The notes under the pieces: generated by a model
The model's database searches: none
Told to the model about the DNA's origin: nothing
Seen by the model: only the letters and a program-made list of their open reading frames with translations
Translations under genes and position numbers: made by a program
Part shown: piece after piece, positions 1-64,000 of the stretch
How the letters are laid out: the number at the start of each line of letters is the position of its first letter
Numbering within the stretch: the stretch's first letter is position 1
NCBI GenBank assembly: GCA_000004695.1
Contig: CM000152.2
Location: 640,001 to 704,000, forward strand
DNA from: Dictyostelium discoideum
Taxonomy: Eukaryota
Length of the DNA stretch: 64,000 nucleotides
Reading direction: 5' to 3'

Positions 1-653
1 TCGCCAGAGTCAAATAGCCATAATGTCGATAATATTCTGTCATTTTCATTTCCATAGATATTTAAATTGTAATTTGATACACCAGGTATTGAGATTGGAC
101 CAAGTTTAGAAAGAGAGCCTAGTTTAATGTCTAATGAGATTAAGTCATATCTTGTACCATTATCATTTGAAGATAGGTCATCATGATTTCCAAATGTGAT
201 TGCCCATGGTATATTTCTAGTTTTTGCCACATTGATTGCATTCTCCCAATATTTTGACACATTGCCATTAATATTATTACCAGTAATTAAATCACCTGTA
301 AATAATATTAAATCAACATTTCCTTCTTTATCAATTATTTTATTCATCACAGCAGTACTATTTATATCTTGTTCTTTACCCCATGCCTCATTTTCACCTT
401 CTCCAAAATGTAAATCTGTAAATTGAATAATTTTAAATTTATTATTTTTATTAAATCTTAATTTATTTTTATTTTCATTATTATCTTTATCAATATTAAT
501 TTTGATTGTTATATGATTATTATTATTATTATTATTATTATTATTTTTTATTATTGATAAACTATCGGTAATTTGAACAAATAAATTTAAAAAAATCATT
601 ACTGTTATTAGAGAAATTATTTTAATTATTTTGACATTTTGGGAATATTTCAT
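1..653 (-). CDS. calcineurin-like metallophosphoesterase (Dcr2-like); 5' portion, gene continues past window start
   Basis: Minus-strand translation from an ATG at about 651-653 gives MKYSQNVKIIKIISLITVMIFLN (a signal anchor), then FTDLHFGEGE, GDLITGNN, AITFGNHDD and WLFDSG. These are the canonical metallophosphatase motifs (D-x-H, GD-x-x-D, GNH[DE]). The frame stays open to nt 1, so the C-terminal part lies outside the window. The ORF track shows only an antisense frame here (196..426 +). Confidence 0.7.
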   Translation of the reverse strand, partial: MKYSQNVKIIKIISLITVMIFLNLFVQITDSLSIIKNNNNNNNNNNHITIKINIDKDNNENKNKLRFNKNNKFKIIQFTDLHFGEGENEAWGKEQDINSTAVMNKIIDKEGNVDLILFTGDLITGNNINGNVSKYWENAINVAKTRNIPWAITFGNHDDLSSNDNGTRYDLISLDIKLGSLSKLGPISIPGVSNYNLNIYGNENDRILSTLWLFDSG

Positions 654-2011
654 TTTTTTTTTTTTTGGTTTTTTTTTATTTGTTTTTTTTTATTTATTTG
701 TTTTTTTTTATTTGTATATTGTGGTATCAATAGTTTGTAAATTGAATTTAAAAAATAAATAAAAGAAAAAAGTAAATACTTTCTTTATATTAAAAAAAAA
801 AAAATTAAAGGGTGTGGGATTTAATTTAATTTTATTTTAATTTTTTATTTTTTTTTTTTTTATTATTTTTTTATTTTTATTTTTTTTTTTAATTCCAAAA
901 AGACACATGAGTTCCAATTTCACATACTCCTCACTCTCTCACCCTTTTATTTTTTTTCTTTTGTTAAATTCACAACGTTTCGCTTTATTAACAAACCTAT
1001 TGCTCTTCCATATCATCATTTTGTAATTTTTTTTTCCTTAAAAATTACAACCTCATTTAATTAAATAATCTTTTTTCCAAATACATAAAAAAAAAAAAAA
1101 TAATAAAAAATAAAAAATAAAATAATAATAATAAAAATAAAGAAAAATTATCTTACAAATTACTATAAATAAATAGAATTTTTAAAATACGACTTATAAT
1201 TTCTAACAGAATACATTTTATTTTTATTTTATTTTATTTTTTTTTTTTTAAAAAAAAATATTATTTCCTCTCCACATACATTTTTTTATTATATTTTTAT
1301 TTATAATTTTAAATCAAAAATGGGTTTAAATTTATATATTGATTGTATAATATAATAATAATAATAATAATAAAAATAGAAATCACCTTTCAAAATTAGA
1401 GTTTAATTTTATCTTTTTATTTGGAAACTGATTTCTTTTAATTATTTTGTGCATGTGGGCATTCATTCCACCTTCTCCTAATTTATAATATTTTATTATA
1501 TTATTATTTTATTATTTTTTTGTATCAACTTTTTGAAGCACTCTTTTTCTTTTAAAATTTTTTTTTCTCCCAATTGGTTAATTGTTTACTATTTATTACT
1601 AATTTTAATATTTATTTTTGTTATTGTAAAAATCGATTTCATCTTGCGATCGCTATTTTTTATATTAATTAAAAAAAAAAAAAAAAAAATTATCATTATT
1701 ATTATTATTGGTGGTATGTGTTGTGGTAAAAAAAATTTTTATTTTTATTTTATTTATTTTATAATTTATTATAAAAATAATTCTAACAGTTTGTTTTTTT
1801 TTTATTAAAATTTTAATTATAACTTTCTCTATAGTAAAGAAAAGAAGTATTTAACAAATCTTTCAAAATTATTATTATTATTATTTATTTTATCTTTGGT
1901 AATCAGTCAGAATTCAATTTACTAATTTTATTAAAAGATTGATTTAATGGATTCGTATATTATTGTTGTTTAAACAAATTAAAACACCCCCTCCTTAACT
2001 CAAAATATAAT

Positions 2012-2042
<31 letters not shown>

Positions 2043-3313
2043 TAAAAATAAAGGTTTAATTCCAAAAGAAAAAAATTGAAAAAAAAAAAAAAAAAAAAAA
2101 AAAAATTATTGTTATTTTAAATAGAAATAGAGTAAAATAATGACAAATAATATTATTTATTTCAATTTCAAAATCATATCCAACCTCCAATTACTCTCTT
2201 CCTTTTTTTGTATCTATAATGATAATATTTTGTTTTGATATTAAATTGTTTAATTTGATTAATAAATAAATGTCTAAATTGTAACTTTCCTTTAAACACA
2301 TTTGTGTGAGTGGGTGTGTGAAAATGGGGGCCTTTTCTTTTTTTTTTTTTTTTTTTTAAAATTATAGATGACCTTTATAAAATCTAAAAAACCAAATTTA
2401 GGATACCCGATTGATATGATGCATTAGATTTTTATTATTAAAATAAATAAACTCTAAATAAAGAAAAATATATATATATGTATATATATATTAGTATATA
2501 AAAAAATAAACACATATAAAAACACTATTCCTACATATAAATTTTTTTTTTTTATATTTATTTATACACACACACTCAGATACTTTTTTTTTTTTTTTTT
2601 TATATTTTTTTATTTTTTTATTTTTTTTTTTAGTATAAATAAATACATATAATTATTTTTTTTTTAACCCCCAATTTGATTATTATACTTTTTTTATTTA
2701 ATCTACGGAATATTAAATAAATATTTTGTTTTTTTTATACTTGCATTTTTTCTTAAAACTTACTTTAATCTTTAAAATTATTATGATACTTTAATATTAT
2801 TGGGTATTTAATTCAATTTAATTTTATTTTTTTTATTTTAAAGGTTCTAAAAGATTACAAAGAAATAATTGGAATTTCTTTAAAATTAAAAAAATAATAG
2901 TAAAATTACGATTTACAATTCAATTAAATCAAATAAAATTGGATCAGTAGTAAAAATAAATTCTCACACATACTCTCTCTCTCTCTCTCTCCCTCTCTAA
3001 GTCAAATTCAAAATGGAATTTAAAATATTATTATTATTATTATATAAAATTTTAATAGATGGTACTTTACTTGAGGCAGTTTTTAATATTTATTATTTAT
3101 TTTTAAATTAAATATTTTTTTATAAAAAAAATCCTTATTTATCTATTACCGTCCTCTCTTTCATTTATTATTTCCCACTCTTTAACCAATTTTATTCATA
3201 AAATTTAAAAAATATTGGTATTTTTACATTTTTTTTTTTTTTTTTATCTTTAATGAAATATTAAAGTGATATTGAGTGTTTTCTTTTTATGTATATATTT
3301 ATATGTGTGTTGT

Positions 3314-3345
<32 letters not shown>

Positions 3346-3663
3346 TTTAATAAATAAATACGAGTGTTTAAACCTAAATAATATCAAAAAGTTTAATTTA
3401 ATGCGTTTAAAATAAAAACTACCACTATTTTAAAATATTATATAGACCATTACTACTACAATAATATTAATAAATATCACTACAAATCAATCAAAAAAAA
3501 AAAAAAAAAAAAAAAAAATAAAATAAAATTAAAAATAAAATAAAATAAAATAATTTAATAAAAAAAAAAAAAACAAAACAACCAGATAATATTATATCCA
3601 TTTTTTATTTCTTTTTATTATTATTATTATTTTTAATAAAAAAAAAGTAAAAAAACAAATAAT

Positions 3664-3702
<39 letters not shown>

Positions 3703-3990
3703 AAAAAAATACAAATATATATTTATTCAATTATTAATAAAAATATCATTACAAGTAAACTATTACTATATTTTTATAAAAATCAATATATATATATAAA
3801 TTAATTTAACGTGTATATAAAAATTTTAATTAGTGTGTGATTGTGTGTGTGCGATATTAAAGGATTATTAATAATAATAATAAAAAAAAATAGGAAATTA
3901 ATAAAAAATAAAAAAATAAAAAAAAAAAAAATAATTAATTAATGTATAAAAAAAAGTTATCTAGATTTTATAAAAATTAAAATAATAATA

Positions 3991-4193
<203 letters not shown>

Positions 4194-4202
4194 TTAAAAA
4201 TA

Positions 4203-6299
4203 ATGAAAATTAAAAATAAAACAACAAAATGTTTTACAATAATACCTCCTTCTTTAACAACTTCAACAACAAAAAATATAAAATTAAGGAATTATAATTT
4301 AAATAATATTTATATTTTTTTAATTATAATTTTAATAAATTTAATAATGATTGAGCCAATAAAAAGTATGGAAAATCAAATTAATTTAACACCATTGGCA
4401 AGTATGCCAGTTCAACCATATTATATATTTCAACAAACTATAAATCATTTATCGTATGATACAATTGGCACATTTGAACAAAGATTTAGTGTCAATAAAA
4501 AGTTTGTACCGATTAATGGTAAACCCAAAGCTGTATTTTTTTTAGTAAGTGGTGAAGGACCTTTGAGTTCAGAGATTGTCAATCATAATCCATTCGTACA
4601 GATTGCCAATGAGACCCAAGCATTAATCGTTGCCTTAGAGTTACGTTACTATGGTGAAAGTATGCCATTCCTAAATATGAATAATAGTAATATGGCCTAC
4701 TTGACAACTGATCAAATATTAGAAGATTTGGCAACTTTTCAAGTATTCTTTACAAACAAGTATCAATTGAATGACATAAAATGGATAATAATGGGTTGTT
4801 CATATGCGGGTACTATCTCTGCTTGGTATCGTTTAAAGTATCCTCATCTGGTGACTGCCGCCATCGCTTCTTCGTCTCCATTTCGTGCGGAATTACGTTT
4901 CACAGAGTATGATGTCAAAGTTAGACAAAATTTAGGTGCTCCGTGTAGTAAGGCCTTTAAAAACCTATTCTCCTACATCGAGCATCTAATGATTAAAAAT
5001 AATAGTTATGTTAAATCAAAATTCACTTGTGAAAGACAATTAGATGATCGTATGTTCCTATATCTCTTATCTGAAGCTTTAACCTATTCTGTCCAATATG
5101 ATGCAAGATTTAAAATTATATCTGGTGTATGATTAATTATTTAATTATTTAATTAATTAAAAAAAATATATATAATATTTTATTAATTTACTTTTTTTTT
5201 TTTATTTTTTATATTTTTAATATATTTTATAGTTTTGTCCAAAATTTGTAAAATTAACCAATAGTTCAGAAGCATTATTAGATATGTTTTCATCCTATGT
5301 AAAGAATATGTTTTTATTTCAAAATGTCTCATGTGATGCTTATAATTTATACGAGTTTGCAAGTAATGAAATTGACTATTCTGGTACACGTTCTTGGACA
5401 TGGCAATTATGTAGAGAGTATGGTTGGTTTATGGTACCATCAGGACCAGACTCTTTTAAACCACAATCATTGGGTGAATGTTGGTGGCAAAATGATGTTT
5501 GTAAAACATTATATGGTAGAGCAATGAGACCAACCGTTGATCGTATTAATATGGTCTATGGTTCAACAAATTTTAAATATATAAGTAATGTTTTATTCAC
5601 AAATTGTGGTAATGATCCTTGGAGTACCCTTTCAATTGATCCATCTGTTTCCTTACCATTTTCACAACAAATTCATATACCTGGTGAATGTAATTATAAT
5701 ATTTATTATTTATTATTATTTATATATTTAAATTTATTTTAATTTTTATTAATTTTATTTATTAATTTTATTTTTATAGCTCATTGTGCAAATTGGTTAT
5801 CTGAACAACCAAGTGACTCAATAGAGTTAAAGAATGCAAGAGCATTGGCAAATTCATTCCTAAGACAATTTATAAGACCAGATTGTGATGAAAATGATTG
5901 TAGTACAAAGAATGGGTTATGTATTGCCAAAAAGTTAACTGATTTACAAGCTACATCCGTTTGTATTTCAAATGGGAAAATTCAAATTTCAAATCAATTA
6001 AAAAATCAATTAAATATAATGAAAGAGAATGGTACTACTAGCACAACAACAACATCAAATAATGGTAATCCTTCAACTACAAGTAATTCAAATAATAATA
6101 GTATAAATAACGAAAATAATTTATCATCACATGCCGGTAATAGTATGGATGTCGATGAGGATGACCAAAGAGAAGTTTGCTCCAGTAATGGTTCAATGTC
6201 TTCTTCTTCACCATCTAAAAATTCATTATATTTTACAAATACTCTTGCATTAACAACTACTTTATCATTTATTTCAATATTATCGACTCTAATTTTAAT

Positions 6300-6306
<7 letters not shown>
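4203..6306 (+). CDS. serine carboxypeptidase S28 family (prolylcarboxypeptidase/DPP7-like), 3 exons approx join(4203..5126,5233..5689,5780..6306), with S/T-rich C-terminal extension and hydrophobic tail
   Basis: Exon 1 contains GCSYAGTISAWYRLKYPHLVTAAIASSSP, where GxSYxG is the S28 active-site serine motif. A GTATGA donor follows ...ISGV and a TTTTATAG acceptor opens exon 2. Exon 2 encodes ...GNDPWSTLSI...HIPGE with the late Asp region of the family. A GTAATT donor and TTTTATAG acceptor lead to exon 3, which starts (S)HCANW with the catalytic His. The frames join in phase 0 / 1 / 1. The C-terminus is an NST-rich linker ending LALTTTLSFISILSTLILIL, which resembles a GPI-attachment signal. Confidence 0.75.
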
Positions 6307-6347
<41 letters not shown>

Positions 6348-7252
6348 AAAAAAAAAAAAAAAAAAATGATTAAAGAAAGAAAAAAAAAAAAAAAACATCA
6401 ATAAGTTTTATGTATAGTATTTATACAATTATTTATGGTGTTTATTTATTTTTTTGGTATGAAAAAAAAAAACTGATTAAAATTTATGGAAAAAAAAAAA
6501 AAATAAAAAAAAAAAAAAATAAAAAAAAGGTATTCTTTTTTTTTTTTTTTTATCTTTTTTTTTTTTTGTATTTCTTTTTTAAAAAAAATAAAAAAAATAA
6601 AAAATATTTAAAAAATTTAAAAAGAAAATAAACAATCTTTTTACCAATTGTTCATATATATGTGTTTAAAAGTATTTTATTTAAATTAAAATTAACATAA
6701 AAAAAAAAAAAGACTTAATCGCCAATATATTATTTTTTAACAATATTAAAAAAAGATATTCAATAATAATATATTTTGAAGTATTGTTTTGTAGTAATAA
6801 TCTTGTGATTTTAATTTTGTCACAATTGTTTTATTTCCAAAAAAATTTTAATTTTAACCAGTTTTTTCATTTAATAAAAGTCAAATGAAGTTCAAAATTT
6901 CCAGAATAATTAATTATTACTCAAAATCTCAAAATAAAATAAATAAATAAATATAAAAACAAAAAAAAAAAAAAAAAAAAAAAAAAATCAGATATTTTTT
7001 TTGGGAATACCACTGGTAACCTCGAAAAAAAAAAAAAAAAAAATTTTTTGATTTGTTGGAATAAAAATAAAATTAAAAATAAAAAAAAAAAAAATAAAAA
7101 AAAATACTAATTAAAAAAAAAAACAAATAAATCAAACAATAACTTCCTTTTATATAATTTTCAAATGTTAACATCATAATTGTTGATGGACACAGTAAAC
7201 CACTTAAAATTATTTGTTTTTTTTTGTTTTTTTTTTTATTTAATTTTTTAAT

Positions 7253-7296
<44 letters not shown>

Positions 7297-7785
7297 ATTT
7301 TTTTTTATTTTTTTTTTTATTTTTTTTTTTTTTCAGAAATTAATTTTTTTTTTTTTTTCACACAAAGGGTTGACACACCACATTTAATTGTAGATAGAAG
7401 AAGAAAAAAAAAAAAAAAAAAAAATCTTAGATAAACAATTATAATTTATATATAGGAAATTTATGTTTATATATTATAATAAAAAAAATAAATATCAATT
7501 ATAAATAACTAAAATAATATAAAATAATAATAATATTGCCACAGAATCTCATTTGGTCCCTAATAAATTCAATTTGGTCTAAAAGTATAAAAATACAAAA
7601 TTTTTTTTTTTTTTTTTAAAATAAAAAAAAAAAAAAAAATAAAAAAAAATAAAAAATATAAAATTGTAAAAATTATACAATTCTTTCTTTTTTTATTATC
7701 CTTAAAGGGTGATAATATAACAATTTAATAATATAATAATAATAATTATAATAAAAATAAGAAATAATAAATAATAAAAAATTTT

Positions 7786-7816
<31 letters not shown>

Positions 7817-7937
7817 GTTCTTTTAAAAAAATAAAAATAAAAAAAAAAATTCAGCAGTTCAAATCAATCGTGTATAATAAAATAAAATAATAATAATAAA
7901 TAATAAATAATAATAATAATAAATAGAAAACTTAAGA

Positions 7938-8964
7938 ATGAATGGAAATAAAAAGATTATAAATCAAATCATTAGGAATGTTGTTCAACAAAACAGTATA
8001 CCCGATGGTACAATGCCAAGTGCAGAGGCATCTTTTGCACTAAATAAATATTTGGATGATCCAAATACTGTAGATTTAGGTATGTTTATACAATTACTAA
8101 TAATAATCATTTATTCTCTATATTATAAATTATTATATATTAATATATTGAATTAATTTTTTCAACTCTAAAATTTTAACACCACACATACATACACACA
8201 TACACACACACACACCACATATAATTAGTTTATATAAATTTAATAGAAAGAATTAGAAATGAAAGATCAAATTATGAACAGGTGTTATCAAGAATATTAA
8301 AATTAATAAAGAATAATATAGCAATACATCCACCTTCATGTCAGATATTACTAGATTTGGATAGTTTTTTCTTATTACTTTCGCCTACTTGTGGTTTATT
8401 GGTTCAAAAAACAATTACATATATAAGAGCACTCATTGCTAACCAAGTTAAACAAAACCCAAGTTATGATCACATAAAGAAAACTTTGGTTTTAAATAAT
8501 AATAATATAAATAATAATAGTTTAAATAATAGTCATGGTATTGAGCATAGGTATTTTTTATATTTATAAAATCTTCAAAAAAAAAAAAAAAAAATATTTT
8601 ACTTATATATTTTTAAAAATTTTATTTTTATTTATTAAAAGCAGTGGTCATAAAAAAACAAATAGTGGAAGTATTGGATTTTTAAGGTATAGAAGTCATT
8701 CAGCGTCAAATTCACAGGTTACCAATAGAGATGATTTTTCATTTCAACGTTCATCATTAGATCTAAGTAATATGTTAGCAACATCAATATCATCAACTAC
8801 ATCATCCAATTCATCCTCATCATCATCATCACCAGTTTCACAAAATGAATCACCTTTAAAAAATACCCTTTTAAGTAATAGTCAAAATAATAATCAAAAT
8901 CATATTAATAATCAAAATCAAAATCAAAATCAAAATCATTTATCTCCGACTTTATCGTCACATC

Positions 8965-9015
<51 letters not shown>

Positions 9016-9183
9016 GTAATAGCAATAGTAATAGTAATAATAATAATAATAATAACAATAACAATAATAATAGTAATATATCTGCGTCCATTAATAGTAA
9101 TAATAGTAATAATGAAACATTAGTATCATCTGTAATATCATCAAAAAATAATAATCATGTATCAAATATAAATAGCAATAGTA

Positions 9184-9234
<51 letters not shown>

Positions 9235-11110
9235 TTGAACAACAACAAAATTCTATATTAACTGGGTCAAATTTAAGTATTGTTGGACATCAGAATAATA
9301 ATGGATTAAGTAATAGTTCAAATCAGCTTGGAGGATCAAATAGTAATATATTAAAAGAAAGTACAAGTTCAGTTTCAAGTAGTGGTTCACCTAACTTTTT
9401 AGTTGATGGCTTTATAAGAGATTTAATGTCTATTAAAGCTTCTTCAAAATCTCAAATTAGTATGTAGTTTAATTTATTAATTCATTTATATTTTAAAATA
9501 TACCTAACATTTTTTTTTCTTTTAATAATAATTTTCTAGAAGCACAAAGTTTATTAACATATTCACCATTTGGTGGACTAAATAGTCAAAATGAGAATAG
9601 TCCAAAAGCAGTTAATAAGGATATATTTAAATGTCCAGATGATTCACAAAATCATTCAAGAATAAATATAGTTAGAGAATCTAAAAAGAAAGCGGAAAAG
9701 AAAGATCAAACCATTTATACATTTCGAAGAAGAAAACCAGCATTATTTCAATATAAATACTATAAGGATCAAGAGCCATTGAAAATCACTGAACAAGAGA
9801 TAACTCAAGTGGTTAGAGTTATCATTAATCCTGCAACACCACAAGATAGATCAATTGCAACCAAAATATTTATAAAGATCATTTTGGATATTTATTGTCG
9901 TGACGGTTTAGTCGTTCAAAGTTCAGAGAAATTGATTTCAAATTACTTTCATCAATTCATTTCAAGTGTAAATAGAGATACTCGTGCTCATACTTTTAAT
10001 ATTTTATTCAATTTATCAATTCATATTAATCTATATTCAGAATTAAGATTAGAAGATCATCAACAACAACAACAACACCACCACCACCACTCAAATAGTC
10101 AACAACATAATAATAATTTATCAATGATACAAGAATTACACGAGTCAATATTTAGAATAGTAATTGAAATGATTCAATATTTAGTTGATAATAAAGAAAA
10201 AGATGAAAGAACTTGGTCAGAATCATTAAGTTGTGTATTGTTTTTTATAACAGAAGAAGGTGTAGTTCTAAAGGATAAATTGTTCCAATTGAATTCTCAA
10301 ATGATTGCAGCTTTCTTATCAAATATTCAAGATCTAATGAGTGATAGCGTTAGAAGAGTATTAATTAGAATGTTGGCTACTTTTCTTTACAAAGACCCAA
10401 TGGGTAATCATATAAACAATCAAAATAATCTATTGTTTTTAAATGAAGAAGAATTTAATGCAGTTGGTGGTATTCAATTCATACTACAGTTATATACTAC
10501 CGTTAGATCAAGCGAAGCAAAGAATAACCTATTTGTAATTATATTTGATTATGTCCTTCATACAGCTTTAAAGACTCAAACCATTGTTGAAGCTCAAATT
10601 GTAAATGAATCACCATTGCTATTAGAACTCTTTAGAAGATCTGATGCCTCTCATTATTTCACTCAAATTTTCAAATGTATACCAGAACATGGTTTTATTT
10701 CAAAGTTTTTTCTCTACACTTCTGAAGAGGCTAAACATGATTCCTCCTATAGTTACGAAGATTTAATCATAAAGTTCACAATGAAACTTGAAGAATTTGC
10801 AACTCGTTATCAAAGTGTTGATTCAAATTTCGAAAGATTAATAATCGATTGTCAAGAGATACCAGAGAAATATCAACAAATTCTCACTGATTCCTTATCA
10901 AATGAAGATGATGAACAATCATTATTCAACGCTGAAAATTGGTTATTCTTACTCTTAAAGAGAGTTTTAATTGATAAAGATGAAAATTATTCACATTTTA
11001 ATTTCTCCATTAATATTTACTTTCAATTGGCTTCAAATTTAAGTACAAGATTAAGAAGAATTTATATTTCAATAACTGAAAGATTATTATTATTATCAAA
11101 ATTTAGAGTA

Positions 11111-11153
<43 letters not shown>

Positions 11154-11817
11154 AAATTAAAAAGTATTAATTAAATATTTTATTATATATCAACTATAGT
11201 TGTCAATAAATGAAACTAAAACAAGTGAAATATTTGATATGTTTAATGAAAGATTTACAAGATTAATTTCTCAAGGTGAAAAATCAGAAAACAATCTTAT
11301 GTATATAGTTGATATTTTATTTGATATGATTTACAAGAGAGCAGGTACAGGTTTATTAAGATCGAAAGAGTCGGTACCAGATACAAATTATTCATTGTTT
11401 TTAACGAATCAATTCGTGGTATCCCTATCACTTTTGAAATTATTTAATATCAATATCATTCAGTATCTATTCAACAATATTCAACACAGTGAAAATACTA
11501 AAGAGCAAAGACTATTCTTGTTACACATTCTAATTCAACGTTGTAAAGATAGTGAAGATTTATTAAAAGTTGGTGGTATTGGATTTTTTAAGAATCTATT
11601 ATCGGATCTTTCAACTCCAATCGCTTACCATTCAAGTTACTTTTTATTGACCCAATTGGAAAATGATTCACCCGAACAATATCGTTCTATCTTGACTCGT
11701 TTACTTCAAAAAGCAAGAGATAACAATAATGAAAATTTACTTTCAAATCCATTTTTCCAAGTTCAAGGTATTGTTGAAATGTCACTTCAACAACCAATTC
11801 AAAATAAAAATTAAATA
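7938..11817 (+). CDS. uncharacterized low-complexity (poly-N/S/Q/H) protein with C-terminal helical (ARM/HEAT-like) region; 5 exons approx join(7938..8079,8247..8550,8641..9459,9540..11111,11200..11817)
   Basis: Five ORF-track segments (7938, 8282, 8535, 9779 and 11200) connect in frame through canonical GTATGT/GTATTT/GTAAGT donors and ...TAG/AAG/TAG acceptors. I verified the phases as 1, 2, 1 and 0. I recognise no named domain. The C-terminal part (GIQFILQLY..., VGGIGFFKNLLSDL...) looks alpha-helical repeat-like. Confidence 0.55.
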
Positions 11818-11889
11818 ATAATTAAAAAATAAATAAATAAAAAAAAAAAAAATAAAAAAATTTAAGCAAACAAATAAAAAAAAAAAAAA

Positions 11890-11953
11890 CCTATGATAAT
11901 AGTAAAAAATATCTATATTAATTAATATAGATATTTTTTACTATTATCATAGG
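11890..11953. other. 64-bp perfect palindrome (inverted repeat with no spacer) in the convergent 3' intergenic region
   Basis: cctatgataatagtaaaaaatatctatattaat|taatatagatattttttactattatcatagg equals its own reverse complement. It sits 73 bp downstream of the plus-strand gene stop at 11817 and at the 3' edge of the minus-strand PKS fragment. Confidence 0.9.
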
Positions 11954-11959
11954 TAATGA

Positions 11960-14900
11960 TAATTTATATAGATTATATGCTCCAACAACTTTTGGATCAT
12001 ATGTTCTATCTAAATGATTCTTATCAATATCTAATATTGGTGAATCAATATTCATAAATTGTTGCCAAATGAATAATTGATGCAACTGGTTCAACATTTT
12101 TATTATTATTGTAGAATGTATTGATTGAATTATTTAAATCATCATAGTTTGAATTTCTATTTTGGTTTATTAGTTTTTTAACTTCCCATTTACAACTTGA
12201 TTTTGAAATTATTATAATATCTTTTAAATGTTTTGGTGCATGATTAATAATCCATTTTGTAATAATTGGTGAAATACTAGTTTGACCAGTAATTAATAAA
12301 GTTGATGGTAATGAATTAATTTCATAATTTGTTTTGATAATGGTCTTATTAATTGTAGAGTTTGAAATAAATTGATCAAAGTTTTGGAAATCAACAACAA
12401 TTTTACCAATGTGTTTTCTATCATTAACATAATAAATTGCTTTTTTTGTTTTTTCGACATAAAATTCTGAAATTGGGATCATTTCTAATTTACTATTGCC
12501 AATATCTCTAAATTATTCTGATAAAATATTAGTAATTCTTGGATTATGTTTACAAACTCTTTCAATATCTATTGTATTATAACCAACATTAAATTTGAAA
12601 TTATTTAAATCAACATTATCATTATCAATTAATTGAGTCATTGATAAACATGAAATTCTTCCAATTTCACTCAATGCATCAAAATTATATTTCAAAAATT
12701 CAACTGATAAAGTATCTAAAATCAAATCAACACCCTTTCCATTAATTTCTTTAATTCTATCACTAAACCTTTTTGATAGTGAACTTGTTTCAGTTGAAAG
12801 TATTTTTGTAATAATATCACCATAATTTTCTAATAGATATTGTTTCTTTTCTTTTGATCCACCAATTGTTACAAAAACATTACCACAATGTTCTTTAGAT
12901 TTTAATAATTTCAATGCAGCCAAACCAACACCGCCACATGCCGAATGGATTAATACTGATTCATCCTTTTCCAATCTACCTAAATGATATAGTGAATAAT
13001 ATGAACTCATATATACCATTGGAATTGATGCTGGTTCAACAAATGATATATTGGTTGGTTTATGAACGAACTAAACGAATGTGGAATTAAACTGGCTACT
13101 TGCTCGTTTAATTTAAATTTGGTAACTTTAGAACCAACTTTTGTTATGATACCAGAACATTCCAAACCTAAAGGTGGATTATAGATATTTCTTTTTGCAA
13201 AAATTTCTTGTGGTAATAATGCTCTCGTTGTTAAATCAGTTCTAAAATAAAATTCAACTTTGTATTTATTTTTTGAACTTGGGAATAAATTTGTTTGTAA
13301 TTTATATCTATTTCCTTCAGTGATAAAAACTGGTAATTTTTTAAATTATGAATTAATATATCTTTTCGTTTGAAAATGTTCGATATATTATCAATGTATC
13401 CACTTCCTGGGAATAAAACTTTTCCTTTAACTCTATGATCATTTAAAAATTTATACATTTTATTTGATGTATCAATTATTGAATGATAAGTTTCGACACC
13501 ATTTATTGATTTTCTACCTTAAATATCAACTGATGGACCTTCTAAAATTTTCTTTTTACTTTTTAATGGATATGACCAATGGATTTCATCATCCCATTGA
13601 TATCTTGGTAGCGATGATGTTGAATCCTTATAGAATTTATCATTTAGTTCTTTTTGATTAAATTGACTTTCAAAATTTAAATTTAAACCAAATCTATTCA
13701 ACGACATGATTGTTGAATTAAAAGAATCAATTTGAGAAGACATCTTCTTATTTAAACTTGTCAAAATTAATGGTTTCAAATTTTTATCTGATGGGATTGA
13801 TTTTTTAATATAATATGCTAATGTTGGAGTTGGTGCTATCTCAATAATAACTGGGTTTTTAAATGATGAATCTTGTTGGTTATCTAAATATTCAAATATT
13901 GATTTAATTGCCTTATTGAATTGTACAGGATTTCTAATATAATTATAAATGTAATCAACATTCATTTGTGATTTTTCAGTTAATTGATCACCATAATGAG
14001 TTGAGAATAATACCTTCATTGGTTTATTTGCATATTTCATATTTATTAAATCTGGGTTATAGAAACCATCTTTAATAATTTCTTGTTTTGATGAATGGAA
14101 TGCAGTGAGTGAACTTAATAATGAAGAGAATATATTATTATTTTGTAAAATAGTTGACAATGATTTTAATTCATTTTCATCACCTGAAACTACGATTGAA
14201 TCTTCAGAATTAAAACATGAAATTTCTAAATTCGGATAACTATTTGAATATTTATTGATTCCTTTTCTCTTAAACCAATTGATAACATTCTACCCATCCT
14301 ACAGTTTTATTTTGAAGCATTGCTCTATAGTAAGAAATGGTGCATGCAGTTTCCAAATCAATAATATTTGAGCAATATGCGGCTGCAACTTCACCAAAGG
14401 AATGACCTAAAATAATTGATGGTTCAATACCCCAACTTTAATATAATTCAACTATTGAAATTTGTAAAAAAAAGAGATATGATTGTGCATTTATTGGTTA
14501 TTAATTTCAATACTATTTGCTGATAATGAATTAACATGTTGGAATACAGAATATTTAAAATGATTTGGTAACATTTTATCAACTTTTATTAATGTGTTTC
14601 TATATAATTCATTATTTTCATATAATTCATTATGCATACCAATATATTGAGGTCCTGCAAAAACAAATATGATTGATGTTTGTTTAACTGGTTTTGAAAT
14701 CTGAAATTGTTGATGGAGATAAAGTTATTGATTTTTCAATTTCATTTAAATCATTCCAATTATTTACCGATACAATATTACGAGCACCAGAAAATATTGT
14801 TTTTGATAAACAATGCTTTTTAACAAAATCTTTAAATTTCATTTTTCCAGAACATGAACCAATATTTTCTTTAATTGTATTTAAATATCTATCTAAAGAA

Positions 14901-15345
14901 TTTATTGAATTTGATGAAAATGGGATTAAATAATTTCTTTCACATTTTCACTTTTTATCTTTTTCAATAAATCTTGGAGGTTCTTCTAAAATTAAATGAA
15001 CATATGATCCAGACATACCAAAATTATTAATTCCAATTGCAACTGGTATTTTTAAATTGTTTGGAAAATCTTCTAATTCTGTTTGAACTTTTAAATTCCA
15101 TTCATCAATTTTAATTTTTGGATTGATTCTTTCAAAATGAATGTTTGGAATGAATTTTTTATATTTTAAACTTAAACAAACTTTAATAAATGAACCAACA
15201 CCACTTGCTGCTTCCATATGGCCAATGTTGGTTTTAACTGAACCAATTCTTAATGGATTTGATTTTGAATGATGATCTTTAAAAACCATTGAAACAGATT
15301 CTACCTCGGTTGGATCACCAGTTGGAGTACCATAATCCTATAATA
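11960..15345 (-). pseudogene. type I polyketide synthase fragment (C-terminal half of KS, then AT, DH, ER, KR-like); disrupted and 5'-truncated
   Basis: Reading the minus strand from high to low coordinates gives five domain segments. The KS segment is DYGTPTGDPTEVES...GSVKTNIGHMEAASG (15345 to 14948). The AT segment contains the active-site GHSFGE (about 14400) and IIEIAPTPTLAYYIKK. The DH segment has LNDHRVKGKVLFPGSGYID, an HxxxGxxxxP motif (about 13400). The ER segment has LIHSACGGVGLAALKLL (12960). The last segment is a degenerate KR-like stretch, LLITGQTSISP (12300). These segments lie in different frames separated by stops. An in-frame TAA at 13516-13518 sits just upstream of the DH motif. 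No KS N-terminal half or ACP is present, and upstream of 15345 the sequence is AT-rich non-coding. Confidence 0.65.
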
Positions 15346-15827
15346 AATTTTAATTTTAATAATATATATTTTATTAATTTTTAAATCATCTAAAAAAAAA
15401 AGAAAAAAAAAAAATTGTTGAAAAAAAAAAAAAAAAAAAGATAAAAATAACCCCACCACCACTTTATTAAAATATGAATATTTTTTTGTGGGATTTGAAA
15501 CCACAAATCGTAAAATTACATATATTTTTTATTTGGTTTGACACATGGTGTCTAAAATGAATTCAAATGAAAATATTATTTTAAATAAGAAAATATCATT
15601 AAATTTTAAAAAAATACTAAAATTTAATTGGTTTTTTTTTCAATATAAATTTGTTTTTTATTTTATTTTATTAAAATTAATTAATATTACAACAATGTGT
15701 ATAATCTATTGTTTTTTCAGACATTTGTCGTTACGTAATTTTTTTTTTTTTTTTATTTATTGTATTTTATTTTATTTTATTTAATTTTATTTTATTTTAT
15801 TTTATTTTATTTATTTTAGAGTTTTTC

Positions 15828-15858
<31 letters not shown>

Positions 15859-15950
15859 TAAAGTTTTAGTATTGAATTGTTACAAGAAATAATTTCTATC
15901 AAATAAAAAGAAATTTTAATTAATAACTTTTTATTTTAAAATTATTATTA

Positions 15951-18900
15951 TTAAGGAGAAGAATCGGCTCGATCTTTTAGAATTAAATTTAATAAAGAAT
16001 ATGAAGATGTTAAAGTTTTTCTATTTTTTCTCTTTTTATAAATAACAACCAAGGCTATAACTATTATTAAAATACCAGCTGGAGTTCCTATTGACAATGA
16101 AAGTATTAATGCTAAATGGTTTGGTCTATTATATTTTCCTCTGTCATCATAAAATGTTGGCTTGATTGGGAAAAATGAAAAATCATATTCATATCTCTGA
16201 TTTTCAATTGATTGTTCAATATATTCATTATTCAATTCTTTATTTATAGCATAATTATTATTATTAGGTATGATTTGATCTAATTGGAAATTAAAATTAA
16301 AAGTAAATGATTTAATTTCATGAGGTTTAATTTGAATAGTTTCAATTGTTTTGTTGTTTTCACCTTTATTCTCACCATCAATAATATTATTTGTTCCATT
16401 ATTTGAGAAAATAATTGATGATGGTTTTTCATTTATAAATGAATATTCTGATTCACCACATTTGACTGGGAATTTTTTATTTATTCTTGTTGAATATTCT
16501 AATTATTATTTTATTTTATTTTTTTTTAAAAAAAAAGTTAGTAAAAATTCTAATAAATAGAAAATAATAATTTTATAATGTACATACTATCAATTAAATT
16601 ATTTTTTGTTAATTTTAAAAAAGATAAACCAGTTTCAATAAAGTTTGATATTTCTAATTCGTTAAATAATGTTGATTTATCGGTATCAGTAGTAGATTGA
16701 GTATTTGAATCAACTTCATGAATATTGAATAATCTTAAACCGACTGTATTGTTTTTTAATGTTAATAATGATTGTAAATGAATATTTGAAGGTAATTGAT
16801 TTGATAATGGTGAATATTTTAATAAATAACCAGTTTGATTATTGTGTTTTTTGACAAACATAATTGGTTGATTTGTAATATGTAAACTTATTCTTTTTTC
16901 ATTTTGTAATTGATTATTAACCAAATCCATATTAAAGTATAATTTAGCATCACTTCTTCCAATATCTTTACTTGGCCAATTTACTCCTTTCCAATCATCA
17001 GTATCCATAGTTCTATGAATCATAATTTCCATTTCGCCATCTGATGGTGATGTTGCGCCAACTGATCTATCTACATAAACTGTATATTGATGATTATTAT
17101 TTTCTGAGGTTTCTTTTAATTTTATATAACCTAAAACTGGGTAATAATTTTGATTGACAGTTCTATCATGATTGTAAATTCTTTTTCTAGATTCTAAACC
17201 ATTATCAGTATAAAATATATCATCATTTTCAAGATCTTTTACTTTATAATTGATTGTTGTTTCTCTATTCATATCACCGTTAATTGAATAACCAGTTTCA
17301 ATGTAATTCTCTGTGATTAATGATTTGCTATTACTATTATCGATTTCATTGTTTTTATAAATTCTTTGAACTACAATCGATGTTACATTGCAACCATCAT
17401 CTACACCATATAACATTGTTAATTGAGATACTAATGGGCCATCGTGGTAGATGAATTTATCAGGGTTCTCTAAGAATCCGTGTTTTTTACCACCTTTAAC
17501 ATTGAAAATGTATGGACCACTCTTTTTAGTTGAATATTGATGGAATGTTTGTTCGATTGTTTTAATTTCATTTGAATTTTTATCAGTTATTTTACTTATT
17601 AAACCATTTGATTCGAATTCTACTTTGAATCTATTATTATTAAAATTAATTTCATTTCCTTTTTTCAATAGTTTTGGTTTTGATAAAATGGTATTTGGTT
17701 TTGAATCTTCATTACTAGAAATACTTAGATAATAAGTATTTAAACCTAATGGTGGTAAATTAATAATTGCAAATACAATATAATTATTTTCAATTGATTG
17801 ACAATTTGAATCATCTTGAATTGGTATTATTTGAATTTGAATTGTTTTATTTGATATAGCTTCAACCAATTGAATTGATTCTAATAATTGATTATCATTT
17901 TTATTAACTTTTATTCTAAATGAAACATGTTGGTTAACTTCCCAACCTAATGTATTGTGGAATACTAATGAATATTGATTATTTATTTCATTTGATAAAT
18001 CTATTACATTTTCAAAATTGAATGGTTCATTTGTACTGTCTGTATTTTCATTATTATTATTATCTTTATTTAATAAATATTCTAAAGAATTTGAAATGAT
18101 ATTATAATTTGAAATTCTTGATTTTTGTAATCTTTGGAAATTATCATTTAAAACAAATGATCTTGAAGTACCTGTAACAATATCATGATGTTGAACCAAT
18201 GCTATTGTATTTCTATTTTCATTTAATTGATTTGATAACGTTTGTAAATTATTAATATCGATTTGATTATTTGAATTTTCGCCAATTGCTAAAGTGTATA
18301 ATATATCTGATGATTTTTGTAAAAGACTTGATTCTCTAATCAATCTTTTTAACAATGGTCTTGTTGTATAATATCCTGTCCAATATTCTAAATCACCAGT
18401 TGAATATGGAAAGAAATCTTTATTATATAATGATAATGTTGATGAAAAACCTGTCTTTAAATTCTCCTCTACAGTTTTACCAAGTTTATTCATAAATTCG
18501 TCCTCTAAAGCAATGAAATATTCATCTATTGTTGCATATTTAATTTCTTTTATATTATACTTTTCTTTATTATCTTGAATAACTTTTAACCATTCTTTTG
18601 AAACTGAAAATTCATTTTTTGCATTTGAATATCTGAAATCATCACCCAATGGAATCATTAGTATGCTTGATTCTCTGGTATTTGATAAATCTTTAATATA
18701 TTTAGTGAATCCTTTAACACGCTCTTCTAATGAAAAATCTTTCTTTGGGTCAATATGCTTTGGATAATCATAATGAACATTTAATGTGGAAACTAACATT
18801 TGTGATTGTTCTCCTAATGATTCTGAACCTTTCCATATGAATTCCATTTCTTTGGCTGATTTCATATAAGATTTAACATCATCTGAAACACGATTAATAA

Positions 18901-19738
18901 TTAATCCTTTTATACCCATACTTGAAAAAATGGTTGGTGTTGATGATGAATATCCAAATGGATCGATTTGCCATGCATATTCTATTGTATAGTTAAGTGT
19001 ATCTTTTAACCATTGATGGCCTTGTGTCATTTGTGTTATAACATCATCAATTGTTGCTGTTGCTTCATCATTTTGTACCCATCCACCACTAATAAATGAT
19101 AGTTGTTTATTATTTATTAAATTTCTAACAATTTCTCTTTGATTTTCATTTCGGTCATTCCACCACCTACTAAAAAATCCACTGTGAGTGTGTAAAATAT
19201 AAAAAAAAGGAATAAAAAAAAAAATGGAAAAATAAAAAAAAGAAAAAGGGTGGTTAGTGGGAATAAATAAAAAAAAAATAATAATAATAATAAAGAAGTT
19301 GGAAAATATAAAAACCATACATTTCTACCCAATTAAATTTCTTTTCTTTATCTAAATTTAATTCATTCACAATACCTGATAAAATATATTGAACAACATG
19401 ATTATAATACCACTGTATTTAAAATAATTGTTAGAAAAGAAAATAAAAAAATGACTAATAATTAAAACTAAAAAAAACTCAATACAAACGTCATAATCTT
19501 GTAACCAACCACTATCACAATGAGAATGGGGTATTAAAAATATAGATAATTTTTCATCTTTTAAATCTCCATTTAATTGGAATATCTTTTTTAAACTTTG
19601 AGAATTATTATTATAATTTACTATTTCAAAATTTTCATTATAAATATTGATAATAAAAGTTGATAACAAAATCCATACTCCAATAACAAATATAATTTTA
19701 ATTAATTTGGTTTTATTCATTTCTTTTATTTTTAACAT
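15951..19738 (-). CDS. GH38 alpha-mannosidase (lysosomal/class II type) with C-terminal transmembrane anchor, copy A; 4 exons approx join(15951..16498,16588..19181,19321..19412,19490..19738)
   Basis: Exon 1 is MLKIKEMNKT (signal) followed by FLIPHSHCDSGWLQDYD, the GH38 HxHxDxGW metal-site motif. Exon 2 is WYYNHVVQYILSGIVNELNLDKEKKFNWVE. The large exon runs GFFSRWWNDRNENQREIV...ISGGWVQNDEA...LVQHHDIVTGTSR.... The last exon is ...NNEYIEQSIENQRYEYDF... and ends in the TM helix LILSLSIGTPAGILIIVIALVVIYKKRKNRK. Donors are GTTTGT, GTATGG and GTATGT. The total of 3483 nt is divisible by 3. Confidence 0.8.
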
Positions 19739-20401
19739 TTATTTTTGGATTTCAAAATAAAAAAAAATCATTGACATAAAAAACACCAAGAAAAAAAAAA
19801 AGTATTAAAAAATATAATATAAAAAAAAAAATTACACGAAAATAAAAAAAAAACAACACCAAAATAAAAAAAAATTTAATTTTTTGGAAAATATCGTCAT
19901 ATAGCAAAAAAAAAAAAATTGTGATGTTTCAAAAAGTAAAAAAACGTCATAAAAAAAACAAAATTCCTAAAAATTCAGACTATCAGACAAAAGTAAGTGA
20001 ATTGATTTCCTACCTTTTGAGGTTTTTATGTTTTAGATTGGGTGAGGAAATATTCGTAGAGAATTTAATTGTAAAAAAAAAAAAAATTTTAAATTAAAAA
20101 TAATAAAAATAAAATTAAAAAAAAAAAAACCTTAATATCCACAGGAAAATATCTTGGACTTTCAAGAAATTTTTTTTTTTACAACCTTTTTTTTCATTTT
20201 TTAAAAAACTCAATATTTTGGATGGTTTACAACCGCTGGAATATATGAAGATAAAAAATATTTTTTGTTTTTTTTTTTTTTTATTTTTATTTTTAGCTTA
20301 TTTTACATTTTTTTATTTTATTTTATTTTATTTTTTGATTTTTATTTTTATTTTGATTGTTTTTTTATTTTTTTATTTTTATTTTTAAATTATTATTATT
20401 T

Positions 20402-22587
20402 TTAAGGAGAATAATCAGTTTGGTCTTCTTGTTGAATTAAATTTGATGAAGAATTTGAAGATGTTAAAGTTTTTCTATTTTTTCTCTTTTTATAAGTAAC
20501 AACCAAGGCTATAACTATTATTAAAATACCAGCTGGAATTCCTATTGACAATGAAAGTATTAATGCTAAATGGTTTGGTCTATTATATTTTCCTCTGTCA
20601 TCATAAAATGTTGGCTTGATTGGGAAAAATGAAAAATCATATTCATATCTCTGATTTTCAATTGATTGTTCAATATATTCATTATTCAATTCTTTATTTA
20701 TAGCATACTTATTATTATTATTATTATTATTAGGTATGATTTGATCTAATTGGAAATTAAAATTAAAAGTAAATGATTTAATTTCATGAGGTTTAATTTG
20801 AATAGTTTCAATTGTTTTGTTGTTTTCACCTTTATTCTCACCATCAATAATATTATTTGTTCCATTATTTGAGAAAATAATTGATGATGGTTTTTCATTT
20901 ATAAATGAATATTCTGATTCACCACATTTGATTGGAAATTTTTTATTTATTCTTGTTGAAAATTCTAATTATTATTTTATTAATTTTTTTTAAAAAAAAA
21001 AAAAAGTTAGTTAAATTCTAAATATATATATATAATATTGTACATACTATCAATTAAATTATTTTTTGTTAATTTTAAAAAAGATAAACCAGTTTCAATA
21101 AAGTTTGATATTTCTAATTCGTTAAATAATGTTGATTTATCGGTATCAGTAGTAGATTGAGTATTTGAATCAACTTCATGAATATTGAATAATCTTAAAC
21201 CGACTGTATTGTTTTTTAATGTTAATAATGATTGTAAATGAATATTTGAAGGTAATTGATTTGATAATGGTGAATATTTTAATAAATAACCAGTTTGATT
21301 ATTGTGTTTTTTGACAAACATAATTGGTTGATTTGTAATATGTAAACTTATTCTTTTTTCATTTTGTAATTGATTATTAACCAAATCCATATTAAAGTAT
21401 AATTTAGCATCACTTCTTCCAATGTCTTTACTTGGCCAATTTACTCCTTTCCAATCATCAGTATCCATAGTTCTATGAATCATAATTTCCATTTCGCCAT
21501 CTGATGGTGATGTTGCGCCAACTGACCTATCTACATAAACTGTATATTGATGATTATTATTTTCTGAGGTTTCTTTTAATTTTATATAACCTAAAACTGG
21601 GTAATAATTTTGATTGACGCTTCTATCATGATTGTAAATTCTTTTTCTAGATTCTAAACCATTATCAGTATAAAATATATCATCATTTTCAAGATCTTTT
21701 ACTTTATAATTGATTGTTGTTTCTCTATTCATATCACCGTTAATTGAATAACCAGTTTCAATGTAATTCTCTGTGATTAATGATTTGCTATTACTATTAT
21801 TGATTTCATTATTATTTTTATAAATTCTTTGAACTACAATCGATGTTACATTACAATAATCATCTACACCATATAACATTGTTAATTGAGATACTAATGG
21901 GCCATCGTGGTAGATGAATTTATCAGGGTTCTCTAAGAATCCGTGTTTTTTACCACCTTTAACATTGAAAATGTATGGACCACTCTTTTTAGTTGAATAT
22001 TGATGGAATGTTTGTTCGATTGTTTTAATTTCATTTGAATTTTTATCAGTTATTTTACTTATTAAACCATTTGATTCGAATTCTACTTTGAATCTATTAT
22101 TATTAAAATTAATTTCATTTCCTTTTTTCAATAATTTTGGTTTTGATAAATAGGTGAAATTTGATTTTGAATCTTCGCTATTAGCAATACTTAAATAATA
22201 AGTATTTAAACCTAATGGTGGTAAATTAATAATTGCAAATACAATATAATTATTTTCAATTGATTGACAATTTGAATCATCTTGAATTGGTATTATTTGA
22301 ATTTGAATTGTTTTATTTGATATAGCTTCAACCAATTGAATTGATTCTAATAATTGATTATCATTTTTATTAACTTTTATTCTAAATGAAACATGTTGGT
22401 TAACTTCCCAACCTAATGTATTGTGGAATACTAATGAATATTGATTATTTGATTCATTTGATAAATCTATTGCATTTTCAAAATTGAATGGTTCACTTTT
22501 ATTTACAGTATTATTATTATTATTACTACTACCACTACCACTACTACTGCTACTACCTGTTGTACTAATACTATTTGTATTTTTAAG

Positions 22588-22642
<55 letters not shown>

Positions 22643-24359
22643 TTATTATTATTATTATTTGTTTTGTTATTACTTTTATTTAATAAATATTCTAAAGAAT
22701 TTGAAATGATATTATAATTTGAAATTCTTGATTTTTGTAATCTTTGGAAATTATCATTTAAAACAAATGATCTTGAAGTACCTGTAACAATATCATGATG
22801 TTGAACCAATGCTATTGTATTTCTATTTTCATTTAATTGATTTGATAACGTTTGTAAATTATTAATATCGATTTGATTATTTGAATTTTCGCCAATTGCT
22901 AAAGTGTATAATATATCTGATGATTTTTGTAAAAGACTTGATTCTCTAATCAATCTTTTTAACAATGGTCTTGTTGTATAATATCCTGTCCAATATTCTA
23001 AATTACCAGTTGAATATGGAAAGAAATCTTTATTATATAATGACAATGCTGATACCTCATCATCACCATCACTAAAAGTTTCAGTGTAAACATTTTGTTT
23101 TCTACTTTTACCAAATTTATTATTTCTCAAGAAACTATCCTCCAAAGCAATGAAATATTCATCTAAAGTTGCATATTTAATTTCTTTGATATTGTAATAT
23201 TCTTTATTATCTTGTAAAGCTTTTACCCACTCTTTTGAAACTGAAAATTCAGTTTTTGCATTTGAATATCTGAAATCATCACCTAATGGAATCATTAGTA
23301 TGTTTGACTCTCTAGTTTTTGATAAATCATTGAGATATTTAGTGAATCCTTTGATACGATCATTTAATGAAAAATCTTTCTTTGGGTCAATATGTTTTGG
23401 ATAATCATAATGGATATTTAATGTGGAAACTAACATTTGTGATTGTTCTCCTAATGATTCTGAACCTTTCCATATGAATTCCATTTCTTTGACTGATTTC
23501 ATATAAGATTTAACATCATTTGAAACACGATTAATAACTAATCCTTTTATACCCATACTTGAAAAAATGGTTGGTGTTGATGATGAATATCCAAATGGAT
23601 CGATTTGCCATGCATACTCTACTGTATAGTTAAGTGTATCTTTTAACCATTGATGGCCTTGTGTCATTTGTGTTATAACATCATCAATTGTTGCTGTTGC
23701 TTCATCATTTTGTACCCATCCACCACTAATAAATGATAATTGTTTATTATTTATTAAATTTCTAACAATTTCTTTTTGAATTTCATTTTGGTCATTCCAC
23801 CACCTACTAAAAAATCCACTGTGTGTGAAATATAAAATAAAAAAATGAAAAAAAAAAAAAAAAAAATGAAAAAGGTGGTTAGTGGGAAAATGAAAAAAAA
23901 AAAAAAAAAAAAAAAGTAAAAATATTTAATGAAACGTTACATTTCTACCCAATTAAATTTCTTTTCTTTATCTAAATTTAATTCATTAACAACACCAGAT
24001 AAAATATATTGAACAATATTATAATAATATCCCTATCAAAAAAAAAAAAAAAAAATATGTTAAAAAATTTTAAAAAAAAGAAATAATTTATTAAAATTTA
24101 TATATTTAATACAAACATCATAATCTTGTAACCAACCACCATCGCAATGAGAATGAGGTATTAAAAATACAGATAATTTTTTGTCATCCCCGTTTTCTTT
24201 GTTATTAATTTGATTTATTGTTTTTAAACTTCGTTTTTCGAATTTATTGATTCCAAAAGTTGATTTATAATCGTAATTATTGTATATTATTAAAAAAGTG
24301 AATACCAAAATCCAAATACCAAAAACCCATATAATTTTAACAAATTTACTACTTTCCAT
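20402..24359 (-). CDS. GH38 alpha-mannosidase with C-terminal transmembrane anchor, copy B (tandem paralog); 4 exons approx join(20402..20964,21048..23818,23941..24032,24117..24359)
   Basis: The exon/intron architecture and splice phases match copy A, and long stretches are near-identical at the nucleotide level. It differs by a poly-N/S insertion (about 22490-22680, NNNNNNNNKNNNN...SSSSSGSGSS) and by a variant block FLRNNKFGKSRKQNVYTETFSDGDDEV. The N-terminal exon has HSHCDGGWLQDYD. The total of 3669 nt is divisible by 3. Confidence 0.8.
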
Positions 24360-24444
24360 TTTTTTAAAATATCATTATTAATAAAGTTATTATATTATAA
24401 AAGAAGGTTTTATTTTTTTATTTTTTATTTTTTATTTTTTATTT

Positions 24445-24475
<31 letters not shown>

Positions 24476-24783
24476 ACATATATTAAAAATAAAAACACAA
24501 TTTTTTTGGGAAGGGAAAAGAAAAAATATAAAAAAAAAACAAAAATTAACAATAGTGACTATAAAATTAAAATTAATTAAAAAAAATAATAAAAAAAATT
24601 TACAAAACACATTTTTAAAACACTTTACTAAAAAGGTATTAATTGGGGTGTGGTAAATTTAAAAATTTCTTTAAAATTACTTAATATTTTTAAAAATTTT
24701 TATTTTTTTTATTTTTTTATTTTATTTTAAATGTTCCGATCTTATATAAAAAAAGGAAAAATAAAATAAAAAATAAAAAAAGG

Positions 24784-24819
<36 letters not shown>

Positions 24820-25493
24820 ATTTTTTTTTTTTTTTTTTTTTTTTTAAACAATGACTTGGTTTTATTTATTTTTATTATTATTATTTCAGTATATAAAAAT
24901 ACACAAAATGATATAAATTATATAAAAAATGAATGTAAACATTTTGTTTTTTTAATTTTTTTTTTAATCAAAATTTTATTTTTAATTCATTTTTGTAATT
25001 GTTTTTTTTTTTTCAAAGTGGGGAAATATAAAAAAATAGCTGAATTGGTATATTTTTTTTTATAAAAACCATTTTAAATAAAATCAAATAATTTGGTTGT
25101 TTTTTTTTTTTTTTCCTATATAAGAAATAGTATGGGAAGATTTTCTGAGAAACCACCACCAATAAAGATGAAGATGGTGAAGATGATTATTATTTTGGTG
25201 GTGATAATAGTAAAAATAGTGATGATAATGATAATGATGATGATAATGATATTATTTAATAATCAATTTAAATCTAATAAATAATATTTAAATTTATTTA
25301 TTTTCACCACAAATAAATCAAGACAATTTTTTTTTTTTTTTTATAAAAAATAATAGTGACCTAAAAATAATGAAAAAAAATCTATAAATATATATTTTTA
25401 TTTTATTAAACCTTTTTTTTATTTTATTTTTAATTTTTTGTTTTTTAATTTTTTTTATTTAAAAATGATATTATCTTCTTTTAAAATGCCAAG

Positions 25494-25653
25494 GTGCATA
25501 GATAAATCTTTCCTTCTCTGGCATTTGATTAGTATTGATTCATTTTATTACTTTAGAAATAAAATTTTAATATGATGGTGATCAACCTTTCTTTATGATA
25601 TAGTGCATAGATTAATCTTTCCTTTCTCTATCATTTGATTGGTATTGATTCAT
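25494..25653. repeat. two ~50-bp imperfect direct repeats (gtgcatagatWaatctttcctt...catttgattRgtattgattcat) separated by ~60 bp
   Basis: Copy 1 lies at about 25494-25543 and copy 2 at about 25603-25653. They sit about 700 bp upstream of the piggyBac-like ORF and about 250 bp upstream of a possible 5' exon. I saw no inverted partner downstream of the ORF. Confidence 0.7.
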
Positions 25654-26349
25654 ATATTATTATTATTATTATTATCTAGATTAAAATTGAATGTAAACCA
25701 TTTTATTTGGAAAAAAACTAATTTATTAATTGACTTTTAACACAAAAAATAAAAAAATTTTTCACATTTTTTTACGCCTTAAAAAATTAAAAAAAAAAAA
25801 AAAAATTAATAAAAATTCAGATATTTATTTTTGAAAACAAATATTAAAATGAAAGTGTGTATTTTTTTTTTTTTTTTTTTTTTTATTGAACATTTAACCA
25901 TTCTATAAATAAAATGACAAAAAAATCAGAAAAAATAAACAAAGAAAGTAATATTTCAAAAACAATAATTACAAATGCCCAAATTGATCAAAAAATGAGA
26001 AATGAGTATGTTAATTTGTGATCTTTTTTGTTTTTTAAAATTTATAATTATTAAATTTATTTTTCATTAAATAACATTTTCAATTTTTTATATAATTTGT
26101 TGTATTATTTTTTATTTTTTTAAAAAAGGGAAGCTGAAAAATTATTTTGGATTTTTAATAATAAAGTTAGACCAATTAATTATAGCGAAATTGTTGAAAA
26201 CACTACACCAAGAAAATCATCAATAAATAGAGAAAAGATTGAAAGTGAAAATAATGGTCAGGTTTATAATGAATTATTTTTTTTTAAATTGTTATTAAAT
26301 GAAGATTTATCAAAATTTTTAATTTCATTAATTAATACAAATCTTAGAC

Positions 26350-27855
26350 ATGAGAGGGAGAAAAAAATTAGATAAAGGGAAGGATATTTCAAGATTAAAT
26401 GATTTAACCGATATTACATTCTGGAAATTTATAACTGATTATTTAAAAAATATTTATTCAAATAAAAACAATGATAAGATACCACCTGAATTAATTAATT
26501 TAAAAATGATGGATCACAATAGATATTCAGCAGTACATAATGTTTTGGATATGAAAAGTCATAGATTTGAAGAATATTGTGAAATATTTATGAACAGTGC
26601 ATTGAAATATATTAATATTGGTAACGTTCTCAATTGTGATGAAACAATATACGCATATTATGGGAAAGATGCTATTAAAGATCATATATTGATTAATAAT
26701 GATAGCAAACCCCATTCAGTCGGAATTGAAGCATATAGTCTAACAACCAAATTGAATATTAGTAATTGTCCATATGTAATTAGTTATGGTCCAAGAACAC
26801 CAGAAAACTGTCAATCTCCTTTCAATTCATTAAAAACCCTTTTGGATAATTTACATTCAAAATATAATTGGGAGGATCCAAGGAATAACTTAATCGTATG
26901 TTGCGATAGTGCCTTTGCATTAGTAAATAATAAAGAATGTTTAGATGAATTGAAATGTCGTATTTTATCCTCAACAAGGAAGAGTGGCGTGACTGTTCCT
27001 CAAGAAATTAAAATATTCGTCAAACCTTTATTAACCATACATAAAACATTCCTTTTTTATGATGAAAGCACAGGACTATTGTACGAGTATACCAAAAATA
27101 CCGCTGGTCATATCAATTGCATTGCAACAAATCTATATTCAAGATATTCAAACCCATATGTGGAAATTAATAATAATCTAAATATAGAACAATTTGCAAC
27201 TATTGGAAATTTATTTCGTTTTTCAAAAAAAGAATTAGAACTAATTTTTGTTGGTGAGACACTGCATGGGACAACATTGGAAATATTAAATGGCAAATAT
27301 AAAACTAACTTTGTAAAACCACCATGTGGTCCTTTTTGGAACGAACAAATGTTGAAGAAATTATCAGCTGAACACATAGCTCAAATATATAATGATAAAT
27401 ACAAAAAAGAAAACAACAATCTTAACAAAAACGACAAAATTAAAAAAATATTAGAACCATTGGATAGCACTCAAGATGGTGGGATATATGATAAAAACAA
27501 AAATTATTCCAAGAAGGAACTACAAGATTTAAAAATAAAAGTTATTGGTACTCATCAGAATCGTTCCCAAATGATTCATGATCAATATATTTTCTGGTAC
27601 AACCTTGTAGACATCACAGACAAACGTTACTATGCTACAATTAGAGGTAGCTCTTCCCACTCGTATACTAAATTATTTATATTAGGTGGTTTGTTTGATT
27701 TAATACTAAATTCATATTCTCTGCACCGTGAATATCATGAAATGGAATTAGAATGTAAAAATCCAGAAAATCAACCTCCGGAAATAATTCAAACAATAAA
27801 TAAATTTGTTGAATCCCTCATTTTTCAATTTCATGAATTAAAAGAATTACAATAA
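26350..27855 (+). CDS. piggyBac-transposase-like protein (DDE_Tnp_1_7-like core), probably domesticated or inactive
   Basis: This is a single 501-aa ORF. Three blocks match the piggyBac core: LNCDETIYAYYGKDAIKD, KPHSVGIEAYSL and LIVCCDSAFALVNNKECL. The corresponding piggyBac blocks are TIDEQLLGFRGR (first Asp), KPxKYGIKI and ITCDNWFTSIPLAKNLL (second Asp). The region aligning to the third Asp block (YNQTKGGVDTLDQ) reads YEYTKNTAGHINC with no Asp. The piggyBac C-terminal Cys-rich domain is absent. Possible short upstream exons exist at about 25915-26007 and 26124-26264. Confidence 0.6.
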   Translation: MRGRKKLDKGKDISRLNDLTDITFWKFITDYLKNIYSNKNNDKIPPELINLKMMDHNRYSAVHNVLDMKSHRFEEYCEIFMNSALKYINIGNVLNCDETIYAYYGKDAIKDHILINNDSKPHSVGIEAYSLTTKLNISNCPYVISYGPRTPENCQSPFNSLKTLLDNLHSKYNWEDPRNNLIVCCDSAFALVNNKECLDELKCRILSSTRKSGVTVPQEIKIFVKPLLTIHKTFLFYDESTGLLYEYTKNTAGHINCIATNLYSRYSNPYVEINNNLNIEQFATIGNLFRFSKKELELIFVGETLHGTTLEILNGKYKTNFVKPPCGPFWNEQMLKKLSAEHIAQIYNDKYKKENNNLNKNDKIKKILEPLDSTQDGGIYDKNKNYSKKELQDLKIKVIGTHQNRSQMIHDQYIFWYNLVDITDKRYYATIRGSSSHSYTKLFILGGLFDLILNSYSLHREYHEMELECKNPENQPPEIIQTINKFVESLIFQFHELKELQ

Positions 27856-28484
27856 ATCAATTTACAATCAATAAAACTGTTTTAATTATTTTTTTTATTT
27901 TTTTTTTATTTTTTTTATTTTTTTTTTTGAAATTTTTTTTTTTTTTTAATATTAAAAAATGTGAAAATTTTTTTTATTTTTTGTGTTAAAAGTCAGTAAT
28001 AAAAAAAAAAATTATTAAAGTTAGATTTAAATTTTAATTTATTTTTTATTATTTATTTTTTATTATTTGTTTTTTTTTTATTAACTTTACCATTTTTTAT
28101 TTTATTTTAAACAAACAATTGACTTTTTATCTAATTCTTTTTAATTGTTAGAGTTAGATTTACTTTTTTTTTTTCTATTTGTTATTTATTTTTTTTTTTT
28201 ACATTTGCTTGAATGATAATTTTTTTTTTTACTCTATTTATACTTGATCATTTTTTAAATTTTAAATTATTTGAAAATAAATAAAAGAAATTTTTTTTTT
28301 TTTAAACTTTAAAAAAAAGAATGGTATTACATTCATTTTTATTTTTTTTCCATTTTTTAAATTATTTTTTTTTTCAATTTCTCACAATTTTAAAAAAAAA
28401 ATAAAAAATAAAAATAAAAAAATAAAAAAATTTATTTAACAACAAATAAAAAGAATTAATTCTAACAAAGAAATTATTTATGCG

Positions 28485-28520
<36 letters not shown>

Positions 28521-28575
28521 ATTTGTAAACTTATTATTTTCATTAATTTTATTTTATTTTATTTTCACTTTAGTT

Positions 28576-31500
28576 TTATTTTTTACTTTTACCAAAAAAT
28601 CTTGAGGAAGATTTTTTTTCATCTTTTTTCTTGGATTTATTATCTTCATCGATTAAGTTATTATCCAATTCGATGATAGTTTTAGTAGGGATTGAATTAT
28701 TACCTTGAAGATGATTATAGGATAAAGAGATAGTTGAGGAGGATCTAATTGGAGATGATTGGAAAGATAAAGAAGCAGTATGAGAACGACGTGGTTTCAA
28801 AGGGAATAACTCTTTCAAAGAGTCAATTCTATCTTGAATTTGTTGATGTAAAACCTGATGAAGTATTTTCTCTTCTGGATCGAAAATTTCGAGATCTGAT
28901 TGATTAAAGTATAACTGTTTCCAAACCTTGAATCTCTTTATGGAGCAATCAGGAAAGATGACATCACGCTCCTTTATGCCGGTTGGCTGATAGAGAGGGT
29001 TGATGTACTCTTTTAGATTGCCGTCCATCTCTGCCCAAAGACTGATGGTTTTGCCATAGATATGGTTTTGCACTCTCTCTTTCTCTGTGTTGAATAAAAA
29101 GTTACCATATTTGCCACTGTAGGAATGATAAAGTATAGTTTTCAAAAAGTTTGCATTAAATTCGAATTTGCTTGGAAATTGATGAATGATTTGGTAGCAT
29201 GCCTCAATGAATTGGTAGAGTATGGGTGATTGCTCACTCTCGTCTTTACCATGAACTTGACCACAACGTTGAGCGAATTTATGACCGAAACTAAGCCACT
29301 CCTTTTCAATTAGGATTTGAAAGCCTCTAATGGTTCTAAAGTATGGGTCTAGCAAAAGTTCAGCCAATGAGACCAATTGTGATGTTCTATCCCATCCATC
29401 ACTACAATGTACCAATACATTGTGATGTTGTAAATGAATTAGTTTTGCCAATCTAGTTGCACCTTGAATCACCAATTTAATATGACCAAACCAACCACTA
29501 GATTCCAATTGATTGAACCAGCCATCTTCCTTATCAATGGATGATACTGCTGCATCTTTAATCTTCCAAAGGGAATGTCTCATTGAATGAATATTTGCAA
29601 TATTTAAAAACTCTAATGTACAACCTGGATAATTATTTAATATCTCCCATCCTGCACCTTTTGCACGATTACCAACTGCATTTGCATATGGTCTACAATC
29701 TAATATATACAATGTTCTATCTGAACTATTATTTTCTTTATTACTACCACTACCGCTACCTCCGCTACCTCCACTACTACCACTACCAGCAGTACTTGTC
29801 ATACGAATTGAATTTAATAAATTTTCATCCTCAGTTGAACGATTACCACCAATGCCAACCATTGGCTGACTACAACGAGTGATTGAGCATTTATTAGACC
29901 AATGTCTATAGGAGAGTACTGGTATTCTACCTTTACTACGAAATTGTGCAACACTTTTCAATTGTTCATCAGTGATTGATTCTGGAACACCCATTAATCC
30001 TGGATAACTATCACAAATGAAATAGTTATAATTTGCATCTGATACTCTCCAATCTGGTGATGGTACACCCATACGTGCATATTCATCACGTGCACTATAC
30101 AATGTCCATCCTAATCCAACCAACTCCAATCTAGTATACTCTTGTCTAAGATTATAACAAAACAATGTTGTTGGACTTGTACTTTGATATTGTTCAATAC
30201 ATCCTCTAACATCTTTTAAACTTGAATTACTCTTATCAAATGAAATACTATGAATTCTATAATCCTTACAAATGAAATTTAATCTATATGAAAATTCACC
30301 ACCACCTTGTTTCTTTTTACCATTTTTAGTTAATTTTGAAATAGTATGTAATGAAAAATGTTTCTTTTTTAAAAAAAAAAAATTAAAAAAAAAAAAATTT
30401 AAATTAATATTATATATATATAAATATATATATTATAAAGTATATACTTACCACATATGGTTCATTCTTTGTTGTATAACCATAAAAAATAATTTGAAAG
30501 TTTGTTAAATATAATGAACCTTTTATAAATTCATCTTCAATTTCACTAAATTGATGATTATTCATATTGTTATTATTTATTGCTGTATTTTTTCTATTGT
30601 TATTATTATTTGATGGTTGTGTTGGAGTTGAAGTTGTCGTTGTTGTTGTTGTCGTTGTTGTTGATGATGAACCATTTTGTTGAATTCTTGAATTATCAAC
30701 TAAATGATAATTACAAGATTCAACTTTTAATAATAATTTCTCACCATCTGATAATTGAACATGATCAGGTAATTGAATGGTTCTAAATGTGTTTACTTGA
30801 TTTCTTATATTTCTAATCATTTCACCATAAAGTAATACTGTATTCACAGAGGTTTCAAAAATTAATTTCTTTTTAACTATTAATATCTTTGCTTTAATAT
30901 TATCTAAACATTTATGAATAAGTTGGTGCATTGATTCAATACTTTTAACTGATCTTTCATCTTTTTATTATTATTAAAAAAAAAAATATATATATTACAA
31001 TTAGTATTTTTTAAAATAATGACATTTTTGATTTGTGTGTGTGTGTGCGTGTGATTGTAATATGGTGTGGGTGGTTTTTTTTTACATACTTTTTTTACGA
31101 TTTGTTTTTGAATGAATAATATTAATTAATTCAGATTCTAAATTTGAATTAACACTTTCTTTACCATTTGAAAGATTTGATAAATTTATTGTGGCACCAC
31201 CACCACTAACTGATAAAGATGAAGAGGATGCTGATTGACGTAATGATTTTTGATTTTGATCATTAGAGTTTGATAATGATGGTGATGATTGTTGTTGTTG
31301 TGTTGGTAAACTTGGTAAATTTAAAGCAGCACCAAGAGAACCAGTTGATGTATTGGCTGTGATTGCACTACCACCATTAGCATTATTGTTATTTGATAAA
31401 TCTAAACTACTATTATTTGCACTATTATTACCACTACCACTGCCATTTGAACTATTATCAGTTGAATTATTGATATCCTCTAAAATCTTTTCAATTTCAA

Positions 31501-31801
31501 TTAAAGTTTCAGAGATTTTCATAATATCTTTAAATGATTGTGATACTTGTTTCTCCCTTTTCATTTCTGATATTTTAAAAATGATTGTATCAATAGTTTT
31601 ACTACTGATATCTTTTAATTTCTCCATTTTCTCATCGGGTCCCAATCCAGACAAATTTGAACTACTTCTTGGTTTATTACTTGGTGATAATAATTGTGAT
31701 AAAGAACCTTGAGTTTGAAGTGATTGTGTTGGTGGTAACCTAGATGATGTTGATGTTGATGTTGAGGTTGATGTTGTTGTTGCTGTTGTATTATTACTCA
31801 T
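28576..31801 (-). CDS. myotubularin-family phosphoinositide 3-phosphatase; 3 exons approx join(28576..30363,30452..30960,31090..31801)
   Basis: The last exon carries the myotubularin CX5R active site VHCSDGWDRTSQLVSLAELLLDPYFRTIRGFQILIEKEWLSFGHKF. The middle exon carries the GRAM-type motif GSLYLTNFQIIFYG. The first exon is S/T/N-rich. The junctions are a GTATGT donor in phase 1 and a GTAAGT donor in phase 0. The total of 3009 nt is divisible by 3 and gives about 1002 aa. Confidence 0.85.
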
Positions 31802-31961
31802 TTTTTTATTTTGGATTTTTTAATTTTGGATTTTTTTATTTTTTTTAATTTACATAAAAGTACAAATGTTGATATATATATATTTTATAAAATTTTATTT
31901 TTATTTTTACTTTTAGAATGGATAAAAATATAAGTTCTAAAAGAATAAAAAAATAAAAGAT

Positions 31962-32005
<44 letters not shown>

Positions 32006-32365
32006 GACACAAAAGTGATTGATTTTTTTTTTTTTTTTTTAAGTTTCCTAAAACCAAAAATTAAAATAAAAAAAAAATAAAAAAAATAAAAAAAATTCAA
32101 AAAAAAAATTCAAAAAAAAATTAATTAAAATAATCAACCAACTGGTAGTATTGATGCGTTTGCATTTGATTACATCATAAAAAAAAAAAAAAAAATAAAA
32201 TAAAATAAAATATAATATTATATTTTTTATAATAAAAAAAAAAAATGATAAAATATAATTTTGTTACTCTCAGCAATGAGAGAAATAAAAAATAATTAAA
32301 AGAAAATAAATTTTATTATTTTTGTAAATTTGATATTTGTGTATTTAGGGGGTGTGGTTATTTTT

Positions 32366-32404
<39 letters not shown>

Positions 32405-32610
32405 TTTTTTTATTTTTTTATTTATTACTATAATTATAATTATTTTTTATTATTATTATAATAATAAAAATAAATAAATAAAATAAATAAAAATATTATT
32501 TTTTAAAAAAAAACAATAGTATTATTTTTTTTTAATTTTTTTTTTTTATTATTTAAACTTTTTTTTATTTTATTATATTTTATTTTATAATTTAAAAAAT
32601 AATAATAATT

Positions 32611-33477
32611 ATGGCAGATATTGGAGGAAAAGTTTATTTTGTAAGTGGAGCTAGTGGAGGGATTGGGTTAGAGATGGTTATTCAATTATTAGGACAAGGT
32701 ATGAGGGTTGCAGCAACTAGTAGAGATAAAAAGAAATTAATTCAAGTTTTAAAAGAGAGGGATAATAGTTTGATTAGAGATGATAATTTCATTGCAGTTG
32801 AAATGGATTTAAGTTCAGAACATTCAATAAAGAAAGCAATCTCTGAATGTATTGAAAAATTTAAGACAATTTATTGTGTTATCAATAACAGTGGATATGC
32901 AATCAAAGGTACAATTGAAGAACTAAGTTTAAAAGAGATTCAAGAGAATTTCAACATCAATTGTTTCGGACCAATGATGGTGATTCATCATTTCATGCCA
33001 CATCTTAAATGTAAACCATATAGTGATCCAAGAATCATCAATGTATCATCAGTAGTTGGATTTAACGGTGATTTAATGAACCGATTTCCATGTTATGTCT
33101 CAAGTAAATTTGCATTGGACGGATTCACTGAATCAATTTCAAATGACTTGAAAAAGTATGATATCAAATGTACAACGGTCAAACCTGGTTATTTTATAAC
33201 ACCATTCAATGATCATATCATTCATTCAAAGGGTGAACAACCATTAACAGATCATGAAAAAGAAATTCTTGAAAAATATAATGCAACAAAACCAAAAAAT
33301 AATGGTAGTGACCCAATTAAAGGTGCAAGAGCTATCGTTGAAATATCTTTAAATCCAGAACCACCATTACATTTATTCTTAGGAAGTGATTCATTAAGAC
33401 ATGCTGATTCAAAAATTCAAAAAGTTCAATCTGATATTAATAAATGGATTGAATTAACAAAATCAACTGATAATTAA
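32611..33477 (+). CDS. short-chain dehydrogenase/reductase (classical SDR)
   Basis: This is a single exon. It has GKVYFVSGASGGIGLEMV (the TGxxxGxG cofactor motif), INNSGY (NNAG) and SS...YVSSKFALDGFTESIS (the catalytic Ser-Tyr-xxx-Lys). Confidence 0.9.
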   Translation: MADIGGKVYFVSGASGGIGLEMVIQLLGQGMRVAATSRDKKKLIQVLKERDNSLIRDDNFIAVEMDLSSEHSIKKAISECIEKFKTIYCVINNSGYAIKGTIEELSLKEIQENFNINCFGPMMVIHHFMPHLKCKPYSDPRIINVSSVVGFNGDLMNRFPCYVSSKFALDGFTESISNDLKKYDIKCTTVKPGYFITPFNDHIIHSKGEQPLTDHEKEILEKYNATKPKNNGSDPIKGARAIVEISLNPEPPLHLFLGSDSLRHADSKIQKVQSDINKWIELTKSTDN

Positions 33478-33735
33478 AAATTGTTTTTTTTTTAAATTTA
33501 AAAAAAAAAAAAAAAAATAAAAAAATAAAAAAAAAAAAAAATATCTCCCTAAACCACCTTTTCTTTTAAAAGTGACTTTTGGATAGATATTTTTTTATTG
33601 ATTATAATAAACACAATAATTTTTTTTTTTTTTTTTTTTGTTTTTTTTTTTTTTGATCATTTTTTTATTTTTTTTTATTTTTTATTTTTATTTTTTTTTA
33701 TAAATTTTGTCAAAATAATAATAATAATAACAAAA

Positions 33736-35487
33736 ATGTTAAAAAAATCATTATTTATTTATTTATTTATTTTTTTTAATTTTATAATTAAAATAACGAC
33801 AGCAGCAACAAGTGTAACATATTATGTTAGTGTTAATAATGGTAATGATAATATACCATGTGGAGAGAGTTTAGAAAAGTCATGTCAATCAATTCAATAT
33901 GTATTTAATCAATATAATTCAACCTATTTAAATAGTCAAGATATTATTGAAGTTATGATATTATTAGATGATGGTGAATATATTGGTGAAAATAATGTGA
34001 ATTTTAATATTTACAATATGACAATCACTATTCAACCAATTAATAATTCAAAAACACCGTCACCAGTAACATTCAATGGTATTAACAGTGCCGGTGATAG
34101 AGTTTTTAATATCACTGAACCATATTTAATTAAAACCAATGAAACAACGATTCAATATGGCATAAATTCAACATCATTAACATTAAATAATTTAAATTTC
34201 ATTAATTTCAATCCAACTATTGGTAATGGTAATGGTACCATTGGAAATGGTGCAATCATATTCATTGATATATTCAACTCATCATTATCTTTATCAATTA
34301 ATAAATGTAATTTTAATAATAATCAAGGTAATAAAGGTGGTGTGATTTATATGGAGTCTGAATTTTATAGTGATGGCAATAACCTTGTTGAAATTAGTAT
34401 AAAGAGTTCACAATTTACAAATAACAATGCAACTATATCAGGTGGTGTTGCTTATTTGGATGGATTTAATGATATTTATATTGACACTTGTTTATTTGAT
34501 AATTCATATTCACCAGTGTCTGGTACCTCAACATTATTCATATCAAATGGTGAATTTATTGAAATTAGAAGATCAAATTTCACAAGAAATCAAATTGCAT
34601 CAACTGTTGAATTATTTGGAATTCAATATAAGAATGGATCAATGGTAAAGGATTGCTTGTTTGATGGTAATGTTGTCAATGGTAAAGGTGGTGCAATTTC
34701 AATGTACCTAAGTTGGTTATCTGTTGATGGCACATTATTTAATAATAACTATGCTGGTGCAATTGGTGGTGCGATCTTTGCTACTGGCGTATCAAGTTAT
34801 TTACTTGTTGCAAATTCAAAATTCATTGATAATAAATCAAGTGGTGCTGGTGGCGCTATTGCAACTCAAGGTAGTGTTTACACGAGTTTAAACAATTGTG
34901 AATTCATTTCAAATTCTGCAAATGCCGGTGGTTCATTATCTTTTGAATATTCAAATCAAATTCATTTAAGAAATTGTACAATCAGTGGAAATGTTGGTGT
35001 TGGTCAAGGTGGTGCAATCTATTCATCCTATTCAACGATTTCAATGGATGATACTAAAATTAGTGCCAATCAAGCTTACCAAGGTGGTGCTGTCTATTGC
35101 TCCGCTTCAACTTTAAATATTACCAGTTCAAATATCCCATTGAATGGTAATACCGATCTTGGCAATGGTACAGACTCTTATGAATGGAAAGGTGAGGATG
35201 GTATAAAAGTCAATGATTATGGTATTTATTGTGCTCTAACTCCAACCTATACCTATTGTACTGTCAATGGTGATACACCTTATAGTAAACTTTGCGGTGA
35301 ATCCGATGTCACTGAACTTTCAGGTTTAACAGCTGGTCAAATCGCTGGTATTGTCATTGGTTGTACTATTGGTGCTGGTATTTTAGCTTTTGGTTTAGCC
35401 TGGGTTATCTCAAAAACAACTATTAAAGAACATTTCATTAGACTAAGAAGCTCTTCAACTTCTAATACATCTTATTCACTAAATTAA
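33736..35487 (+). CDS. secreted/type-I membrane protein with right-handed beta-helix repeats of the Chlamydia polymorphic-membrane-protein (GGA[IV] / FxxN) type
   Basis: I take the start at the ATG giving MLKKSLFIYLFIFFNFIIKITTAAT (signal), downstream of the poly-F leader in the ORF track. The repeats are FTNNNATISGGVAYLD, GKGGAISMY, GGAIFATG, FIDNKSSGAGGAIATQG, FISNSANAGGSLSF, ISGNVGVGQGGAIYSSY and ISANQAYQGGAVYCS. A C-terminal TM helix IAGIVIGCTIGAGILAFGLAWVI is followed by a short tail. Confidence 0.7.
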   Translation: MLKKSLFIYLFIFFNFIIKITTAATSVTYYVSVNNGNDNIPCGESLEKSCQSIQYVFNQYNSTYLNSQDIIEVMILLDDGEYIGENNVNFNIYNMTITIQPINNSKTPSPVTFNGINSAGDRVFNITEPYLIKTNETTIQYGINSTSLTLNNLNFINFNPTIGNGNGTIGNGAIIFIDIFNSSLSLSINKCNFNNNQGNKGGVIYMESEFYSDGNNLVEISIKSSQFTNNNATISGGVAYLDGFNDIYIDTCLFDNSYSPVSGTSTLFISNGEFIEIRRSNFTRNQIASTVELFGIQYKNGSMVKDCLFDGNVVNGKGGAISMYLSWLSVDGTLFNNNYAGAIGGAIFATGVSSYLLVANSKFIDNKSSGAGGAIATQGSVYTSLNNCEFISNSANAGGSLSFEYSNQIHLRNCTISGNVGVGQGGAIYSSYSTISMDDTKISANQAYQGGAVYCSASTLNITSSNIPLNGNTDLGNGTDSYEWKGEDGIKVNDYGIYCALTPTYTYCTVNGDTPYSKLCGESDVTELSGLTAGQIAGIVIGCTIGAGILAFGLAWVISKTTIKEHFIRLRSSSTSNTSYSLN

Positions 35488-35497
35488 TTCATTAAAT

Positions 35498-35574
<77 letters not shown>

Positions 35575-35815
35575 TAAACCATTTCTTTAAAGAAATAATT
35601 TTCCCAAGATTTTTTTTTTTTTTTTACTTTTTTTTTTATTTTATATTTTTTCAAATTAAAACAGTGGTGTTTTTGATATTCCCACATCAGGTGATAATAA
35701 ATAAAATCAAAAAAAAAAAAAAAATCAAAAAAAAAAAAAAATAAATTACTTTCTTTGTTGGTGCCCTAAAATTAACCAAATAAAAAATAAACCAAAGAAA
35801 AAAAAAAAAATATGC

Positions 35816-35846
<31 letters not shown>

Positions 35847-36129
35847 TATTCTCAATAATCCAAATTTACAAATTATGATCAAAAAAAAATCAAATAAATA
35901 TCTCACCACAAAAACAAAAAAATCATTAAAAGGTAAAAAATAAAAATAAAATTAAAAAAAAATTAAATAAATATCTGATTTTTGGTTAAACTCAACACAA
36001 AAAAGTCTGATTTTTATATTTTTATTTTTCAGTTTGCAGTTTTAATTTTTTTTTTTTTTTTTTATTTTTATTTCACACAAAATTTAAACAAAACAAAAAC
36101 AAATTCAAACACAAATACAATACTTCAAA

Positions 36130-36296
36130 ATGGGTCAAAAGAGTTCAAAACCAGGTATGTAAAAAAAAAGGTATCTTCCATTTAAAAAAAATAAAGTGGG
36201 TTTTAACCAAATCTCCATTTATTATTCATAGATTTAATTGCACAAGGAGGAAATAAATCTGGAACAACTTCAATCCGTACTACTTTTACTGCTTAA
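36130..36296 (+). CDS. candidate 29-aa micro-protein with N-myristoylation consensus (MGQKSSKP...), 2 exons approx join(36130..36154,36232..36296)
   Basis: The ATG sits in an A-rich leader (caaaATGG). Exon 1 (MGQKSSKP + G) ends at a GTATGT donor. A 77-nt AT-rich intron ends in TATTCATAG. Exon 2 reads DLIAQGGNKSGTTSIRTTFTA and ends in TAA. The ORF track does not call it because the exons are short. It lies in the 1.2 kb gap between flanking genes. Confidence 0.35.
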
Positions 36297-36359
36297 ATAA
36301 ATAAATTCTAATTTCTAAAATATCAAATAATTAATAAATGTATTTTAAAATTCAATTCC

Positions 36360-36395
<36 letters not shown>

Positions 36396-36611
36396 AAAAA
36401 ATAATAATTATAATTTTTATTATTAATTTGATTAACTTTTCATAAAAAAAAAAAAAATAAAAATAAAAAATTTGTAATTGAATTGAAAAAATAAATGAAT
36501 ATTTGAAAATATGACACCACAAAAAACAATTTAATTAAAACACTGAAATAATTTGTAATTTTGTGGGAGTGGCAAACAAATAAAAAAATAAAATCATTTA
36601 TTATTTTCTAA

Positions 36612-36651
<40 letters not shown>

Positions 36652-36728
36652 AAATTATTAAAAAATATGTGGTTGGAAAAAAAAAAAATCAGTTTTTGTT
36701 TGTCTTAGGAATACAAAAAATAATAACA

Positions 36729-39700
36729 ATGAAGAAATATAATTTTTTATTTTTAATTTTTATTTTAATACATATATCACAAAAAACTTATTCCCAATCA
36801 AGTAAGTGGAAAAAAAAAAATAAAAAAAAAATAAAAAAAAATAAAAAATAATAATAATCAACCAACAAATTTTTTTATTTTAAAATTAAGCTATTAAATT
36901 GAGTTTTTTGGTGTACGATCACACTCCATCAAGAAATCCAGATTTCGAAGCTGCAAATAGTGGAAGGGTTGAAAAGGGTTTAGTAAAAACAGATTTAGGA
37001 GCTGATGGAACACCAGTTTATTGTTGTGGCAGAACCAAGAAAGCATCAATAACAAGTGAAACAACTTTTTATTCTTGGTTTCATAATAAACCTGGTACAA
37101 ATTTACCAATTAATAAAGAAATTACATTGACTCAAAGTACAACAAATCCAAACATTTATTCTTATACCAATGGATCATTTTTTATTATTGACGGAGAAGG
37201 TTTTGATGATAAAGTAATTTTTTTAAATTTATAATATTTTTATTTATAAAATTTAATTTTAATTTTAATTTTTTTTTTTTTTTTTAATTATTAAAATGAT
37301 AAAAAGACAAAATATCCCAACGAAAAGTTATATTATGATCCTGCTAAAAAAGCAAGAAATTTTCATTATTGTATGTAAATCTTATTTTCATTTGAAAAAA
37401 AAAAAAGCTAATAACATTCAATTCAATAGGTGCTCAGGCTCATACACAATTCCAATATAAAACAGGTGATATTTTTTCATTTACTGTATGTTAAAATAAT
37501 TTTTTAAACAAAAATTTATAAATTTAATATTAAATATTTTAAAAAACAATTTAAAGGGCGACGACGATGTTTGGGTTTTTATAAATAATAAACTTGCTGT
37601 TGATTTAGGTGGAATGCATCCACTCTTCATCATCAATTAATCTAGATCAATTAGGGTTGACAAATGGCGCAAATTATAACTTTGATTTTTTTTATTGTGA
37701 AAGACACACTGATGGCTCAACAATACAAATTACAACATCATTAAAATTTGTTTGTCCGTAAGTTTTAGATTTTAAATTAACAAAATAAGAGAAAAAGAAA
37801 AAAAAACAAAAATTAATAAAGTATAATTTAATTATTAGATTTTATGATGGATGTGGAGTTTGCCAAGGTGATAACTCAAGTTGTTGTTTGCCAAGTAATT
37901 GTGACCAAAATCCAAAATATACTGCAAGTTGCCTCCAAGCAAAATGTGTTAATGGTCTTTGCAATGTTCCAGTAACTAGTTGTTCATCTGCAACTCCTTG
38001 TTTTGACAGCGTTTGTACACCATTTGTTGGATGTTCATTGGTACCAAAAAATTGTTCATCTGCCGACTATTGTAGATTGGATTACTGCAATCCAACCATT
38101 AATGCTTGTCAACATGATCCTATTCCTGATTGTATTAGTGTAAATATTTTTTAAATTTTTTAAAAAAAAAATTTTAAAAATTATATAGATTTTAATTTAT
38201 CATTTTATAGTGTTCAAATATAGGTTGTTTAACAACAGATAAATGCTTCCCAAAATCGTATGTTCATTAATGATTTTATTTTAATTTTTAAAAAAGCTAA
38301 AAGTGCTCTAACTTTGATTATATTTTTTATAACCTTCTAAAATATAGATGCAGTCCAGATGGAAAAAGTTGCATTACCAATACAAAATCATGTGATGATA
38401 ATAACCCTTGCACTACAGATACTGTAATATTATATTAAAAATAATTATATTTTTTATTTATTTATTAATTTTAGTTAACCATTTTCCCCCTAAATCACAG
38501 TGTTCAAATGGTAATTGCTTTTACCAAATTATTCCAGATTGTATAAATTGTGGTGGTAACCAATGTTTCAATACTGATAAATGTAATCCAACATCGTAAG
38601 TAAAACAATTTATTTTTGTTTATATTTAATTATCTGGATAATTAACAATATAAAAAATTAAATTATAGATGCGCTTCTGATGGTAAATCATGTGCTCAAG
38701 TCCATGTACTTTGTGATGATCAAAATCACTGTACAGATGATAGTGTATGTAAATAATTGTATTGCTTTTTTTTTTTCTTTTTTTTTGGACATGTGGAAAA
38801 TAAAAAAATCACACCCCACATTCCAACAACTTTGTTAACAAAATTTTTTATTTTCCTCAACTTACAATTTAAAAAATAAATAAATAATTTATAGTGTTCA
38901 AATGGATATTGTATTTCAAATCCTATACCAAATTGTATTGATTGTCCAGACACTGCTTGTATAACAACAGATTTTTGTAATGTTCAAGTGTAGGTTTAAA
39001 ATTAATCTAAAAAATTTAATTAACCAAATTATTAACAATACAAATGATTTTTATTATATTTTATACTAAATAGATGTAGCCCAGATGGAAAAAGTTGTGT
39101 TTCATCTCCAAAAAATTGTAATGATACCAGTTTTTGTACTATTGATAGGTAAATACAAATATTTTATTTGTTTAAAATTTAAAATTTGGATTTTCTAATT
39201 TTAATTATTTATATTTATTAGTTGTAATTCACCAAATGGAACGTGTTCACATTCATTTCCAGATCCTAAATGTGTATCTTGTGCATCCACATCATGTACT
39301 ACAACTGATGATTGCTTAGTTCAAGTTTGTAGTGATGATGGAGCCAGTTGTAATTCAATACCAAAAAATTGTGATGACAAAAACCCTTGTACACAAGATA
39401 GGTAAATATATTTTTATTTCATTAAAATAAAAACAAAAAGAATCAAAATTTTCAATTTTTTAATTATTATTTTAAATAAATAGTTGCTCAAATAATGGAG
39501 TTTGTGCATACACTCCCATTCCAAATTGTTCAATTTGTAACAGTACTTTCGGCTGCATTACCACCGATTTATGTCAACCAATGGTTTGTACAGATCCAGA
39601 TCTTAAATGTGAGATAGATCAAACTCTATGTAATGATGATAACTTTTGTACCACTGATAGTTGCTCAGGAAATGGTATTTGTGCACACACTCCTGTTGAT

Positions 39701-42700
39701 AGTTGTTTAACCTGTTCAAAAAATATTGGTTGTATTACTGTAGATAAATGTAATCCTCAGATGTATGTAATCATTATACCACTAATTAAAATAAATTTAA
39801 TTTTCCATCCCAATTAACTTTTTTTTTAAAAAAAAAAGCTGTTCAAATGATAATAAATCATGTATCACCGGAGATAATGGGTGTGATAAAGGTGATAAAT
39901 GTTCAATAGCTTCATGTGAATCGCCAGCAGGTAATTGTAAATCAACTCCAGTAGTTTGTGATGATAATGATCCTTGTACAATTGATAGGTAAATATAATT
40001 ATTAATAAAATATCATGATTTTAATTATAAACCTCTAACATCCTCTTTTAATTATTTTAATAGTTGTAACCCAGCAGATGGAACTTGTGTACATCAAGAT
40101 ATTAATAACTGTGCTGAATGTGGTAAACTTGGATGTATTACAAGCAATCCTTGTCAGCCAGTTTCTTGTTCAATCACTGGCACAGAATGTAATAAAACAA
40201 AAATTTCATGCGATGATAAAAATCATTGCACTCAAGATGCGTAAGTAAAAAAAAAAGAAAAAAAAACTTGTTAAAAGATAAACTATATTAATATTTTAAA
40301 ATAATTCTTTTTTTAGATGTTCGATAAAAGATGGCTCTTGTTATCATGCAACAATTAATAATTGTATTGATTGCGCAAATCAAGCGTGTATTGTAAGTTT
40401 AAAAACATTTTTTGATAATATGTTTTTAAAAAATACTAATTACTATTTAAATTTGGAACAATAGACATTTGACGCTTGTAAACCAAAAAAATGTGGAGCT
40501 GATGGTAATTGCTATGAAGATCCAGTAACCTGCGATGATGGAAATGGGTGTACAATTGATAGTTGTTCAAGAAATGGTACTTGTTCAAACAAATTAATTG
40601 AAAACTGTGTTAGTTGTAATAGTAGTTTTAATTGTATAACAACCGATTTTTGTGATCCACAAATTTGTTCAGGTGACCCATTAAATCTTAGCTGTATTAA
40701 AAATATGTCAATGTGTGATGATGGAAATTATTGCACAACGGATATATGTTCTGGTAATGGAGTTTGCTCTCACTCATCACCCGATCCTTTATGTAGATCA
40801 TGTAAATCAACAAACTGTACAACAACTGATTTATGTCAACTTCAAATATGTAGTGCGGATGGTAGTGGTTGTGAAACTGATCAAAAAGGTCTTTGTGATG
40901 ATAAAGGTAAAATACAATTATATTCAATTTTAATTCAATTAATTCTAATTCAAATTCTTTTTTTTTTTTTTTAGATCCATGTACAACCGATCTTTGTGAT
41001 AAAGGAGTTTGTACTCACCCAAAAATTACTGATTGTATGGCATGTAATGAAACATTTGCTTGTATTGTAAGTTTTTTAATAATATTTGAAAAAAGTATTA
41101 CTATTACTAATTATTTTTAAAATTATAATTATGATATAGACAACAGTATTTTGTGAATATCAGATATGTAGTAGTGATAAAACCCATTGTATTCAAACAG
41201 AAAGAAATTGTGATGATCAAAATGAATGCAGTACTGATTTTTGTCAAAGTAAATATTAATATATGTTTATTTTTACTATTTTATAATTTTTAATTTTAAA
41301 ATCTAATTTTATAAAATTCTTTTTTAGACGATCAATGTTCTCATTATTTTCCTAAAGATTGTTTCTTGTGTGGAAATCAAACCTGCCATGATTATGACAT
41401 ATGCTACCCAGCCTATTGTGATATCAGCACTTCCACTTGTGCCAACACTACTTTGACTTGTGACGATAAGGACCCATGTACAAAAGATATTTGTTTTTCA
41501 GGAACGGGTTGTGGATTTGTAACTATAGATAGGTGTACAAAATGTAATGAAACTGTAGCATGCATTGAAAAGGATTTATGTAAATCATTGCAATGTCCTG
41601 CCGATGGGTCTGATGAATGTATTTCCTCTGATAAGAATTGTGATGATGGTAATCCATGTACATATTCAGAGTGTGATCCTGAAACTGGTTCATGTATAGA
41701 TTCATTCATTGAAGGTTGTTCACTTTGTTCAAAGCCAGGTGTATATTGTTATTCACAAGATAAATGTTCACCATTAATTTGTAATGATGCTGGAGATGGT
41801 TGTGTTCAAATAAGTCCAAATTGTTCAGATCACCAACGTTGTACGAATGATACTTGCTCAGATGGCCACTGTATAAATACTCCAATCGAAAATTGTATGG
41901 AATGTATTAAAAATTTTCAACCAGTTTTTTCATTCATGGATGTTTCATTATTCTCGGATAATCCCTCAAATGATTCTTTTGGCTGCTACTCCTCAGATAA
42001 ATGCGTTCATGTTGACTGTTTAACTGATCATAGCTGCAATTATACTAAAATCGTATGTGAACCAGACAATTCATGTCATGATAGTTATTGTGATCAAGGA
42101 ATTTGTTATTCTATACCAAAAGAAAATTGTGAAGTTTGCTCAAAAACTTTATATTGTATAACTGATAACCCATGTGAGCCTAGTGTCTGTTCAGATAATA
42201 AAGATTCATGTATCACCAAACCTTTAAATTGTGATGATGATGATAGTTGTACAATAGATTCTTGTAGTCCTGATACCAATTGTACTCATACCCGTATTGC
42301 AGGTTGTCGAGCAGTTCCAACAACAACTGGAATAGCACCTCACACTCACTATTGTGACTATTGTCATGATACTGAAATATGTATTCTAATTGGTGATGTT
42401 CCTACTTGTGTACCAACATCAACAACATCATCAATACCATTAACAACAGTAACAACAGATATTGAATTAGTTGTTACATCTGGTATATATTCCACTGGCC
42501 ATTTCACTGAAAGTGGAACCACTTTTGGAGATAAACCCAGTACAACCACGTCAGAATTAGTATCAACAACCTCCTCTACACCTCCTTATTACAATCTTTG
42601 CGATAGAGTAAGATGCGGTAAAGGTTTAGAATGTTATATGATTGATAATAAACCTGAATGTCTACCATCAAATTACCAATGTATGGACTGTTGGGATTTA

Positions 42701-42811
42701 CTTTGTCATCTTCAAGATTTATCTTGTAAAATGGTTTTAAATCCCCATTTCATTACTGATAAATATGGTCAAGTTTGTTGTAAATTCATACCAACGTGCA
42801 TACCAAGATAA
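36729..42811 (+). CDS. psi/PA14-family-like secreted protein: signal peptide, PA14 domain, >25 cysteine-rich ~25-aa repeats (Dictyostelium prestalk/psi CTDC-like), S/T-rich stalk, Cys-rich C-terminus; ~21 exons; apparent frameshift in PA14 exon (possible pseudogene)
   Basis: Exon 1 is MKKYNFLFLIFILIHISQKTYSQS. The PA14 exons read ...YDHTPSRNPDFEAANSGRVEKGLVKTDLGADGTPVYCCGRTKK...FFIIDGEGFDDK | TKYPNEKLYYDPAKKARNFHY | CAQAHTQFQYKTGDIFSFT | GDDDVWVFINNKLAVDLGG / ECIHSSSSINLDQLGLTNGANYNFDFFYCERHTDGSTIQITTSLKFVCP. The repeat exons then follow the pattern CS(P/N)DGKSCxxxxKxCDDxNxCTxD | CSNGxCxxxxIPxCxxCxxxxCxTxDxCNP. They are split by 65-100 nt introns with GTAAGT/GTATGT/GTAAAT donors at recurring phase-2 / phase-0 positions. 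The terminal exon (about 41328-42811) is the 481-aa ORF. Confidence 0.7.
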
Positions 42812-43078
42812 ATTAAATTCTAAAACTATAGAAATGCATAATTAGGAGAAAAAAAAAAAAAAATTTTGAAAAAAATAAAAAAAAATTGGATAAAAAATGA
42901 CAACATCTGCTATAAATAAAAAATTAAAAATAAACATTACAAAAAAAAAAAAATTTATTATTTTTTATAATACCAACACTGACTCAACAAAGATATTTTT
43001 TTTTTTTTTTTTTTGATTGTTTTTTCATTTTCACTTGCCCAATTTTTTTTTTTTTTTTTTTTTTTTAATTTTACAAAA

Positions 43079-45187
<2,109 letters not shown>

Positions 45188-45279
45188 ATTGGCTTTATTA
45201 AATTGGTGTCACTGTGTAAATTTATTAATCAATTAAATACCTCTGGGTGTTTTTTATCTTTTTTTTTTTTGTGTGTGGT

Positions 45280-45316
<37 letters not shown>

Positions 45317-46503
45317 TTAATTAATTATTTATTTTAATGTAAAAGAGACACCCACACACTTTTTATCACAATTAACACAAACCAAATTAATTAACTGAAA
45401 AAATAATTTTTTGGAAAAAAAAAATAAAAAAACAAGCAAGAAAAGATAGAGGTATTTATTCAATTTAAAAATAGATTTTACTACAATGGTTGTTTTTTAA
45501 GTAGAACATTTTTGTAGGTTATACACATCATTTAAAAAAAAAAAAATAAAATAAAATAAATAAAATAAATTAAAATAAAAATTTAATAATGATAATAAAT
45601 TAACTTTTTAATATTTTATTATTAATTTTTTTTTTTTTTTAATAATGTGTATAAATATTTTTTTTTTTTTTTTTTTTTTTATTATTTCTAATTATTAATT
45701 TAAACGATTTTTAAAAAATATATCATTTTGTTTTCCATTTCACATATTATTTACATATTTTATTTTTAATTTTTTTTTTTTTTTTATTTTTATTATTATT
45801 TTTTTAATATTATATTTTTATTTTATTTTATTTTATTTTTTATTTTATTTTGTTTTTGGTTTTTTTATTATTATTATTTTTTTGTTATCAAATTAATAAT
45901 TTTTTTTTTTTTTTTTTTTATAATTTATTATTATTATTTATTATTAAAAATAAATTTTTTTTTTTTTTTTTCATTATTGTTATTTTTTTTTTTTTTTTTT
46001 ATTCAATTAATATTTTTTTTTTTTTTGGTTATATATTTAATTATTTTTTTTTTAATTTTTTTTTTTTAAATTTTCTTTTTTTTTTTTTTTAAAAAATATA
46101 TTTATTTTTAATTTTTTTTTTTTTTTTTTATACAAAAATCAACATCCATATCTATTTTAATTTTTTTTTTTTTTTTTTTTATTTTTTTTTAATTATTAAA
46201 TTTTTTCATATTTTTTTTTTTCGTATTTTTTTAAAAATTTATTTTATTTTAAATTTATATTTAAATTACGTTCGTTTTTCGCTTCACGAAAAAAAAAAAA
46301 AAATAAAAAATAAAAAAAAAAAAACAAAAAAAAAAAAAAAAAAAAATTTTACTGCAAACTTGATACGTCCAAAAACATATCCAACAATAAAAATATCATC
46401 GTTTATATATACTTAAATAATATAACACAATAATATATAATATTAAAGTTGTAATAACAAAAAAAATAATAATAATAATAATAATAATAAAAATAATAAT
46501 AAT

Positions 46504-46538
<35 letters not shown>

Positions 46539-46927
46539 TATCTTTTTTTTTTTTTTTTTTTTTACAAATAAATTATTAATTAATAATTTCATAATTATTA
46601 AAACCACCACTTCACCCACACACAACCAAACCAAACCCCACTTAAAAAAAAATATCACCATTAAATTATAATTATTATTACTTTTTTTTTTAACAAATTA
46701 GAAAATATTTTTAAAATAAAAATAATTAAAAATAAATAATTTTTTTTTAAAAAAAATAAAATAAAAAGTTAAAAATAAATTATAATAAAAAAAATTTTAT
46801 AATTTAATAATTTACAATTTTATTAATATTAATAATAAAAAAATAAAAATAATAAAAACAAATAAATATATAATAATCCATTTTTTTTTTTAAAAAAAAA
46901 AAAAAGAAAAAAAAAAAAAAAAAAAAA

Positions 46928-47072
46928 ATGAAATCTATGCAATACCATCCACCAACAACCACATTGGTTAGTGAGTTTAATAAAGAAAAATATAATAATA
47001 GTAACCATTATAATGATAATAATGATAATAATAATAATAATAACAATAATAATAATGATAATAATAATAATG

Positions 47073-47105
<33 letters not shown>

Positions 47106-47971
47106 GTATTATTAATAATGAAAGCGATAACGAATCTAATGGCACCAGTAACAACTATAACGATGAAGCCAATGATAACCACCACCACCACCAAGATGAC
47201 GAACACCATGGTAATGGTAACGACAATGATAATGAAAATTACAACAATCAAAACGTGAACCACGAAAAATTGGCAAGCATTAAAAACAAAAACTACAACA
47301 ACAATGAAAGCGACAATGAATCAATCGAAGAAATTAATTCAAATCATAATAATGATAATAACAATAACACAAACAATAATGACAACAGCAGCAATAATAA
47401 TAATAATAATAATAATAGTAATAATAATAATAATAATAATAGTAAAGAAATAAATGAAGATAAAGAAAACTATAACAACTGTGACCAACACCACCACAAT
47501 CATAATAATAATAACAACAACAAATACAATGGTGGTAGTAGTTATAATTACAATAGTAAAAATTGTAAAGAATATATTAACAATCTTGAAAACTTATTAA
47601 AACTATCAAATAAAGAAAATAAAGAACTCTATGAGAAAATCATTAGTTTGGGTAGTATTTTAAATGAAAAGAAAACACTTCTTTCAAAGTATCGTAATGT
47701 TTTAATCGACTATCTTGAAGATGTCCACATTTACGATGAAAACGGTAATGCTAATCCAAACTATGACAATTATAATAACACACAACAAAAATCAATTAAA
47801 GATTTCGATGTTGGTAAAGATTTAGTTAAATCAAATTTAAATTTACAATTTCATAATTATAATAATAAAGATTATAATAAAGAATATAATAATAACAACA
47901 ACGGCAACAATAATAAAGATTATAATAATAATAAGGAATATAACAATATTAATAATAATAATATCAGTAGT

Positions 47972-48010
<39 letters not shown>

Positions 48011-48410
48011 AGTAGTAATAAAGAATATAAAGAAAAAGAATATAAAGAAAAAGAATATAAAGAAAAAGAATTTAAAGAAAGTAAAGATTCATCATTAAAA
48101 AGAAAAAGTAGTAGCGATGACGATGGTGATGATTCTGGAAGAGATACTAAAAAATATAAACCTGGAAGAACCGTTTGGACATTAGAAGAAGAAGAACTCT
48201 ACAAAGAAGTATTCAATCATTATGGAAAGAATTGGAAAAAGATTAAAACTCATTTCCCTGATAAATCAAAATCTCAAGTAACAAGTCATGGTCAATATTT
48301 AATTAAAATTAATAAATTACAAGATTTACAAAAAGTTAAATCACCTCCAACTTTAAATATAACTTTAAATGATATAATTGAACAATTAAAACAACAACAG
48401 CAACAACAGC

Positions 48411-48466
<56 letters not shown>

Positions 48467-48622
48467 AATAATATTGTTATTAACAACGAAAATACTAACG
48501 ATAACAATAATCATAATAATAATAATTATAATGACAATAACAATAACAGTAACAACAATAATAATTTTAATAATAGTAATAATAATAATACCAATAAATT
48601 TATTGATGAAGATGATGACTAA
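46928..48622 (+). CDS. Myb-like (SHAQKYF-class single Myb/SANT) DNA-binding protein with poly-N, poly-H, poly-Q and (EYKEK)n tracts
   Basis: This is a single exon. The Myb/SANT domain is GRTVWTLEEEELYKEVFNHYGKNWKKIKTHFPDKSKSQVTSHGQYLIKI. It has conserved W...W...W spacing and an SHGQY motif, compared with SHAQKYF in the class. The rest is low complexity: N-runs, HHHHQDDEHH, Q25 and KEYKEKEYKEKEYKEKEFKE. Confidence 0.75.
48391..48465 (+). repeat. (CAA)n/(CAG) repeat encoding poly-Q (~25 Q) within the Myb gene
   Basis: This is a direct read of caacaacag...caacaa. Confidence 0.9.
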
Positions 48623-49223
48623 TAAAATTTTTATTTATTTATAAAAAAAAAAAAAAAAATGTTGCTTTTACGAAAATGCATACACACAAAAAATCTGATT
48701 TTTTTTTTTATTTCACACATTTTTAAAAATCGATTTCCCAAAATTTGGTCCATATTTTTTTTTCTTTCGTTTTTTTTTTTTTTTTTTTTTTTTATTTTAA
48801 GTGGGAAAAAAATAAAAAAATAAAACAGATATATTTATTTTCTTTAAAAAAGGAATAAAAAACTAATTAATCATTTATTAATTAATTTATACCTTTTTTT
48901 TATTTTTTATTTTTTAATTCTAACAATTACAATAGTTTTATTTTGATGAAACTTTTTTTTTTAGTTTCTTTATTTATTTATTTATTTATTTTATTTTATT
49001 TTATTTATTCATTTTTTTTTTTTTAAATTTATTTATTTATTTTCTATTTATAGTTTTATTATTAAACATGAAGTTGGAATTTTTTTTTTTTTTTTAGTCA
49101 TTTTTTATTTTTTTTTTAGTCACTTTTTAATTTATTTTTTATATTTTTCGAATTTTTTTTTTTTTTTTTTCATTTTTGTTTGTTTTTCAAAGTCATAAAA
49201 ACAAATAGAAAAAAAAAAAAAAA

Positions 49224-52200
49224 ATGACAACAGAAAAAAGTAAAGATTTAAAAGGACTTTTAAATGAAAATGATGATGATGATGAAATGCCTTTCAATAT
49301 TGAAGAGATTGGTATCAAGATTCATGATATTTTAGTTAATATACCACCACCATCAAAAGAAACTAGTTCTCTAAATTTTCAAGAGAACCTTTCCGAAGTA
49401 GAAGAATCATCAGATTCAGAGGATGATAAAGAAGAAAGTGATGATGATGAAGAAGATGATGATGAAGAAGATGATGATGATGATGAGGGTGGTATTTCAA
49501 AAGAAGAAATATTAAGACAAAGTAAAAATATAGCATTTCCAGAACAAAAAGCAAAGAAAAGACCAGCAACACCAAAGATAGTTTCAGTTTTATCACAAAA
49601 AAAAGTAGTTGATAAAGCTGATAAATTCGATATGGATACATTTAAAACAACAATATCAGGTAGTACTTCAAAGAAAAAGAAATCATTATTACCAACTGAA
49701 CAAGATAAAGAAGAAGAAAGAAAAAGAAGAGAAAGAGATAGTGATGATGATGGTAATGCTGATGATGATGATGATGATAATGACAAAATGAATATTGATA
49801 GTAATAATAACAATAAAACCACAACTACAACTACTACAACTACAAATAAAATACCAAAGAAAAAGAAAAAGAAAAGATTTTATTCACAACAAGAGATTAG
49901 AATTCCAAAAGAAGTTAGAAAATTATTAGTTGGAGGTAATGAACAATATACAAAGGGTAATTTTGATCTTGCATTTTCAACTTATGCAGAAGTTGTTAGA
50001 ATGTTACCACGTTTATCGATACCCTATAATATTTTAGGTAAAATTAAAGAAAGTCAAGGTGAAATGGAGGCAGCATTAGGTTTCTATGTTTATGGTGCAC
50101 AAATGCAAGGTTCAAATGGTGATTGGTCAAGTATTGGTGTAAGAGCAAAAGAGGCGGGTCAAATGGAGACAGCATTATATTGTTTTTCACGTGCTTGTAG
50201 AAATGATGAAACCGATTTAGATTCATTTTGGGAGAAAAGTTTAATACTCATTCAAAAAGGTTTCTACAAGAGAGCATTGAAAATCCTAACCAAATTAAGT
50301 AAATACACCAATGGTTCACCACAGGTACTTCAAGAGTTGGCTAGAGTGTATTCTCATCTCTCTCAATATCATGATGCTTCTGCAATGATTTCAGAGGTAG
50401 TAGACGAACAACTATTGTCAAATAAATCATTGGATGATGTCTCTTTGGATAGTGTTAATTTAATGATGGAATTAAAGAATAAAACTAGAAACTATCAAGA
50501 TACCATCACCATTTTCAATAAAATCACAGCAAAGTATGGTAATGACTCTGAAGTTCCTTTTGATTTGGTTTTCAATGCTTGTCAAGCCTATTATTCACTT
50601 GGTACTGATTTCGGTAATGAACGTGGTTCAAAATTATTACACTTAAGATTGTTACCATTGGATCCATCAGAATATGGTGATCTATTCACTTCATTAGCCG
50701 ATGAATTATTTGCTTTAGGTAAATATCAAGATGCATTGGTTGTTTATTTACATCTAAAGGATACAGACTTTGATATTCCTTCAAATTGGGTAAAAATCGC
50801 AGATATTCATAGATCCACTAAAAATTATGAAGTTGCCATTGAATACTTTTCAAAAGCAAATGAAAGAGTACCTGGTAATGTTCATACAACCTTAGCAATG
50901 AGTGAAATTTATAAAGAAATGGGTGATGATGAAAAAGCATTACAAATTTTAAATCAATCTTCAACAATTTCAAATAGAAATGATCAAAGTGAAAAAGAAT
51001 TATTTGAAAGTACTTTAAATGAGTTAAATTCAAAAAGAAATGCTTATTTAAATTCAATTAAAAATAATTCATCAACAGCAGCAGCAGCAGCAGCAGCAGC
51101 AGGAGGAGCAACCAATACAACATCAACAAGTGGTGCAAAAGAAAGTAATCCAGTTGGACTTGATGTTACAAAAGAAGATGTTAAATTATTTTATAGACAT
51201 GCTCAAGCATTTTTAAATTTATCAAAGTATTCTCAATATTTAGGTATTGCAACAGCATTATTACATGGTTCAACCGATAGATATATTTATCGTAGAAAAG
51301 TTGGTGTTGGTAAATTTAAAAAGAGAAAGCGTGTAAAGAGATCAAAGAATCCATACTCTATAGAGATGTATAAACATCAATCAGAACATCCATACGCAGA
51401 GTTATTAGATGAAGAAGATTATTTCAATCTCCTTTTAGATAGTTCAAAAATATTTGTACATTTAAATCGTCAACAAGAAGCAAGTCAATATCTTCGTTAT
51501 GCATTACGTAATATCCATTTTGAAAATGGTTTATTCTCTCATCAATTAAAATTCCTTACTGTGGCAGTTGCTTTCAATGATAAAAATTATTATTTAGCTT
51601 ATAAACATGTTAAATATGTTTGTTCAAAGAAACCATATAGTAATAGAGTTTGGAATCTTTTTAATAAAATCATTGTAAAGTAAGTATATAATATTAATAT
51701 ATATGTGAAAAAAAAAAAAAAAAAAAAAAAAAACATATGTTTACATTTTATAAATTATTAATAATTTTTTTTTTTTTTTTTTTTTTCCTCTTCTCTCTCT
51801 TTTTAGTTATGGTAATAGATCAACAGTACAAAATAGATTTTTAACAAAAATTAATGAAAAATATTCAGATAGTATACCAGTTTTAATTATGTTGGGAAAT
51901 CAAAATAAACAAACTGATAATGCAAGAGGTGCATTGTTTGAATATATTAAAGCCTATAGATTATGTCCAGATGATCCTTTGATTAATTTATTGATTTCAG
52001 TTTTAATTCTCTCACAAGTTATGGGTAGAAAACAAGCAAATAGACATCGTATAGCAATTACATCATACTCATTCTTATATAAATATTATAATCTTAGAGG
52101 TAAATCTCAAGAATCTTTATATAATCTTGGTAGAGGTTATCATCAATTAGGTATATACAATATGGCAATTAATTATTATGATATGGTTTTAAATTATGAA

Positions 52201-52344
52201 GATGAAATCGATGAAGAAACTGGTGAAATCAATAAAAATGATTCTTTGAAATGTGAAGCAGCTTTTAATCTTTCTTTAATCTATAAATCAAAAGGTAATA
52301 CTAGTCTTGCTAATGAAATCTTAAAAAAATATATTGTTGTGTAA
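49224..52344 (+). CDS. TPR-repeat protein, likely RNA polymerase III transcription factor TFIIIC subunit (GTF3C3/TFC4-like); 2 exons approx join(49224..51679,51807..52344)
   Basis: An acidic N-terminus (SDSEDDKEESDDDEEDDDEEDDDDDEGG) is followed by multiple TPR-like helical pairs: YTKGNFDLAFSTYAEVVRMLP, ALGFYVYGAQMQGSNGDW and ALYCFSRACRNDETDLDSFWEKSLILIQKGFYKRALKIL. The C-terminal exon has ARGALFEYIKAYRLCPDDPLINLLISV...LYNLGRGYHQLGIYNMAINYYDMVL. A GTAAGT donor in phase 2 pairs with a CTTTTTAG acceptor. The total of 2994 nt is divisible by 3. Confidence 0.6.
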
Positions 52345-52442
52345 ATAATTTCAAAAAATAAATAAACAAAAAATAAATAATAAATAAATAAATAATATTA
52401 CCATTAAAAAAAAGATTTACTTTATTTATTTTATTTATTTAT

Positions 52443-53113
52443 TTATTTTATTTTATCATAACATAATAAAAAATTATTTTCATTTTCTTGATAGAGAACC
52501 CTTGATTTTAAAATTGAATATAAGAAAATAGAAAGTGATAAATGACCATTCTCCAATGCCCTTTCAACGATTGATGTATGAAATCTGGATTTATCATGGT
52601 TATTTTCAGAATTTTCAAAAAGGAATGGATGGTTTTTATAACAATATTTAATCAAATGCAAATTTCCCATTTCAATTGCTCTTTTTAATATTATTGTTGT
52701 TGGAAAACAAGCATGATTATTTCCAGAAATTGAATTTTCGAAAAAAAATGGTACTCCAGAATTTTGAAAGGTTTCAATTATATTTGAAAGGAATGATAAA
52801 TTACTTTCGCATGACCTTTCACCAATTTGATTTAGGACGGTTAAAGGCATATTTAGAAAATCTTTTGGATCATTTAGAAATATACCTTTATTATATTTAA
52901 AAAGTTTAAAGATTGCTGAGCCTAAATACTCTACTTTGAAATCTTCATTCTTATTCAAATAAATCCAATTTATTGCATCAACCCATTGTTTTGATAAATT
53001 CTTTTCCATTAATTGAATAATAGTAGTTTCTGAAAATCTTTCATTACTTCTTTGATCAATTATAGTTTTAAGTTGTTCAAGTGTACTTAAATCGTTATCA
53101 TCATTATTCAAAC

Positions 53114-53209
<96 letters not shown>

Positions 53210-54161
53210 TATTATTATTATCTTCATCTTCAATTCCATCTGAACCATTATAATATTTTTTAAAATAATGATTTAAAACTGATTTTGGAGCACAATTCTT
53301 TATTAAAAAATTGAAATTAATTTTAAATTCTGGTTGACTTTTAAAATAATCTAATATATCACAATTCCAATATTTTAATTCAGGTAATAAATGAAATCTA
53401 TTCGTATCTTTTTCTAATAAATTATAAACCAATTTAATAGAATCTAAATCATTTAAATAACATAATCTTGAAGTTGTTTTTAAAATCTTTATTTGATGAG
53501 AAAAAGGTTTTCCAGTTTTATCTCTCATCAAATGAATATTTTTAATGAGTGAACTAATGTATTGTTTTCTTTTTTCTTTATCAACTTGAAACTGAAATAA
53601 AACATCAATAGGTGTAATATGACTTAAACAATCTGAATTGTAAAATCCATATTTGAATTGAAGATTCGTTAGGTTTTCTGCAGATATTGATGGAAAGTGT
53701 TTTTTCAATAAATTTGGATTTGGAAATGATTTATTGTAACAAATCAAGTATTGCAAACTATCTTCGAACCAACTAATACTCGTTTCACTTGAATCATCTA
53801 ATGCACGTAAACTTATGAATGGTAAAACCATTTTTAATAATTTTTCAATGATTAAATTTGATTTTTGAAGTTGATATACTGGTAGATTATTCATTGATTC
53901 ACCAAATTCCACAATTAATAAATCTTTCATATTTTTTAACTCTGATTCTGATAATAAAAGATCACTGATATTATTAATTTTTAATGAATTTAAAAATAGT
54001 GAAAATGCTTTACTATGTGCTAATAAATCAAGTTGTAATGATTTCATATAATTTTCTAGATTTACTTTAATATTATTTAGACAAATACAACAATTTAAAA
54101 GTTCCATTAATGTTGTAGTTTCATAAAATGAAAATTTAAATGTAATATTACTAATTTGATA

Positions 54162-54260
<99 letters not shown>

Positions 54261-55001
54261 TGATGATTTTAAAAATGGTAAAATATCTTGTTGAAAAAAT
54301 TCTAATTTTTTAATTAAATTTTTTGTTTCATCATTTTTGACAATTGAATTTATTATTTCTTTTTCAGAAAATTTAAAAAGGTGATTAAAATTTTTGAATA
54401 AGAAATTTGCAATTTTAAAAGAACTTGAATTTATTGAAATGAATAATAAATCTTTATGAACCCAAAAACTATGACCAACTTTTTCTTGTTCTTGTTTACC
54501 AATTATTGATAAAACGTTAAAACCTGATAAACAATCATACTTTACTAAGACTGATAATGTATTTTGAAAAGAATTTAAAAATATATCACTATAATTTTTA
54601 AATAGAGCATAATAAAAAGTTTCTTGATCTTGAATGTCATCCTTTTCAAAGCAATTGAAAATTGTTTTTTTAAATTGTGCTCCACTGCAACTAATACTAG
54701 CGTTATTACCACTTTTTATATGTAAATTAATATTATCTTTATCAATAACACCATAATTGAATGTAAGGTATTCTTTTCTATTGACTTTATCTTTTAGTAA
54801 GCCAAGATGATTATTCAATATCATCCATTCACTTGAATAAATCTCTTCATATTTGTATGTATAAAATGGTATTTCATAATTTTGAAAGCTTTTAGGTAAT
54901 AAAGATATAATTTCTTTCCTTAATATATTATTTTTCCAAATTTTCCAAAATAAAAATTCCATATCTCTATCTAGTTTTATCTTTTTATTCATTTTGTCCA
55001 T
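52443..55001 (-). CDS. hypothetical poly-N-rich protein with C-terminal ankyrin-like repeats
   Basis: This is a single 852-aa ORF. Two (AAT)n tracts encode N31 and N33 runs. The C-terminus (RAIEMGNLHLIKYCYKNHP...SIVERALENGHLSLSIFLY) resembles ankyrin repeats. I recognise no other domain. Confidence 0.5.
53115..53220. repeat. (ATT)n (coding poly-N on minus strand)
   Basis: This is a direct read. The antisense poly-Y ORF 53081..53263 + is an artefact. Confidence 0.9.
54163..54259. repeat. (ATT)n (coding poly-N on minus strand)
   Basis: This is a direct read. Confidence 0.9.
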
Positions 55002-55731
55002 TTTTTTTTTTTTTTTTTTTTTTATAAATTTGTAAAATAAAAATGAAAATAAAAAAAAAAAATGTGTGGGTTTTTTTATTTTTTTTTTTTTTTATTTTCA
55101 TTTTTATTTTTTTATTTTTTTATTTTTTTTTTAACTTTTGGTACTTTTTTTGAATTTTTTTTATTGGTTTTTGGTCACAATAATTAAATAATTGGAGTAG
55201 CCCATTGGGAAAAGGTTAAAAAACCCACTGGTTGAAAAATAGAACCTTTTGCTAAAAAATGGGATACATTGCACTGAAAAAGATAATTGTCCTCTTGAAC
55301 CCTGATAAAACCGATTTTAAATGCGGAACCTGTAATAAATAATACTTAATCAAACCATAGATTTGATCAATTATTGATATATGTGAAATTATTATAATTA
55401 TTATTTTTTTATTGTGCAATATGATGTGAAAAAAAAAAATTAGTGTGGTGTGACTTTGAAAAAAAAAATTAATATGGGAAAATTTAATTTAATTTTTTAA
55501 TATATTTTAAAACTTTTTTTTTTTTTTTGTGAATATCTATTTTGAATGATATTATCAAAACATAAAAAAAATAAAAATAAAACTATTTTAACAAAAAAAA
55601 AATTTTTTTTAATCACCATATTTTCCAAAAAAAAATCAATCCCAAAACATAAAAAAAAAAAAAAAAAAAAACATATAACCTTTTTTATTTCTTTCAATTT
55701 TTTTTTTTTATTAATTTTTTTTTCCATGATT

Positions 55732-55772
<41 letters not shown>

Positions 55773-55787
55773 AATTTTTATATAATT

Positions 55788-58250
55788 TTAAGAAGATAAG
55801 GTTGTAGTTGGAGTTGGAGTTGAAGATAATTGAGTATCATTTAAATCAGCAATATCAGAACCAGTATTTGAGGTTATATCTTGATCTAAATTTGAATCAT
55901 TATCAGTTACGGTGATATTTGTTAGAGAAGAATTATCATTATGCTGTAGTGAGGCAGGAACAGTCATAACCAATTTTCTATCTTCTTCATTTTCACTATC
56001 GACATCGGCATCAGCACCAGAGTCAGAGTCATCATCAGAGTCATCATCGAATAGCTCTTGATTATCGGTATTGAATTTTGAAGAGTCAAAAGTGGTAGAG
56101 GTAGTTCTAATATTTTCAATTGAGGGTGAACGACGTAATGTTGTAGTTGAAGACATATGGGATTTAGTTGATAAACGATTGGCAACCAAAGACATTAGAG
56201 TACGAGGAGGAGTGATTGCAACGGAATGTTTAAAATCTTCAGGTGGCCAGCTTTCTTCAGGAGGACGTAATAGTTTATGTTTTCCACCATTCAAAGAGGC
56301 ACTTGCACCACTAAATGGTAAAGAGATTGGATAATATCTTTGAATTGAATTTAAATTGATTGGGGAGAGATAATCCAAACCCGATTTCATACTAACATTG
56401 GTTGTGGCTGTTGGATCCCATGGTAAAATCTTTACAACTGGTGGATTGACTTTATTGATTGATTTATTTTGTTTATTCAAATATTTATCACAAGCAGCGA
56501 GTAAAACATGATCATCACCTCTTAGCTCTGCATCTCTTTTGATTGCGATGACAGAGTCTCTATCATTTAAGAGTATTGATATTTGTAAGAGATAGATATG
56601 TTCGGATAGTTTTTGGAAACAATCCTTTGCTAGTAAATAATGACCAGCATTCATGCATTCTCTACCGAAATCACGCATATTCTCTTTCAATTTATTGAAT
56701 TGTCTCTTTTCAGTATCGTTTGGATTCTTTATGATTGAGATTCTATTGAATTCAATCGAGAGATGACGATTAGCAGCTTCATATTGTTTTGAAATCCAAG
56801 CCATTCTAAATTTCTCTAGTGAACTTTGTTTACTTTGTGATATTTTCATATCATTGGATAAGGAATAAGCCAAATCTGTGAAAGAACGTTCCCTTAATTT
56901 ATCTAAAACATGTTTACTAATTCTAGTGTAATCTAATTTTTGTACGATATTTTGTAAACAACTACTTAAATATTTCTTTTCATATTGAATAAAAGGTGGT
57001 AAAGAGAGTAAACCAATGATTAAACATTCTAAAATACCAATGGCTTGACAACGAACGGTGGTTTCATTCTTTCCAGGTACTTGTAAACCTTGGTAACCGA
57101 AAATCATACGATCAGGTAAGATAGTTGATAAGATAATTGGTGAAATTGATAGAGTTGAGATTGGCTTTGGTGCTTGATTATTTTGTAAGGTCATATACAT
57201 TAAATGGGTTGATGTTGTATAGAGTAATGTCCATTCTAACCAAAAGATACTTTGAAAATAGGAAGAAGTTGATTGATGATGATTTGGTGGTGAATGAATT
57301 TGATTTATAATTCTAAGACGTGAATTTGTTATGATAATTCTTTGATTGGTGAGGATAGCACAAATGTGTTGAGATGATTTTGGATCTGATTGCCACTCGA
57401 TTTGGAATACCTTTTCATTTGGTTGCAATTGTAAGATACCATTGTCGCCATCGATATCGACCATATAGTTGTCTTTGCATGATGGATCACTTTGGTTGAC
57501 ATTCTTTGAGAATACCAAACACGATTTCTCTTGACAAAAGTATAAAACAACCTTGTTACCACCCAAAGGTGTCGAATGAACTGATGTAATTCTTGGTACC
57601 AATGTGAAATTCTTGAATGAGCTAACGCCTTGTTTCGATAAGGTTGCAACTTTTGCCAATTTACCATCTAAACCTAAAATTAGAATTTGTTGATTATTAC
57701 CAATGAAAACACAATCTGAACCATCACCTTGTTGATTAACCAATCCTTGTAAATCCATAATGAGATATTTACTAAGTTGAGCTTGAGCTGCCACTGAAAA
57801 ACTATCATAAATTAACGCAAATAATTGAAATTCATTATTGAATAAGAATTTCTTACCTTTTGATATATCTTCACCACCACCACTACCCATTCCACTAGCA
57901 CTATTTACCATTATTGGTGTATCGATCAATTTCTTTGTAATACCATTCAATGGTAAATAACTCTTTACATAGGTACCATCAAAGAATGTAATCTCTGATG
58001 GATAATTAAATGTATTCTCTGGTTCAAAAAAGAAACCCATTGGTAATGGTAATTTACTAACCAATGGGAATGAATGATTCAAATGATCATATGAATTAAT
58101 TGAATATATATTTTGATTTATATGTCTAATCGATGAAAATGGTTGACTATTTATATTTGATGGATATGGTGATATTGTTGAAGATATATTTGATGATGCT
58201 TCTAACTTTAAAAAATTAATTAAAAAAAAAAAGTAATTAATAATTAATAT

Positions 58251-58306
<56 letters not shown>

Positions 58307-60246
58307 ACAACTTACTTGTAATGAAAAATAATTTTTAGTTGGATGAATAACTATAGAGACAGGGTTAAACTTTGGTATTGTTAATGGTTTTGAATATTTT
58401 GAAAGATAAGATAAAGAATCATTAATCTCTGGTATAAATGTTGGGATCAATGGTGATTGTACAATGGTCTTGTATTGATTATTAATTTCCCATGATGATA
58501 ATTCTTCATAGCCTGATGGTCCAATTGATAATACAAAAAACAATGGTAATTGTGGATGATGAACAATTGATAATATATTTTGACCTTTACAAATAAATCC
58601 ACTAATAAAAAAAAAAAAAAAAAAAAAATTTTTATGTTACTATGAGTATACATTTGTTGTTTTCTCTATCTATCTATCCATCTATCTGTCTTTCTTTCAT
58701 TTATATAAAGCCTATAATTCTTAATTATGTATATACATACTTTGCAATTACTTCTTGTGGATTTTGAGAAGTTAAATCACCATAAACTAAAGTTAAACCT
58801 GAAGAACCTGTCATTACTAAATATTTACCAGTTGGTTCAAATACTAAAAAGTAATGATTTGAATGTTCAATATTTCTAGTATTCTCATAGGATGAAAACT
58901 CTTCAAAATTTAAAAATGACATATTATTTCTTGTATCCCAAATCTTTAATTGACCATCAGTACTACATGATGCTAAAATGGTTTTTGCTGGATGATGTGC
59001 AATTGCTGAAATTGGTTTTTTATGTCCTTTTAATTTAAATGGTGATGATCCTTTATTATGAAAATCAACAACTAAAAATAATAATAAAGGTATGATTAAT
59101 ATTGTTTTTTTTTTTTTTGTTTTTTTTTTATAAATTTTTATTATGATGATTTTAACTTACCAACAATATCTTTAGATTCATTTTTTGAAAAAAAGATAAC
59201 AGGTTTATTTGGTGCAGCAGATTTACATGTAATTGGTCTTTTATCATCCAATTTTAATTGATGTACAATGGTTTGAAGTTTATGGGTTTCTGGATCCCAC
59301 AAATAAATAACACCCTCTTGTGTAAAAGCTAATAAAAAGGTTGGTGTTTGTATACTATTACCTGGTAATGTTATTAAATGTCTAATGGTTTCTGTTGGGT
59401 CAATAAATAATTTACCAATTACACTTTTTGTTATAATATCATAAACTATTTTTTTTTTTAAAAAAAAAAATAAATAAATAAAAAAATGAAAAAAAAATGG
59501 TTAGAAAATTATTATTACTATAGTGTTTATTAATTGTACATACAATGAACTTCATTTCTAATAGCAGCATATAATATTGGTGATTTTGGATGAAAACATA
59601 AACAATTGAATAGAATTTGATTTACCATATAACTTTGATTTGGTAATGTTGAAGAGAATGGATTTGAAATGATTGGTGATAATAAGGATAAAGAAGAGGG
59701 TGAGCCAATAGTTGAAGATAATGAATTATATTGTAATGATACACCAGTTGAATTAATGGAAACAGTTGAGCCAATTGAATCGGTTGATTTAATCGTTGGT
59801 ATATTTTGATTAATTAATAGCATATTACTACCATTCATACCATTCATACCCAATTGACCGCCACCGCCACCACCACCTATATTACTATTGCTACCGCTAC
59901 CACCACCACCACTACCTGAACCTATATTAACACCGCCACCACTGCCTCCACCACCGCCTATATTATTATTATTACCACCACCACCACCACCTATACCTAT
60001 ATTACTACCTGCATTATTACCACCACCACTACCACCACCTATATTACCATCGTTTGAATTTGGTGATGTTTGACTCTGATTTAAACTATCATATTGATAT
60101 TGTAATTGTTGTTGTACATATTGTTGTTGTTGTTGCTGTTGTTGTAATTGATTTCCTACTACAACTGTAGATGTTGATGGTGAATGATACGAATTAGAGA
60201 TTGAATTACTAATTGTAATTGATGAACAAATGCCAATCTTTAACAT
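55788..60246 (-). CDS. WD40-repeat protein with Gly/Gln-rich N-terminus and large C-terminal helical region, function unassigned; 5 exons approx join(55788..58205,58316..58592,58741..59071,59161..59445,59544..60246)
   Basis: Exon 1 is MLKIGICSS...QQQQQQQQ...GGGSGGG...FHPKSPILYAAIRNEVH. Exon 2 is FYDIITKSVIGKLFIDP...VIYLWDPETHKLQ. Exon 3 is VDFHNKGSSPFKLKGHKKPISAIAHHPAKTILASCSTDGQLKIWDTRNN.... Exon 4 is NGFICKGQNILSIVHHPQLPLFFVLSIGPSGYEELSSWEINNQ. Exon 5 is the 764-aa ORF. The junctions are GTATGT (phase 1), GTAAGT (phase 1), GTATGT (phase 2) and GTAAGT (phase 0). Confidence 0.7.
58250..58305. repeat. (ATTT)~14 microsatellite within an intron of the WD40 gene
   Basis: This is a direct read. 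Confidence 0.9.
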
Positions 60247-60283
60247 TTTATTGTGGTGTATATTTTATTATTATTTTATTTAA

Positions 60284-60287
<4 letters not shown>

Positions 60288-60354
<67 letters not shown>
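60288..60354. repeat. (ATT)~22 microsatellite immediately upstream of the WD40 gene start
   Basis: This is a direct read. It is followed by (GATTTG)3. Confidence 0.9.
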
Positions 60355-60355
<1 letters not shown>

Positions 60356-60977
60356 TTATTATTATTATGGTTTGATTTGATTTGATTTGATTTTCTATAA
60401 ATATTAATTTTACAACAAAAACTATTTTTTTATTTTTTTATTTTTTTATTTTTTTTTTTTATTATTACAAGATATTAAACCTTAATCGGCTAATGGATAT
60501 ATGTTTATTATTATTATTTTTTATTTATTTTTTTTGTTGGGAGTGCGTTTATTATTATTTTTATTATTTGCTATTAAAACAATTTATTGTTATTTTTATT
60601 AATTTTCAGTTATCTTTTCCCCCAACACTTGTGATCACACTGTTAGTTTTTTTTTTTTTTATTTTTTGATATATAAAAAAAAAAAAAAATTAAAAATAAA
60701 AAAAAATAAAAATTTTGAAAAAAAAATCTTTTTTTTTTTTTTTTTTTATTTTTTTTTATTTTTTTTTTTTTTTGATTTTAATTTTCTTTTTTTTTTTTTT
60801 TTTTTGATTATTTTATGATAACTCTAAAATGGGTTTGAAAAATGTTAATAAAATAAATAAAAATAAAATATGTCATATTTTTTTCATTTGATTAATTGAA
60901 GAAAAAAAAAGTGAAAAAAAAAAATAAAAAAATAAATAAAAAAATAAATAAAATTATAAAAGATGTAGAAAAATTTT

Positions 60978-61025
<48 letters not shown>

Positions 61026-61368
61026 ATAGTTTAGTTTATTCAAACAGAAATTTCCATAATTATCTTTAAAAAAAATAAAAAAATAAATTTAGAAATTATT
61101 AAAAATTTAGGTCCAAATAAAGAATCCCATAAAAAGAAAAATGGTCACATAAATTAAAATAAATTAAAAAAATACAAATAAAAGAAATAATAAATTTTAA
61201 AAAAAACAATTGTTTTTAAATTATTTTGGCTTAAATTAAACTTTTTGAATAATATATTATGGAATTATATAAAGCTATATTTTTTTTATTTTAATTCTTT
61301 TTTTTTTTTTTTCAGAACTTTTTTTTGGTGAACTGGATTTTTTTTTTAAAGAAGTTTAATTGGTATTG

Positions 61369-61400
<32 letters not shown>

Positions 61401-61605
61401 CTTTTAATATTTATTTTGAAAAAATTACTAAAAACCACAATCAAATTGGATTAACAGTGATTGTTGCTGTTTTACTTTTTATTATTTTTTTATTTTTATT
61501 TTTATTTTTATTTATTTTTTTAATTTTATTTCATATTATTATTATTATATTTTTTTTTATAAATAAAAAAAGATCGATCGATGATTTATTTATTTATTTA
61601 TTTTT

Positions 61606-62308
61606 TTATTGACAAAGATATTTTTGCAATAAATCAACATTTTCTTTTGGTAAATATTGATTAAGATTAATATTACCATCACAAAACATTTGTCTGGAAT
61701 AATAACTTCCAACGATTACTAATGGTACCATTACTAAATATGTTAAGTTTCTTAATAAATGACTTGGTTTAAGCGTTTGAATTACGCTCTGAAAAGTGAG
61801 AGAGAAGATAAAAAAAAAAAAAAAAAAAATTAATATTTTTGATTTATTGAAACAACAATACATATAATAATACTTACATCACAAGTTATATTACAAAGAT
61901 TAACATCATCAACTTCAAAAGTACTCTTTTGTGGTTTCTTTAATTGTTTTCCTTGTTGTTGTAAAAGTTGTTGTTGTTGTTGATGTTGTTGAATTTGTAA
62001 TTGTCTTTTTAATAATAAACTATTATTTTCTTCTCTACAGAATAATGCTAATTCATAAACTGATTGTTTGGTTAAGGTTGGTTGATGTTGATGTTGATGT
62101 TGTTTATTACCATCCTTTTTCTCTGATGATTTCCATTGTAATAAAACATAGAGTAATAAATTATTGATTTGAGCGATAAATTCAACATATCTACTCTTCA
62201 AATAATGAAAACAATTATTATCTATATTTAAACATTCAATTACCTTATTTAAAAACTGCATATAAATATAAAAAATTATTAGTATTTATTATATTATTTT
62301 ACTATTAA

Positions 62309-62377
<69 letters not shown>

Positions 62378-63841
62378 TTACTCTTTCTCTTAAAGCTTCA
62401 TCTGGCATAGCACTATAATTTAATAATACATAAAAGTATGATGATGGTATTTTATTATTTGAAAATAATTTTTTCAAATCAAATAAGATATCAGAATATT
62501 TCATACCAATTGGTTGAACAGTTTGTAAAATCAATGCATTAAGAAATTCATCCAATGAATTTGCTAAAACAGTATCTTCAATTTCAATACCATTCTTTTG
62601 AACTCTCCTAATAAATAAAAAACATATATATAAAGAAATAAATAAATTAGCTAATTAATTAAATTGAAATATAACAATAAAAATTATTATTTAAAAACTT
62701 ACTTTAATTCTAATAATTGAATAGTAAACTTTTCAAATAATTCTAAATTTGAATGATTTGAAACTTTTGCTTTATATAAGATTGGGAAAACGATTTGTAA
62801 CCAAATTGAAGCAGTTATAGAATGTAAATTATTTTGAATTGGTTGTGAAAAGAACCAAAGATATAGAGAGACAACATTTGGTTTCAAAGTTTGTAAACTT
62901 AGTGATTTGAAATATTGTAAATTCATTAATAAAGAGTCTGGGAAATATCTAAAAATCAATTGAAGTAGTATCTCCAAACCTACACCACTACTTGAAATTG
63001 CATCTTTATCCTTTCTTAAAATTGATATAATATTATTAGCTAAAAATACAACTGTTGGTAATATATTTGACATTGGTCTACTTGAAAAGAATTTAGTCGT
63101 TTCTTTTCTAAATTTATCATCAAATTTTGATAAATAATCTATAATATTATATTATTATTATTATTATTATTATTAAATAAATTTTTTATTAATAATTGAC
63201 TATTTTTTTTTTAAAAAAAAAAAAAAAATTATAATTACCAATTCTTTGATAAAATGGAGATTGATCAGATGGAATTGAACCAAAATGTTCCTCTAAACAT
63301 TCTGCAACACATTTAATTTGAACATCAACTACCTTTGGAAATTTCTTTTCGATATTTTTTAATAAATCATAATATTTTTCAAAATTAAACTAATAATATA
63401 ATAATAAATATGTTAGTAAATGATGATTACCTATTATTATGATTATTATTATGATTATGATTATTAGATAATTACAGATTGAATTGCATTTGATAAAGAT
63501 TGTTTAGAATCTGATGGTGATTGTGGTTGTGGTTGTTGTTGAATTTGTTTCTTTTTCTTTTTTAATTTATCATTTGAATTTGATAATCTATCACTACCAG
63601 GATAATGGAAACCATTGTTTGGATTTTCAGAGGTTTGTTTTGCACCATTTCTTTTTTGATGTTCTTGAGTATGAGTGATATCATCTTCATCTTCGTCTAA
63701 TATATCCCATGGATTATATCCTGCTGGTCTATTTTTAATATTGAATGCTTTTGATGAGTCTGAAAATAATTCTGCAATTTTCTTTTGTTTTTCCTATAAT
63801 AAAAAATTAATGTTAAAAATAAATAAATAAATAAAATAAAT

Positions 63842-63872
<31 letters not shown>

Positions 63873-64000
63873 TGTATGATCATACATTATGTTCAATAAT
63901 TTCTTGTTGTCTTTTCTTCTCTTTTTCTAATTTTCTCTTTTCTCTTTTTTCATTCATTTCTTTATTTCTTTGTTCTTTTGTTGGTACTTCCTCCCATCCT
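61606..64000 (-). CDS. multi-exon gene for uncharacterized helical-repeat (ARM/HEAT-like) protein with basic/acidic N-terminal region; 3' part, 5' end lies beyond window end
   Basis: At least seven minus-strand exons join with GTAAGT/GTATGA/GTAATT donors and AT-rich ...AG acceptors. From 64000 downward they read GWEEVPTKEQRNKEMNEKREKRKLEKE... | EKQKKIAELFSDSSKAFNIKNRPAGYNPWDILDEDEDD... | FNFEKYYDLLKNIEKKFPKVVDVQIKCVAECLEEHF... | ...ILPTVVFLANNIISILRKD...LEILLQLIFRYFPDSL... | ...DEFLNALILQTVQPIGMKYSDILFDLKK...N22 | ...FIAQINNLLLYVLLQWKSSEKKDGNKQHQHQHQ... | SVIQTLKPSHLLRNLTYLVMVPLVIVGSYYSRQMFCDGNINLNQ...stop. I recognise no domain. Confidence 0.5.

Follow-up and report, generated by a model that had tools for sequence, protein, structure and literature searches.

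A perfect, spacer-less palindrome of 66 bp lies in the D. discoideum DNA analysed here (a stretch of 64 kb, called the window) between a conserved gene and the remnant of a convergently oriented PKS gene, and its outer edge on the PKS side coincides to the base with the point at which the PKS breaks off. Comparison with two sibling lineages that have kept the PKS intact indicates that one arm is the old 3' flank of the neighbour gene and the other an inverted copy of it, added where about 0.7 kb were deleted. We propose that the palindrome is probably a repair scar of the D. discoideum lineage, left by snap-back synthesis-dependent MMEJ (SD-MMEJ) of the Pol theta type.

A perfect palindrome at the end of a PKS remnant

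The initial annotation had reported a perfect spacer-less palindrome at 11890-11953, and reverse-complement comparison found this to be exact, with a symmetry that reaches one base further on each side (11889-11954, 33-nt arms). The centre, TTAA/TTAA, falls between 11921 and 11922 within the sequence TTAATTAA; the mark by which the arms had been divided was one base off this centre, a trivial correction. The description of the composition as mixed, with no simple A/T run, holds: the 64 bp of 11890-11953 contain 54 A/T and 10 G/C (84% A+T), and the G+C content of the window is about 22%. The runner-up spacer-less palindromes in the window have 13-nt arms and are made of A/T runs. The longest arm produced by chance measured 18 nt in 200 first-order Markov simulations and 16 nt in 200 block shuffles, against the 33 nt observed, and chance is no explanation for arms of this length. 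Folded as single-stranded DNA, the palindrome gives one 31-bp stem closed by a 4-nt loop (-27.6 kcal/mol, z = -9.2). It is single-copy across all data examined: no further copy of the arm was detected in the 64-kb window at up to three mismatches, the fetched loci carry the arm at the orthologous site only, and the metagenome contig collection returned 0 matches. Copies at many loci, which would have marked it as a generic repeat family, were thus seen neither in the 64-kb window nor among the metagenome contigs. The sequences bordering the palindrome, AAAAAAAA and TAATGATA, show no duplication: one flank is an A run and the other reads TAATGA. Elsewhere in the window, many mutually similar low-complexity tracts (approximately 3900-4200, 8960-9240, 46400-47120, 53090-53220, 54140-54270, 60260-60470 and 62260-62380) cross-match each other and flanking loci in BLAST comparisons; we interpret them as codon repeats of the Asn/Gln type together with simple sequence rich in A/T, such as is typical of Dictyostelium DNA, coding and intergenic alike.

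The palindrome had been placed 73 bp after the stop of the plus-strand gene. The placement is correct and the distance is not, since 74 bases were counted between the stop codon (TAA, 11812-11814) and the palindrome; this interval contains six AATAAA motifs. On the minus strand the PKS remnant had been said to end at the palindrome, and indeed its last open frame enters the right arm and terminates within it. KR homology in this frame continues up to LSL, the final 11 codons and the stop codon (TAA, 11918-11920) being supplied by the right arm, and the Pfam KR match, which covers profile positions 2-123 of 180, ends at LS. The features of the locus are collected in Table 1.

Table 1. Features of the palindrome locus, in window coordinates (a slash marks a boundary within a sequence)
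Feature	Position	Strand	Basis
Last exon of the convergent conserved gene (about 1150 aa)	11200..11814	+	Orthologues across dictyostelids
A-rich 3' flank containing AATAAA motifs; its last 14 nt, directly before the palindrome, are all A	11815..11888	+	
Palindrome	11889..11954	.	Self-complementarity, folding, simulations; identical in L001
Ancestral (template) arm: native 3' flank of the plus-strand gene, through TAATTAA (11919-11925)	11889..11925	+	Score 71 to L008 and L009
TTAA, self-complementary, putative turn-around and primer site, common to the ancestral sequence and the right arm	11922..11925	+	
New inverted copy, 27 nt, exact reverse complement of 11891-11917	11926..11952	+	No sibling counterpart
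Right-arm sequence, CCTATGATAATAGT...			
GT (AC on the minus strand), 2-nt junction microhomology	11953..11954	.	PKS ...TCATTAC and arm copy ACCTATG both have AC
PKS remnant: KS C-terminal part, AT, ER, KR N-terminal two thirds; frameshifts	11953..15332	-	Pfam; 88% identity to P0112; block map against L008/L009
KS C-terminal part	14948-15289	-	Pfam
AT	13519-14160	-	Pfam
ER	12513-13019	-	Pfam
KR start	12045-12482	-	Pfam
Last open frame of the remnant, ...DRTYDPKVVGAYNLYKLSL/PMIIVKNIYIN, then stop	11918..12097	-	Translation

When compared to the intact sibling gene (L008 10001-17008), the remnant exhibits three large deletions plus several frameshifts. The 5' deletion removed about 1.1 kb (L008 10001-11136) and the internal one about 1.76 kb (L008 13258-15013), the latter leaving a junction at 13225-13227 that reads AACAAC/G/AGAGC with approximately one filler base. 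The 0.7-kb 3' deletion at the palindrome is the third, and an inverted templated copy is present at this 3' junction only. In the independent D. discoideum assembly GCA_054883475.1, a 1649-aa gene model (L001 3739-9940, approximately window 13500-19700) fuses a mannosidase gene with the KS/AT remnants, and the ER and KR fragments are annotated separately as the hypothetical proteins ACTFIT_010038 and ACTFIT_010037. The fused model and both of these entries are pseudogene pieces and not real genes.

The palindrome is identical in that assembly (L001 11505-11570), whose locus matches the window at 99.87% identity over 21 kb, not 100%. Logan short-read contigs from other samples (SRR268692xx; L003-L006 and L010) carry the same PKS remnant, with about 0.5% substitutions relative to the window in L003, the only contig so compared. 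All four contigs inspected terminate at ...AATATCTATAT, 5 nt short of the palindrome centre. When a k=31 de Bruijn graph is built from the window sequence, two different flanks converge on shared arm k-mers at this very base and the unitig is predicted to break there; that the contigs end at the predicted base implies the presence of both arms in those samples, bounded identically on the outside. A contig from SRR26869256 crosses the centre and ends 15 nt past it, as we would expect of a k=31 unitig that closes on its own reverse complement with the other flank unsampled. The window, GCA_054883475.1 and several SRR268692xx read sets agree, and an assembly or cloning artefact is not supported on present evidence. 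Since the same junction and arm boundary occur in read sets diverged by about 0.5%, the scar is older than the separation of the D. discoideum samples concerned. Against the contig index, the plus-strand gene's last exon gave no match in either of two versions (204 aa and 191 aa). As k=31 short-read assemblies break exactly at the palindrome, such stereotyped contig ends could serve to detect perfect palindromes in unitig collections.

Sibling lineages and the polarity of the two arms

An intact PKS was found in two 'Dictyostelium cf. discoideum' assemblies, as P0112 (2275 aa) and P0156 (2278 aa), at the loci L008 and L009. Both are complete, with KS, AT, DH, ER, KR and ACP. The KR portion of the remnant, used as query in an exhaustive HMMER search, recovered P0112, which is 88% identical to it in an alignment that ends two residues into the palindrome. 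A word-indexed protein search with the ER-KR region yielded no full-length dictyostelid PKS, only D. discoideum fragment models and distant quinone-reductase-like matches, and a word-indexed search for further intact PKS ends with the C-terminal part of P0112, which is deleted in D. discoideum, returned nothing. Gene order is shared between the window, L008 and L009: two GH38 mannosidase genes, the PKS, the convergent gene of about 1100-1200 aa and then a gene called as peptidase S28 (the call being made in L008). An intact gene cannot be rebuilt from the remnant, and the D. discoideum state is therefore derived. In D. purpureum a FolB/HPPK gene, not a PKS, follows the orthologue of the plus-strand gene, and this species is uninformative on the ancestral junction.

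The mannosidase genes form a tandem duplication in the window (16550-19738 and 21007-24180, about 96% identity over 2.2 kb), and the siblings also carry two copies. After each copy in the window lies a small ORF of about 94 aa (15951-16235 and 20402-20689) with a transmembrane-like hydrophobic stretch, MNNEYIEQSIENQRYEYDFSFF....

A comparison of the orthologous region for rearrangement, as had been advised, did reveal one: the siblings have the intact PKS end, and D. discoideum has lost about 0.7 kb of it at the palindrome. The connection that had been drawn between the palindrome and the truncated PKS also proved right, to the base. BLAST homology on the PKS side extends as far as 11953 in both comparisons (L008 16349, L009 16367), and this position, the right arm's outer edge, is the exact 3' truncation breakpoint relative to the intact orthologue. 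The siblings read ...AAATTATCATTAC/AATTAAAATGG at this boundary (LSL/QLKW...) and the window ...AAATTATCATTAC/CTATGATAATAG; in place of the 27-nt copy, the intact PKS has CAATTAAAATGG... (QLKWNL...). At the protein level homology ends with ...NLYKLSL, after which the intact gene goes on QLKWNLKQFLLFSSV... and the window has the eleven arm-encoded residues. Between window 11953 and approximately 11925, some 692-698 bp are missing relative to L008 and L009. Lost along with the stop codon and the 3' flank of the PKS were the C-terminal third of KR, with its catalytic residues and FSSVAS...YTSAN, and the ACP, with GIDSL.

From the opposite direction, homology on the side of the plus-strand gene spans the A-rich tract and the entire left arm, the BLAST alignments ending at 11922 (L009) and 11939 (L008). 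Pairwise local alignments were used here, because the spacer of L009 is of low complexity and was misaligned by MAFFT. In these, window 11925-11870 aligns to both sibling spacers with a score of 71, whereas the right arm reaches only 21-23, over a short A-rich stretch. The L009 alignment reads TTAATTA(TTG)ATATAGATATTTT(TTTTA)TTATTATTATTATAGTTTTTT, and that of L008 is similar, minus about 20 nt. Since the left arm aligns to the siblings and the right arm does not, the left arm is the ancestral 3' flank and 11926-11952 is new. The left arm differs from both siblings at three positions (ACTATTATCATAGG versus ATTATTATTATAGT; on the reverse complement, C at 11951, C at 11945 and G at 11941), and all three are mirrored in the right arm, which was therefore copied from the left arm of D. 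discoideum itself. Which of the arms gave rise to the other can thus be read from the aligned sequences, as can the deletion and both microhomologies. The opposite assignment, with the left arm as the copy and the right arm as native PKS, had been suggested by the KR frame that runs into the right arm; it was rejected, as homology to P0112 reaches no further than the right arm's outer edge, and the polarity is the reverse.

The TTAATTA at the centre of the palindrome also occurs in L009 (17060-17066), and L008 has TTATTT at that place; a primer repeat that predates the event is accordingly read as the ancestral state from one of the two outgroups (L009). Immediately 3' of the stop codon of the PKS, both siblings moreover have an imperfect inverted repeat (L008 17030-17075; L009 17030-17090), AAAAATGATATCTTTAT...ATATAGATATTTTTT, whose second half is also given as ATATAGATATTTTTTT (AAAAATGATATCTTTAT...ATATAGATATTTTTTT). 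Its arms are separated by about 24 nt in L009 and by 2-4 nt in L008, which has a deletion of its own of about 20 nt. The imperfect repeat folds with -9.6 kcal/mol in L008 and -6.5 kcal/mol in L009, and the perfect hairpin is absent in both. Given these imperfect repeats and the separate deletion in L008, the spacer of more than one lineage appears to be liable to hairpin-associated rearrangement.

A probable repair scar and the alternatives to it

The ancestral locus would have held an intact PKS of about 2275 aa, convergent with the conserved gene. A double-strand break or collapsed fork in or just past the 3' part of the PKS would have been followed by resection on the side of the neighbour gene, exposing a plus-strand 3' tail ending in ...TATATTAATTAA-3'. 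This self-complementary end could fold back on itself, with AA (11924-11925) possibly pairing with TT (11918-11919) around an AATT loop, and a polymerase would then extend it by about 29 nt on its own strand, from 11917 back to 11889, writing TATAGATATTTTTTACTATTATCATAGGT (TATAG...CATAGGT). After unwinding of the hairpin, the new ...GGT-3' end would anneal via GT/AC to the PKS-side minus strand, ...TCATTAC-3', inside KR, and flap trimming, gap filling and ligation would close the joint. The net outcome would be a loss of about 0.7 kb and a gain of a 27-nt inverted insertion that forms, together with its template, the 66-bp perfect palindrome. We infer the break itself, the order of these events, the polymerase and the origin of deletion and copy in a single event. 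The locus displays a deletion, a reverse-complement insert abutting its template, a prior primer repeat (in L009) and a junction microhomology, a combination that defines snap-back SD-MMEJ (PMC5728401) and also characterises the reverse-complement class of Pol theta templated insertions (PMC5068794).

Snap-back synthesis-dependent MMEJ is performed by DNA polymerase theta in animals and plants. It relies on short inverted primer repeats, non-processive synthesis and annealing of the nascent DNA to a microhomology at the other end, and longer inverted repeats result (PMC5728401). Snap-back replication leads to reverse-complement flank insertions in Pol theta-dependent deletions (PMC5068794, S7 Fig), and D. 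discoideum encodes PolQ (DDB_G0277749) and DNA ligase III (PMC8529158). Several considerations count against the scar model. Templated inserts average about 10 bp and the reported error rate of Pol theta is about 1 in 30 nt (PMC5068794), and an error-free copy of about 29 nt by this enzyme is possible, not typical. Furthermore, a turn-around that leaves no spacer would have to be primed on a stem of 2 bp closed by a 4-nt loop, or else by trans pairing to a sister end. Judging by the imperfect repeat of the siblings, the inner part of the right arm could also be in part corrected ancestral sequence and not newly made. Sequence alone does not separate break repair from a template switch, nor one event from two.

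A template switch during replication, of the kind that follows fork stalling (intra- or inter-strand, as in quasi-palindrome correction) and involves no two-ended break, would yield a product identical to the one observed. The growing strand would leave the PKS within KR, re-prime through AC/GT on the opposite-sense flank, copy about 30 nt and return at the TTAATTAA centre, with the 2-nt and 4-nt microhomologies at the switch points, and AAAAATGATATCTTTAT...ATATAGATATTTTTT in the siblings is a classical substrate for such a reaction, although this imperfect repeat would favour fold-back or template switch alike. In short template switches the replaced and the replacing stretches are usually of similar length, whereas this one would span about 0.7 kb, and nothing in the sequence favours it over end joining; we regard it as a rather unlikely origin.

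Alternatively, the imperfect repeat could have been converted to a perfect palindrome in a first event, and a simple microhomology-mediated deletion at the resulting fragile site could later have taken away the outer part of the right arm along with the 3' end of the PKS. Perfect AT-rich palindromes are break-prone, and the ancestral quasi-palindrome is present in both siblings. Any deletion into one arm ends the symmetry at its junction, so the arm boundary would meet the junction automatically, and their coincidence alone is therefore no proof of a single event. Such a history, however, needs two rare events instead of one, and its first step would still be a templated inverted copying of the left arm. 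No sampled lineage combines the palindrome with an intact PKS end, and all D. discoideum samples examined share the junction. We consider this sequence of events improbable. The initial annotation had supposed a link to a breakpoint, which holds, and had proposed a breakpoint hotspot; in the simplest reading the palindrome is the product of repair and not the cause of the break, a causal role being kept in the two-event history only.

Its shape, a perfect hairpin-forming repeat beside a broken gene, had also brought up the footprint of a foldback-type element, but transposase hairpin footprints measure a few nucleotides, not 33. Dictyostelium does have hairpin-forming thug-S repeats (PMC6161686), yet an insertion of a foldback or MITE-like element of that sort, or the hairpin footprint of an excised DNA transposon, is very hard to credit at this locus: half of the palindrome is orthologous single-copy intergenic flank in lineages where neither the deletion nor the palindrome arose, so that the 'empty' site already holds one arm, there is no target-site duplication, and no second copy occurs in the 64-kb window (up to three mismatches), in the fetched loci beyond the orthologous site or in the metagenome collection.

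A hairpin maintained by selection, either as a 3'-end or termination element of the convergent transcripts or as a small-RNA precursor, is equally far-fetched, even though the palindrome sits between convergent genes, would form a 31-bp perfect stem if transcribed and gives a weak Rfam match (11888-11955) to the mir-754 precursor (28.3 bits, E = 0.0036). This score is far under the gathering score of 84, and we regard the match as one that any perfect hairpin might elicit; neither arm sequence occurs in one supplementary file of the D. discoideum miRNA survey PMC6161686. The bidirectional terminator that had been envisaged is a bacterial concept and the host is a eukaryote; intrinsic terminators have a G+C-rich stem and then a U run, and the stem here is 84% A+T; six AATAAA poly(A) signals precede it, one of the flanking 'genes' is a dead pseudogene, and the siblings lack the perfect hairpin. 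Recent copying explains the perfect symmetry, and selection is not required. There is a slim chance that the hairpin, if transcribed by read-through, could be a substrate of Dicer (DrnB), which would amount to the datable birth of a small-RNA locus de novo, its ancestral state without a hairpin being preserved in the siblings, or that it acts as a cruciform-forming fragile site.

Comparison with known systems

If the palindrome is a snap-back repair scar, as we favour, it illustrates that a long perfect palindrome can arise without a mobile element, as a by-product of the joining of broken ends. It would be a clean, polarised, natural snap-back templated insertion in which ancestor, template, primer site and junction microhomology are all readable, and it is at the same time an ordinary example of a known mutational mechanism. 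The accompanying deletion is one of three large ones that inactivate the PKS of D. discoideum, a gene intact in the closest relatives, and may matter for comparisons of secondary metabolism across the species complex.

The locus resembles the snap-back SD-MMEJ and Pol theta scars obtained after I-SceI cleavage in Drosophila (PMC5728401) and the delins of C. elegans (PMC5068794, PMC4032859) in that a deletion is combined with an exact reverse-complement insert of the breakpoint flank, a very short inverted primer repeat lies at the turn-around, 1-2 nt of microhomology are used at the other end and an inverted repeat is lengthened. It departs from the C. elegans scars by the length of the copy, about 29 nt against an average insert of about 10 bp, and from SD-MMEJ and Pol theta scars generally by being spacer-less, because the break end would itself have been palindromic (TTAATTAA). 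In addition, the allele is natural and fixed, and its carrier is an amoebozoan, with a putative role for PolQ; in the literature we met no description of a snap-back insertion signature for this amoebozoan.

Like the thug-S repeats, the palindrome is a non-coding, AT-rich inverted repeat able to form a hairpin. Those repeats are multicopy and some host miRNA loci (PMC6161686), whereas the palindrome is single-copy in the data examined, consists for one half of ancestral flank and has neither element termini nor a target-site duplication. Quasi-palindrome correction and short template switches are similar in that an imperfect inverted repeat of the ancestor is replaced by a perfect one, with one arm templating the other; here, in contrast, the arms are 14 nt longer than the ancestral repeat, the spacer is gone and about 0.7 kb are deleted at the same place. 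Finally, fold-back inverted duplications and hairpin-capped ends likewise begin when a 3' tail folds back within its strand at a short inverted repeat and is then extended along that strand, but the product here is a 66-bp interstitial palindrome and not a duplication on the scale of a chromosome.

Follow-up and report, generated by a model that had tools for sequence, protein, structure and literature searches.

The stretch of DNA considered here (the window, 64 kb) corresponds to chr3:640,001-704,000 of Dictyostelium discoideum AX4, and on its minus strand it contains the relic of a polyketide synthase (PKS) gene, at 11954-15337 (chr3:651,954-655,337). The neighbours of the relic are manE on one side and DDB_G0278301 on the other; adding 640,000 to the window coordinates of both gives their positions in a published list (PMC3188802, supplement 2), and the placement of manE is also backed by exact protein-cluster membership. 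Searches of the literature and supplements by the dictyBase identifiers near manE, or for a named pks pseudogene at this position, gave no result.

A Pfam domain scan and alignment with an intact orthologue (P0145; see below) place the remnants in canonical order: the end of KS, then AT, an N-terminal part of DH, ER and an N-terminal part of KR (Table 1), as had been described in a preliminary description of the locus. Its further claim that the N-terminal half of KS and the ACP are absent also holds, in that the whole 64-kb window contains no piece of the KS N-terminus, the DH C-terminus or the ACP, and hence no phosphopantetheine-bearing Ser (DSL). The same description credited the relic with the C-terminal half of KS, although what survives is less than half (orthologue residues 320-386 of Ketoacyl-synt_C).

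The KS piece is 91% identical in amino acid sequence to residues 320-532 of P0145, interrupted by a TGA codon; the region of the second catalytic His (NIGH) is kept, and the Cys (TACSSS region) and the HGTGT His of the catalytic Cys-His-His set are deleted. A 256-aa piece of AT shows 90% identity to residues 678-926, and the GHSxG motif persists as GHSFGE (approximately 14409-14392), the same as in the orthologue, on an island of 55 codons between a stop and a frameshift. In DH, the HxxxGxxxxP motif is kept as HRVKGKVLFPG (His codon 13437-13435), and the PS-DH part of the double hotdog (P0145 residues 1052-1193) falls inside a 1756-bp deletion. The KR domain (P0145 residues 1930-2114) is cut at residue 2057, and its Gly motif, TGQTGIS in the orthologue, has become TGQTSIS; the lost C-terminal part included the YTSAN motif, which we take to be the site of the catalytic Tyr. 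Beyond the coding remnants, the 3' end of intron 1 is recognizable by a match of window 15382-15330 to 10376-10428 of the intact locus (90.6%, E=6e-15).

Two further surveys of the window may be mentioned here. A search for repeats across its whole length was uninformative, recovering nothing beyond low-complexity A/T families. A T-loop-like string near 15490 hinted at a tRNA-targeted retroelement, but a scan of the window with ARAGORN gave no tRNA, and the idea was dropped.

Table 1. Features of the PKS relic and its margins, in order of decreasing window position. L007 is the genome holding orthologue P0145; residues are those of the orthologue, and indels are given in nucleotides
Feature	Position	Strand	Details
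PKS upstream remnant (promoter / 5' intergenic)	15518-15776	-	70% identity to L007 9379-9643, 5' of the intact ATG
3' end of PKS intron 1, with AG acceptor	15339-15382	-	exon 1 and 5' part of intron deleted
5' deletion junction	15330-15338	-	first bases of exon 2, GTTTATGG, fused to KS C-terminal TGTCATGG/TACT via ATGG microhomology
KS C-terminus and KS-AT linker	15337-14687	-	Ketoacyl-synt_C PF02801, E=1e-19; KAsynt_C_assoc PF16197, E=4.6e-10
Stop TGA	14950-14948	-	replaces Q447
AT and AT-DH linker	~14724-13522	-	residues ~532-926; Acyl_transf_1 PF00698, E=1e-6 and 7e-12
AT indels	+1 at 14695; -6 at 14657; -1 at 14500; -1 at 14295; -4 at 14260	-	from orthologue alignment
Stop TAA	14440-14438	-	in AT
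Stop TAA	13521-13519	-	Leu927 (TTA) in the orthologue; the stop flagged in the preliminary description
DH N-terminus	13518-13227	-	residues 928-1026; PKS_DH_N PF21089, E=1.3e-5; contains HRVKGKVLFPGSGYID
DH indel	-4 at ~13340	-	frameshift
Internal deletion junction	13225-13227	-	1756 bp lost (L007 13258-15013, residues ~1027-1611)
ER	13225 to ~12395	-	residues ~1612-1899; ADH_zinc_N PF00107, E=1.6e-7; PF08240; contains LIHSACGGVGLAAL
ER indels	-28 at 13068; -3 at 12532	-	from orthologue alignment; the first is a frameshift
Stop TAA	12515-12513	-	in ER
KR, N-terminal two-thirds	~12302-11954	-	residues ~1930-2057; from orthologue alignment
KR indels	-36 at 12154; +4 at 12049	-	from orthologue alignment
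3' deletion	junction at 11954	.	L007 16350-17031 replaced (KR C-terminus, ACP, stop codon, start of 3' UTR)
Derived palindrome arm	11922-11954	.	inverted copy of native 3' flank, exactly at the 3' deletion junction
Native palindrome arm	11889-11921	.	ancestral PKS 3' UTR / intergenic; single copy in relatives

Intact orthologues and the lesions of the relic

A word-indexed protein search with the concatenated conceptual translation of the relic gave only matches of at most 38% identity, all shorter than 2000 aa, and missed the orthologue, which was recovered by an exhaustive search of 1.84 billion cluster representatives. The latter search revealed no close paralogue, the next-best protein being just 44% identical over the AT region. 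Intact orthologues occupy the same slot in two genomes of 'D. cf. discoideum' (L007 and L008; assemblies from PMC12745789), at about 92% DNA identity: P0145 (KAM9982459.1, ACTFIZ_006979; 2275 aa) and P0291 (KAM9989227.1, ACTFIY_005255; 2278 aa). Both have the complete Pfam set of KS-N, KS-C, AT, DH, ER, KR and ACP, and around both the gene order is as in the window (mannosidase, mannosidase, PKS, convergent neighbour gene, peptidase S28). The gene has three exons, of which a single uninterrupted one comprises codons 149-2275. Window 15332-13227 is 92.7% identical in DNA to L007 11137-13257, and window 13225-11953 is 91.5% identical to L007 15014-16349. Slot, orientation, flanking genes and domain order are all alike, but a complete open gene in one lineage is matched in the other by a truncated, frameshifted and stop-bearing relic.

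Lesions were counted against the L007 gene (P0145), and the two intact orthologues were also compared with each other. Enumerated in this way, they amount to four large deletions, ten small indels and four premature stops. The large deletions took exon 1, the part of KS with the active site, the segment from the C-terminus of DH to the start of ER, and the C-terminus of KR together with the ACP, and have left the relic without orthologue residues 1-319, ~1027-1611 and 2058-2275. At the 5' junction about 700 bp are lost, including both deleted KS catalytic residues, and homology restarts at residue 320; the internal deletion, which has microhomology of 1-2 nt, removed the C-terminal half of DH, the central region and the start of ER. 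The small indels, ten in number, occur only in the window, and none separates the two intact orthologues; most are of the slippage type, with several lying inside A/T runs, and seven shift the frame (+1, -1, -1, -4, -4, -28 and +4 nt). It follows from these seven frameshifts, together with the stops and large deletions, that there is no continuous open reading frame for all the PKS domains.

Several particulars of the preliminary description need amendment in this light. The remnants were said to be scattered over at least five frames, but one strand has only three, among which the relic shifts at the seven indels. The single in-frame TAA reported upstream of the DH active-site His is real, though it lies at 13519-13521 rather than 13516-13518, the His being the 28th codon after it rather than separated from it by 18 codons, and it is one of four premature stops in the orthologue frame. 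The relic should now code for nothing functional, because it physically lacks the Cys and first His of KS, the C-terminal half of DH, the catalytic region of KR and the ACP.

The palindrome at the 3' junction

The perfect palindrome noticed earlier at the 3' end of the relic is 66 nt long (11889-11954), with 33-nt arms and no spacer, and is located some 75 nt beyond the stop codon of DDB_G0278301. It is well beyond chance expectation: the next-longest arms in the window are of 13 nt, and 200 Markov simulations gave arms of up to 18. The predicted hairpin has a dG of -27 kcal/mol (z = -13.8). The homology of all seven relatives to the window picks up again at 11922-11940, where the derived arm begins, and neither this arm nor the palindrome is present in any of them (L001-L005, L007 and L008). 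In the relatives, a short imperfect inverted repeat precedes the single copy of the arm. The microhomology at the joint between KR and the arm is only 1-3 nt (C / ACC). These are the attributes of a templated inverted duplication: the copy adjoins its template, sits at a rearrangement junction and is derived in comparison with the outgroups.

Palindromic junctions arise at sites of break repair through quasipalindrome correction (by fold-back or template switching), snap-back synthesis during alternative end joining, and P-nucleotide-like additions when hairpin-capped ends are opened asymmetrically. The junction described here resembles them in being a zero-spacer inverted copy of the flank, at a deletion junction, absent from outgroups and next to a short imperfect inverted repeat that was already there, although its 33-nt arm is long by comparison with P-nucleotides or typical templated inserts. 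The palindrome is probably the scar of the 3' deletion, and its structure suggests how it may have formed. Repair or replication at a break lying between the middle of KR and the 3' UTR could have led to the copying of 33 nt of flank in inverted orientation, either by fold-back or template-switch synthesis or by the opening of a hairpin-capped end, and the inverted copy would then have been joined to the KR breakpoint.

Origin and fate of the gene

It seems highly probable that the relic is a unitary pseudogene, in other words that the orthologous PKS gene decayed in place between manE and DDB_G0278301: there is an intact syntenic orthologue, and the disabling lesions are real and lineage-specific. 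The preliminary description regarded it as a dead, truncated paralogue; it is indeed dead and truncated, but what had been taken for a copy appears to be the gene in its original slot. On this interpretation, an ancestor of the D. discoideum clade would have possessed, in this slot, a highly reducing iterative type I PKS with the organization KS-AT-DH-ER-KR-ACP. Selection on it would have been lost in the lineage leading to AX4, and decay could then have proceeded by the four large deletions (at least one of them via microhomology), the ten small indels and four nonsense substitutions.

Could the stops and frameshifts be artefacts, concealing a working gene in AX4? Several of the small indels are indeed in error-prone A/T runs, and older gene models (P0294 and P0141) joined pieces of the relic by predicted introns. 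The probability of this is nevertheless close to nil. An independent D. discoideum assembly (GCA_054883475.1, L006), probably from a laboratory strain that likewise descends from NC4, matches the window with 100% identity between 24808 and 7617, including every stop, every frameshift and the palindrome, and over 20 kb differs from it only in homopolymer runs outside the relic; since it is identical base for base across the relic, the lesions are real and not sequencing errors. Nor do introns rescue the gene: the changes of frame are window-specific indels in a region that is a single exon in the intact orthologues, and even perfect splicing could not restore the sequence that the window lacks, namely about 1.1 kb in KS, 1.76 kb in DH-ER and 0.68 kb in KR-ACP. 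It is also barely credible that a piece of another pks gene was inserted beside manE as a dispersed or duplicated paralogue. There are about 40 further pks genes in D. discoideum (PMC3188802, supplement 1), and five relatives wholly lack the sequence corresponding to window 15790-11922, so that at first sight, in an initial synteny comparison, there appeared to be a 3.9-kb insertion specific to the window. This was ruled out by the intact genes of L007 and L008 and by the ACP tails that persist in place in three of the relatives lacking the fragment, the only ones among the deleted relatives in which the ACP region survives. Two of these, tropical isolates named 'D. discoideum' (L001 and L002), have only the ACP tail, from about residue 2227, without any PKS upstream remnant, their homology to the window ending at 15791 and 15789, respectively; the third, D. 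citrinum (L003), has a decayed tail from about residue 2152. Nothing of the PKS is left in D. firmibasis and D. dimigraforme. The relic is not a duplicated copy, because it is still collinear with the intact gene of the sister lineages in its upstream region and at the 3' end of intron 1, as are the genes on either side; a processed or dispersed duplicate would not be expected to keep promoter and intron remnants, and no close paralogue was recovered, the 44%-identical protein mentioned above being the next best.

The remaining alternative, very unlikely though somewhat less so than these two, is co-option of the relic, whether to extend manE transcripts at the 3' end by splicing through the pks intron-1 acceptor, to act as a regulatory or other non-coding RNA, or, in the case of the palindrome, to provide a terminator or a structural element where the convergent genes face each other. 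The AG acceptor of intron 1 has been retained (15339/15338), manE-KS fusion models spanning the relic came out of two independent annotations (P0139 and P0141), and the palindrome folds strongly at a short distance from the end of DDB_G0278301. Because gene predictors make such chimeric models, read-through RNA from manE across the relic is possible. However, the manE orthologues of all the relatives stop at a C-terminal membrane anchor, with no PKS extension; the pieces that are kept are broken by frameshifts or stops every few hundred bases; the closest relatives have lost the whole segment without replacement; and the palindrome is found in no relative. On the preferred interpretation, decay in place, the relic is an ordinary, recently dead gene, an ordinary pseudogene, since two close sister lineages retain the gene intact.

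The intact orthologues, compared with each other, give an omega of 0.13-0.16, and evolve under purifying selection. By three-taxon parsimony, 45 synonymous and 40 non-synonymous changes were assigned to the window branch, compared with 116 and 45 to the two intact branches (Fisher p=0.003), so that the non-synonymous share is 40/85 against 45/161, although the counts are small; on the basis of the 85 changes, omega is about 0.22 on the window branch and 0.07-0.13 on the intact branches. The value of 0.22 is compatible with a recent death, occupying some 11-17% of the window branch; it is far from 1, which would mean either that the gene was functional for most of the branch or that the estimate is noisy. 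The deletions in the other relatives differ from those in the window and are larger; the timing of gene death and the independence of the losses are both inferred. On balance, we are slightly inclined to a joint reading of these observations: that one PKS was lost repeatedly, independently and recently in the D. discoideum species complex, surviving intact in two cryptic sister lineages, that death in the AX4 lineage fell within the last one-seventh or so of its branch, and that the 3' junction represents a case, rare for Dictyostelium, of a cleanly polarised, 33-nt palindrome templated by fold-back or hairpin.

In D. discoideum, 45 PKS genes, with five probable pseudogenes, were reportedly recognized by Zucko et al. 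in 2007 (Bioinformatics 23:2543). The relic is like the members of that family, and the pseudogenes reported among them, in its iterative type I, FAS-like multidomain ancestry within an AT-rich genome, being a non-functional member, but it differs in having no close paralogue. Dictyostelid PKS genes undergo rapid lineage-specific gain and loss, as was found in a study using 40 D. discoideum PKS sequences (PMC3188802). With such birth and death PKS pseudogenes are to be expected, and the finding matters little on its own. The relic lies in the curated AX4 reference genome, and it has repeatedly given rise to spurious gene models; only predicted models overlap it, and among its supposed products are 'hypothetical proteins' of 145, 280 and 415 aa, listed in an assembly of 2025 and among older UniParc entries. 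For comparative purposes, the intact orthologue of D. cf. discoideum points to a PKS that is lost from AX4, presumably along with a metabolite. If the joint reading is correct, the locus would provide a natural experiment in the turnover of secondary-metabolite genes and in the mechanisms of deletion in an extremely AT-rich genome, and the product of the intact orthologue might be a trait separating cryptic species. The lesions may also constitute a small, well-polarised sample of neutral DNA decay in this genome: compared with substitutions, slippage-type indels and deletions are numerous, with one ATGG microhomology junction and one palindromic junction.

The synthase remnant and its intact orthologue

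In this extremely AT-rich window (G+C about 22%), minus-strand translation of 11800-15700 gives an ordered chain of open segments representing the end of a polyketide synthase (PKS) KS domain, then AT, DH, ER and KR (see Table). Pfam recognized KS-C (E=1e-19), the KS C-terminal extension (4.6e-10), AT (1e-6 and 7e-12), DH-N (1.3e-5), ADH_N (2.6e-3) and ADH_zinc_N (1.6e-7). In tblastn searches with three Dictyostelium/Cavenderia PKS proteins, and then with the true orthologue, PKS sequence was confined to 11948-15331, and no KS N-terminus, DH C-terminus or ACP was found in the whole 64 kb. The PKS fragment of the preliminary description is therefore real, and lacks the parts said to be missing (ACP and KS N-terminal part); its interpretation as a dead, truncated gene was right apart from minor details. 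The in-frame TAA near the DH histidine exists, but lies at 13519-13521 and not where it had been placed, and the histidine (13437-13435) is codon 28 downstream of it, not codon 18; a single strand has three frames, not 'at least five'; and much less than the supposed C-terminal half of KS is left.

The adjoining ORF encodes a GH38 alpha-mannosidase, whose 90%-identity cluster includes AX4 manE (DDB_G0278651, Q1ZXI8). Published positions of manE (chr3:655,951-659,720) and DDB_G0278301 (chr3:647,938-651,814) (PMC3188802 supplement 2) are exactly window positions 15,951-19,720 and 7,938-11,814 plus 640,000, so the window matches AX4 chr3:640,001-704,000 and the relic occupies chr3:651,954-655,337, flanked by the 3' ends of manE and the convergent DDB_G0278301. 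Similarity between manE and its tandem paralogue manD (~20405-24359) is uneven: the 3' ~2.1 kb are 96% identical (including a 387-bp stretch at 98.7%) and the 5' ~1 kb only 89%, which looks like gene conversion between the copies.

A word-indexed protein search gave a best match of only 38% identity, but an exhaustive HMMER search of 1.84 billion cluster representatives with the 256-aa AT piece found a 2275-aa protein, P0145, at 90% identity (runner-up, 44%). It corresponds to ACTFIZ_006979 in 'Dictyostelium cf. discoideum', another isolate of which encodes a 2278-aa counterpart, ACTFIY_005255. We infer that these genomes are those of isolates M4B and S6B, which may represent cryptic species sister to D. 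discoideum (PMC12745789). Both intact genes lie in the relic's slot (two tandem mannosidases, same-strand PKS, convergent neighbour, peptidase S28 gene), and the Pfam layout of P0145 is complete. They have two short 5' introns, codons 149-2275 forming one uninterrupted exon in both isolates, and are evidently under purifying selection, since the pair shows omega of 0.13-0.16 at dS 0.23. Between mannosidase and PKS, the ACTFIZ locus (L007) has ~1.3-1.5 kb of extra AT-rich DNA (L007 7848-9378), with no ORF of at least 60 aa, which neither ACTFIY (876-bp spacer) nor the window shares. By homology, the relic is a member of the family of iterative type I PKSs in Dictyostelium.

Features of the relic (window coordinates unless L007 or residues are stated), its intact orthologue and overlying gene models
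Feature	Position	Strand	Detail
KS C-terminal end and KS-AT linker	15337-14687	-	translation
AT with GHSFGE	~14724-13522	-	translation
DH N-terminal part with HRVKGKVLFPGSGYID	13518-13227	-	translation
ER with LIHSACGGVGLAAL	13225 to ~12395	-	translation
KR N-terminal two-thirds	~12302-11954	-	translation
P0145 KS-N	residues 12-258		Pfam
P0145 KS-C	residues 266-386		Pfam
P0145 linker	residues 389-475		Pfam
P0145 AT	residues 540-841		Pfam
P0145 DH	residues 950-1193		Pfam
P0145 ER	residues 1590-1899		Pfam
P0145 KR	residues 1930-2114		Pfam
P0145 ACP	residues 2200-2274		Pfam
Deletion A1			exon 1 and 5' part of intron 1; boundaries fuzzy, in T-rich DNA
Deletion A2			~700 bp, exon 2 start to KS-C; ATGG microhomology joint
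Deletion B	L007 13258-15013		1756 bp; DH C-terminal half, central region and ER start lost
Deletion C	L007 16350-17031		682 bp; KR C-terminus, ACP, stop codon and start of 3' UTR lost
Frameshifting indels (seven)	14695, 14500, 14295, 14260, ~13340, 13068, 12049		+1, -1, -1, -4, -4, -28, +4, respectively
In-frame indels (three)	14657, 12532, 12154		-6, -3, -36, respectively
Premature TGA	14950-14948		orthologue frame, Gln447
Premature TAA	14440-14438		orthologue frame, Lys619
Premature TAA	13521-13519		orthologue frame, Leu927
Premature TAA	12515-12513		orthologue frame, Leu1859
ACTFIT_010039			1649 aa; manE, KS-C and AT fusion; second assembly
ACTFIT_010038			280 aa; 'hypothetical protein' over relic; second assembly
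ACTFIT_010037			145 aa; 'hypothetical protein' over relic; second assembly
Old UniParc model			1221 aa; manE-KS, spliced onto retained pks intron-1 acceptor 15339/15338
Old UniParc model			415 aa; DH/ER/KR

Deletions and the palindromic junction

DNA alignment equates window 15332-13227 with L007 11137-13257 (92.7%) and 13225-11953 with L007 15014-16349 (91.5%). Upstream, the final 47 nt of intron 1 and the first exon 2 bases are recognizable at 15382-15330 (90.6%), and the orthologue's 5' intergenic region at 15776-15518 (70%). At the A2 joint, GTTTATGG and TGTCATGG have become GATTATGG followed directly by TACT; the deletion B junction is clean, with microhomology of 1-2 nt. When polarized against both intact orthologues, all of the small indels are specific to the window, with none between the intact genes.

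The perfect palindrome previously noted at the 3' end of the relic is present: it comprises 66 nt (11889-11954), centred at 11921/11922. As every relative's homology to the window resumes at ~11922-11940, arm 11889-11921 is the native 3' flank and arm 11922-11954 a new inverted copy, joined straight to the KR breakpoint ('...AAATTATCATTAC / CTATGATAATAG...', with possible microhomology of 1-3 nt). The flank is single-copy in all relatives ('GATATAGATATTTTTT(T)ATTATCATAGG'), in which a short imperfect inverted repeat ('AAAAAAACTATATC') 11-33 nt upstream of it may have seeded hairpin formation. The palindrome is thus a scar of deletion C. It may have arisen when synthesis switched template within one strand or between sister strands, folding back to prime on the flank before resuming on the original template; alternatively, a broken end capped by a hairpin may have been nicked 33 nt from the tip and then filled in. 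The structure of the palindrome fits both routes, and sequence alone favours neither. As the palindrome is unique to this lineage, it does not qualify as a functional element in its own right.

Sequencing error, introns and gene models

The disruptions might have been sequencing errors, or their frames might be joined by real introns. A second D. discoideum assembly (GCA_054883475.1, locus L006, among the Nanopore + Illumina assemblies of PMC12745789 and probably of the laboratory strain AX2-214) is identical from 24808 to 7617, with every stop and frameshift and the palindrome, so the relic is not an artefact. Over 26000-6000 only nine sites differ, each lying in a homopolymer run within 24808-24822 or 6358-7617. 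These differences (at 24808-24822, 7617, 7426, 7320, 7293, 6987 and 6358) are changes in poly-A/T tract length plus one substitution within such a tract, and are either true slippage polymorphisms between laboratory strains or homopolymer-length errors. Introns are likewise rejected, as the orthologous stretch is a single exon, within which each frame change is an indel. For the same reason, models running through the relic (spanning window 11954-19720, or 10001-17676 of L006 in the second assembly) are probably annotation or prediction artefacts, worth flagging to curators.

Beyond keeping isolated motifs, the relic fails all tests of a functional PKS, and by definition it qualifies as a unitary pseudogene. 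PKS pseudogenes are an already described class in AX4: Zucko et al. in 2007 reportedly counted five probable pseudogenes among 45 D. discoideum PKS genes. The locus is within the curated reference genome, already under old gene models, and chr3:651,954-655,337 itself was not found as a catalogued pks pseudogene in the literature searched. The 2025 assemblies add the intact orthologue in the possible cryptic sister species, recurrent losses and a polarized palindromic junction, which leave the nature of the finding unchanged: the relic is real, and ordinary.

Time of death and losses in relatives

Over 1111 comparable codons, window and orthologue show dS of 0.19-0.23 and omega of 0.16-0.19. 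Three-way parsimony (window, ACTFIZ, ACTFIY) assigned 45 synonymous and 40 non-synonymous changes to the window branch, against 62 and 31 (ACTFIZ) and 54 and 14 (ACTFIY), a raised non-synonymous share (window versus the other two, Fisher p=0.003); branch omega is ~0.22 for the window and 0.125 and 0.065 for the others. Under a two-phase model (omega of 0.065-0.125 while functional, 1 afterwards), only ~11-17% of the window branch would have passed without constraint, a crude estimate from small counts. There is no excess of substitutions on the window branch (114 versus 125 and 81), but all 14 length changes are there. In D. discoideum mutation accumulation, the base-substitution rate is very low and slippage/indel events are frequent, a behaviour that this pattern matches.

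PKS turnover is lineage-specific (PMC3188802). In ACTFIW and ACTFIR, two isolates that carry the D. discoideum label and whose flanking genes are ~2-3% divergent from AX4, the slot is only ~220 bp; the match to the intact gene begins at the same boundary in both (L007 16861, residue ~2227), and the remnant reads '...LKSYGIDSLLIVQLKNY...', the ACP phosphopantetheine site. D. citrinum has a longer, stop-ridden tail from residue ~2152, and no recognizable PKS remnant was found in the D. firmibasis and D. dimigraforme slots. Neighbour-joining trees of two flanking genes unite AX4, ACTFIW/R, ACTFIY and ACTFIZ in one clade, with D. citrinum outside it, followed by D. dimigraforme and D. firmibasis, in agreement with published clades (PMC12745789). 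[quoted passage not shown] Its loss in D. citrinum is independent; AX4 and ACTFIW/R have mutually exclusive deletions, each retaining what the other lost, and we infer that AX4 inactivation was also independent, if death was as late as the timing suggests. In D. firmibasis (L004 13769 onward), homology to the intact locus starts at L007 16991, ~15 nt short of the PKS stop codon, a faint hint, in an overlap too short for evidence, that this species once had the gene too. About 15 kb from the D. citrinum slot, a 732-aa gene model (L003 482-3933, minus strand) has an ACP_SdgA_C match and a weak PKS linker match to P0145 residues 451-582 (33%); in the other genomes the gene at this position encodes 583-605 aa and shows no more than a faint Chlam_PMP match, and the D. 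citrinum model may be another PKS-derived piece.

Follow-up and report, generated by a model that had tools for sequence, protein, structure and literature searches.

A tandem pair of predicted membrane-anchored GH38 alpha-mannosidases in Dictyostelium discoideum and the gene conversion between its copies

Relationship to described class II mannosidases

Among the GH38 enzymes, Golgi mannosidase II is tethered to the membrane through its N-terminus; the lysosomal and vacuolar class II mannosidases (bovine LAM, 1O7D; jack bean, 6B9O; the Dictyostelium manA type) are soluble. Here, we analysed a 64,000-nucleotide stretch of Dictyostelium discoideum DNA (the window) in which two GH38 alpha-mannosidase genes lie head-to-tail on the minus strand at 15951-24359, copy B being upstream of copy A. 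Of the described enzymes, Golgi alpha-mannosidase II (Drosophila dGMII, PDB 1HTY; MAN2A1/MAN2A2) gave the best sequence match to the pair (239 bits) and the best Foldseek E-value. Its zinc ligands, nucleophile Asp and acid/base Asp are the same as those of the pair, and the two resemble each other in the predicted arrangement of a membrane-bound protein whose catalytic domain is lumenal and whose N-terminus carries a hydrophobic segment. The pair differs, however, in its extra C-terminal membrane helix and tail and in a stem of only ~30 residues, and ~70 dGMII residues between two aligned stretches have only ~43 counterparts in the pair. A further difference is that the GlcNAc-TI pathway, which makes the substrate of Golgi mannosidase II, has been reported absent from Dictyostelium (PMC11795075).

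Neither of the two familiar assignments could be retained. The pair falls outside the animal and plant clade of canonical Golgi mannosidase II (99-100% support), its mean blastp score to that clade (264 bits) is not above that to lysosomal types, and the Golgi type II topology, with a sole N-terminal anchor, does not accommodate a second, C-terminal membrane helix. It also falls outside the lysosomal MAN2B1/manA clade (100% support), which includes a separate 1009-aa Dictyostelium protein. The lysosomal and vacuolar enzymes share the GH38 fold and match at 222 bits, but the pair has membrane segments at both ends, and lysosomal-type matches are without the C-terminal helix that in the pair is accompanied by a basic cluster; the lysosomal-type Pfam domains PF21260 and PF17677 were not recorded for the pair proteins.

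Outside the dictyostelids, the highest-scoring matches (up to 450 bits) were protist GH38 proteins with a C-terminal helix, including a Balamuthia 'Alpha-mannosidase 2' (P0026), proteins of Plasmodiophora (P0044) and Spongospora (P0040), and many transcriptome and metagenome sequences. These share the layout of the pair (N-terminal hydrophobic segment, GH38 body, C-terminal helix, basic cluster), although identity is only ~30%, and our search found no described function for them. Mean blastp scores of the dictyostelid proteins were 355 bits to this group versus 264-285 to other groups; in a neighbor-joining (NJ) tree of GH38 the dictyostelid clade forms a long branch with a tentative attachment point. 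The C-terminal anchor occurs in 11 of 13 members of the dictyostelid clade and in the majority of the closest protist GH38 matches, and in 16 of the first 25 representative matches compared with 7 of the last 94. The anchor is therefore not special to the pair; it is inherited from a wider protist group. The original prediction had set membrane tethering against the soluble lysosomal enzymes, a contrast that was misplaced given the position of the pair outside the lysosomal clade, the wider origin of the anchor, and the anchoring of Golgi mannosidase II.

Gene models, catalytic body and membrane segments

Copy A (15951..19738, minus strand) has four exons (19738-19490, 19412-19321, 19181-16588 and 16498-15951; 249, 92, 2594 and 548 nt); its 3483-nt CDS, read from the first ATG, encodes 1160 aa. 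The upstream paralog, copy B (20402..24359, minus strand), likewise has four exons (24359-24117, 24032-23941, 23818-21048 and 20964-20402; 243, 92, 2771 and 563 nt), with a CDS of 3669 nt encoding 1222 aa in an intact ORF with canonical splice sites. The 92-nt second exons (19321..19412 in copy A, 23941-24032 in copy B) are 91.3% identical, and the introns are all GT..AG, 77-139 nt in length, and in phases 0, 2 and 1 in both copies. An AT-rich spacer of 663 bp (19739..20401) separates the copy B stop codon from the copy A start codon. The anticipated architecture, with a CDS of about 3.5-3.7 kb, four exons, a 92-nt exon 2 and identical splice phases, was thus correct throughout, and the tandem GH38 pair itself was borne out by the gene models and by three Pfam GH38 domains per copy. 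In both copies, the membrane helix shares exon 4 with the terminal GH38 beta-strands (IQIKPHEIKSFTF), and the exon is therefore needed for a complete fold. The proposed splicing of this exon to the large exon is further supported by the exon 3-4 junction, on which the reference manE model agrees with five independent gene models, and by transcriptome-derived relatives that carry the catalytic domain and C-terminal membrane helix within one ORF.

On sequence identity, copy A is manE, a gene annotated in D. discoideum AX4 (MANE_DICDI, DDB_G0278651; UniProt Q1ZXI8, Alpha-mannosidase E): after subtraction of its first 6 aa and of 31 aa of exon 3 it matches P0123 (MANE_DICDI) exactly. The reference begins at the second ATG (19720) and lacks the conserved stretch of 31 residues with which exon 3 opens (FFSRWWNDRNENQREIVRNLINNKQLSFISG), calling the corresponding 93 nt (19089..19181, minus strand) an intron. 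This segment most likely belongs to exon 3, and the reference acceptor site is probably mis-placed; indeed, the alignment of FFSRWWNDRNENQREIVRNLINNKQLSFISG with Drosophila Golgi mannosidase II is gap-free, at least 90% of 44 homologs share a Trp that lies within it, and newer models (P0001 and P0121) contain it, with a predicted structure of pLDDT >90 there. No experimental papers on manE were found in the literature searched.

All three GH38 domains (N-terminal, middle and C-terminal) score above curated Pfam thresholds, with E-values of 5e-63 to 4e-14. For PF01074, PF09261 and PF07748, respectively, copy A scores 213, 61 and 54 bits (cut-offs 25, 31.1 and 25) and copy B 207.8, 61 and 53.9 bits. 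The motifs HSHCD, WQIDPFGY, PLGDDFRY and QHHD, present in both copies, align with HSHND, IDPFGH, PLGDDFRF and QHHD of dGMII and cover the nucleophile Asp (xIDPFG), the acid/base Asp (GDDF) and the zinc ligands (HxHxD, HHD); across 44 homologs, H65, H67, D181 and H440 are invariant and D69, D289 and D441 nearly so. An AlphaFold2 model of the ortholog P0001 (pLDDT 83, pTM 0.85) matched dGMII (E = 2e-71, TM-score 0.77) and jack bean mannosidase (E = 3e-63, TM-score 0.81) in Foldseek, each over ~1100 alignment columns. The catalytic residues and modelled fold are those of class II GH38, and the pair would accordingly be zinc-dependent retaining alpha-mannosidases. As D. discoideum and D. purpureum are reported to lack the GlcNAc-TI pathway (PMC11795075), dependence on GlcNAcMan5GlcNAc2, the product of GlcNAc-transferase I, is unlikely in vivo. 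Together with family membership, this suggests that the substrates are N-glycan alpha-1,3/1,6-linked (possibly alpha-1,2-linked) mannoses, with no requirement for GlcNAc-transferase I. We infer substrate, as well as pH optimum and cellular location, for both copies.

Hydrophobic segments lie at both ends of the proteins. The N-terminal segment, LIKIIFVIGVWILLSTFIINIY in copy A (19640..19705, minus strand; equivalent to 24282-24344 in copy B), may be a signal anchor or a signal peptide; its Kyte-Doolittle 19-residue maximum is 2.64 in A and 2.57 in B, and AlphaFold2 places a helix at 2-35 in P0001. The C-terminal membrane helix spans residues 1107-1132 of copy A (16038..16115, minus strand; Kyte-Doolittle maximum 2.67) and 1168-1193 of copy B (20492..20569, minus strand), and is modelled as helix 1107-1137 in P0001. 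Both proteins end in LALILSLSIG(T/I)PAGILIIVIALVV(I/T)Y-KKRKNRK followed by ~21 residues: in copy A, KKRKNRK and a 21-residue tail are encoded at 15954-16037, and in copy B, KKRKNRK and a tail ending in SSNSSSNLIQQEDQTDYSP at 20405-20491, the B-type tail being conserved in all four species sampled. The hydropathy maxima of ~2.7 with 6 of the next 12 residues basic, the predicted helix, and conservation of the segment in ten gene copies from five genomes agree with the earlier claim of a single C-terminal transmembrane helix and basic tail in both copies.

In the proposed layout, a short basic N-terminus with a hydrophobic segment of 19-22 residues would precede the complete GH38 catalytic body, to be followed by a conserved juxtamembrane stretch (YEYDFSFFPIKPTFYDDRGKYNRP), the C-terminal membrane helix, the KKRKNRK cluster acting as a stop-transfer signal, and the ~21-residue tail. 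By the positive-inside rule, the catalytic body is predicted to face the lumen or cell exterior and the tail the cytosol; the topology would be type I if the N-terminal segment is cleaved and doubly anchored if it is not.

Age of the pair and conversion between its copies

A blastn comparison of 15500-20150 with 20150-24800 returned three collinear same-strand blocks: 15928-18059 against 20376-22525 (95.9%, E = 0), 18054-18443 against 22664-23053 (98.5%), and 18501-19554 against 23138-24181 (89.0%, E = 0). The longest exact run common to both copies is 385 nt, and the long near-identical tracts of the original prediction are therefore real; its claim of near-identical introns did not hold, as introns 1, 2 and 3 are only 65%, 77% and 81% identical. 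Exons 1 to 4 are 70%, 91%, 96.3% and 97.3% identical, respectively. Flanks of 300 nt are only ~57% identical, such that little beyond the gene body is repeated.

Two copy-specific regions interrupt this similarity. A poly-N/poly-S-G loop found only in copy B (22526..22663, minus strand) follows the GH38 middle domain; it corresponds to an insertion predicted at about 55 aa near 22490-22680, although the net excess over copy A is 48 aa. Copy B of AX4 and that of the second D. discoideum genome carry loops of different length, and the length also varies among species, as slippage predicts. The B-type block SFLRNNKFGKSRKQNVYTETFSDGDDEVSA (23054..23137, minus strand; A-type counterpart 18444-18500) lies within the linker joining the N-terminal and middle domains. 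This matches a replaced block expected at about 23050-23120, but rather than a fresh change it is an old B-specific feature, since it is present in the B copies of D. firmibasis and D. dimigraforme as well as D. discoideum; D. citrinum B has the A type.

The gene order of myotubularin-related gene, B-type and A-type was found in five genomes representing four species, D. discoideum being sampled twice, and the B-then-A pair is syntenic in D. discoideum, D. citrinum, D. firmibasis and D. dimigraforme. In a tree of the 5' 600 alignment columns, A copies and B copies form separate clades (100% and 94% bootstrap). The duplication thus predates the split of these four species. The suggestion of a very recent duplication or ongoing gene conversion stands only in its second half, and the paralogs that slippage was said to diversify are not fresh.

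The gene bodies tell a different history from the 5' ends. In sliding windows, paralogs within a genome are 96-100% identical and orthologs between species 80-92%, and in body trees the copies group by genome (99-100%); an NJ tree of columns 1500-3600 joins A and B of AX4 at 99% and those of the second D. discoideum genome at 100%. Sites supporting grouping by genome, orthology and the third pattern numbered 273:24:8 for D. citrinum, 364:27:7 for D. firmibasis and 196:48:6 for D. dimigraforme; for the second D. discoideum genome the ratio was 36:157:1 (four-sequence patterns; third 1/194). The by-genome sites are clustered, and runs of 11-12 such sites in succession are flanked by orthology runs of 7-12. 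Conversion tracts younger than the split of the two D. discoideum genomes lie within 16050..18341 of copy A (minus strand), with by-genome runs at 18341-18197, 17590-17438, 17126-16688 and 16419-16050; an orthology run in intron 3 (16574-16495) interrupts this region, and another in the tail codons (16001-15961) follows the last converted run. Introns were co-converted in D. citrinum and D. firmibasis, which identifies DNA as the template. Grouping of 5' ends by orthology but of gene bodies by genome shows recurrent, ongoing gene conversion between the copies, including since the two D. discoideum genomes diverged. The pair is a known, annotated gene family and a clear case of concerted evolution.

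Alternative explanations and comparison with known systems

One may postulate that the copies are alike simply because they duplicated too recently to diverge, and the 96-97% identity of exons 3 and 4 and the 385-nt exact run would fit such a history. We regard it as extremely improbable, however, given the four-species synteny, an exon 1 that is only 70% identical with a dS of 0.55, the separate A and B clades of the 5' ends across species, and a B-specific N-terminus, block and tail common to several species. Purifying selection on the catalytic body could likewise keep paralogs similar in the absence of conversion; the body encodes a conserved enzyme, and dN/dS is <1 throughout. Yet synonymous divergence has collapsed as well (dS 0.028 in the body versus 0.55 in exons 1-2), orthologs differ by 8-20% over the same region in which paralogs differ by 0-4%, by-genome sites far outnumber orthology sites in the three other species while the third pattern is rare, and parts of introns have been homogenised in two species, all of which leaves this scenario with a negligible likelihood.

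Two further alternatives concern the proteins rather than their history. No AX4 protein for copy B was present in the protein collection searched, although manE was, and the reference annotation may therefore treat copy B as a pseudogene. Copy B could then be decaying or unexpressed, its intact appearance across the converted part preserved by conversion from manE, with only one functional enzyme at the locus; the long poly-N/poly-S insert in its loop would agree with this, but homopolymer inserts are common among functional Dictyostelium proteins. We consider a pseudogene unlikely: its four exons form an unbroken ORF with canonical splice sites, each of the five genomes carries an intact B-type gene (ACTFIR_007847 of the second D. 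discoideum genome is 95% identical to copy B), and the B-type tail and N-terminus are kept across four species. Moreover, the 5' exons 1-2, which have escaped conversion, give a dN/dS of 0.32, and both copies are by this estimate under constraint; both look functional. The other alternative is that the hydrophobic stretch near the C-terminus serves as a GPI-attachment signal or is missing from the mature protein, leaving the enzyme lipid-anchored or soluble, and a single hydrophobic segment close to the C-terminus is compatible with it. GPI signals terminate in the hydrophobic stretch, however, whereas here KKRKNRK and ~21 more hydrophilic residues come after it; the helix-then-basic-cluster pattern shared by related protist proteins and the agreement of gene models on the exon 3-4 junction also make this reading very improbable.

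The explanation we favor, and consider likely, is that manE and its upstream neighbour, on chromosome 3 sequence of the AX4 type, are an old tandem pair of membrane-anchored GH38 genes homogenised by gene conversion. Repeated conversion at the DNA level would have evened out the greater part of exons 3 and 4 in each lineage, while the 5' end (exon 1 to intron 2), the two surface loops, intron 3 and the tail codons would largely have escaped. The outcome would be near-identical catalytic cores combined with differing N-terminal anchor/stem regions, loops and cytosolic tails, such that the likeliest functional difference between A and B may lie in expression or membrane sorting rather than chemistry.

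Interlocus gene conversion is here an ordinary process. As in concerted evolution of tandem paralogs generally, an old duplication is accompanied by grouping by genome, mosaic tracts, homogenised synonymous sites and spared, divergent ends; the sole particular of this pair is that the segments escaping conversion coincide with the anchor/stem, two loops, intron 3 and the predicted cytosolic tail.

Gene structures and gene models

Exon assembly from the minus strand of the window, which has a G+C content of ~22% and contains exact matches to D. discoideum proteins, revealed two intact four-exon genes. Copy A (15951-19738, minus strand) has exons at 19738-19490, 19412-19321, 19181-16588 and 16498-15951 (249, 92, 2594 and 548 nt; product of 1160 aa), and its upstream paralog, copy B (20402-24359, minus strand), has exons at 24359-24117, 24032-23941, 23818-21048 and 20964-20402 (243, 92, 2771 and 563 nt; product of 1222 aa). 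All six introns are 77-139 nt in length with GT..AG boundaries, and their phases are 0, 2 and 1 in each gene; the coordinates, coding lengths, 92-nt exon and splice phases of the original prediction are thus borne out by the assembled exons and introns.

Copy A scored best against a database cluster that contains MANE_DICDI (Alpha-mannosidase E, Q1ZXI8, DDB_G0278651) of D. discoideum AX4. As the copy A product becomes identical to MANE_DICDI once its first 6 residues and a 31-residue segment, FFSRWWNDRNENQREIVRNLINNKQLSFISG, are removed, copy A is manE and the window is AX4-type; these gene-model differences explain why the copy A protein had no exact look-up match. The 1123-aa reference protein lacks the segment (FFSRWW...SFISG; 19089-19181, minus strand) because exon 3 of its model starts at 19088 rather than 19181. 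The segment aligns without gaps to Drosophila Golgi mannosidase II (dGMII), holds a Trp kept in at least 90% of 44 homologs, is included in the newer other-strain models P0001 and P0121, and folds confidently in the predicted structure, an AlphaFold2 model of P0001 (an ortholog 96% identical). For these reasons the 31 residues are very likely real exon sequence, and their conservation across GH38 together with their presence in the newer models suggests that the reference manE model is probably mis-spliced at the start of exon 3. In practice the findings bear chiefly on annotation. We offer a corrected manE model, as the reference is apparently short of 31 conserved catalytic-domain residues.

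Copy B best matched ACTFIR_007847, a B-type protein of a second genome labelled D. discoideum (GCA_054859385.1), at 95% identity. Neither exact look-up nor a full search of a 15-billion-protein collection returned an AX4 protein for copy B, and only models from other strains were recovered. The AX4 reference annotation may omit copy B or flag it as a pseudogene; a paralog with an intact reading frame next to manE seemingly has no reference protein.

The sequence around the pair contains two AX4-specific stretches. Directly downstream of manE, 11926-15845 has no counterpart in four other genomes and carries a string of short minus-strand ORFs in polyketide-synthase (PKS) domain order (12045-15337), comprising the C-terminal part of a ketosynthase (14951-15337), an acyltransferase (13519-14574), and dehydratase-like (13231-13458), enoylreductase-like (12513-13019) and ketoreductase-like (12045-12482) segments. 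This is a truncated, decayed PKS remnant, and an old chimeric protein model (P0124) fuses it to manE. The second insertion (25033-28517, ~3.5 kb) lies between copy B and a myotubularin-related phosphatase gene (28576-31801, minus strand) and may be a lineage-specific mobile element. Its 501-aa ORF (26350-27855, plus strand) has no Pfam match and is related only to hypothetical proteins that occur in multiple copies in D. discoideum strains (81-100% identity; the best cluster has 13 members). A repeat search of 11500-29000 found only the gene duplication itself and low-complexity AT matches; the flanking insertions showed no terminal repeats. The other four genomes preserve the order of the myotubularin-related gene, a short-chain dehydrogenase gene (32611-33477, plus strand) and an S28 serine carboxypeptidase gene (4203-5132, plus strand).

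Age of the duplication and gene conversion

When 15500-20150 was compared with 20150-24800 by blastn, three collinear same-strand blocks emerged: 15928-18059 with 20376-22525 (95.9% identity), 18054-18443 with 22664-23053 (98.5%), and 18501-19554 with 23138-24181 (89.0%). These are separated by a segment present only in copy B (~22526-22663) and by a non-alignable block (18444-18500 in A, 23054-23137 in B), and the longest exact shared run is 385 nt. Per-feature alignment gave exon identities of 70%, 91%, 96.3% and 97.3% for exons 1 to 4, and ~57% for the 300-nt flanks. The original prediction had described the introns as nearly identical, but introns 1 to 3 are only 65%, 77% and 81% identical.

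Such a pattern had been attributed either to a very recent duplication or to ongoing gene conversion, and comparison of ten genomic gene sequences from five genomes discriminates between the two. The order of myotubularin-related, B-type and A-type genes is shared by the second D. discoideum genome, D. citrinum, D. firmibasis and D. dimigraforme. Within the first 600 alignment columns the A copies form one clade (100%) and the B copies another (94%), and the N-termini likewise divide into A types beginning MNKTK and B types beginning ME(S/K). Because the 5' ends and N-termini group by copy type, the sequences indicate that the duplication is older than these four species, and a very recent duplication is refuted. 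Ongoing conversion is instead supported by the gene body, where paralogs within a genome are 96-100% identical and orthologs between species are 80-92% identical. Trees of this region place the two copies of each genome together with 99-100% support, and this extends to AX4 versus the second D. discoideum genome.

Four-sequence comparisons of AX4 A and B with both copies of one other genome yielded site patterns that group copies by genome, by orthology or in the third arrangement, with counts of 273, 24 and 8 for D. citrinum, 364, 27 and 7 for D. firmibasis, 196, 48 and 6 for D. dimigraforme, and 36, 157 and 1 for the second D. discoideum genome. The 36 by-genome sites of the last comparison fall in runs (copy A 18341-18197, 17590-17438, 17126-16688 and 16419-16050) that are broken up or followed by orthology runs lying within intron 3 (16574-16495) and the tail codons (16001-15961). 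Between the two copies, divergence at synonymous sites falls from 0.55 in exons 1-2 to 0.17 over residues 115-370 and 0.028 over residues 371-1160. A cDNA intermediate, which would homogenise exons and leave introns untouched, is ruled out, as the two paralogs also have intron sequence in common, namely intron 3 in D. firmibasis and, in D. citrinum, the 3' half of intron 2; conversion therefore acted at the DNA level.

Conversion between tandem paralogs is well known and ordinary, and both manE and, in newer genomes, B-type genes are already annotated. The useful output here is a well-resolved conversion map, a clean five-genome case of concerted evolution in which the escaping segments are sharply bounded. 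Gene trees from the converted part show conversion history rather than duplication history, and the ~3 kb over which the copies are 96-100% identical calls for caution in short-read mapping, knock-out design and GH38 trees.

Two further observations concern the genomes compared. Collinear DNA of the second D. discoideum genome is only ~90-94% identical to window positions 2333-32960; as this divergence is far above expectation for one species, the genome may represent a cryptic species or a mislabelled isolate. In the D. citrinum B-type gene, intron 3 has been enlarged by an (AAT)n microsatellite expansion of ~270 nt, which none of the other nine gene copies has.

Membrane segments and protein differences

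Hydropathy analysis identified two strong hydrophobic segments in each protein. The N-terminal segment of copy A, LIKIIFVIGVWILLSTFIINIY, has its basic flank on the N-terminal side, and the C-terminal segment of both copies, LALILSLSIG(T/I)PAGILIIVIALVV(I/T)Y, is followed by KKRKNRK and ~21 further residues. Helices are predicted at 2-35 and 1107-1137 in the P0001 model. A GPI-attachment signal at the C-terminus is disfavoured by the long charged tail. For the N-terminus, a signal anchor is favoured over a cleaved signal peptide, since the segment is 19-22 residues long and shows no obvious small-residue cleavage site; such an anchor would leave both protein ends cytosolic, and the catalytic body would be lumenal or extracellular by the positive-inside rule.

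Exon 4 encodes both the membrane helix and the last GH38 beta-strands, including the IQIKPHEIKSFTF motif found at the extreme C-terminus of soluble relatives, and so must be spliced on for a complete enzyme; the reference manE model and five independent models all join exons 3 and 4 at this junction. The manE pair is not alone in having the C-terminal helix, which is also present in all six D. purpureum paralogs, in relatives from Tieghemostelium and Polysphondylium, and in most of the best non-dictyostelid matches (transcriptome-derived ORFs, Balamuthia, Spongospora and Plasmodiophora). In a representative search with P0001 as query, the helix occurred in 16 of matches 1-25, 6 of matches 26-50 and 7 of the 94 after that. 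The D. purpureum proteins (P0006-P0011) belong to manE's clade and are 37-47% identical to manE; since three of the six lie on one 162-kb contig, the family has expanded independently in that species.

The A and B proteins are 92.1% identical over 1147 aligned positions, and four regions hold most of their differences: the N-terminal anchor and stem, a linker block (9 aa longer in B), a poly-N / poly-S-G loop (net 48 aa longer in B) and the cytosolic tail. The B-type block is common to the B copies of D. discoideum, D. firmibasis and D. dimigraforme and is thus old; the A type has replaced it in D. citrinum. Loop length differs between every genome and copy, which fits the replication slippage invoked by the original prediction. 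The B tail (...SNSSSNLIEQE..DYSP) is kept in all four species and A tails vary, with AX4 manE carrying YSLL, which fits a YxxPhi sorting motif, and the D. citrinum A tail having turned B-like. A dN/dS of 0.32 in the unconverted 5' part indicates that both lineages are constrained.

Relationships within GH38 and candidate role

Placing the pair in a neighbour-joining GH38 tree, as had been proposed, set it outside both the lysosomal clade (100%), which contains another Dictyostelium protein, and the canonical Golgi mannosidase II clade of animals and plants (99-100%), in a dictyostelid clade with 100% support on a long branch (69 sequences aligned by FFT-NS-2 in MAFFT, 783 columns, 100 bootstraps). 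These separate supported clades indicate that the manE pair is neither lysosomal manA-type nor canonical Golgi mannosidase II. Golgi mannosidase II and the protist C-terminal-helix proteins grouped together (90%). In all-against-all blastp the dictyostelid clade was nearest to that protist group (mean of 355 bits versus 264-285), yet the protist group also ranked closest for all the other groups. Midpoint rooting put the dictyostelid clade at the root beside another AT-rich dictyostelid clade, a position we treat as long-branch or compositional attraction.

According to PMC11795075, D. discoideum and D. purpureum lack the GlcNAc-TI pathway, and the truncated N-glycans of late stages are ascribed to high Golgi mannosidase activity (with Sharkey and Kornfeld 1991 as the source). 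The searchable literature yielded no gene assignment for this late N-glycan-trimming activity, and no experimental work on manE, copy B or C-terminally anchored GH38 enzymes. The pair is a reasonable candidate for a class II mannosidase that is tethered to the membrane and independent of GlcNAc-TI; its location could equally well be endolysosomal or at the cell surface. The locus points to an unstudied protist group of C-terminally anchored GH38 enzymes, which may include the Dictyostelium developmental N-glycan-trimming activity. A broader reading, which we consider unlikely, would place the pair in a widespread, uncharacterised protist lineage of C-terminally, possibly both-ends, tethered GH38 proteins. 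The Dictyostelium enzymes could then be the unassigned processing mannosidases, bound to membranes and independent of GlcNAc-TI, that shorten N-glycans in late development. Gene conversion would hold their catalytic cores identical and selection would maintain distinct anchors, stems and cytosolic tails, such that YSLL in manE and the conserved ...NLIEQE..DYSP tail of copy B could direct the same enzyme to two membrane compartments.

None of these results overturns current understanding, and the catalytic features are those of known GH38 enzymes. Both copies score well over threshold for the N-terminal, middle and C-terminal GH38 Pfam domains and are class II enzymes. In both copies, alignment with dGMII and across the 44 sequences recovered HSHCD and QHHD with the zinc ligands, WQIDPFGY with the nucleophile Asp and PLGDDFRY with the acid/base Asp. 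Both therefore look catalytically competent and, from family membership, would be retaining, zinc-dependent alpha-mannosidases. The P0001 model (mean pLDDT 83, pTM 0.85) matches Golgi mannosidase II structurally over its full length (E = 2e-71, target TM-score 0.77), and its match to jack bean alpha-mannosidase has a TM-score of 0.81.

What the first reader, a model, noticed from the sequence alone, without database searches (positions are those of the whole stretch)
26350..27855. piggyBac-transposase-like ORF with degenerate catalytic triad and no detectable terminal repeats
The 501-aa ORF carries three hallmark piggyBac core blocks: xCDE(T/Q)...G, KPHxxGI and (V/T)CxD(N/S)xF(T/A).... The first two catalytic Asp positions appear conserved. 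The segment that should hold the third Asp aligns as TKNTAGHIN with no Asp. The C-terminal Cys-rich DNA-binding domain of active piggyBac is missing. I found no TTAA-flanked inverted repeats around the ORF. This pattern is typical of a domesticated, host-co-opted transposase rather than an active element. A piggyBac-derived gene in a dictyostelid is worth checking against the known Dictyostelium transposon repertoire.
Basis: partly seen in the sequence, partly recalled or inferred. Interest (0 to 1): 0.65.

Follow-up and report, generated by a model that had tools for sequence, protein, structure and literature searches.

The report
Mobile piggyBac-like transposon encoding SslA1
The ORF is the known Dictyostelium gene sslA1 ("suppressor of smlA", function unknown), and it is the intact transposase of a 2.27-kb piggyBac-type DNA transposon that has inverted-repeat ends and sits at different places in different strains, so it is a mobile element and not a domesticated host gene.

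Summary
The 501-aa ORF (26350-27855) is real. It is exon 3 of a 3-exon, 575-aa gene already named sslA1 in D. discoideum AX4.

The catalytic DDD triad is intact (D97/D186/D421 of the ORF); the third Asp was mis-aligned. The gene is also bracketed by 43-nt terminal inverted repeats (41/43 identical) at 25730-25772 and 27954-27996.
- **Mobility.** A second copy at an unrelated locus differs by 2 substitutions and one 3-nt indel over exactly this 2267-bp unit. Decayed copies, including "sslA2", lie elsewhere. Three other D. discoideum-complex assemblies and D. citrinum lack the element at this locus.
- **Confirmed.** The Cys-rich C-terminal domain is absent, here and in the whole clade.
- **Unresolved.** A TTAA duplication could not be shown.

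Verdict: an autonomous, recently mobile piggyBac-superfamily transposon. No paper I could search links SslA or D. discoideum to piggyBac.

The parts
25730..27996 (+). Complete transposon, TIR to TIR, 2267 bp (TTGAC...GTCAG)
   Evidence: Similarity to the second full copy (L005, unrelated flanks) runs over window 25722-28011 only. Within 25730-27996 the two differ by 2 substitutions and a 3-nt indel. Similarity to L002, L003 and L004 ends at the same boundaries.
25730..25772 (+). Left terminal inverted repeat (TTGACTTTTAACACAAAAAATAAAAAAATTTTTCACATTTTTT)
   Evidence: 41/43 identical to the reverse complement of the right end. The core pattern occurs only twice in the window, 0 expected.
27954..27996 (-). 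Right terminal inverted repeat (reverse complement CTGACTTTTAACACAAAAAATAAAAAAAATTTTCACATTTTTT)
   Evidence: The same end is seen in L003, L004, L005 and L006.
25914..26005 (+). Exon 1 of the transposase gene (sslA1), ATG at 25914
   Evidence: Splicing 25914-26005 + 26129-26256 + 26348-27855 reproduces annotated protein P0001 from residue 32 on. Exon 1 was placed by eye one base upstream of my first trial, and that corrected model was not re-run.
26129..26256 (+). Exon 2
   Evidence: GT/AG intron borders checked.
26348..27855 (+).
26638..26640 (+). Codon of catalytic Asp 1 (D97 of the ORF, D171 of the 575-aa protein; NCDET)
   Evidence: Invariant in the 39-sequence family alignment. Aligns to piggyBac DEQ.
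26905..26907 (+). Codon of catalytic Asp 2 (D186 / D260; CCDSAF)
   Evidence: Invariant column.
27610..27612 (+). Codon of catalytic Asp 3 (D421 / D495; YNLVDITD)
   Evidence: Asp in every full-length family member. Aligned with piggyBac GGVD447 in the profile-versus-6x67 alignment.
25130..25729 (.). About 600 nt of lineage-specific DNA left of the element, absent together with it from four other genomes; not part of the transposon
   Evidence: No similarity to the element or to other loci held. Contains two 50-nt direct repeats, 25494-25543 and 25603-25653.
27997..28485 (.). About 490 nt of lineage-specific DNA right of the element, likewise absent from the other genomes

Best explanation
Window 25730-27996 is one full-length, apparently autonomous copy of a low-copy cut-and-paste DNA transposon of the piggyBac superfamily. 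Its single 3-exon gene, annotated in D. discoideum AX4 as sslA1 ('suppressor of smlA'), encodes the transposase.

Shown here:
- an RNase-H-like catalytic domain whose nearest solved fold is piggyBac;
- an intact Asp-Asp-Asp triad (D171/D260/D495 of the 575-aa protein);
- 43-nt terminal inverted repeats;
- two almost identical intact copies at unrelated loci, plus decayed copies elsewhere, including 'sslA2';
- presence/absence polymorphism between strains.

Inferred from what is established for piggyBac (my own knowledge): the transposase binds the two TIRs as a dimer. The DDD site with Mg2+ nicks the 3' ends. The ends pass through hairpins and the element is excised. The 3'-OH ends are then joined into an A/T-rich target, most consistent with T(A/T)A|...|TAA; a TTAA spans the insertion point at one empty site.

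The protein lacks piggyBac's C-terminal Cys-rich DNA-binding domain. End recognition must therefore use other parts, such as the 74-aa N-terminal exons or the enlarged insertion domain. This last point is speculative.
For: Homology:
- Exhaustive phmmer finds 54 relatives.
- 12 of 39 match PF13843 on their own: P0010 38.7 bits and the Tieghemostelium lacteum protein P0007 27.1 bits, against a cut-off of 22.4.
- The family profile hits only 6x67 piggyBac in the PDB, E 3.7e-10.
- AF2 model: pLDDT 83.5, pTM 0.73.
- Foldseek top hits: piggyBac 1e-7, piggyBat 2.9e-5, then Tn5.

Triad.

TIRs.

Mobility:
- L005 (other chromosome, different genes) is 99.6% identical over 25722-28011 only, with 2 substitutions and 1 indel inside the element, and it encodes the identical protein.
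- L002, L003, L004 and L001 lie in four further gene neighbourhoods.
- The orthologous mannosidase-myotubularin intergenic region lacks the element in ACTFIW, ACTFIR, ACTFIY and D. citrinum.
- The L002 insertion is absent from ACTFIW. The size difference equals the element and the empty site is near-clean.
- TIR cores occur only at element ends in 175 kb of loci.

Selection: dN/dS 0.12-0.19 between subfamilies.
Against: - The protein itself fails the Pfam piggyBac model and finds no PDB relative by plain sequence search.
- No clean TTAA duplication. The window copy has TTAA|el|TAAT and L005 has TTTA|el|TAAA. The right flank is TAA in 5 of 5 copies.
- The TIRs are 43 nt and start (T/C)TGAC, unlike the typical 12-19 nt piggyBac TIRs (PMC5381638).
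- There is no Cys-rich domain.
- At this locus the block missing from the other genomes is 3.35 kb, not 2.27 kb. A base-exact empty site for this copy is therefore lacking.
- Copy number is low and most copies are decayed.
- No excision or new insertion has been observed directly.
Confidence: 0.8

Rival explanations
1. Domesticated or exapted transposase. SslA is a host protein in the counting-factor group-size pathway, derived from piggyBac, and no longer works as a transposase.
For: [quoted passage not shown] 2007, cited). It is listed among developmentally essential genes (PMC4931340). The coding sequence is under purifying selection, dN/dS 0.12-0.19. There is no Cys-rich domain.
Against: The TIRs are intact (41/43) and so is the DDD triad. 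Two near-identical copies sit at unrelated loci. The locus is empty in three other D. discoideum-complex genomes and in D. citrinum. No orthologue closer than 25% identity was found outside the D. discoideum complex. Purifying selection is equally expected for an active transposase.
Confidence: 0.08
2. A recently dead element. The copies spread by transposition in the past but the family is now immobile, or the two identical copies arose by ectopic recombination or gene conversion rather than by transposition.
For: Copy number is low. L002, L003 and L004 carry frameshifts or deletions, and L001 has decayed TIRs. No identical target-site duplication is seen at the two intact copies. The window copy sits inside an unexplained 3.35-kb lineage-specific block.
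Against: The similarity between the two intact copies ends at the TIR tips, to within a few bases. ORF, triad and both TIRs are intact in both copies. They show only 2 substitutions in 2267 bp.
Confidence: 0.1
3. Not piggyBac. The transposase belongs to another RNase-H-fold DDE superfamily, such as IS4/Tn5-like or PIF/Harbinger (3-bp TWA duplication), and the piggyBac match is only distant fold similarity.
Confidence: 0.02

Closest known systems
Trichoplusia ni piggyBac transposase and element (PDB 6x67/6x68) and bat piggyBat (9c0f)
   Different: Only 12-14% identity. The D2-D3 spacing is 235 aa against 101 in piggyBac (piggyBac residue numbers from my own knowledge). There is no C-terminal Cys-rich domain. 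The TIRs are 43 nt and start (T/C)TGAC, against 12-19 nt (PMC5381638). A TTAA duplication was not demonstrated. The gene has two introns.
Domesticated piggyBac-derived genes (human PGBD1-5, ciliate PiggyMac)
   Same: piggyBac-derived catalytic domain, and a reported host phenotype for the gene (SslA and group size).
   Different: Those genes are fixed, lack TIRs, and are single-copy or orthologous across species (my own knowledge). This gene has TIRs and several copies, is polymorphic between strains, and has no orthologue at this locus even in D. citrinum.
Catalogued D. discoideum DNA transposons (Tdd-4/5, DDT-A/B/S, thug-S/T)
   Same: Low-copy class II elements of the same genome. Their transposases are described as lacking significant similarity to known transposases (PMC5633606).
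   Different: The family proteins recovered here are named SslA1/SslA2 or 'hypothetical protein', never a transposon. I could not compare directly with the DDT or thug consensus sequences because they are not available in these tools. Identity with one of those families is therefore not excluded.
Tn5 / IS4-family transposases
   Different: Tn5 has a DDE triad with the YREK signature and is bacterial (my own knowledge). It scores lower than piggyBac in every comparison.
Dictyostelid relatives: Tieghemostelium lacteum DLAC_11814 and a Synstelium polycarpum protein
   Same: Closest non-discoideum homologues, phmmer E 1.3e-27 and 1.3e-25. They share the motif blocks and the short, Cys-poor tail. 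UniRef names the T. lacteum protein a 'PiggyBac transposable element-derived protein domain-containing protein'.
   Different: Only 25-26% identical. Their genomic context (TIRs, copies) was not examined.

Membership tests
piggyBac superfamily (transposase) | Catalytic domain homologous to DDE_Tnp_1_7 (PF13843) | tested here: met
piggyBac superfamily (transposase) | Three catalytic Asp (DDD) in the conserved blocks | tested here: met
   D171, D260 and D495 of the 575-aa protein (D97, D186 and D421 of the ORF). The first two are invariant, and the third is Asp in all full-length members and aligned to piggyBac D447. Their spatial arrangement in the model could not be inspected.
piggyBac superfamily (element) | TTAA target-site duplication | tested here: inconclusive
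   Window copy: TTAA|TTGAC...GTCAG|TAAT. L005: TTTA|...|TAAA. The right flank is TAA in 5 of 5 copies. At the L002/L011 empty site a TTAA spans the insertion point (CTTT-TTAA-AAAA), but the occupied allele is decayed. Rare non-TTAA sites are reported for piggyBac-like elements (PMC5381638).
piggyBac superfamily (element) | Short terminal inverted repeats (12-19 bp) | tested here: not met
   TIRs are present, but they are 43 nt long (41/43 identical) and start TTGAC/CTGAC. The typical range is taken from PMC5381638.
piggyBac superfamily (transposase) | C-terminal Cys-rich DNA-binding domain | tested here: not met
   The 80-aa tail after D495 has 1 Cys. The whole clade has tails of about 80 aa with 0-5 Cys.
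Domesticated piggyBac-derived host gene (PGBD-like) | Loss of TIRs, and a single fixed locus with syntenic orthologues | tested here: not met
   The TIRs are intact. At least 4 loci exist in one genome. The locus is empty in ACTFIW, ACTFIR, ACTFIY and D. citrinum.
Domesticated piggyBac-derived host gene (PGBD-like) | Purifying selection on the coding sequence | tested here: met
   dN/dS is 0.116 against L001 and 0.189 against L003. This does not discriminate, because active transposase lineages show the same.
Autonomous class II (cut-and-paste) transposon | Intact transposase ORF between TIRs, several copies in unrelated flanks, and insertion polymorphism | tested here: met
Autonomous class II (cut-and-paste) transposon | Demonstrated excision and integration activity | not testable with these tools
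   Needs a mobilisation assay, or new insertions in resequenced lineages.
Known D. discoideum DNA transposon families (Tdd, DDT, thug) | Sequence identity to the published consensus elements | not tested

The most novel reading that the evidence does not exclude
SslA, studied since 2007 as a 'novel protein' of the counting-factor group-size pathway and listed as a D. discoideum-specific developmentally essential gene, is the transposase of a still-mobile element. It would also found a deep, previously unrecognised branch of the piggyBac superfamily, with no Cys-rich domain, a doubled insertion domain, long TIRs and possibly a TAA rather than TTAA target. That branch is present in dictyostelids and in many unassigned environmental eukaryote assemblies. 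In the strongest version, transposase dosage itself feeds into a developmental phenotype (aggregate size), which would be exaptation caught in progress in one laboratory lineage.
Probability: 0.15. Interest if true: 0.75.

Novelty: new member of a known kind. Interest (0 to 1): 0.5.

Why it matters
- **A named gene is reinterpreted.** sslA1 and sslA2 are treated in the literature as ordinary genes of unknown function, unique to D. discoideum, that regulate aggregate size (PMC4931340). If they are transposon copies that differ in number and position between strains, then 'species-specific developmental gene' has a trivial explanation. The published over-expression and antisense phenotypes would need re-reading as effects of a DNA-binding or DNA-cutting enzyme.
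- **A gap in the mobile-element catalogue is filled.** piggyBac is stated as 'not reported in D. discoideum'. The superfamily survey lists only Entamoeba invadens among Amoebozoa.
- **A possible endogenous tool.** An intact 2.27-kb element with defined ends is a candidate cut-and-paste tool for a model organism that now depends on REMI and heterologous systems.

Tried and rejected
- **Direct searches of the ORF.** Pfam gave only a chance ORC5_lid hit at E 0.084. NCBIfam and PDB sequence searches also found no transposase.
- **Closest full-length relative.** P0008 alone also finds nothing in the PDB.
- **Word-indexed protein search.** It returned only D. discoideum-complex proteins, with the single sequence and with the profile. 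The remote relatives came only from the exhaustive search.
- **Empty site at the window locus.** I looked for a base-exact empty site. All four other genomes lack a larger 3.35-kb block, so the junction cannot be read.
- **The extra 1.1 kb.** It shows no similarity to the element above shuffled controls and no copies in other loci held.
- **Target-site duplication.** I tried every 2-5-bp offset at the two intact copies. Only TAA or TAAT fits the window copy, and none fits L005.
- **Neighbour look-up.** A look-up with a guessed neighbouring ORF (31082-31801) failed.
- **RNA and structure checks.** Rfam found nothing in 24800-28700, there are no tRNA genes anywhere in the window, and the fold of the 50-nt direct repeats is unremarkable (z -1.06).
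- **Papers not held.** Gao et al. 2007, Gomer et al. 2011 and Glockner et al. 2001. What I say about the SslA experiments beyond the paper's title is from memory.
- **A wasted search.** A search for DDT/thug was swamped by the insecticide DDT.
- **Library unavailable.** The afdb50 fold library was not available.

Full report
**1. What is at the coordinates.** The ORF 26350..27855 (+), 501 aa, is real. The window is 75-88% A+T, which fits a dictyostelid. The annotated protein P0001 (575 aa, 100% identical over the ORF) shows that the ORF is the third exon of a gene. Two short upstream exons add 74 residues. The exons are 25914-26005, 26129-26256 and 26348-27855, with GT/AG introns. The spliced model reproduced P0001 from residue 32 on. 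Exon 1 was then shifted one base by eye, and that corrected model was not re-run.

**2.
- PF13843 gives no hit even at E<=10.
- NCBIfam gives no hit.
- Plain sequence search of the PDB finds only chance matches.

The relationship appears only with more sensitive methods.
- An exhaustive phmmer search of 1.84 billion representatives gave 54 relatives at E<=1e-3, at 20-26% identity.
- The two best are dictyostelid proteins from Tieghemostelium lacteum and Synstelium polycarpum. UniRef names the T. lacteum protein 'PiggyBac transposable element-derived protein domain-containing protein'.
- 12 of 39 aligned members match PF13843 on their own. P0010 scores 38.7 bits and P0007 27.1 bits, against a gathering score of 22.4.
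- A profile of the 39 sequences hits exactly one PDB sequence, the T. ni piggyBac transposase 6x67/6x68, at E 3.7e-10.
- An AlphaFold2 model built with that alignment is confident: pLDDT 83.5, pTM 0.73.
- Its best Foldseek matches are piggyBac (E 1e-7, probability 1.00), piggyBat (2.9e-5) and then Tn5.

This is a deep branch of the piggyBac superfamily.

**3. The catalytic triad is intact.** In the family alignment D171 (NCDET) and D260 (CCDSAF) are invariant. The third Asp is D495, in FWYNLVDITDKRYY. It is Asp in every full-length member, within the pattern Y..Y..VD..D/N..Y. The profile-to-6x67 alignment places it on piggyBac's GGVDTLDQ. In ORF numbering the triad is D97, D186 and D421.

D2 and D3 are 235 residues apart, so the insertion domain is roughly twice as long as in piggyBac.

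The tail after D495 is 80 aa with one Cys. Nearly all relatives also have tails of about 80 aa with 0-5 Cys.

**4. Terminal inverted repeats exist.** The longest inverted repeat within 4.2 kb brackets the gene (25722-25815 and 27911-28004). A gapped alignment gives a clean core. The arms 25730-25772 and 27954-27996 are 41/43 identical. The 40-nt core occurs exactly twice in the 64-kb window, in opposite orientation, with none in 100 shuffles. In 175 kb of related loci it occurs only at the ends of element copies.

**5. It is a repeated, mobile unit.**
- *L005* (ACTFIT_006355) lies on another chromosome record, among unrelated genes (PAP2, His_Phos_2, Gad2). It encodes the identical 575-aa protein. 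It matches the window over 25722-28011 only, at 99.6%. Within 25730-27996 there are just 2 substitutions and a 3-nt indel, all in the 5'-UTR poly-T.
- *L006* (ACTFIT_010022) is the same locus as the window, 99.7% identical over 6 kb.
- *L002* is 98% identical to the window copy. Its product P0004 shares a 90%-identity cluster with the protein deposited as SslA2. It has a 244-bp internal deletion and frameshifts, and it sits next to an aminotransferase gene.
- *L003 and L004* (a D. cf. discoideum strain) are about 93% identical, lie in two further neighbourhoods, and are decayed.
- *L001* (strain ACTFIW) is 81% identical, with an intact ORF but eroded TIRs.

Cluster listings show at least 4 loci in one genome and about 9 annotated fragments in another.

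**6. Presence/absence polymorphism.** I used the neighbouring adh_short gene as an anchor. The protein encoded in the window is identical to AX4 XP_642281, two accession numbers from sslA1 XP_642279. With it I fetched the orthologous locus from D. discoideum ACTFIW and ACTFIR, D. cf. discoideum ACTFIY and D. citrinum.

In all four the alpha-mannosidase and myotubularin genes are adjacent, with a spacer of 0.75-0.95 kb and no element.

The L002 insertion is likewise absent from ACTFIW. There the size difference equals the element. The empty allele reads ...AAACTTTTT^AAAAAAAAAAAAAATCTTGAG, and a TTAA spans the insertion point.

No protein more than 26% identical was found outside the D. discoideum complex. 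That patchiness fits a transposon, not a conserved host gene.

**7. Selection.** Nei-Gojobori dN/dS is 0.116 against L001 (dS 0.80) and 0.189 against L003. The protein has been kept functional across subfamily divergence. This is expected for an active transposase lineage as much as for a domesticated gene, so it does not separate the two hypotheses.

**8. Target-site duplication is unresolved.**
- The base before (T/C)TGAC is A at all 7 readable ends, and the right flank is TAA in 5 of 5 copies.
- The window copy reads TTAA|TTGAC...GTCAG|TAAT, which is compatible with a TAA or TAAT duplication.
- L005 reads TTTA|...|TAAA, which fits neither.

A canonical TTAA duplication is therefore not demonstrated. 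Rare non-TTAA sites are reported among piggyBac-like elements (PMC5381638).

**9. It is a known gene with an unrecognised nature.** The 90%-identity cluster of P0001 contains AX4 'suppressor of smlA' SslA1 (SSLA1_DICDI), with two AX4 accessions, and the original GenBank SslA1. The P0004 cluster contains SslA2.
- The only primary paper is Gao et al. [quoted passage not shown]' (reference seen). It is not held here.
- From memory only: an insertion near the start of sslA1 raised SslA levels and gave large groups, and antisense gave small groups.
- Glockner et al. 2016 list sslA1 as a developmentally essential gene, function 'Unknown', conserved only in D. discoideum (PMC4931340).
- No paper I could search links SslA to a transposase.
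- A 2026 preprint states piggyBac is 'not reported in D. discoideum'.
- The 2017 superfamily survey lists only Entamoeba invadens for Amoebozoa.
- The catalogued DNA transposons of the species are Tdd, DDT and thug (PMC5633606). I could not compare sequences with these.

**10. Mechanism.**
- *Shown:* the fold, the triad, the TIRs, the copies and the polymorphism.
- *Inferred from piggyBac biochemistry (my own knowledge):* dimeric binding of the TIRs, Mg2+-dependent nicking, hairpins on the transposon ends, precise excision, and integration into an A/T-rich site.
- *Speculative:* without a Cys-rich domain, end recognition may use the N-terminal 74 aa (predicted helix plus small sheet) or the enlarged insertion domain.

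**11. Verdict.** This is an autonomous, recently mobile piggyBac-superfamily DNA transposon whose transposase is the gene sslA1. The 'degenerate triad', 'no TIRs' and 'domesticated' claims are wrong. It is a new member of a known kind, with variant features: no Cys-rich domain, long TIRs and an uncertain target. Interest is moderate. The value lies mainly in reinterpreting a named developmental gene and in adding a missing superfamily, and a possible tool, to a model organism.

**12. Caveats.**
- The window copy lies in a 3.35-kb lineage-specific block, of which 1.1 kb is unexplained.
- Activity has not been observed directly.
- Identity with a catalogued DDT or thug family is untested.
- The SslA phenotype data could not be read.

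Noticed in passing
window 25130-25729 and 27997-28485: The DNA missing from four other genomes at this locus is about 3.35 kb. That is the 2.27-kb element plus about 600 nt on the left and about 490 nt on the right. This extra DNA is unique, unrelated to the element, and not repeated in any locus held. Its origin is unexplained; it could be another insertion that the element landed in, or a complex rearrangement.
   Followed up: partly
window 25494-25543 and 25603-25653: Two direct repeats of about 50 nt (GTGCATAGAT.AATCTTTCCTT..TCT..CATTTGATT.GTATTGATTCAT, about 90% identical, 109 nt apart) lie inside the extra left-flank DNA. There is no notable secondary structure (z -1.06) and no Rfam or tRNA hit.
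   Followed up: partly
L004 ~3795-3835: The left end of this copy carries a perfect palindrome, TTTTTTGTGTTAAAAGTCAA|TTGACTTTTAACACAAAAAA. This is a 20-nt inverted duplication of the element's own terminus. It is reminiscent of mis-resolved hairpin ends, which is speculative.
   Followed up: no
L002 6468; L011 5831; L004 3791 (inverted): The 13-mer ATCTTGAGAATTT, preceded by poly(A), lies next to two independent element copies and in the empty allele of one of them. It occurs nowhere else in about 240 kb examined. It could be a preferred target motif or part of another dispersed repeat.
   Followed up: partly
L006 ~6445 (equivalent to window 26361): The ACTFIT assembly has a 1-nt deletion in the A-run at the start of exon 3 of the copy at this same locus. 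The gene model (605 aa) compensates by reading through intron 2. This may be a real frameshift or a homopolymer assembly error.
   Followed up: no
L001 4463-5000: The divergent ACTFIW copy has about 385 nt of extra 5' sequence. It includes a second copy of the TTAATAAA.TTCAGAT motif and a 64-nt inverted repeat (4803-4866 / 4945-5008, 89%). Its ORF is intact although its TIRs are eroded.
   Followed up: partly
L003 7749-9045 (-): A neighbouring 288-aa gene in D. cf. discoideum carries DDE_Tnp_1/DDE_Tnp_4 domains (PIF/Harbinger-type transposase). This is another DNA-transposon-like gene close to an sslA-element copy.
   Followed up: no
L005 17865-18545 (+): The second intact copy lies near a multi-copy ORF (226 aa). 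AX4 members of its cluster are named 'reverse transcriptase zinc-binding domain-containing', so this is a retrotransposon-rich neighbourhood.
   Followed up: no
L007/L010 0-5 kb and window 21007-24359: Upstream of the insertion site, L007 and L010 carry two alpha-mannosidase (GH38) genes in tandem, and L008 and L009 have two large genes in the same arrangement. L008 and L009 also show a 70-72% internal match of the first exon region (window 23800-24440) to a second site.
   Followed up: no

Follow-up and report, generated by a model that had tools for sequence, protein, structure and literature searches.

Gene structure and protein domains

A gene of 21 exons and 20 introns lies on the forward strand of the window, by which we mean the whole stretch of 64,000 nt analysed here (Dictyostelium discoideum, contig CM000152.2, positions 640,001 to 704,000; Table 1). 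All 20 introns were bounded by GT and AG. They measured 59–150 nt (median 76), a wider range than the 65–100 nt of the original prediction, and had a higher AT content than the exons (87.5% vs 66.5%). Retention of any of them introduced in-frame stops. The proposed number of about 21 exons was correct, although a frameshift in exon 5 had been missed; the proposed final exon of 481 amino acids was a mechanical open reading frame within exon 21, which comprises about 494 codons. Dictyostelium genes have about 1–2 introns on average, and the gene is, as predicted, exceptionally intron-rich.

The 20 splice junctions were based on comparative evidence and on gene predictions by other groups. Exon lengths were kept in D. 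discoideum ACTFIW/ACTFIR, D. citrinum, D. dimigraforme and D. firmibasis, the orthologous exons being either equal in length or different by a multiple of three; the introns varied freely in length. In a protein alignment, the conceptual protein was collinear with four orthologs and no indels fell at the junctions. Compared with L001, identity was 94% in exons and 84% in introns; exon lengths differed by 0, −2 or −3 nt, and 18 of the 20 introns differed in length. Gene order was also conserved (SDR gene, PMP-like gene, 21-exon psi gene, UVB_sens gene). Judged by these comparisons, the 21-exon psi-family gene is real. The conserved block upstream of it contains a G-box-like TTTTGTGGGAGTGG at 36559 and is a possible promoter element.

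Table 1. Features of the 21-exon psi-family gene, with positions in the window.
Feature	Position	Strand	Remarks
Conserved upstream block	36540..36572	+	ACACTGAAATAATTTGTAATTTTGTGGGAGTGG; same in L001 and L006; flanking AT-rich DNA diverged
Whole gene, ATG to TAA	36729..42811	+	21 exons, 20 introns, 4471 nt exon sequence
Exon 1 (73 nt)	36729..36801	+	Signal-peptide-like N-terminus MKKYNFLFLIFILIHISQKTYSQS; next intron phase 1
Exon 2 (323 nt)	36891..37213	+	PA14/fibro-slime domain begins
Exon 3 (64 nt)	37307..37370	+	Length kept in orthologs
Exon 4 (56 nt)	37430..37485	+	Length kept in orthologs
Exon 5 (201 nt; 203 nt in all intact relatives)	37557..37757	+	PA14 core GDDDVWVFINN; frameshift
CC deletion (2 nt)	37623..37624	+	CATCCACCCTCT in relatives, CATCCAC--TCT in window
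Premature TAA from frameshift	37638..37640	+	Reads ...GGMHPLFIIN*; predicted product 199 aa
Exon 6 (301 nt)	37839..38139	+	PA14 end, degenerate Cys modules, u01 up to DCIS
Repeat array	38017..42349	+	17–18 super-units, 57–60 aa each
Exon 7 (47 nt)	38211..38257	+	Remainder of u01; 3' beta intron (phase 2)
Exon 8 (76 nt)	38348..38423	+	u02 A; 3' alpha intron (phase 0)
Exon 9 (95 nt)	38501..38595	+	u02 B; 3' beta intron (phase 2)
Exon 10 (76 nt)	38669..38744	+	u03 A; alpha intron (phase 0)
Exon 11 (95 nt)	38895..38989	+	u03 B; beta intron (phase 2)
Exon 12 (75 nt, phase 2-2)	39074..39148	+	u04 A; alpha intron (phase 2)
Exon 13 (180 nt, phase 2-2)	39222..39401	+	u04 B and u05 A
Exon 14 (279 nt, phase 2-2)	39484..39762	+	u05 B and whole u06; 3' beta intron
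Exon 15 (150 nt, phase 2-2)	39839..39988	+	Half-unit u07 and u08 A
Exon 16 (177 nt, phase 2-2)	40064..40240	+	u08 B and u09 A
Exon 17 (76 nt)	40317..40392	+	Most of u09 B; 3' gamma intron (CI|TTD, phase 0)
Exon 18 (442 nt)	40465..40906	+	u09 end to u12 start
Exon 19 (92 nt)	40975..41066	+	3' second gamma intron (phase 0)
Exon 20 (109 nt)	41140..41248	+	Gene model
Exon 21 (1484 nt)	41328..42811	+	Intron-free; more divergent u13–u18, S/T-rich linker, C-terminal Cys-rich domain
S/T-rich linker	42410..42598	+	Ser+Thr 46% over 63 aa
C-terminal Cys-rich domain (70 aa)	42599..42808	+	Common to psiQ/psiR-type proteins; weakly FOLN/EGF-like

The PA14 and CTDC domains expected by the original prediction were both matched in Pfam above the cut-offs (PA14, 2.4e-13; Dicty_CTDC, 5.3e-26, 10 stretches), as was NCBIfam Fibro_Slime (7.8e-37). 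More than 25 modules of about 25 aa had been proposed; about 35 half-modules were found, arranged in 17–18 super-repeats of about 57 aa with an A module (CSxDGKSCx6CDDxNxCTxDx) and a B module (CSNGxCx5-7PxCxxCx4CxTTDxCxPxx). The whole protein contained 201 cysteines in 1489 aa. The C-terminal domain showed no demonstrated cystine knot, leaving the proposed terminal Cys knot unsupported, and the intact protein lacked a hydrophobic C-terminal anchor. Assignment to the psi family was upheld: PSIQ_DICDI and PSIR_DICDI, contained in the next-best protein cluster, were the nearest named relatives. By sequence, the locus belongs to the Dictyostelium psi (PA14) family as a member without a name of its own, closest to psiQ and psiR.

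Intron positions in the repeat array

Ten of the 15 array introns were located at two repeat boundaries, alpha (A|B) and beta (B|A), and five elsewhere, so the proposal of the same two positions throughout held for the former only. By site, there were four beta introns (phase 2), four alpha introns in phase 2, two alpha introns in phase 0 and two gamma introns; the phase-2 alpha site after exon 12 was 1 nt upstream of the phase-0 alpha site. The introns were nevertheless synchronous with the repeat, as had been claimed, with 14 coincident intron pairs in repeat register vs 0.6 expected (reached in none of 200,000 simulations). The claimed alternation of phases 2 and 0 was found for introns 7–11, in the first three units, but introns 12–16 were all in phase 2. 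Exons 12–16 are five consecutive symmetric exons, and an exon pair of 76 + 95 nt recurs, both of which fit duplication of intron-bearing units.

No trace of such duplication was detected at the sequence level when intron similarity, unit identity and the kinship of u02 and u03 were compared. The alignment of introns suggested in the original prediction gave a mutual similarity equal to that of the shuffled null, but this result carries no information, since even orthologous introns were unalignable beyond the discoideum complex. Identity of the repeat units outside the cysteines was 10–47%, with almost no neighbour effect, and u02 and u03, which share the 76 + 95 nt exon pair, were not each other's closest relatives. 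The evidence is thus that of intron position and phase; to call it strong internal evidence for tandem exon duplication was an overstatement. Units u03–u05 and u10–u12 appear to be an old three-unit block duplication, but their intron positions differ, which requires later losses or gains.

The exon–intron architecture was conserved across group-4 species. Comparison of exon counts revealed 18–19 exons in psiQ/R-type genes, whose aligned units were interrupted by introns at the same alpha and beta sites, so the richness in introns is not a peculiarity of this gene. Being shared with these paralogs and conserved in group-4 species, the architecture is a trait long present in the family. Exon 18 was split at an alpha phase-2 site into 98 + 344/347/341 nt in D. 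citrinum, D. dimigraforme and D. firmibasis, indicating a precise intron loss in the D. discoideum lineage. A second case of intron loss was found in a psiQ/R-type paralog (374 = 158 + 216).

The position of the intron after exon 1 was common to psiQ/R-type paralogs and a Cavenderia fasciculata homolog with PA14 and CTDC domains. This homolog had only three introns. All of them interrupt its PA14 part, and the absence of introns from its repeats is compatible with later intron gain instead of inheritance.

Alternatively, a recurring motif of the repeat could have acquired introns many times over, or received them through gene conversion or reverse splicing, in an ancestor of the psiQ/psiR/21-exon-gene clade that already had the array. 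Besides the Cavenderia gene, which may not be an ortholog, the two alpha registers 1 nt apart, the differing intron positions of the putative block duplicates and the same exonic junction sequence kept in intron-less units (e.g. GATAGTTGT) would agree with this. However, the same positions were already present in aligned paralog units and in all group-4 orthologs, losses were the only changes documented between species, and the beta junctions had no obvious proto-splice motif in common. The lack of similarity between introns also gave no sign of a recent introner-like burst, in a test of little power. Repeated gain appears unlikely; the pattern is still best explained by units that already contained introns being duplicated in tandem, with some introns lost afterwards.

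Frameshift in exon 5

The coding sequence of the 21 exons was 4471 nt (1 mod 3), vs an expected 4473 nt (1490 codons) in the intact form, taken from 99%-identical strains over exons 3–21. The missing nucleotides are a CC in exon 5 (CCAC--TCT in the window vs CCACCCTCT or equivalent in relatives), the exact deletion position being ambiguous within the C run. The deletion was absent from Logan contigs L009 and L010 (98.9% identity to the window), whose frame was open from exon 3 to the stop; it is polymorphic within D. discoideum. No AX4 protein entry was present in the protein cluster of the 21-exon psi gene. A neighbouring ORF was identical to the AX4 protein XP_642281.1.

That the missing CC reflects an error in sequencing or assembling the reference, with the organism itself carrying an intact gene, is scarcely credible. 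The deletion does fall within a short C-run (CCACCC), and all the other genomes examined were intact. Yet the same CC deletion and exactly the same gene sequence (100% identity) were found in a separately deposited chromosome-level assembly, L005 (GCA_054883475.1). L005 is essentially the same strain, and it excludes a simple read error only on condition that the reference played no part in its assembly. At other places, homopolymer lengths and three SNVs set L005 apart from the window, so it was not copied from the reference. C-runs of three bases are also not where errors typically occur.

Two in-frame paths around the frameshift exist on paper: splicing of a 37-nt GT..AG segment (37609–37645), the "intron" with which the L005 annotation (GenBank model, ACTFIT) spans the frameshift, or use of an alternative acceptor at 37608 (20-exon model A). 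With either path, translation would be expected to run to the end of the protein, but through a PA14 domain that is damaged or shortened. A gene kept functional in this way would be in line with a dN/dS of 0.36 and the 4.3 kb free of further lesions downstream of the shift, although an intact frame is equally expected after a very recent deletion, and strains about 1% diverged still lack it. Furthermore, the 37-nt segment is far shorter than all 20 real introns, has about 65% AT and is coding in every relative, while in model A the conserved PA14 core GDDDVWVFINNKLAVDLGG is lost together with some of exon 3. We consider such a bypass very improbable. The absence of any second lesion in the 4.3 kb coding sequence and of an acceleration of dN/dS on the window branch indicate that the deletion is recent. 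The AX4-type copy is a young null allele (incipient pseudogene).

Relationship to known systems and proposed origin

The proteins psiQ and psiR (DDB_G0293288, DDB_G0293286) have the same domain order as the 21-exon gene (signal peptide, PA14/fibro-slime domain, CTDC super-repeats, S/T-rich linker, C-terminal Cys-rich domain) and 48–49% identity to its protein over 55–56% of the query. Their counterparts in ACTFIW and D. firmibasis, with 18–19 exons, have introns at the same post-signal-peptide, PA14, alpha and beta positions. The 21-exon gene is longer by about 500 aa (17–18 units), has introns i4 and i6 of its own, lacks two psiQ/psiR introns and occupies a separate locus with its own conserved synteny. 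Unlike psiQ and psiR, it has no AX4 protein entry, and its copy in the AX4-type genome contains the frameshift.

PsiA (psi factor, prespore-cell-inducing factor) and other psi/PA14 proteins are likewise secreted Dictyostelium PA14-domain proteins; PsiA, PsiF and PsiN function as signals outside the cell (PMC4931340; PMC6830349, citing Kawata 2004 and Yamada 2010). In D. discoideum, only 3 proteins combine PA14 with Dicty_CTDC, vs 21 with PA14 only (PMC4931340), so the long CTDC array is atypical of the wider psi family. The Dicty_CTDC Cys repeat (PF00526) and Fibro_Slime/PA14 (TIGR02148) are shared with CTDC matrix proteins (ecmA, ecmB, pdiA) and bacterial fibro-slime/slime-mold-repeat proteins, and many bacterial matches carried one or both. 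The domain combinations of these matrix and bacterial proteins differ from that of the 21-exon gene, and the bacterial genes have no introns.

Animal EGF or collagen-type modular genes contain exon-duplication arrays of symmetric exons, typically in phase 1-1. As in the 21-exon gene, their introns have a constant phase at repeat boundaries, and the length of an exon or exon pair is divisible by 3, so that it can be duplicated without a frame shift. The 21-exon gene differs in its phases (2-2, or a 2-0/0-2 pair), in putative duplications too old for any sequence trace and in being part of an intron-poor genome.

Together, the data are best read, with a probability of about 0.75, as a psiQ/psiR-related gene with an ancient array derived from duplicated intron-bearing units, later losses and a recent AX4-type null allele. 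Ancestral units would already have had introns at alpha and beta, and their duplication would have built the array before the gene separated from psiQ/psiR and before the group-4 radiation. Introns would later have been lost, chiefly toward the 3' end, and some may have moved by one nucleotide between the alpha phases; one precise loss, in exon 18, is documented for the D. discoideum lineage. The recent CC deletion in the AX4-type genome shifts the frame inside the PA14 domain and truncates the predicted product. From its domains and from the characterised psi and CTDC proteins alone, the intact protein would most likely be a secreted glycoprotein of the matrix, of adhesion or of signalling.

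Gene model and domain content

The psi-type gene lay in an AT-rich region, with short blocks of 25–38% GC between stretches of 80–97% AT. Three-frame translation of this region gave a chain of short open segments rich in cysteine motifs, and a homology-guided model of the gene contained 21 exons (see table). All 20 introns were GT–AG introns of 59–150 nt (median 76 nt). Their AT content was 87.5%, against 66.5% in the exons, and retention of any one of them introduced one to six in-frame stops. The conceptual protein matched Pfam PA14 (50.6 bits, cut-off 24; 2.4e-13), Pfam Dicty_CTDC (PF00526; 90.5 bits, cut-off 27; 5.3e-26, in 10 stretches) and NCBIfam Fibro_Slime (TIGR02148; 125.6 bits, cut-off 45; 7.8e-37), with the PA14 and Fibro_Slime scores taken from the frameshift-repaired translation. 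Since the introns were AT-rich, GT–AG and carried in-frame stops, and three families scored above their curated cut-offs, the gene, its domains and its structure of about 21 exons are real, in agreement with the original prediction of a psi/PA14 gene with these two Pfam domains. A 20-exon alternative without the frameshift (model A), produced by unconstrained dynamic programming, was discarded. It avoided the shift only by assigning GDDDVWVFINNKLAVDLGG, a conserved segment, and half of exon 3 to introns, and so dropped the conserved PA14 core and a part of exon 3 that were kept in every ortholog. No tRNA was found in a scan across the window.

The gene is an unnamed further member of the psi (PA14) family, in the psiQ/psiR subgroup. 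It had an N-terminal PA14/fibro-slime domain and Dicty_CTDC repeats following it. The hydrophobic N-terminus MKKYNFLFLIFILIHISQ, read off the sequence, is a putative secretion signal. An S/T-rich linker (46% S+T across 63 aa) was present and a hydrophobic C-terminus was absent. Together with the domains, these features suggest that the protein may be secreted and have a matrix, adhesion or signal role. PsiA, PsiF and PsiN are proteins of the matrix type that have been recruited for signalling (PMC4931340), and PsiA is the prespore-inducing factor (PMC6830349). Among D. discoideum proteins, 21 are PA14-only, 11 are CTDC-only and just three combine PA14 and CTDC (PMC4931340).

Positions of the psi-type gene, its intron classes and associated features (window coordinates unless a locus is named)
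Feature	Position	Size or number	Remarks
psi-type gene, ATG to end of TAA	36729–42811 (+)	21 exons	
Upstream block ACACTGAAATAATTTGTAATTTTGTGGGAGTGG	36540–36572	33 nt	includes G-box-like TTTTGTGGGAGTGG
CC deletion, exon 5	about 37623/37624		
TAA after straight read-through	37638–37640		product 199 aa
"Intron" annotated in KAM9948825.1	37609–37645 (L005 2881–2917)	37 nt	GT..AG
Intron 10	38745–38894	150 nt	79% AT
C-rich element CACACCCCACA of intron 10	38810		between ATGTGG and CCACAT
Exon 18	40465–40906	442 nt	98 + 344 (347, 341) nt in 22-exon orthologs
C-terminal domain	42599–42808	70 aa	
Beta introns, B|A boundary		4 of 15 in array	all phase 2
Alpha introns, A|B boundary		6 of 15 in array	2 phase 0, 4 phase 2; registers 1 nt apart
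Gamma introns, CI|TTD inside B		2 of 15 in array	phase 0
Introns at unique positions		3 of 15 in array	
Neighbour ORF	32611–33477	288 aa	
A-run	44272–44351	about 80 nt	missing in L005
Homopolymer runs	35547, 36364, 36616, 44538		lengths differ between window and L005
Region compared with ACTFIW/ACTFIR	28517–44302	14 kb	about 91% identical
psiQ/R-type paralog, second intron absence	L007 13404–17896; L013 1001–5394	374-nt exon	158 + 216 nt

The final Cys-rich domain was conserved in psiQ/psiR, with the motif LCDRxxCxxGxECxxIxxxPECLPSNYxCxDCxDLxC aligning between the psi-type protein and PSIQ_DICDI/PSIR_DICDI. It had been described as a terminal Cys knot. Its sole Pfam match was a sub-threshold one to FOLN (18.3 bits, cut-off 21.1), and a search of NCBIfam gave no match. 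An AF2 model (pLDDT 71) consisted of beta-hairpins and a helix. With this model, Foldseek found no PDB match at E<0.001; an EGF7-8 chain came closest (E=0.67), and a follistatin domain was among the matches at E=5. A cystine-knot (CTCK-like) label was thus unsupported by Pfam, NCBIfam, the AF2 model or Foldseek against PDB, and was dropped. There is at most a hint that the domain may be EGF/FOLN-like.

The block upstream of the gene was perfectly conserved in L001 and L006, two D. discoideum lineages 91% identical to the window, while its AT-rich surroundings had diverged. This pattern makes the block a candidate for a developmental promoter element.

A frameshift in exon 5

The summed length of the 21 exons, 4471 nt, left a remainder of 1 on division by three, and the reading frame through the conserved exons was interrupted in the window copy. 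The frame switched in the PA14 core, between ...AVDLGGMH and SSSSINLDQLGL. Exon 5 measured 201 nt in the window versus 203 nt in all four orthologs, which read MHPPSSSS or MHPPASxS at the shift site (4/4). At the DNA level, the relatives had CATCC(A/C/T)CC(C/T)(T/G)C... versus CATCCAC--TCT in the window, a deletion of CC. Straight read-through gave GGMHPLFIIN followed by a stop.

The same deletion was present in L005, the locus in the independent chromosome-level assembly of strain ACTFIT. L005 was identical to the window over the gene (6083/6083); outside the gene, the only differences were three SNVs and the lengths of homopolymers. In the ACTFIT protein KAM9948825.1, the shift was bridged by a short "intron" that was coding-like in composition and is probably an annotation artefact. 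The frame was intact in the loci L001–L004, L006, L009 and L010. The last two are Logan contigs from other runs; they were 98.9% identical to the window, carried the intact CCACCCTCT and a 203-nt exon 5, and remained open from exon 3 to the stop, with 1351/1357 residues identical to the window. The recovered Logan contigs contained the introns and were thus genomic rather than spliced transcripts. Because L005 shares the deletion and the 98.9%-identical contigs are intact, the deletion is a genuine recent strain-level polymorphism, and the window copy is a young frameshift allele. No second lesion was found in the 4.3 kb of coding sequence downstream of the shift, dN/dS was 0.36 against the 91%-identical ortholog, and the window branch showed no acceleration, all of which fits a recent origin.

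Four homopolymer runs differed in length between the window and L005 (see table), so that the lengths of such runs are unreliable in this region. An A-run downstream of the gene was also missing in the otherwise near-identical L005.

The neighbouring ORF, the SDR gene, was identical to the AX4 protein XP_642281.1/Q54YC1. The 90%-identity cluster around P0001, the best protein match to the psi-type gene, had five members: a Logan fragment and four GenBank proteins of newly assembled Dictyostelium genomes, KAM9948825.1 of ACTFIT among them. As this cluster contained no AX4 protein, AX4 apparently has no protein model at the locus, which would fit a pseudogene call. The ACTFIW and ACTFIR assemblies, labelled D. 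discoideum, were considerably less similar to the window (see table) than Logan contigs of other runs, at about 99%; "D. discoideum" assemblies therefore cover deeply diverged lineages.

Introns in register with the repeats

The array, at 38017–42349, consisted of 17–18 super-repeats of 57–60 aa (u01–u18), each with an A module (CSxDGKSC-x6-CDDxNxCTxDx) and a B module (CSNGxC-x5-7-PxCxxC-x4-CxTTDxCxPxx). The introns had been predicted to be synchronous with the repeat, and this was borne out: 14 coincident intron pairs were observed in the repeat register where 0.6 were expected, and none of 200,000 random placements reached 14. An alternation of phases 2 and 0 was seen in the first three units only. 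Exons 8–11 measured 76, 95, 76 and 95 nt. Exons 12–16 (75, 180, 279, 150 and 177 nt) were multiples of three, each with phases 2-2, so that the predicted alternation did not extend to the later units. The last six units, in exon 21, were free of introns. Intron 10 was double the usual length and had the lowest AT content of all 20; its C-rich element was not conserved in L001, L006 or other species.

D. discoideum has roughly 13,000 genes. About 17,300 introns are tabulated for this species (89% AT, median 103 nt; PMC2483917), an average of about 1.3 per gene; 20 introns are therefore far above the norm, as predicted. The other large ORFs of the window ran for 800–900 codons without interruption. 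The high intron number was not peculiar to the gene: the psiQ/psiR counterparts had 18 exons each in D. discoideum ACTFIW, and one in D. firmibasis had 19. The paralog exon structures come from these two genomes.

Conservation of exon structure and intron loss

Exon structures of the orthologs were obtained by mapping the annotated proteins exactly onto their own loci. Gene order was conserved (SDR gene, PMP-like gene, psi-type gene, UVB_sens_prot gene). The same 21 exons were found in D. discoideum ACTFIW and ACTFIR. A comparison of the window with L001 gave 94% identity in exons, with length differences of just 0, −2 or −3 nt, and 84% identity in introns, with different lengths in 18 of 20. 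D. citrinum, D. dimigraforme and D. firmibasis had 22 exons, of which exons 3–16, 19 and 20 (window numbering) were equal in length. At the comparative level, this is strong support for the splice junctions.

The extra intron of the 22-exon orthologs, an alpha intron of phase 2, cuts exon 18 of the window. Its presence in three other species indicates a precise loss in the discoideum lineage. A second precise intron absence was seen in a psiQ/R-type paralog, in an exon of the discoideum copy that is split in D. firmibasis. Both introns that D. discoideum lacks when compared with other group-4 species belong to the A|B boundary.

In a joint alignment, the psiQ/psiR-type genes shared with the psi-type gene the intron after the signal peptide and two or three introns of the PA14 part; in aligned units, several alpha and beta introns were shared as well. 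In one aligned unit, the alpha intron of psiQ/R-b was in phase 0, versus phase 2 in the psi-type gene. The next cluster after the orthologs contained AX4 psiQ and psiR. Given the shared intron positions and the conservation within group 4, dense repeat-synchronous introns have been a stable feature of this small clade of genes. As judged from the alignment, this architecture is older than the split between the psi-type gene and psiQ/psiR. A literature search on psiQ/psiR returned nothing specific.

Dicty_CTDC repeats, fibro-slime/PA14 domains or both were also seen in many bacterial proteins from Myxococcota, Fibrobacterota, Verrucomicrobiota and metagenomes, with E-values down to about 1e-57. 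These modules are known to be common to bacteria and slime molds.

Origin of the array

Growth of the array by tandem exon duplication, as originally proposed, agrees with intron position, phase and exon symmetry; a trace at the level of intron or unit sequences was absent. Duplication of intron-bearing units predicts the observed intron positions and phases, and because the exons are symmetric (phase 2-2), it is frame-neutral. Alignment of the introns had been proposed as a test of their common ancestry. The mean Smith–Waterman score between introns was 24.0 both observed and shuffled, and pairs of the same class scored no higher. Orthologous introns were recognisable in 20/20 cases within the discoideum complex and in 1–5/20, the background, in D. 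citrinum, D. dimigraforme and D. firmibasis. With even orthologous introns at background in these three species, the alignment has no power at this age.

Non-Cys identity between units was 10–47%. No particular resemblance of neighbouring units was found (27.6% non-Cys identity versus about 24% overall), and in the search for sister units of a recent 76 + 95 nt duplication the best candidates, u02 and u03, were not mutually nearest. The most similar non-adjacent pairs were seven units apart: u03 and u10, u04 and u11, and u05 and u12, at 43, 44 and 39%. This is a hint that u03–u05 and u10–u12 might stem from an old three-unit block duplication, which would need later losses or gains since their intron positions disagree. 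The units are too diverged for the order of duplications to be recovered.

A Cavenderia fasciculata homolog with PA14 and CTDC had only three introns, none of them in the repeats. This is compatible with a different origin, in which the CTDC array was already in existence when the ancestor of the psiQ/psiR/psi-type clade gained the alpha and beta introns within it, and these then spread in the repeat register. The two alpha registers one nucleotide apart would then be separate insertions or true intron sliding. We consider such a gain improbable, at roughly one chance in eight; if true, the clade would record a rare and datable bout of intron gain in a lineage that is otherwise poor in introns and tends to lose them. 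The structure is best explained by duplication, long ago, of repeat units that would already have carried introns, followed by intron loss that would be 3'-biased and still going on.

Significance

In a genome with few introns, the clade of psiQ, psiR and the psi-type gene is a compact, well-conserved case of introns that keep step with a repeat and are constant in phase. At least two introns have been lost precisely, and registers differ by one nucleotide. Its value is that of a useful small case study rather than of a new principle. In the AX4-type genome, the allele of this conserved member of the psi family is frameshifted, whereas close wild-type strains have the gene intact, and a close re-assembly masks the shift with a 37-nt pseudo-intron. 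For work on psi/CTDC matrix or signal proteins in laboratory strains, this means that the psi-type paralog is probably null there.

Follow-up and report, generated by a model that had tools for sequence, protein, structure and literature searches.

The question raised by this locus is whether a large psi-like gene of Dictyostelium discoideum, in which the conserved reading changes frame inside a single exon, is broken in the genome or only appears so in the sequence record. The gene lies in the window, the whole stretch of 64,000 nucleotides that was analysed, whose GC content is very low (14-33%) and whose introns are short and rich in A and T. The conserved repeat pattern and the GT/AG sites guided the manual construction of a gene model, which was then checked by script. 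Its main parts are the following.

36729-42811, + strand: the whole psi-like gene, 21 exons, ATG at 36729 and stop at 42809-42811 (hand-built exon model, script-checked)
36729-36801, + strand: exon 1, with the hydrophobic N-terminal leader MKKYNFLFLIFILIHISQKTYSQ in translation; a similar leader starts all aligned family members
37157-37866, + strand: PA14 / fibro-slime domain region, residues 114-249 of the repaired protein, across exons 2-6 (PF07691 and TIGR02148; coordinates from the exon model)
37839-42808, + strand: exons 6-21, Cys-rich Dicty_CTDC repeat region and C-terminal domain, fully open (PF00526)

Both the ATG and the stop of this model match the gene call in assembly GCA_054883475.1. 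All 20 introns are GT..AG, with lengths of 59-150 nt and 3-21% GC. The raw coding sequence is 4471 nt, a multiple of 3 plus one; restoring CC in exon 5 gives 1490 codons with one stop, the terminal one, and the frame change in exon 5 is the sole lesion in 4.47 kb. In the repaired protein, PF07691 (PA14) is matched with 49.8 bits (cut-off 24) over residues 114-249 and profile positions 7-145 of 147, TIGR02148 (fibro-slime) with 132 bits (cut-off 45) over residues 149-236 (profile 2-89 of 90), and PF00526 (Dicty_CTDC) with 90.5 bits (cut-off 27) in 10 stretches. The leader in exon 1 is presumed to be a signal peptide.

The exon in question, and the two sites within it on which the argument turns, are these.

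37557-37757, + strand: exon 5, 201 nt here and 203 nt in intact alleles, AG acceptor at 37555-56 and GTAAGT donor at 37758
37620-37626, + strand: deletion site, CCA C TCT here versus CCA CCC TCT in intact alleles (DNA alignment with loci L002-L007)
37638-37640, + strand: premature TAA of the original frame; it is codon 200 and the first stop (three-frame translation)

A three-frame translation of 37540-37790, together with the exon model, bears out the outline of the preliminary description: the frame changes within one exon, frame 0 runs into TAA at 37638-37640, and the downstream exons are intact and in frame with the shifted half. Of the two readings of exon 5, one gives GDDDVWVFINNKLAVDLGGMHP, and the other, shifted by +1, gives SSSSINLDQLGL...KFVCP. 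In full, the reading of frame 0, the frame of positions divisible by 3, is GDDDVWVFINNKLAVDLGGMHPLFIIN up to the TAA, and the frame one base on reads (VECIH)SSSSINLDQLGLTNGANYNFDFFYCERHTDGSTIQITTSLKFVCP; all exons after exon 5 are open and phase-matched to this second half. The point of change had been put slightly too early, at about 37611, since frame 0 is genuine up to 37622 (GGMHP). The continuation in the +1 frame is conserved in its second half as had been stated, but the leading ECIH assigned to it is GGMHP read out of frame and is not real protein. Both halves do look like genuine PA14 sequence: once two bases are restored, the single TIGR02148 match of 132 bits covers both of them, as does the 49.8-bit PA14 match. 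By these profile scores the two-half PA14 reading is well beyond chance.

Without repair, the window allele is predicted to yield a product of 199 aa, composed of 172 codons from exons 1-4 and 27 from exon 5. Such a product matches PA14 profile positions 7-88 of 147 only (26.3 bits) and has zero Dicty_CTDC repeats; the repeats and the remainder of exons 6-21 are predicted not to be reached by translation. No second PA14 copy that could act as a paralogue template was found in the 64,000-nt window. The comparisons below use orthologous loci from other assemblies.

The strain is identified by a neighbour of the psi-like gene. A single-exon gene at 33736-35484 encodes a protein with 100% identity to XP_642282.1 of D. 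discoideum AX4, and the same gene is found on chromosome CM142509.1 of GCA_054883475.1 (locus L001). On its downstream side the psi-like locus is bordered by a gene with a UVB_sens_prot domain. L001 and the window are 99.6% identical over 20 kb, with differences almost all in the lengths of intergenic poly-A/T tracts and simple repeats. Exon 5 of L001 is identical to that of the window, deletion included. On this evidence L001 is of the same strain lineage as the window, its sequence having been generated independently. De novo Nanopore plus Illumina assemblies have been described for AX2-214, for the wild D. discoideum CR116C and OT3A and for other species, as well as for M4B and S6B, two possible cryptic sister species; AX4/AX2 are treated there as one lineage (PMC12745789). 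L001, which has the locus-tag prefix ACTFIT, is very probably AX2-214, judging from this strain list (PMC12745789) and its near-identity to AX4, because only AX2-214 should be near-identical to AX4.

A homologue search with the N-terminal or C-terminal region of the psi-like protein detected no near-identical proteins. The orthologous protein cluster was found by exact look-up of a reconstructed 1477-aa model, discussed below. This 90% cluster, to which KAM9948825.1 belongs, contains 1492-aa proteins of two D. discoideum assemblies (ACTFIW and ACTFIR) and a 1494-aa protein of 'cf. discoideum' (ACTFIZ). On the same 21 exons, the DNA of these assemblies (L002 and L004 for D. discoideum, L003 for 'cf. 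discoideum') gives open frames of 1492 codons in L002 and L004 and of 1494 in L003, in agreement with proteins P0122-P0124. L005 is the syntenic locus of a second 'cf. discoideum' assembly (ACTFIY). L006 (SRR26869258) and L007 (SRR28564541) are contigs from independent read sets that correspond to window positions 37261-42881 with 98.9% identity; both have CCACCC, and nothing interrupts their frame between exon 3 and the terminal stop. Five comparison alleles are available in all: two from wild D. discoideum assemblies, two from 'cf. discoideum', and the one sequence common to the L006 and L007 contigs. Exact look-up of deleted-allele products (the 199-aa spliced ORF, the last-exon ORF of the window and a deletion-only 50-codon ORF) found none on record, which is uninformative, and a literature search for psi pseudogenes returned nothing specific to the psi-like locus.

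The nucleotide alignment of these alleles defines the lesion. The window and L001 read CATCCA--CTCTTC, whereas L002, L004 and L005 read CATCCACCCTCTTC and L003 reads CATCCTCCTGCTTC. The lone C at 37623 is the remnant of the second Pro codon (CCC) in CAT CCA CCC TCT, and the change is a 2-bp deletion of CC. These two bases are the sole length difference at the lesion, and alleles that have both read through the site in one frame. In the protein alignment, P0122, P0123 and P0124 show ...GGMHPPSSSS... across the lesion; the orthologues of the cluster read ...DLG[G/N]MHPP[S/A]SSSVNLDQLGL... in a single frame.

This differs from the preliminary description, which placed the more likely loss of a single nucleotide in the ggtgga run. 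The only point in favour of that version is that the frame changes at about that position. A shift from frame 0 to +1 implies the gain of one base or the loss of two; after a 1-nt loss the downstream frame would be -1, and the one observed is +1. The ggtgga and the ATG CAT that follows it are the same as in the intact L005/L006 sequences and encode invariant G and H. In an alignment of the family (psiA, psiB, D. purpureum, P. violaceum and a bacterial fibro-slime protein) these residues, G58 and H61, are invariant, and here (GGA ATG CAT) they are read in frame 0, with the deletion lying ~10 nt downstream of ggtgga, in CCA CCC. Six residues separate the invariant His from the V/I-x-L-D motif in all aligned members, and only a 2-nt repair restores this spacing. 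A 1-nt repair was tried at three positions; the frame was then open for 1489 aa, and the repair was rejected since the PA14 core came out one residue short against every relative. With exactly two bases missing against five other alleles, the loss of one nucleotide in ggtgga has a negligible chance of being correct.

The lesion is dealt with in a different manner in the deposited AX2-type annotation, which contains one further feature.

37609-37645, + strand: artificial 37-nt 'intron' of the AX2-type annotation, GT..AG, 38% GC, removing GGMH-SSSSINL (12 aa)

The exon model minus 37609-37645 gives 1477 aa, an exact match to KAM9948825.1 (ACTFIT_010025). The difference between 1489 and 1477 is 12 residues, equivalent to the 37 nt from the GT at 37609 to the AG at 37645. 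The AX2-type annotation masks the lesion with an artificial intron. A genuine tiny intron at this position, spliced out to leave a 1477-aa protein minus 12 residues as in KAM9948825.1, would have several features to recommend it: the segment has GT at its start and AG at its end, its removal restores the frame, and it is used in a deposited annotation. However, it is 37 nt long with 38% GC, against 59-150 nt and 3-21% GC for the 20 introns of the gene, and its donor is GTGGAA, where those introns have GTAAGT, GTATGT or GTAAAT. In intact alleles the same segment is 39 nt, is kept by their annotations, and is translated, holding the invariant Gly and His of the domain. It thus differs from a spliceosomal intron in length, in composition, in splice signals and in being coding in relatives. 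An unrecognised tiny intron had been named at the outset as something that could overturn the frameshift, and this segment, the only GT..AG pair inside exon 5 that fixes the frame, is the only candidate for one; it was rejected as an artefact. Splicing of this kind is very improbable. The 37-nt 'intron' looks like a device of the gene predictor for holding an ORF open.

Two other explanations would leave the gene functional in AX4, one by way of the data and one by way of the cell. If the reference were wrong at the sequencing or assembly stage, the genome would truly read CCACCC and the gene would be intact in AX4. The reference is an old Sanger sequence of very AT-rich DNA, and only two assemblies of the lineage were compared, at the assembly level; both points count in favour of an error. 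Yet the deletion is outside the homopolymers of exon 5 (T8, T5, A4 and G3), of which the two longest, T8 and T5, are elsewhere like the others, and an error in a G-run, as first suggested, does not suit such a site. Loss of 2 bp is also atypical for base-calling. The second assembly shows many homopolymer-length differences, which indicates different data, and its exon 5 is identical; it is a de novo Nanopore plus Illumina product (PMC12745789). Since the deletion does not fall in a homopolymer and is shared by two assemblies of separate origin, sequencing error is unlikely, with only a small chance remaining to it, and the deletion is best taken as a real mutation. Programmed +1 ribosomal frameshifting or insertional RNA editing, on the other hand, would make the gene functional as it is, and the perfect preservation of 1290 downstream codons could be read in this way. 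The young age of the lesion, with a dS of 0.007 to the nearest intact haplotype, accounts fully for that preservation. Moreover, the orthologous alleles, including one that is ~1% divergent, are single-frame, and the frame change is not conserved among orthologues, the shift that L005 has of its own being 3' of the site. No known +1 slippery-codon/slow-codon arrangement corresponds to the stretch from the CCA at 37620 to the TAA. Recoding in either form is scarcely credible for this gene.

What remains is an ordinary, very young, lineage-specific null allele of the NC4 lineage, generated by a 2-bp deletion, a reading to which we assign a probability of about 0.9. In the laboratory lineage (AX4/AX2) two C's of CCA CCC (Pro-Pro) would have been lost from exon 5. 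The ribosome would then leave the ancestral frame after ...DLGGMHP, read LFIIN, and halt at the TAA at 37638-40. The 199-residue product would be without the last ~40% of the PA14 domain and without the whole repeat and C-terminal region, and the mRNA of this allele may also undergo nonsense-mediated decay. A stop at codon 200 stands against 1492-1494 open codons in the intact orthologous alleles, and from this we infer loss of function of the window allele. Skipping of exon 5 would be no rescue: the frame stays lost because exon 4 ends in phase 0 and exon 6 begins with the third base of a codon. Any product of downstream re-initiation would be without the signal leader. Elsewhere in the species complex the psi-like gene is probably functional and weakly constrained.

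The age of the null allele can be estimated from the same alignments. Over 1358 codons, 6 synonymous and 6 non-synonymous changes separate the window allele from L006 (dS 0.0074), too few to detect relaxed constraint. Among intact alleles, dN/dS is 0.36-0.49 at a dS of 0.04-0.23. The neighbour gene has a similar dS (0.10-0.16) and a dN/dS of 0.09-0.20; on these ratios the psi-like gene is under constraint, to a degree 2-4 times weaker than its neighbour. The deletion is younger than the ~1% haplotype split, because a haplotype that differs by ~1% keeps the intact codon and no other lesion occurs in the gene. Of the origins offered in the preliminary description, a young pseudogene or strain-specific null allele is thus the one supported, by the intact alleles and the otherwise undamaged gene. 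AX2 and AX4 are separate derivations from NC4. The strain history indicates that the deletion was most probably already in NC4, before these derivations.

Changes of other kinds have been observed at this locus in relatives. One involves a homopolymer of exon 5.

37686-37693, + strand: T8 run in exon 5, T7 in L005 ('cf. discoideum')

In L005 the CCACCC is intact, but the T7, if it is not a homopolymer error, causes a separate and uncompensated -1 frameshift; ~165 repeat codons are missing as well, and the annotated model is 1283 aa without PA14. The syntenic interval of D. citrinum measures 4.6 kb versus 7.3 kb, and only residues ~70-132 and 1315-1490 are detectable there. The psi-like gene looks damaged in one cryptic sister isolate, and by these residual matches it is largely deleted in D. 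citrinum. Taken with the deletion in the NC4 lineage, these cases suggest that the gene has been lost repeatedly. It is possible, although doubtful, that it is a recurrently lost, presence/absence-polymorphic member of the PA14/CTDC proteins, intact elsewhere at dN/dS < 0.5, whose loss may be favoured or balanced. If so, selection would act perhaps through social or developmental signalling or through interactions with microbes, rather than loss being merely tolerated, and in the standard laboratory strains a developmental signalling or matrix protein would have been knocked out naturally.

For the null allele itself the consequences are more practical. In D. discoideum AX4, and very probably in AX2, a large secreted PA14/CTDC gene, kept by wild isolates, would be non-functional. 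Work on this family in laboratory strains would be carried out in a natural null background for the psi-like member. KAM9948825.1 is presented as an intact 1477-aa protein; proteome comparisons that use it would overlook the loss and carry over a gap of 12 residues in the PA14 core. The locus offers a clean, dated case of the loss of a member of a variable family. As an event, the null allele is ordinary and has no bearing on a long-standing open question; its use is for Dictyostelium annotation and strain biology.

Among known systems, the Dictyostelium psi family (PsiA, the prespore-cell-inducing factor, and psiB-psiR) is the closest in architecture. As in the psi-like protein, an N-terminal leader is followed by the PA14/fibro-slime domain with GDDDVWVFIN...DLGGxH...FDFFYCERH, and then by CGVCxGDNSxCC and Cys-rich Dicty_CTDC repeats, which are 24 residues long. 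AX4 psiA and psiB show ~41% identity to the psi-like protein over the N-terminal region. The psi-like protein is about three times longer than members of that family (1490 aa versus ~550) and has many more repeats. Its best N-terminal matches are in P. violaceum and D. purpureum, at 47-53%, above psiA/psiB. The gene may lie outside the group-4 psiA clade, which comprises ~15 PA14 genes, and the pairwise identities hint at a separate, older branch; 'psi-like' is an architectural label, not a statement of orthology. Prespore differentiation is promoted by PsiA, a secreted glycoprotein, and PA14 / Dicty_CTDC proteins form variable, lineage-amplified families that are secreted or exposed (PMC11574339; PMC4931340). 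Prespore-inducing activity is known for PsiA alone (PMC11574339).

Bacterial fibro-slime proteins (TIGR02148) have the same invariant residues with the same spacing, and the 132-bit match to this family crosses the lesion. Hits among them are many, with 38-49% identity over the domain. In contrast to the psi-like protein they are without Dicty_CTDC repeats and often have a PEP-CTERM-type end (PF07589), and the psi-like gene is intron-rich and eukaryotic.

With respect to the lesion, the appropriate comparison is with segregating loss-of-function alleles and young unitary pseudogenes. These, like the window allele, have one small frameshifting indel, an early stop, and an otherwise pristine gene. 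The psi-like gene likewise has intact alleles within the species and independent losses in relatives. Against other segregating nulls this case is special only by its carrier, which is the universal laboratory and reference lineage.

In the AX2-type assembly, which belongs to the same laboratory lineage as the window, the frameshift of the psi-like gene is masked in the deposited annotation by an artificial intron, and the predicted protein consequently lacks 12 conserved PA14-core residues. Other lesions in the AX2-type proteome may be masked by similar "repairs" made by the predictor. This intron and three further features of the locus in several assemblies are the following.

Window 37609-37645: artificial 37-nt intron in KAM9948825.1 (ACTFIT_010025), deposited annotation of the AX2-type assembly
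L005:13943-14144, corresponding to window 37686-37693: T-run difference, assembly GCA_054859205.1 (ACTFIY)
Window 38211-38257: contracted Cys-rich repeat unit in exon 7 of the psi-like gene
L011:6721-11291: syntenic interval of D. citrinum, GCA_054859325.1

The psi-like allele of the 'cf. discoideum' assembly (L005) has an intact CCACCC. Its T run is T7, versus T8 in all other alleles, and this produces a -1 frameshift after ...NYDFDFF that is separate from the lesion of the window. There are two explanations for the shift: an inactivation that arose independently, or a homopolymer error in the Nanopore data. The repeat region of this allele also lacks about 165 codons, and the annotated model (1283 aa) is without PA14. 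The Cys-rich unit in exon 7, CSNIGCLTTDKCFPKS, is much shorter than its sibling units (~32 residues). It is common to the other D. discoideum alleles, and is an old in-frame contraction, not a lesion.

Homopolymer lengths also differ between the window and the same-lineage assembly. At 44272-44380 the window has ~108 nt of poly(A), where that assembly has ~30 A and then a long stretch of (GAAAA)n, and intergenic homopolymers elsewhere are consistently longer in the window (e.g., 28485, 31964 and 36616).

The near-identical orthologous proteins P0121-P0125 were never among the homology-search matches; an exact-sequence look-up found them in the same protein collection. Lack of a close match in that search does not mean that an orthologue is absent from the collection.

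In the sister species D. citrinum the psi-like orthologue is largely deleted. Only ~4.6 kb separates the pectin-lyase-like gene from the UVB_sens_prot gene, psi-like residues are detectable only at ~70-132 and 1315-1490, and the annotated models are of 107 and 190 aa.

Values of dN/dS are 0.36-0.49 for the psi-like gene versus 0.09-0.20 for the neighbouring single-exon gene (window 33736-35484). Between the AX4 lineage and CR116C/OT3A-type 'D. discoideum' isolates, dS is ~0.10 for this neighbour and ~0.12 for the psi-like alleles (window 36729-42811 versus L002/L004), the latter large for conspecific isolates. This high dS agrees with the published remark that the tropical isolates CR116C and OT3A are genetically diverged (PMC12745789).
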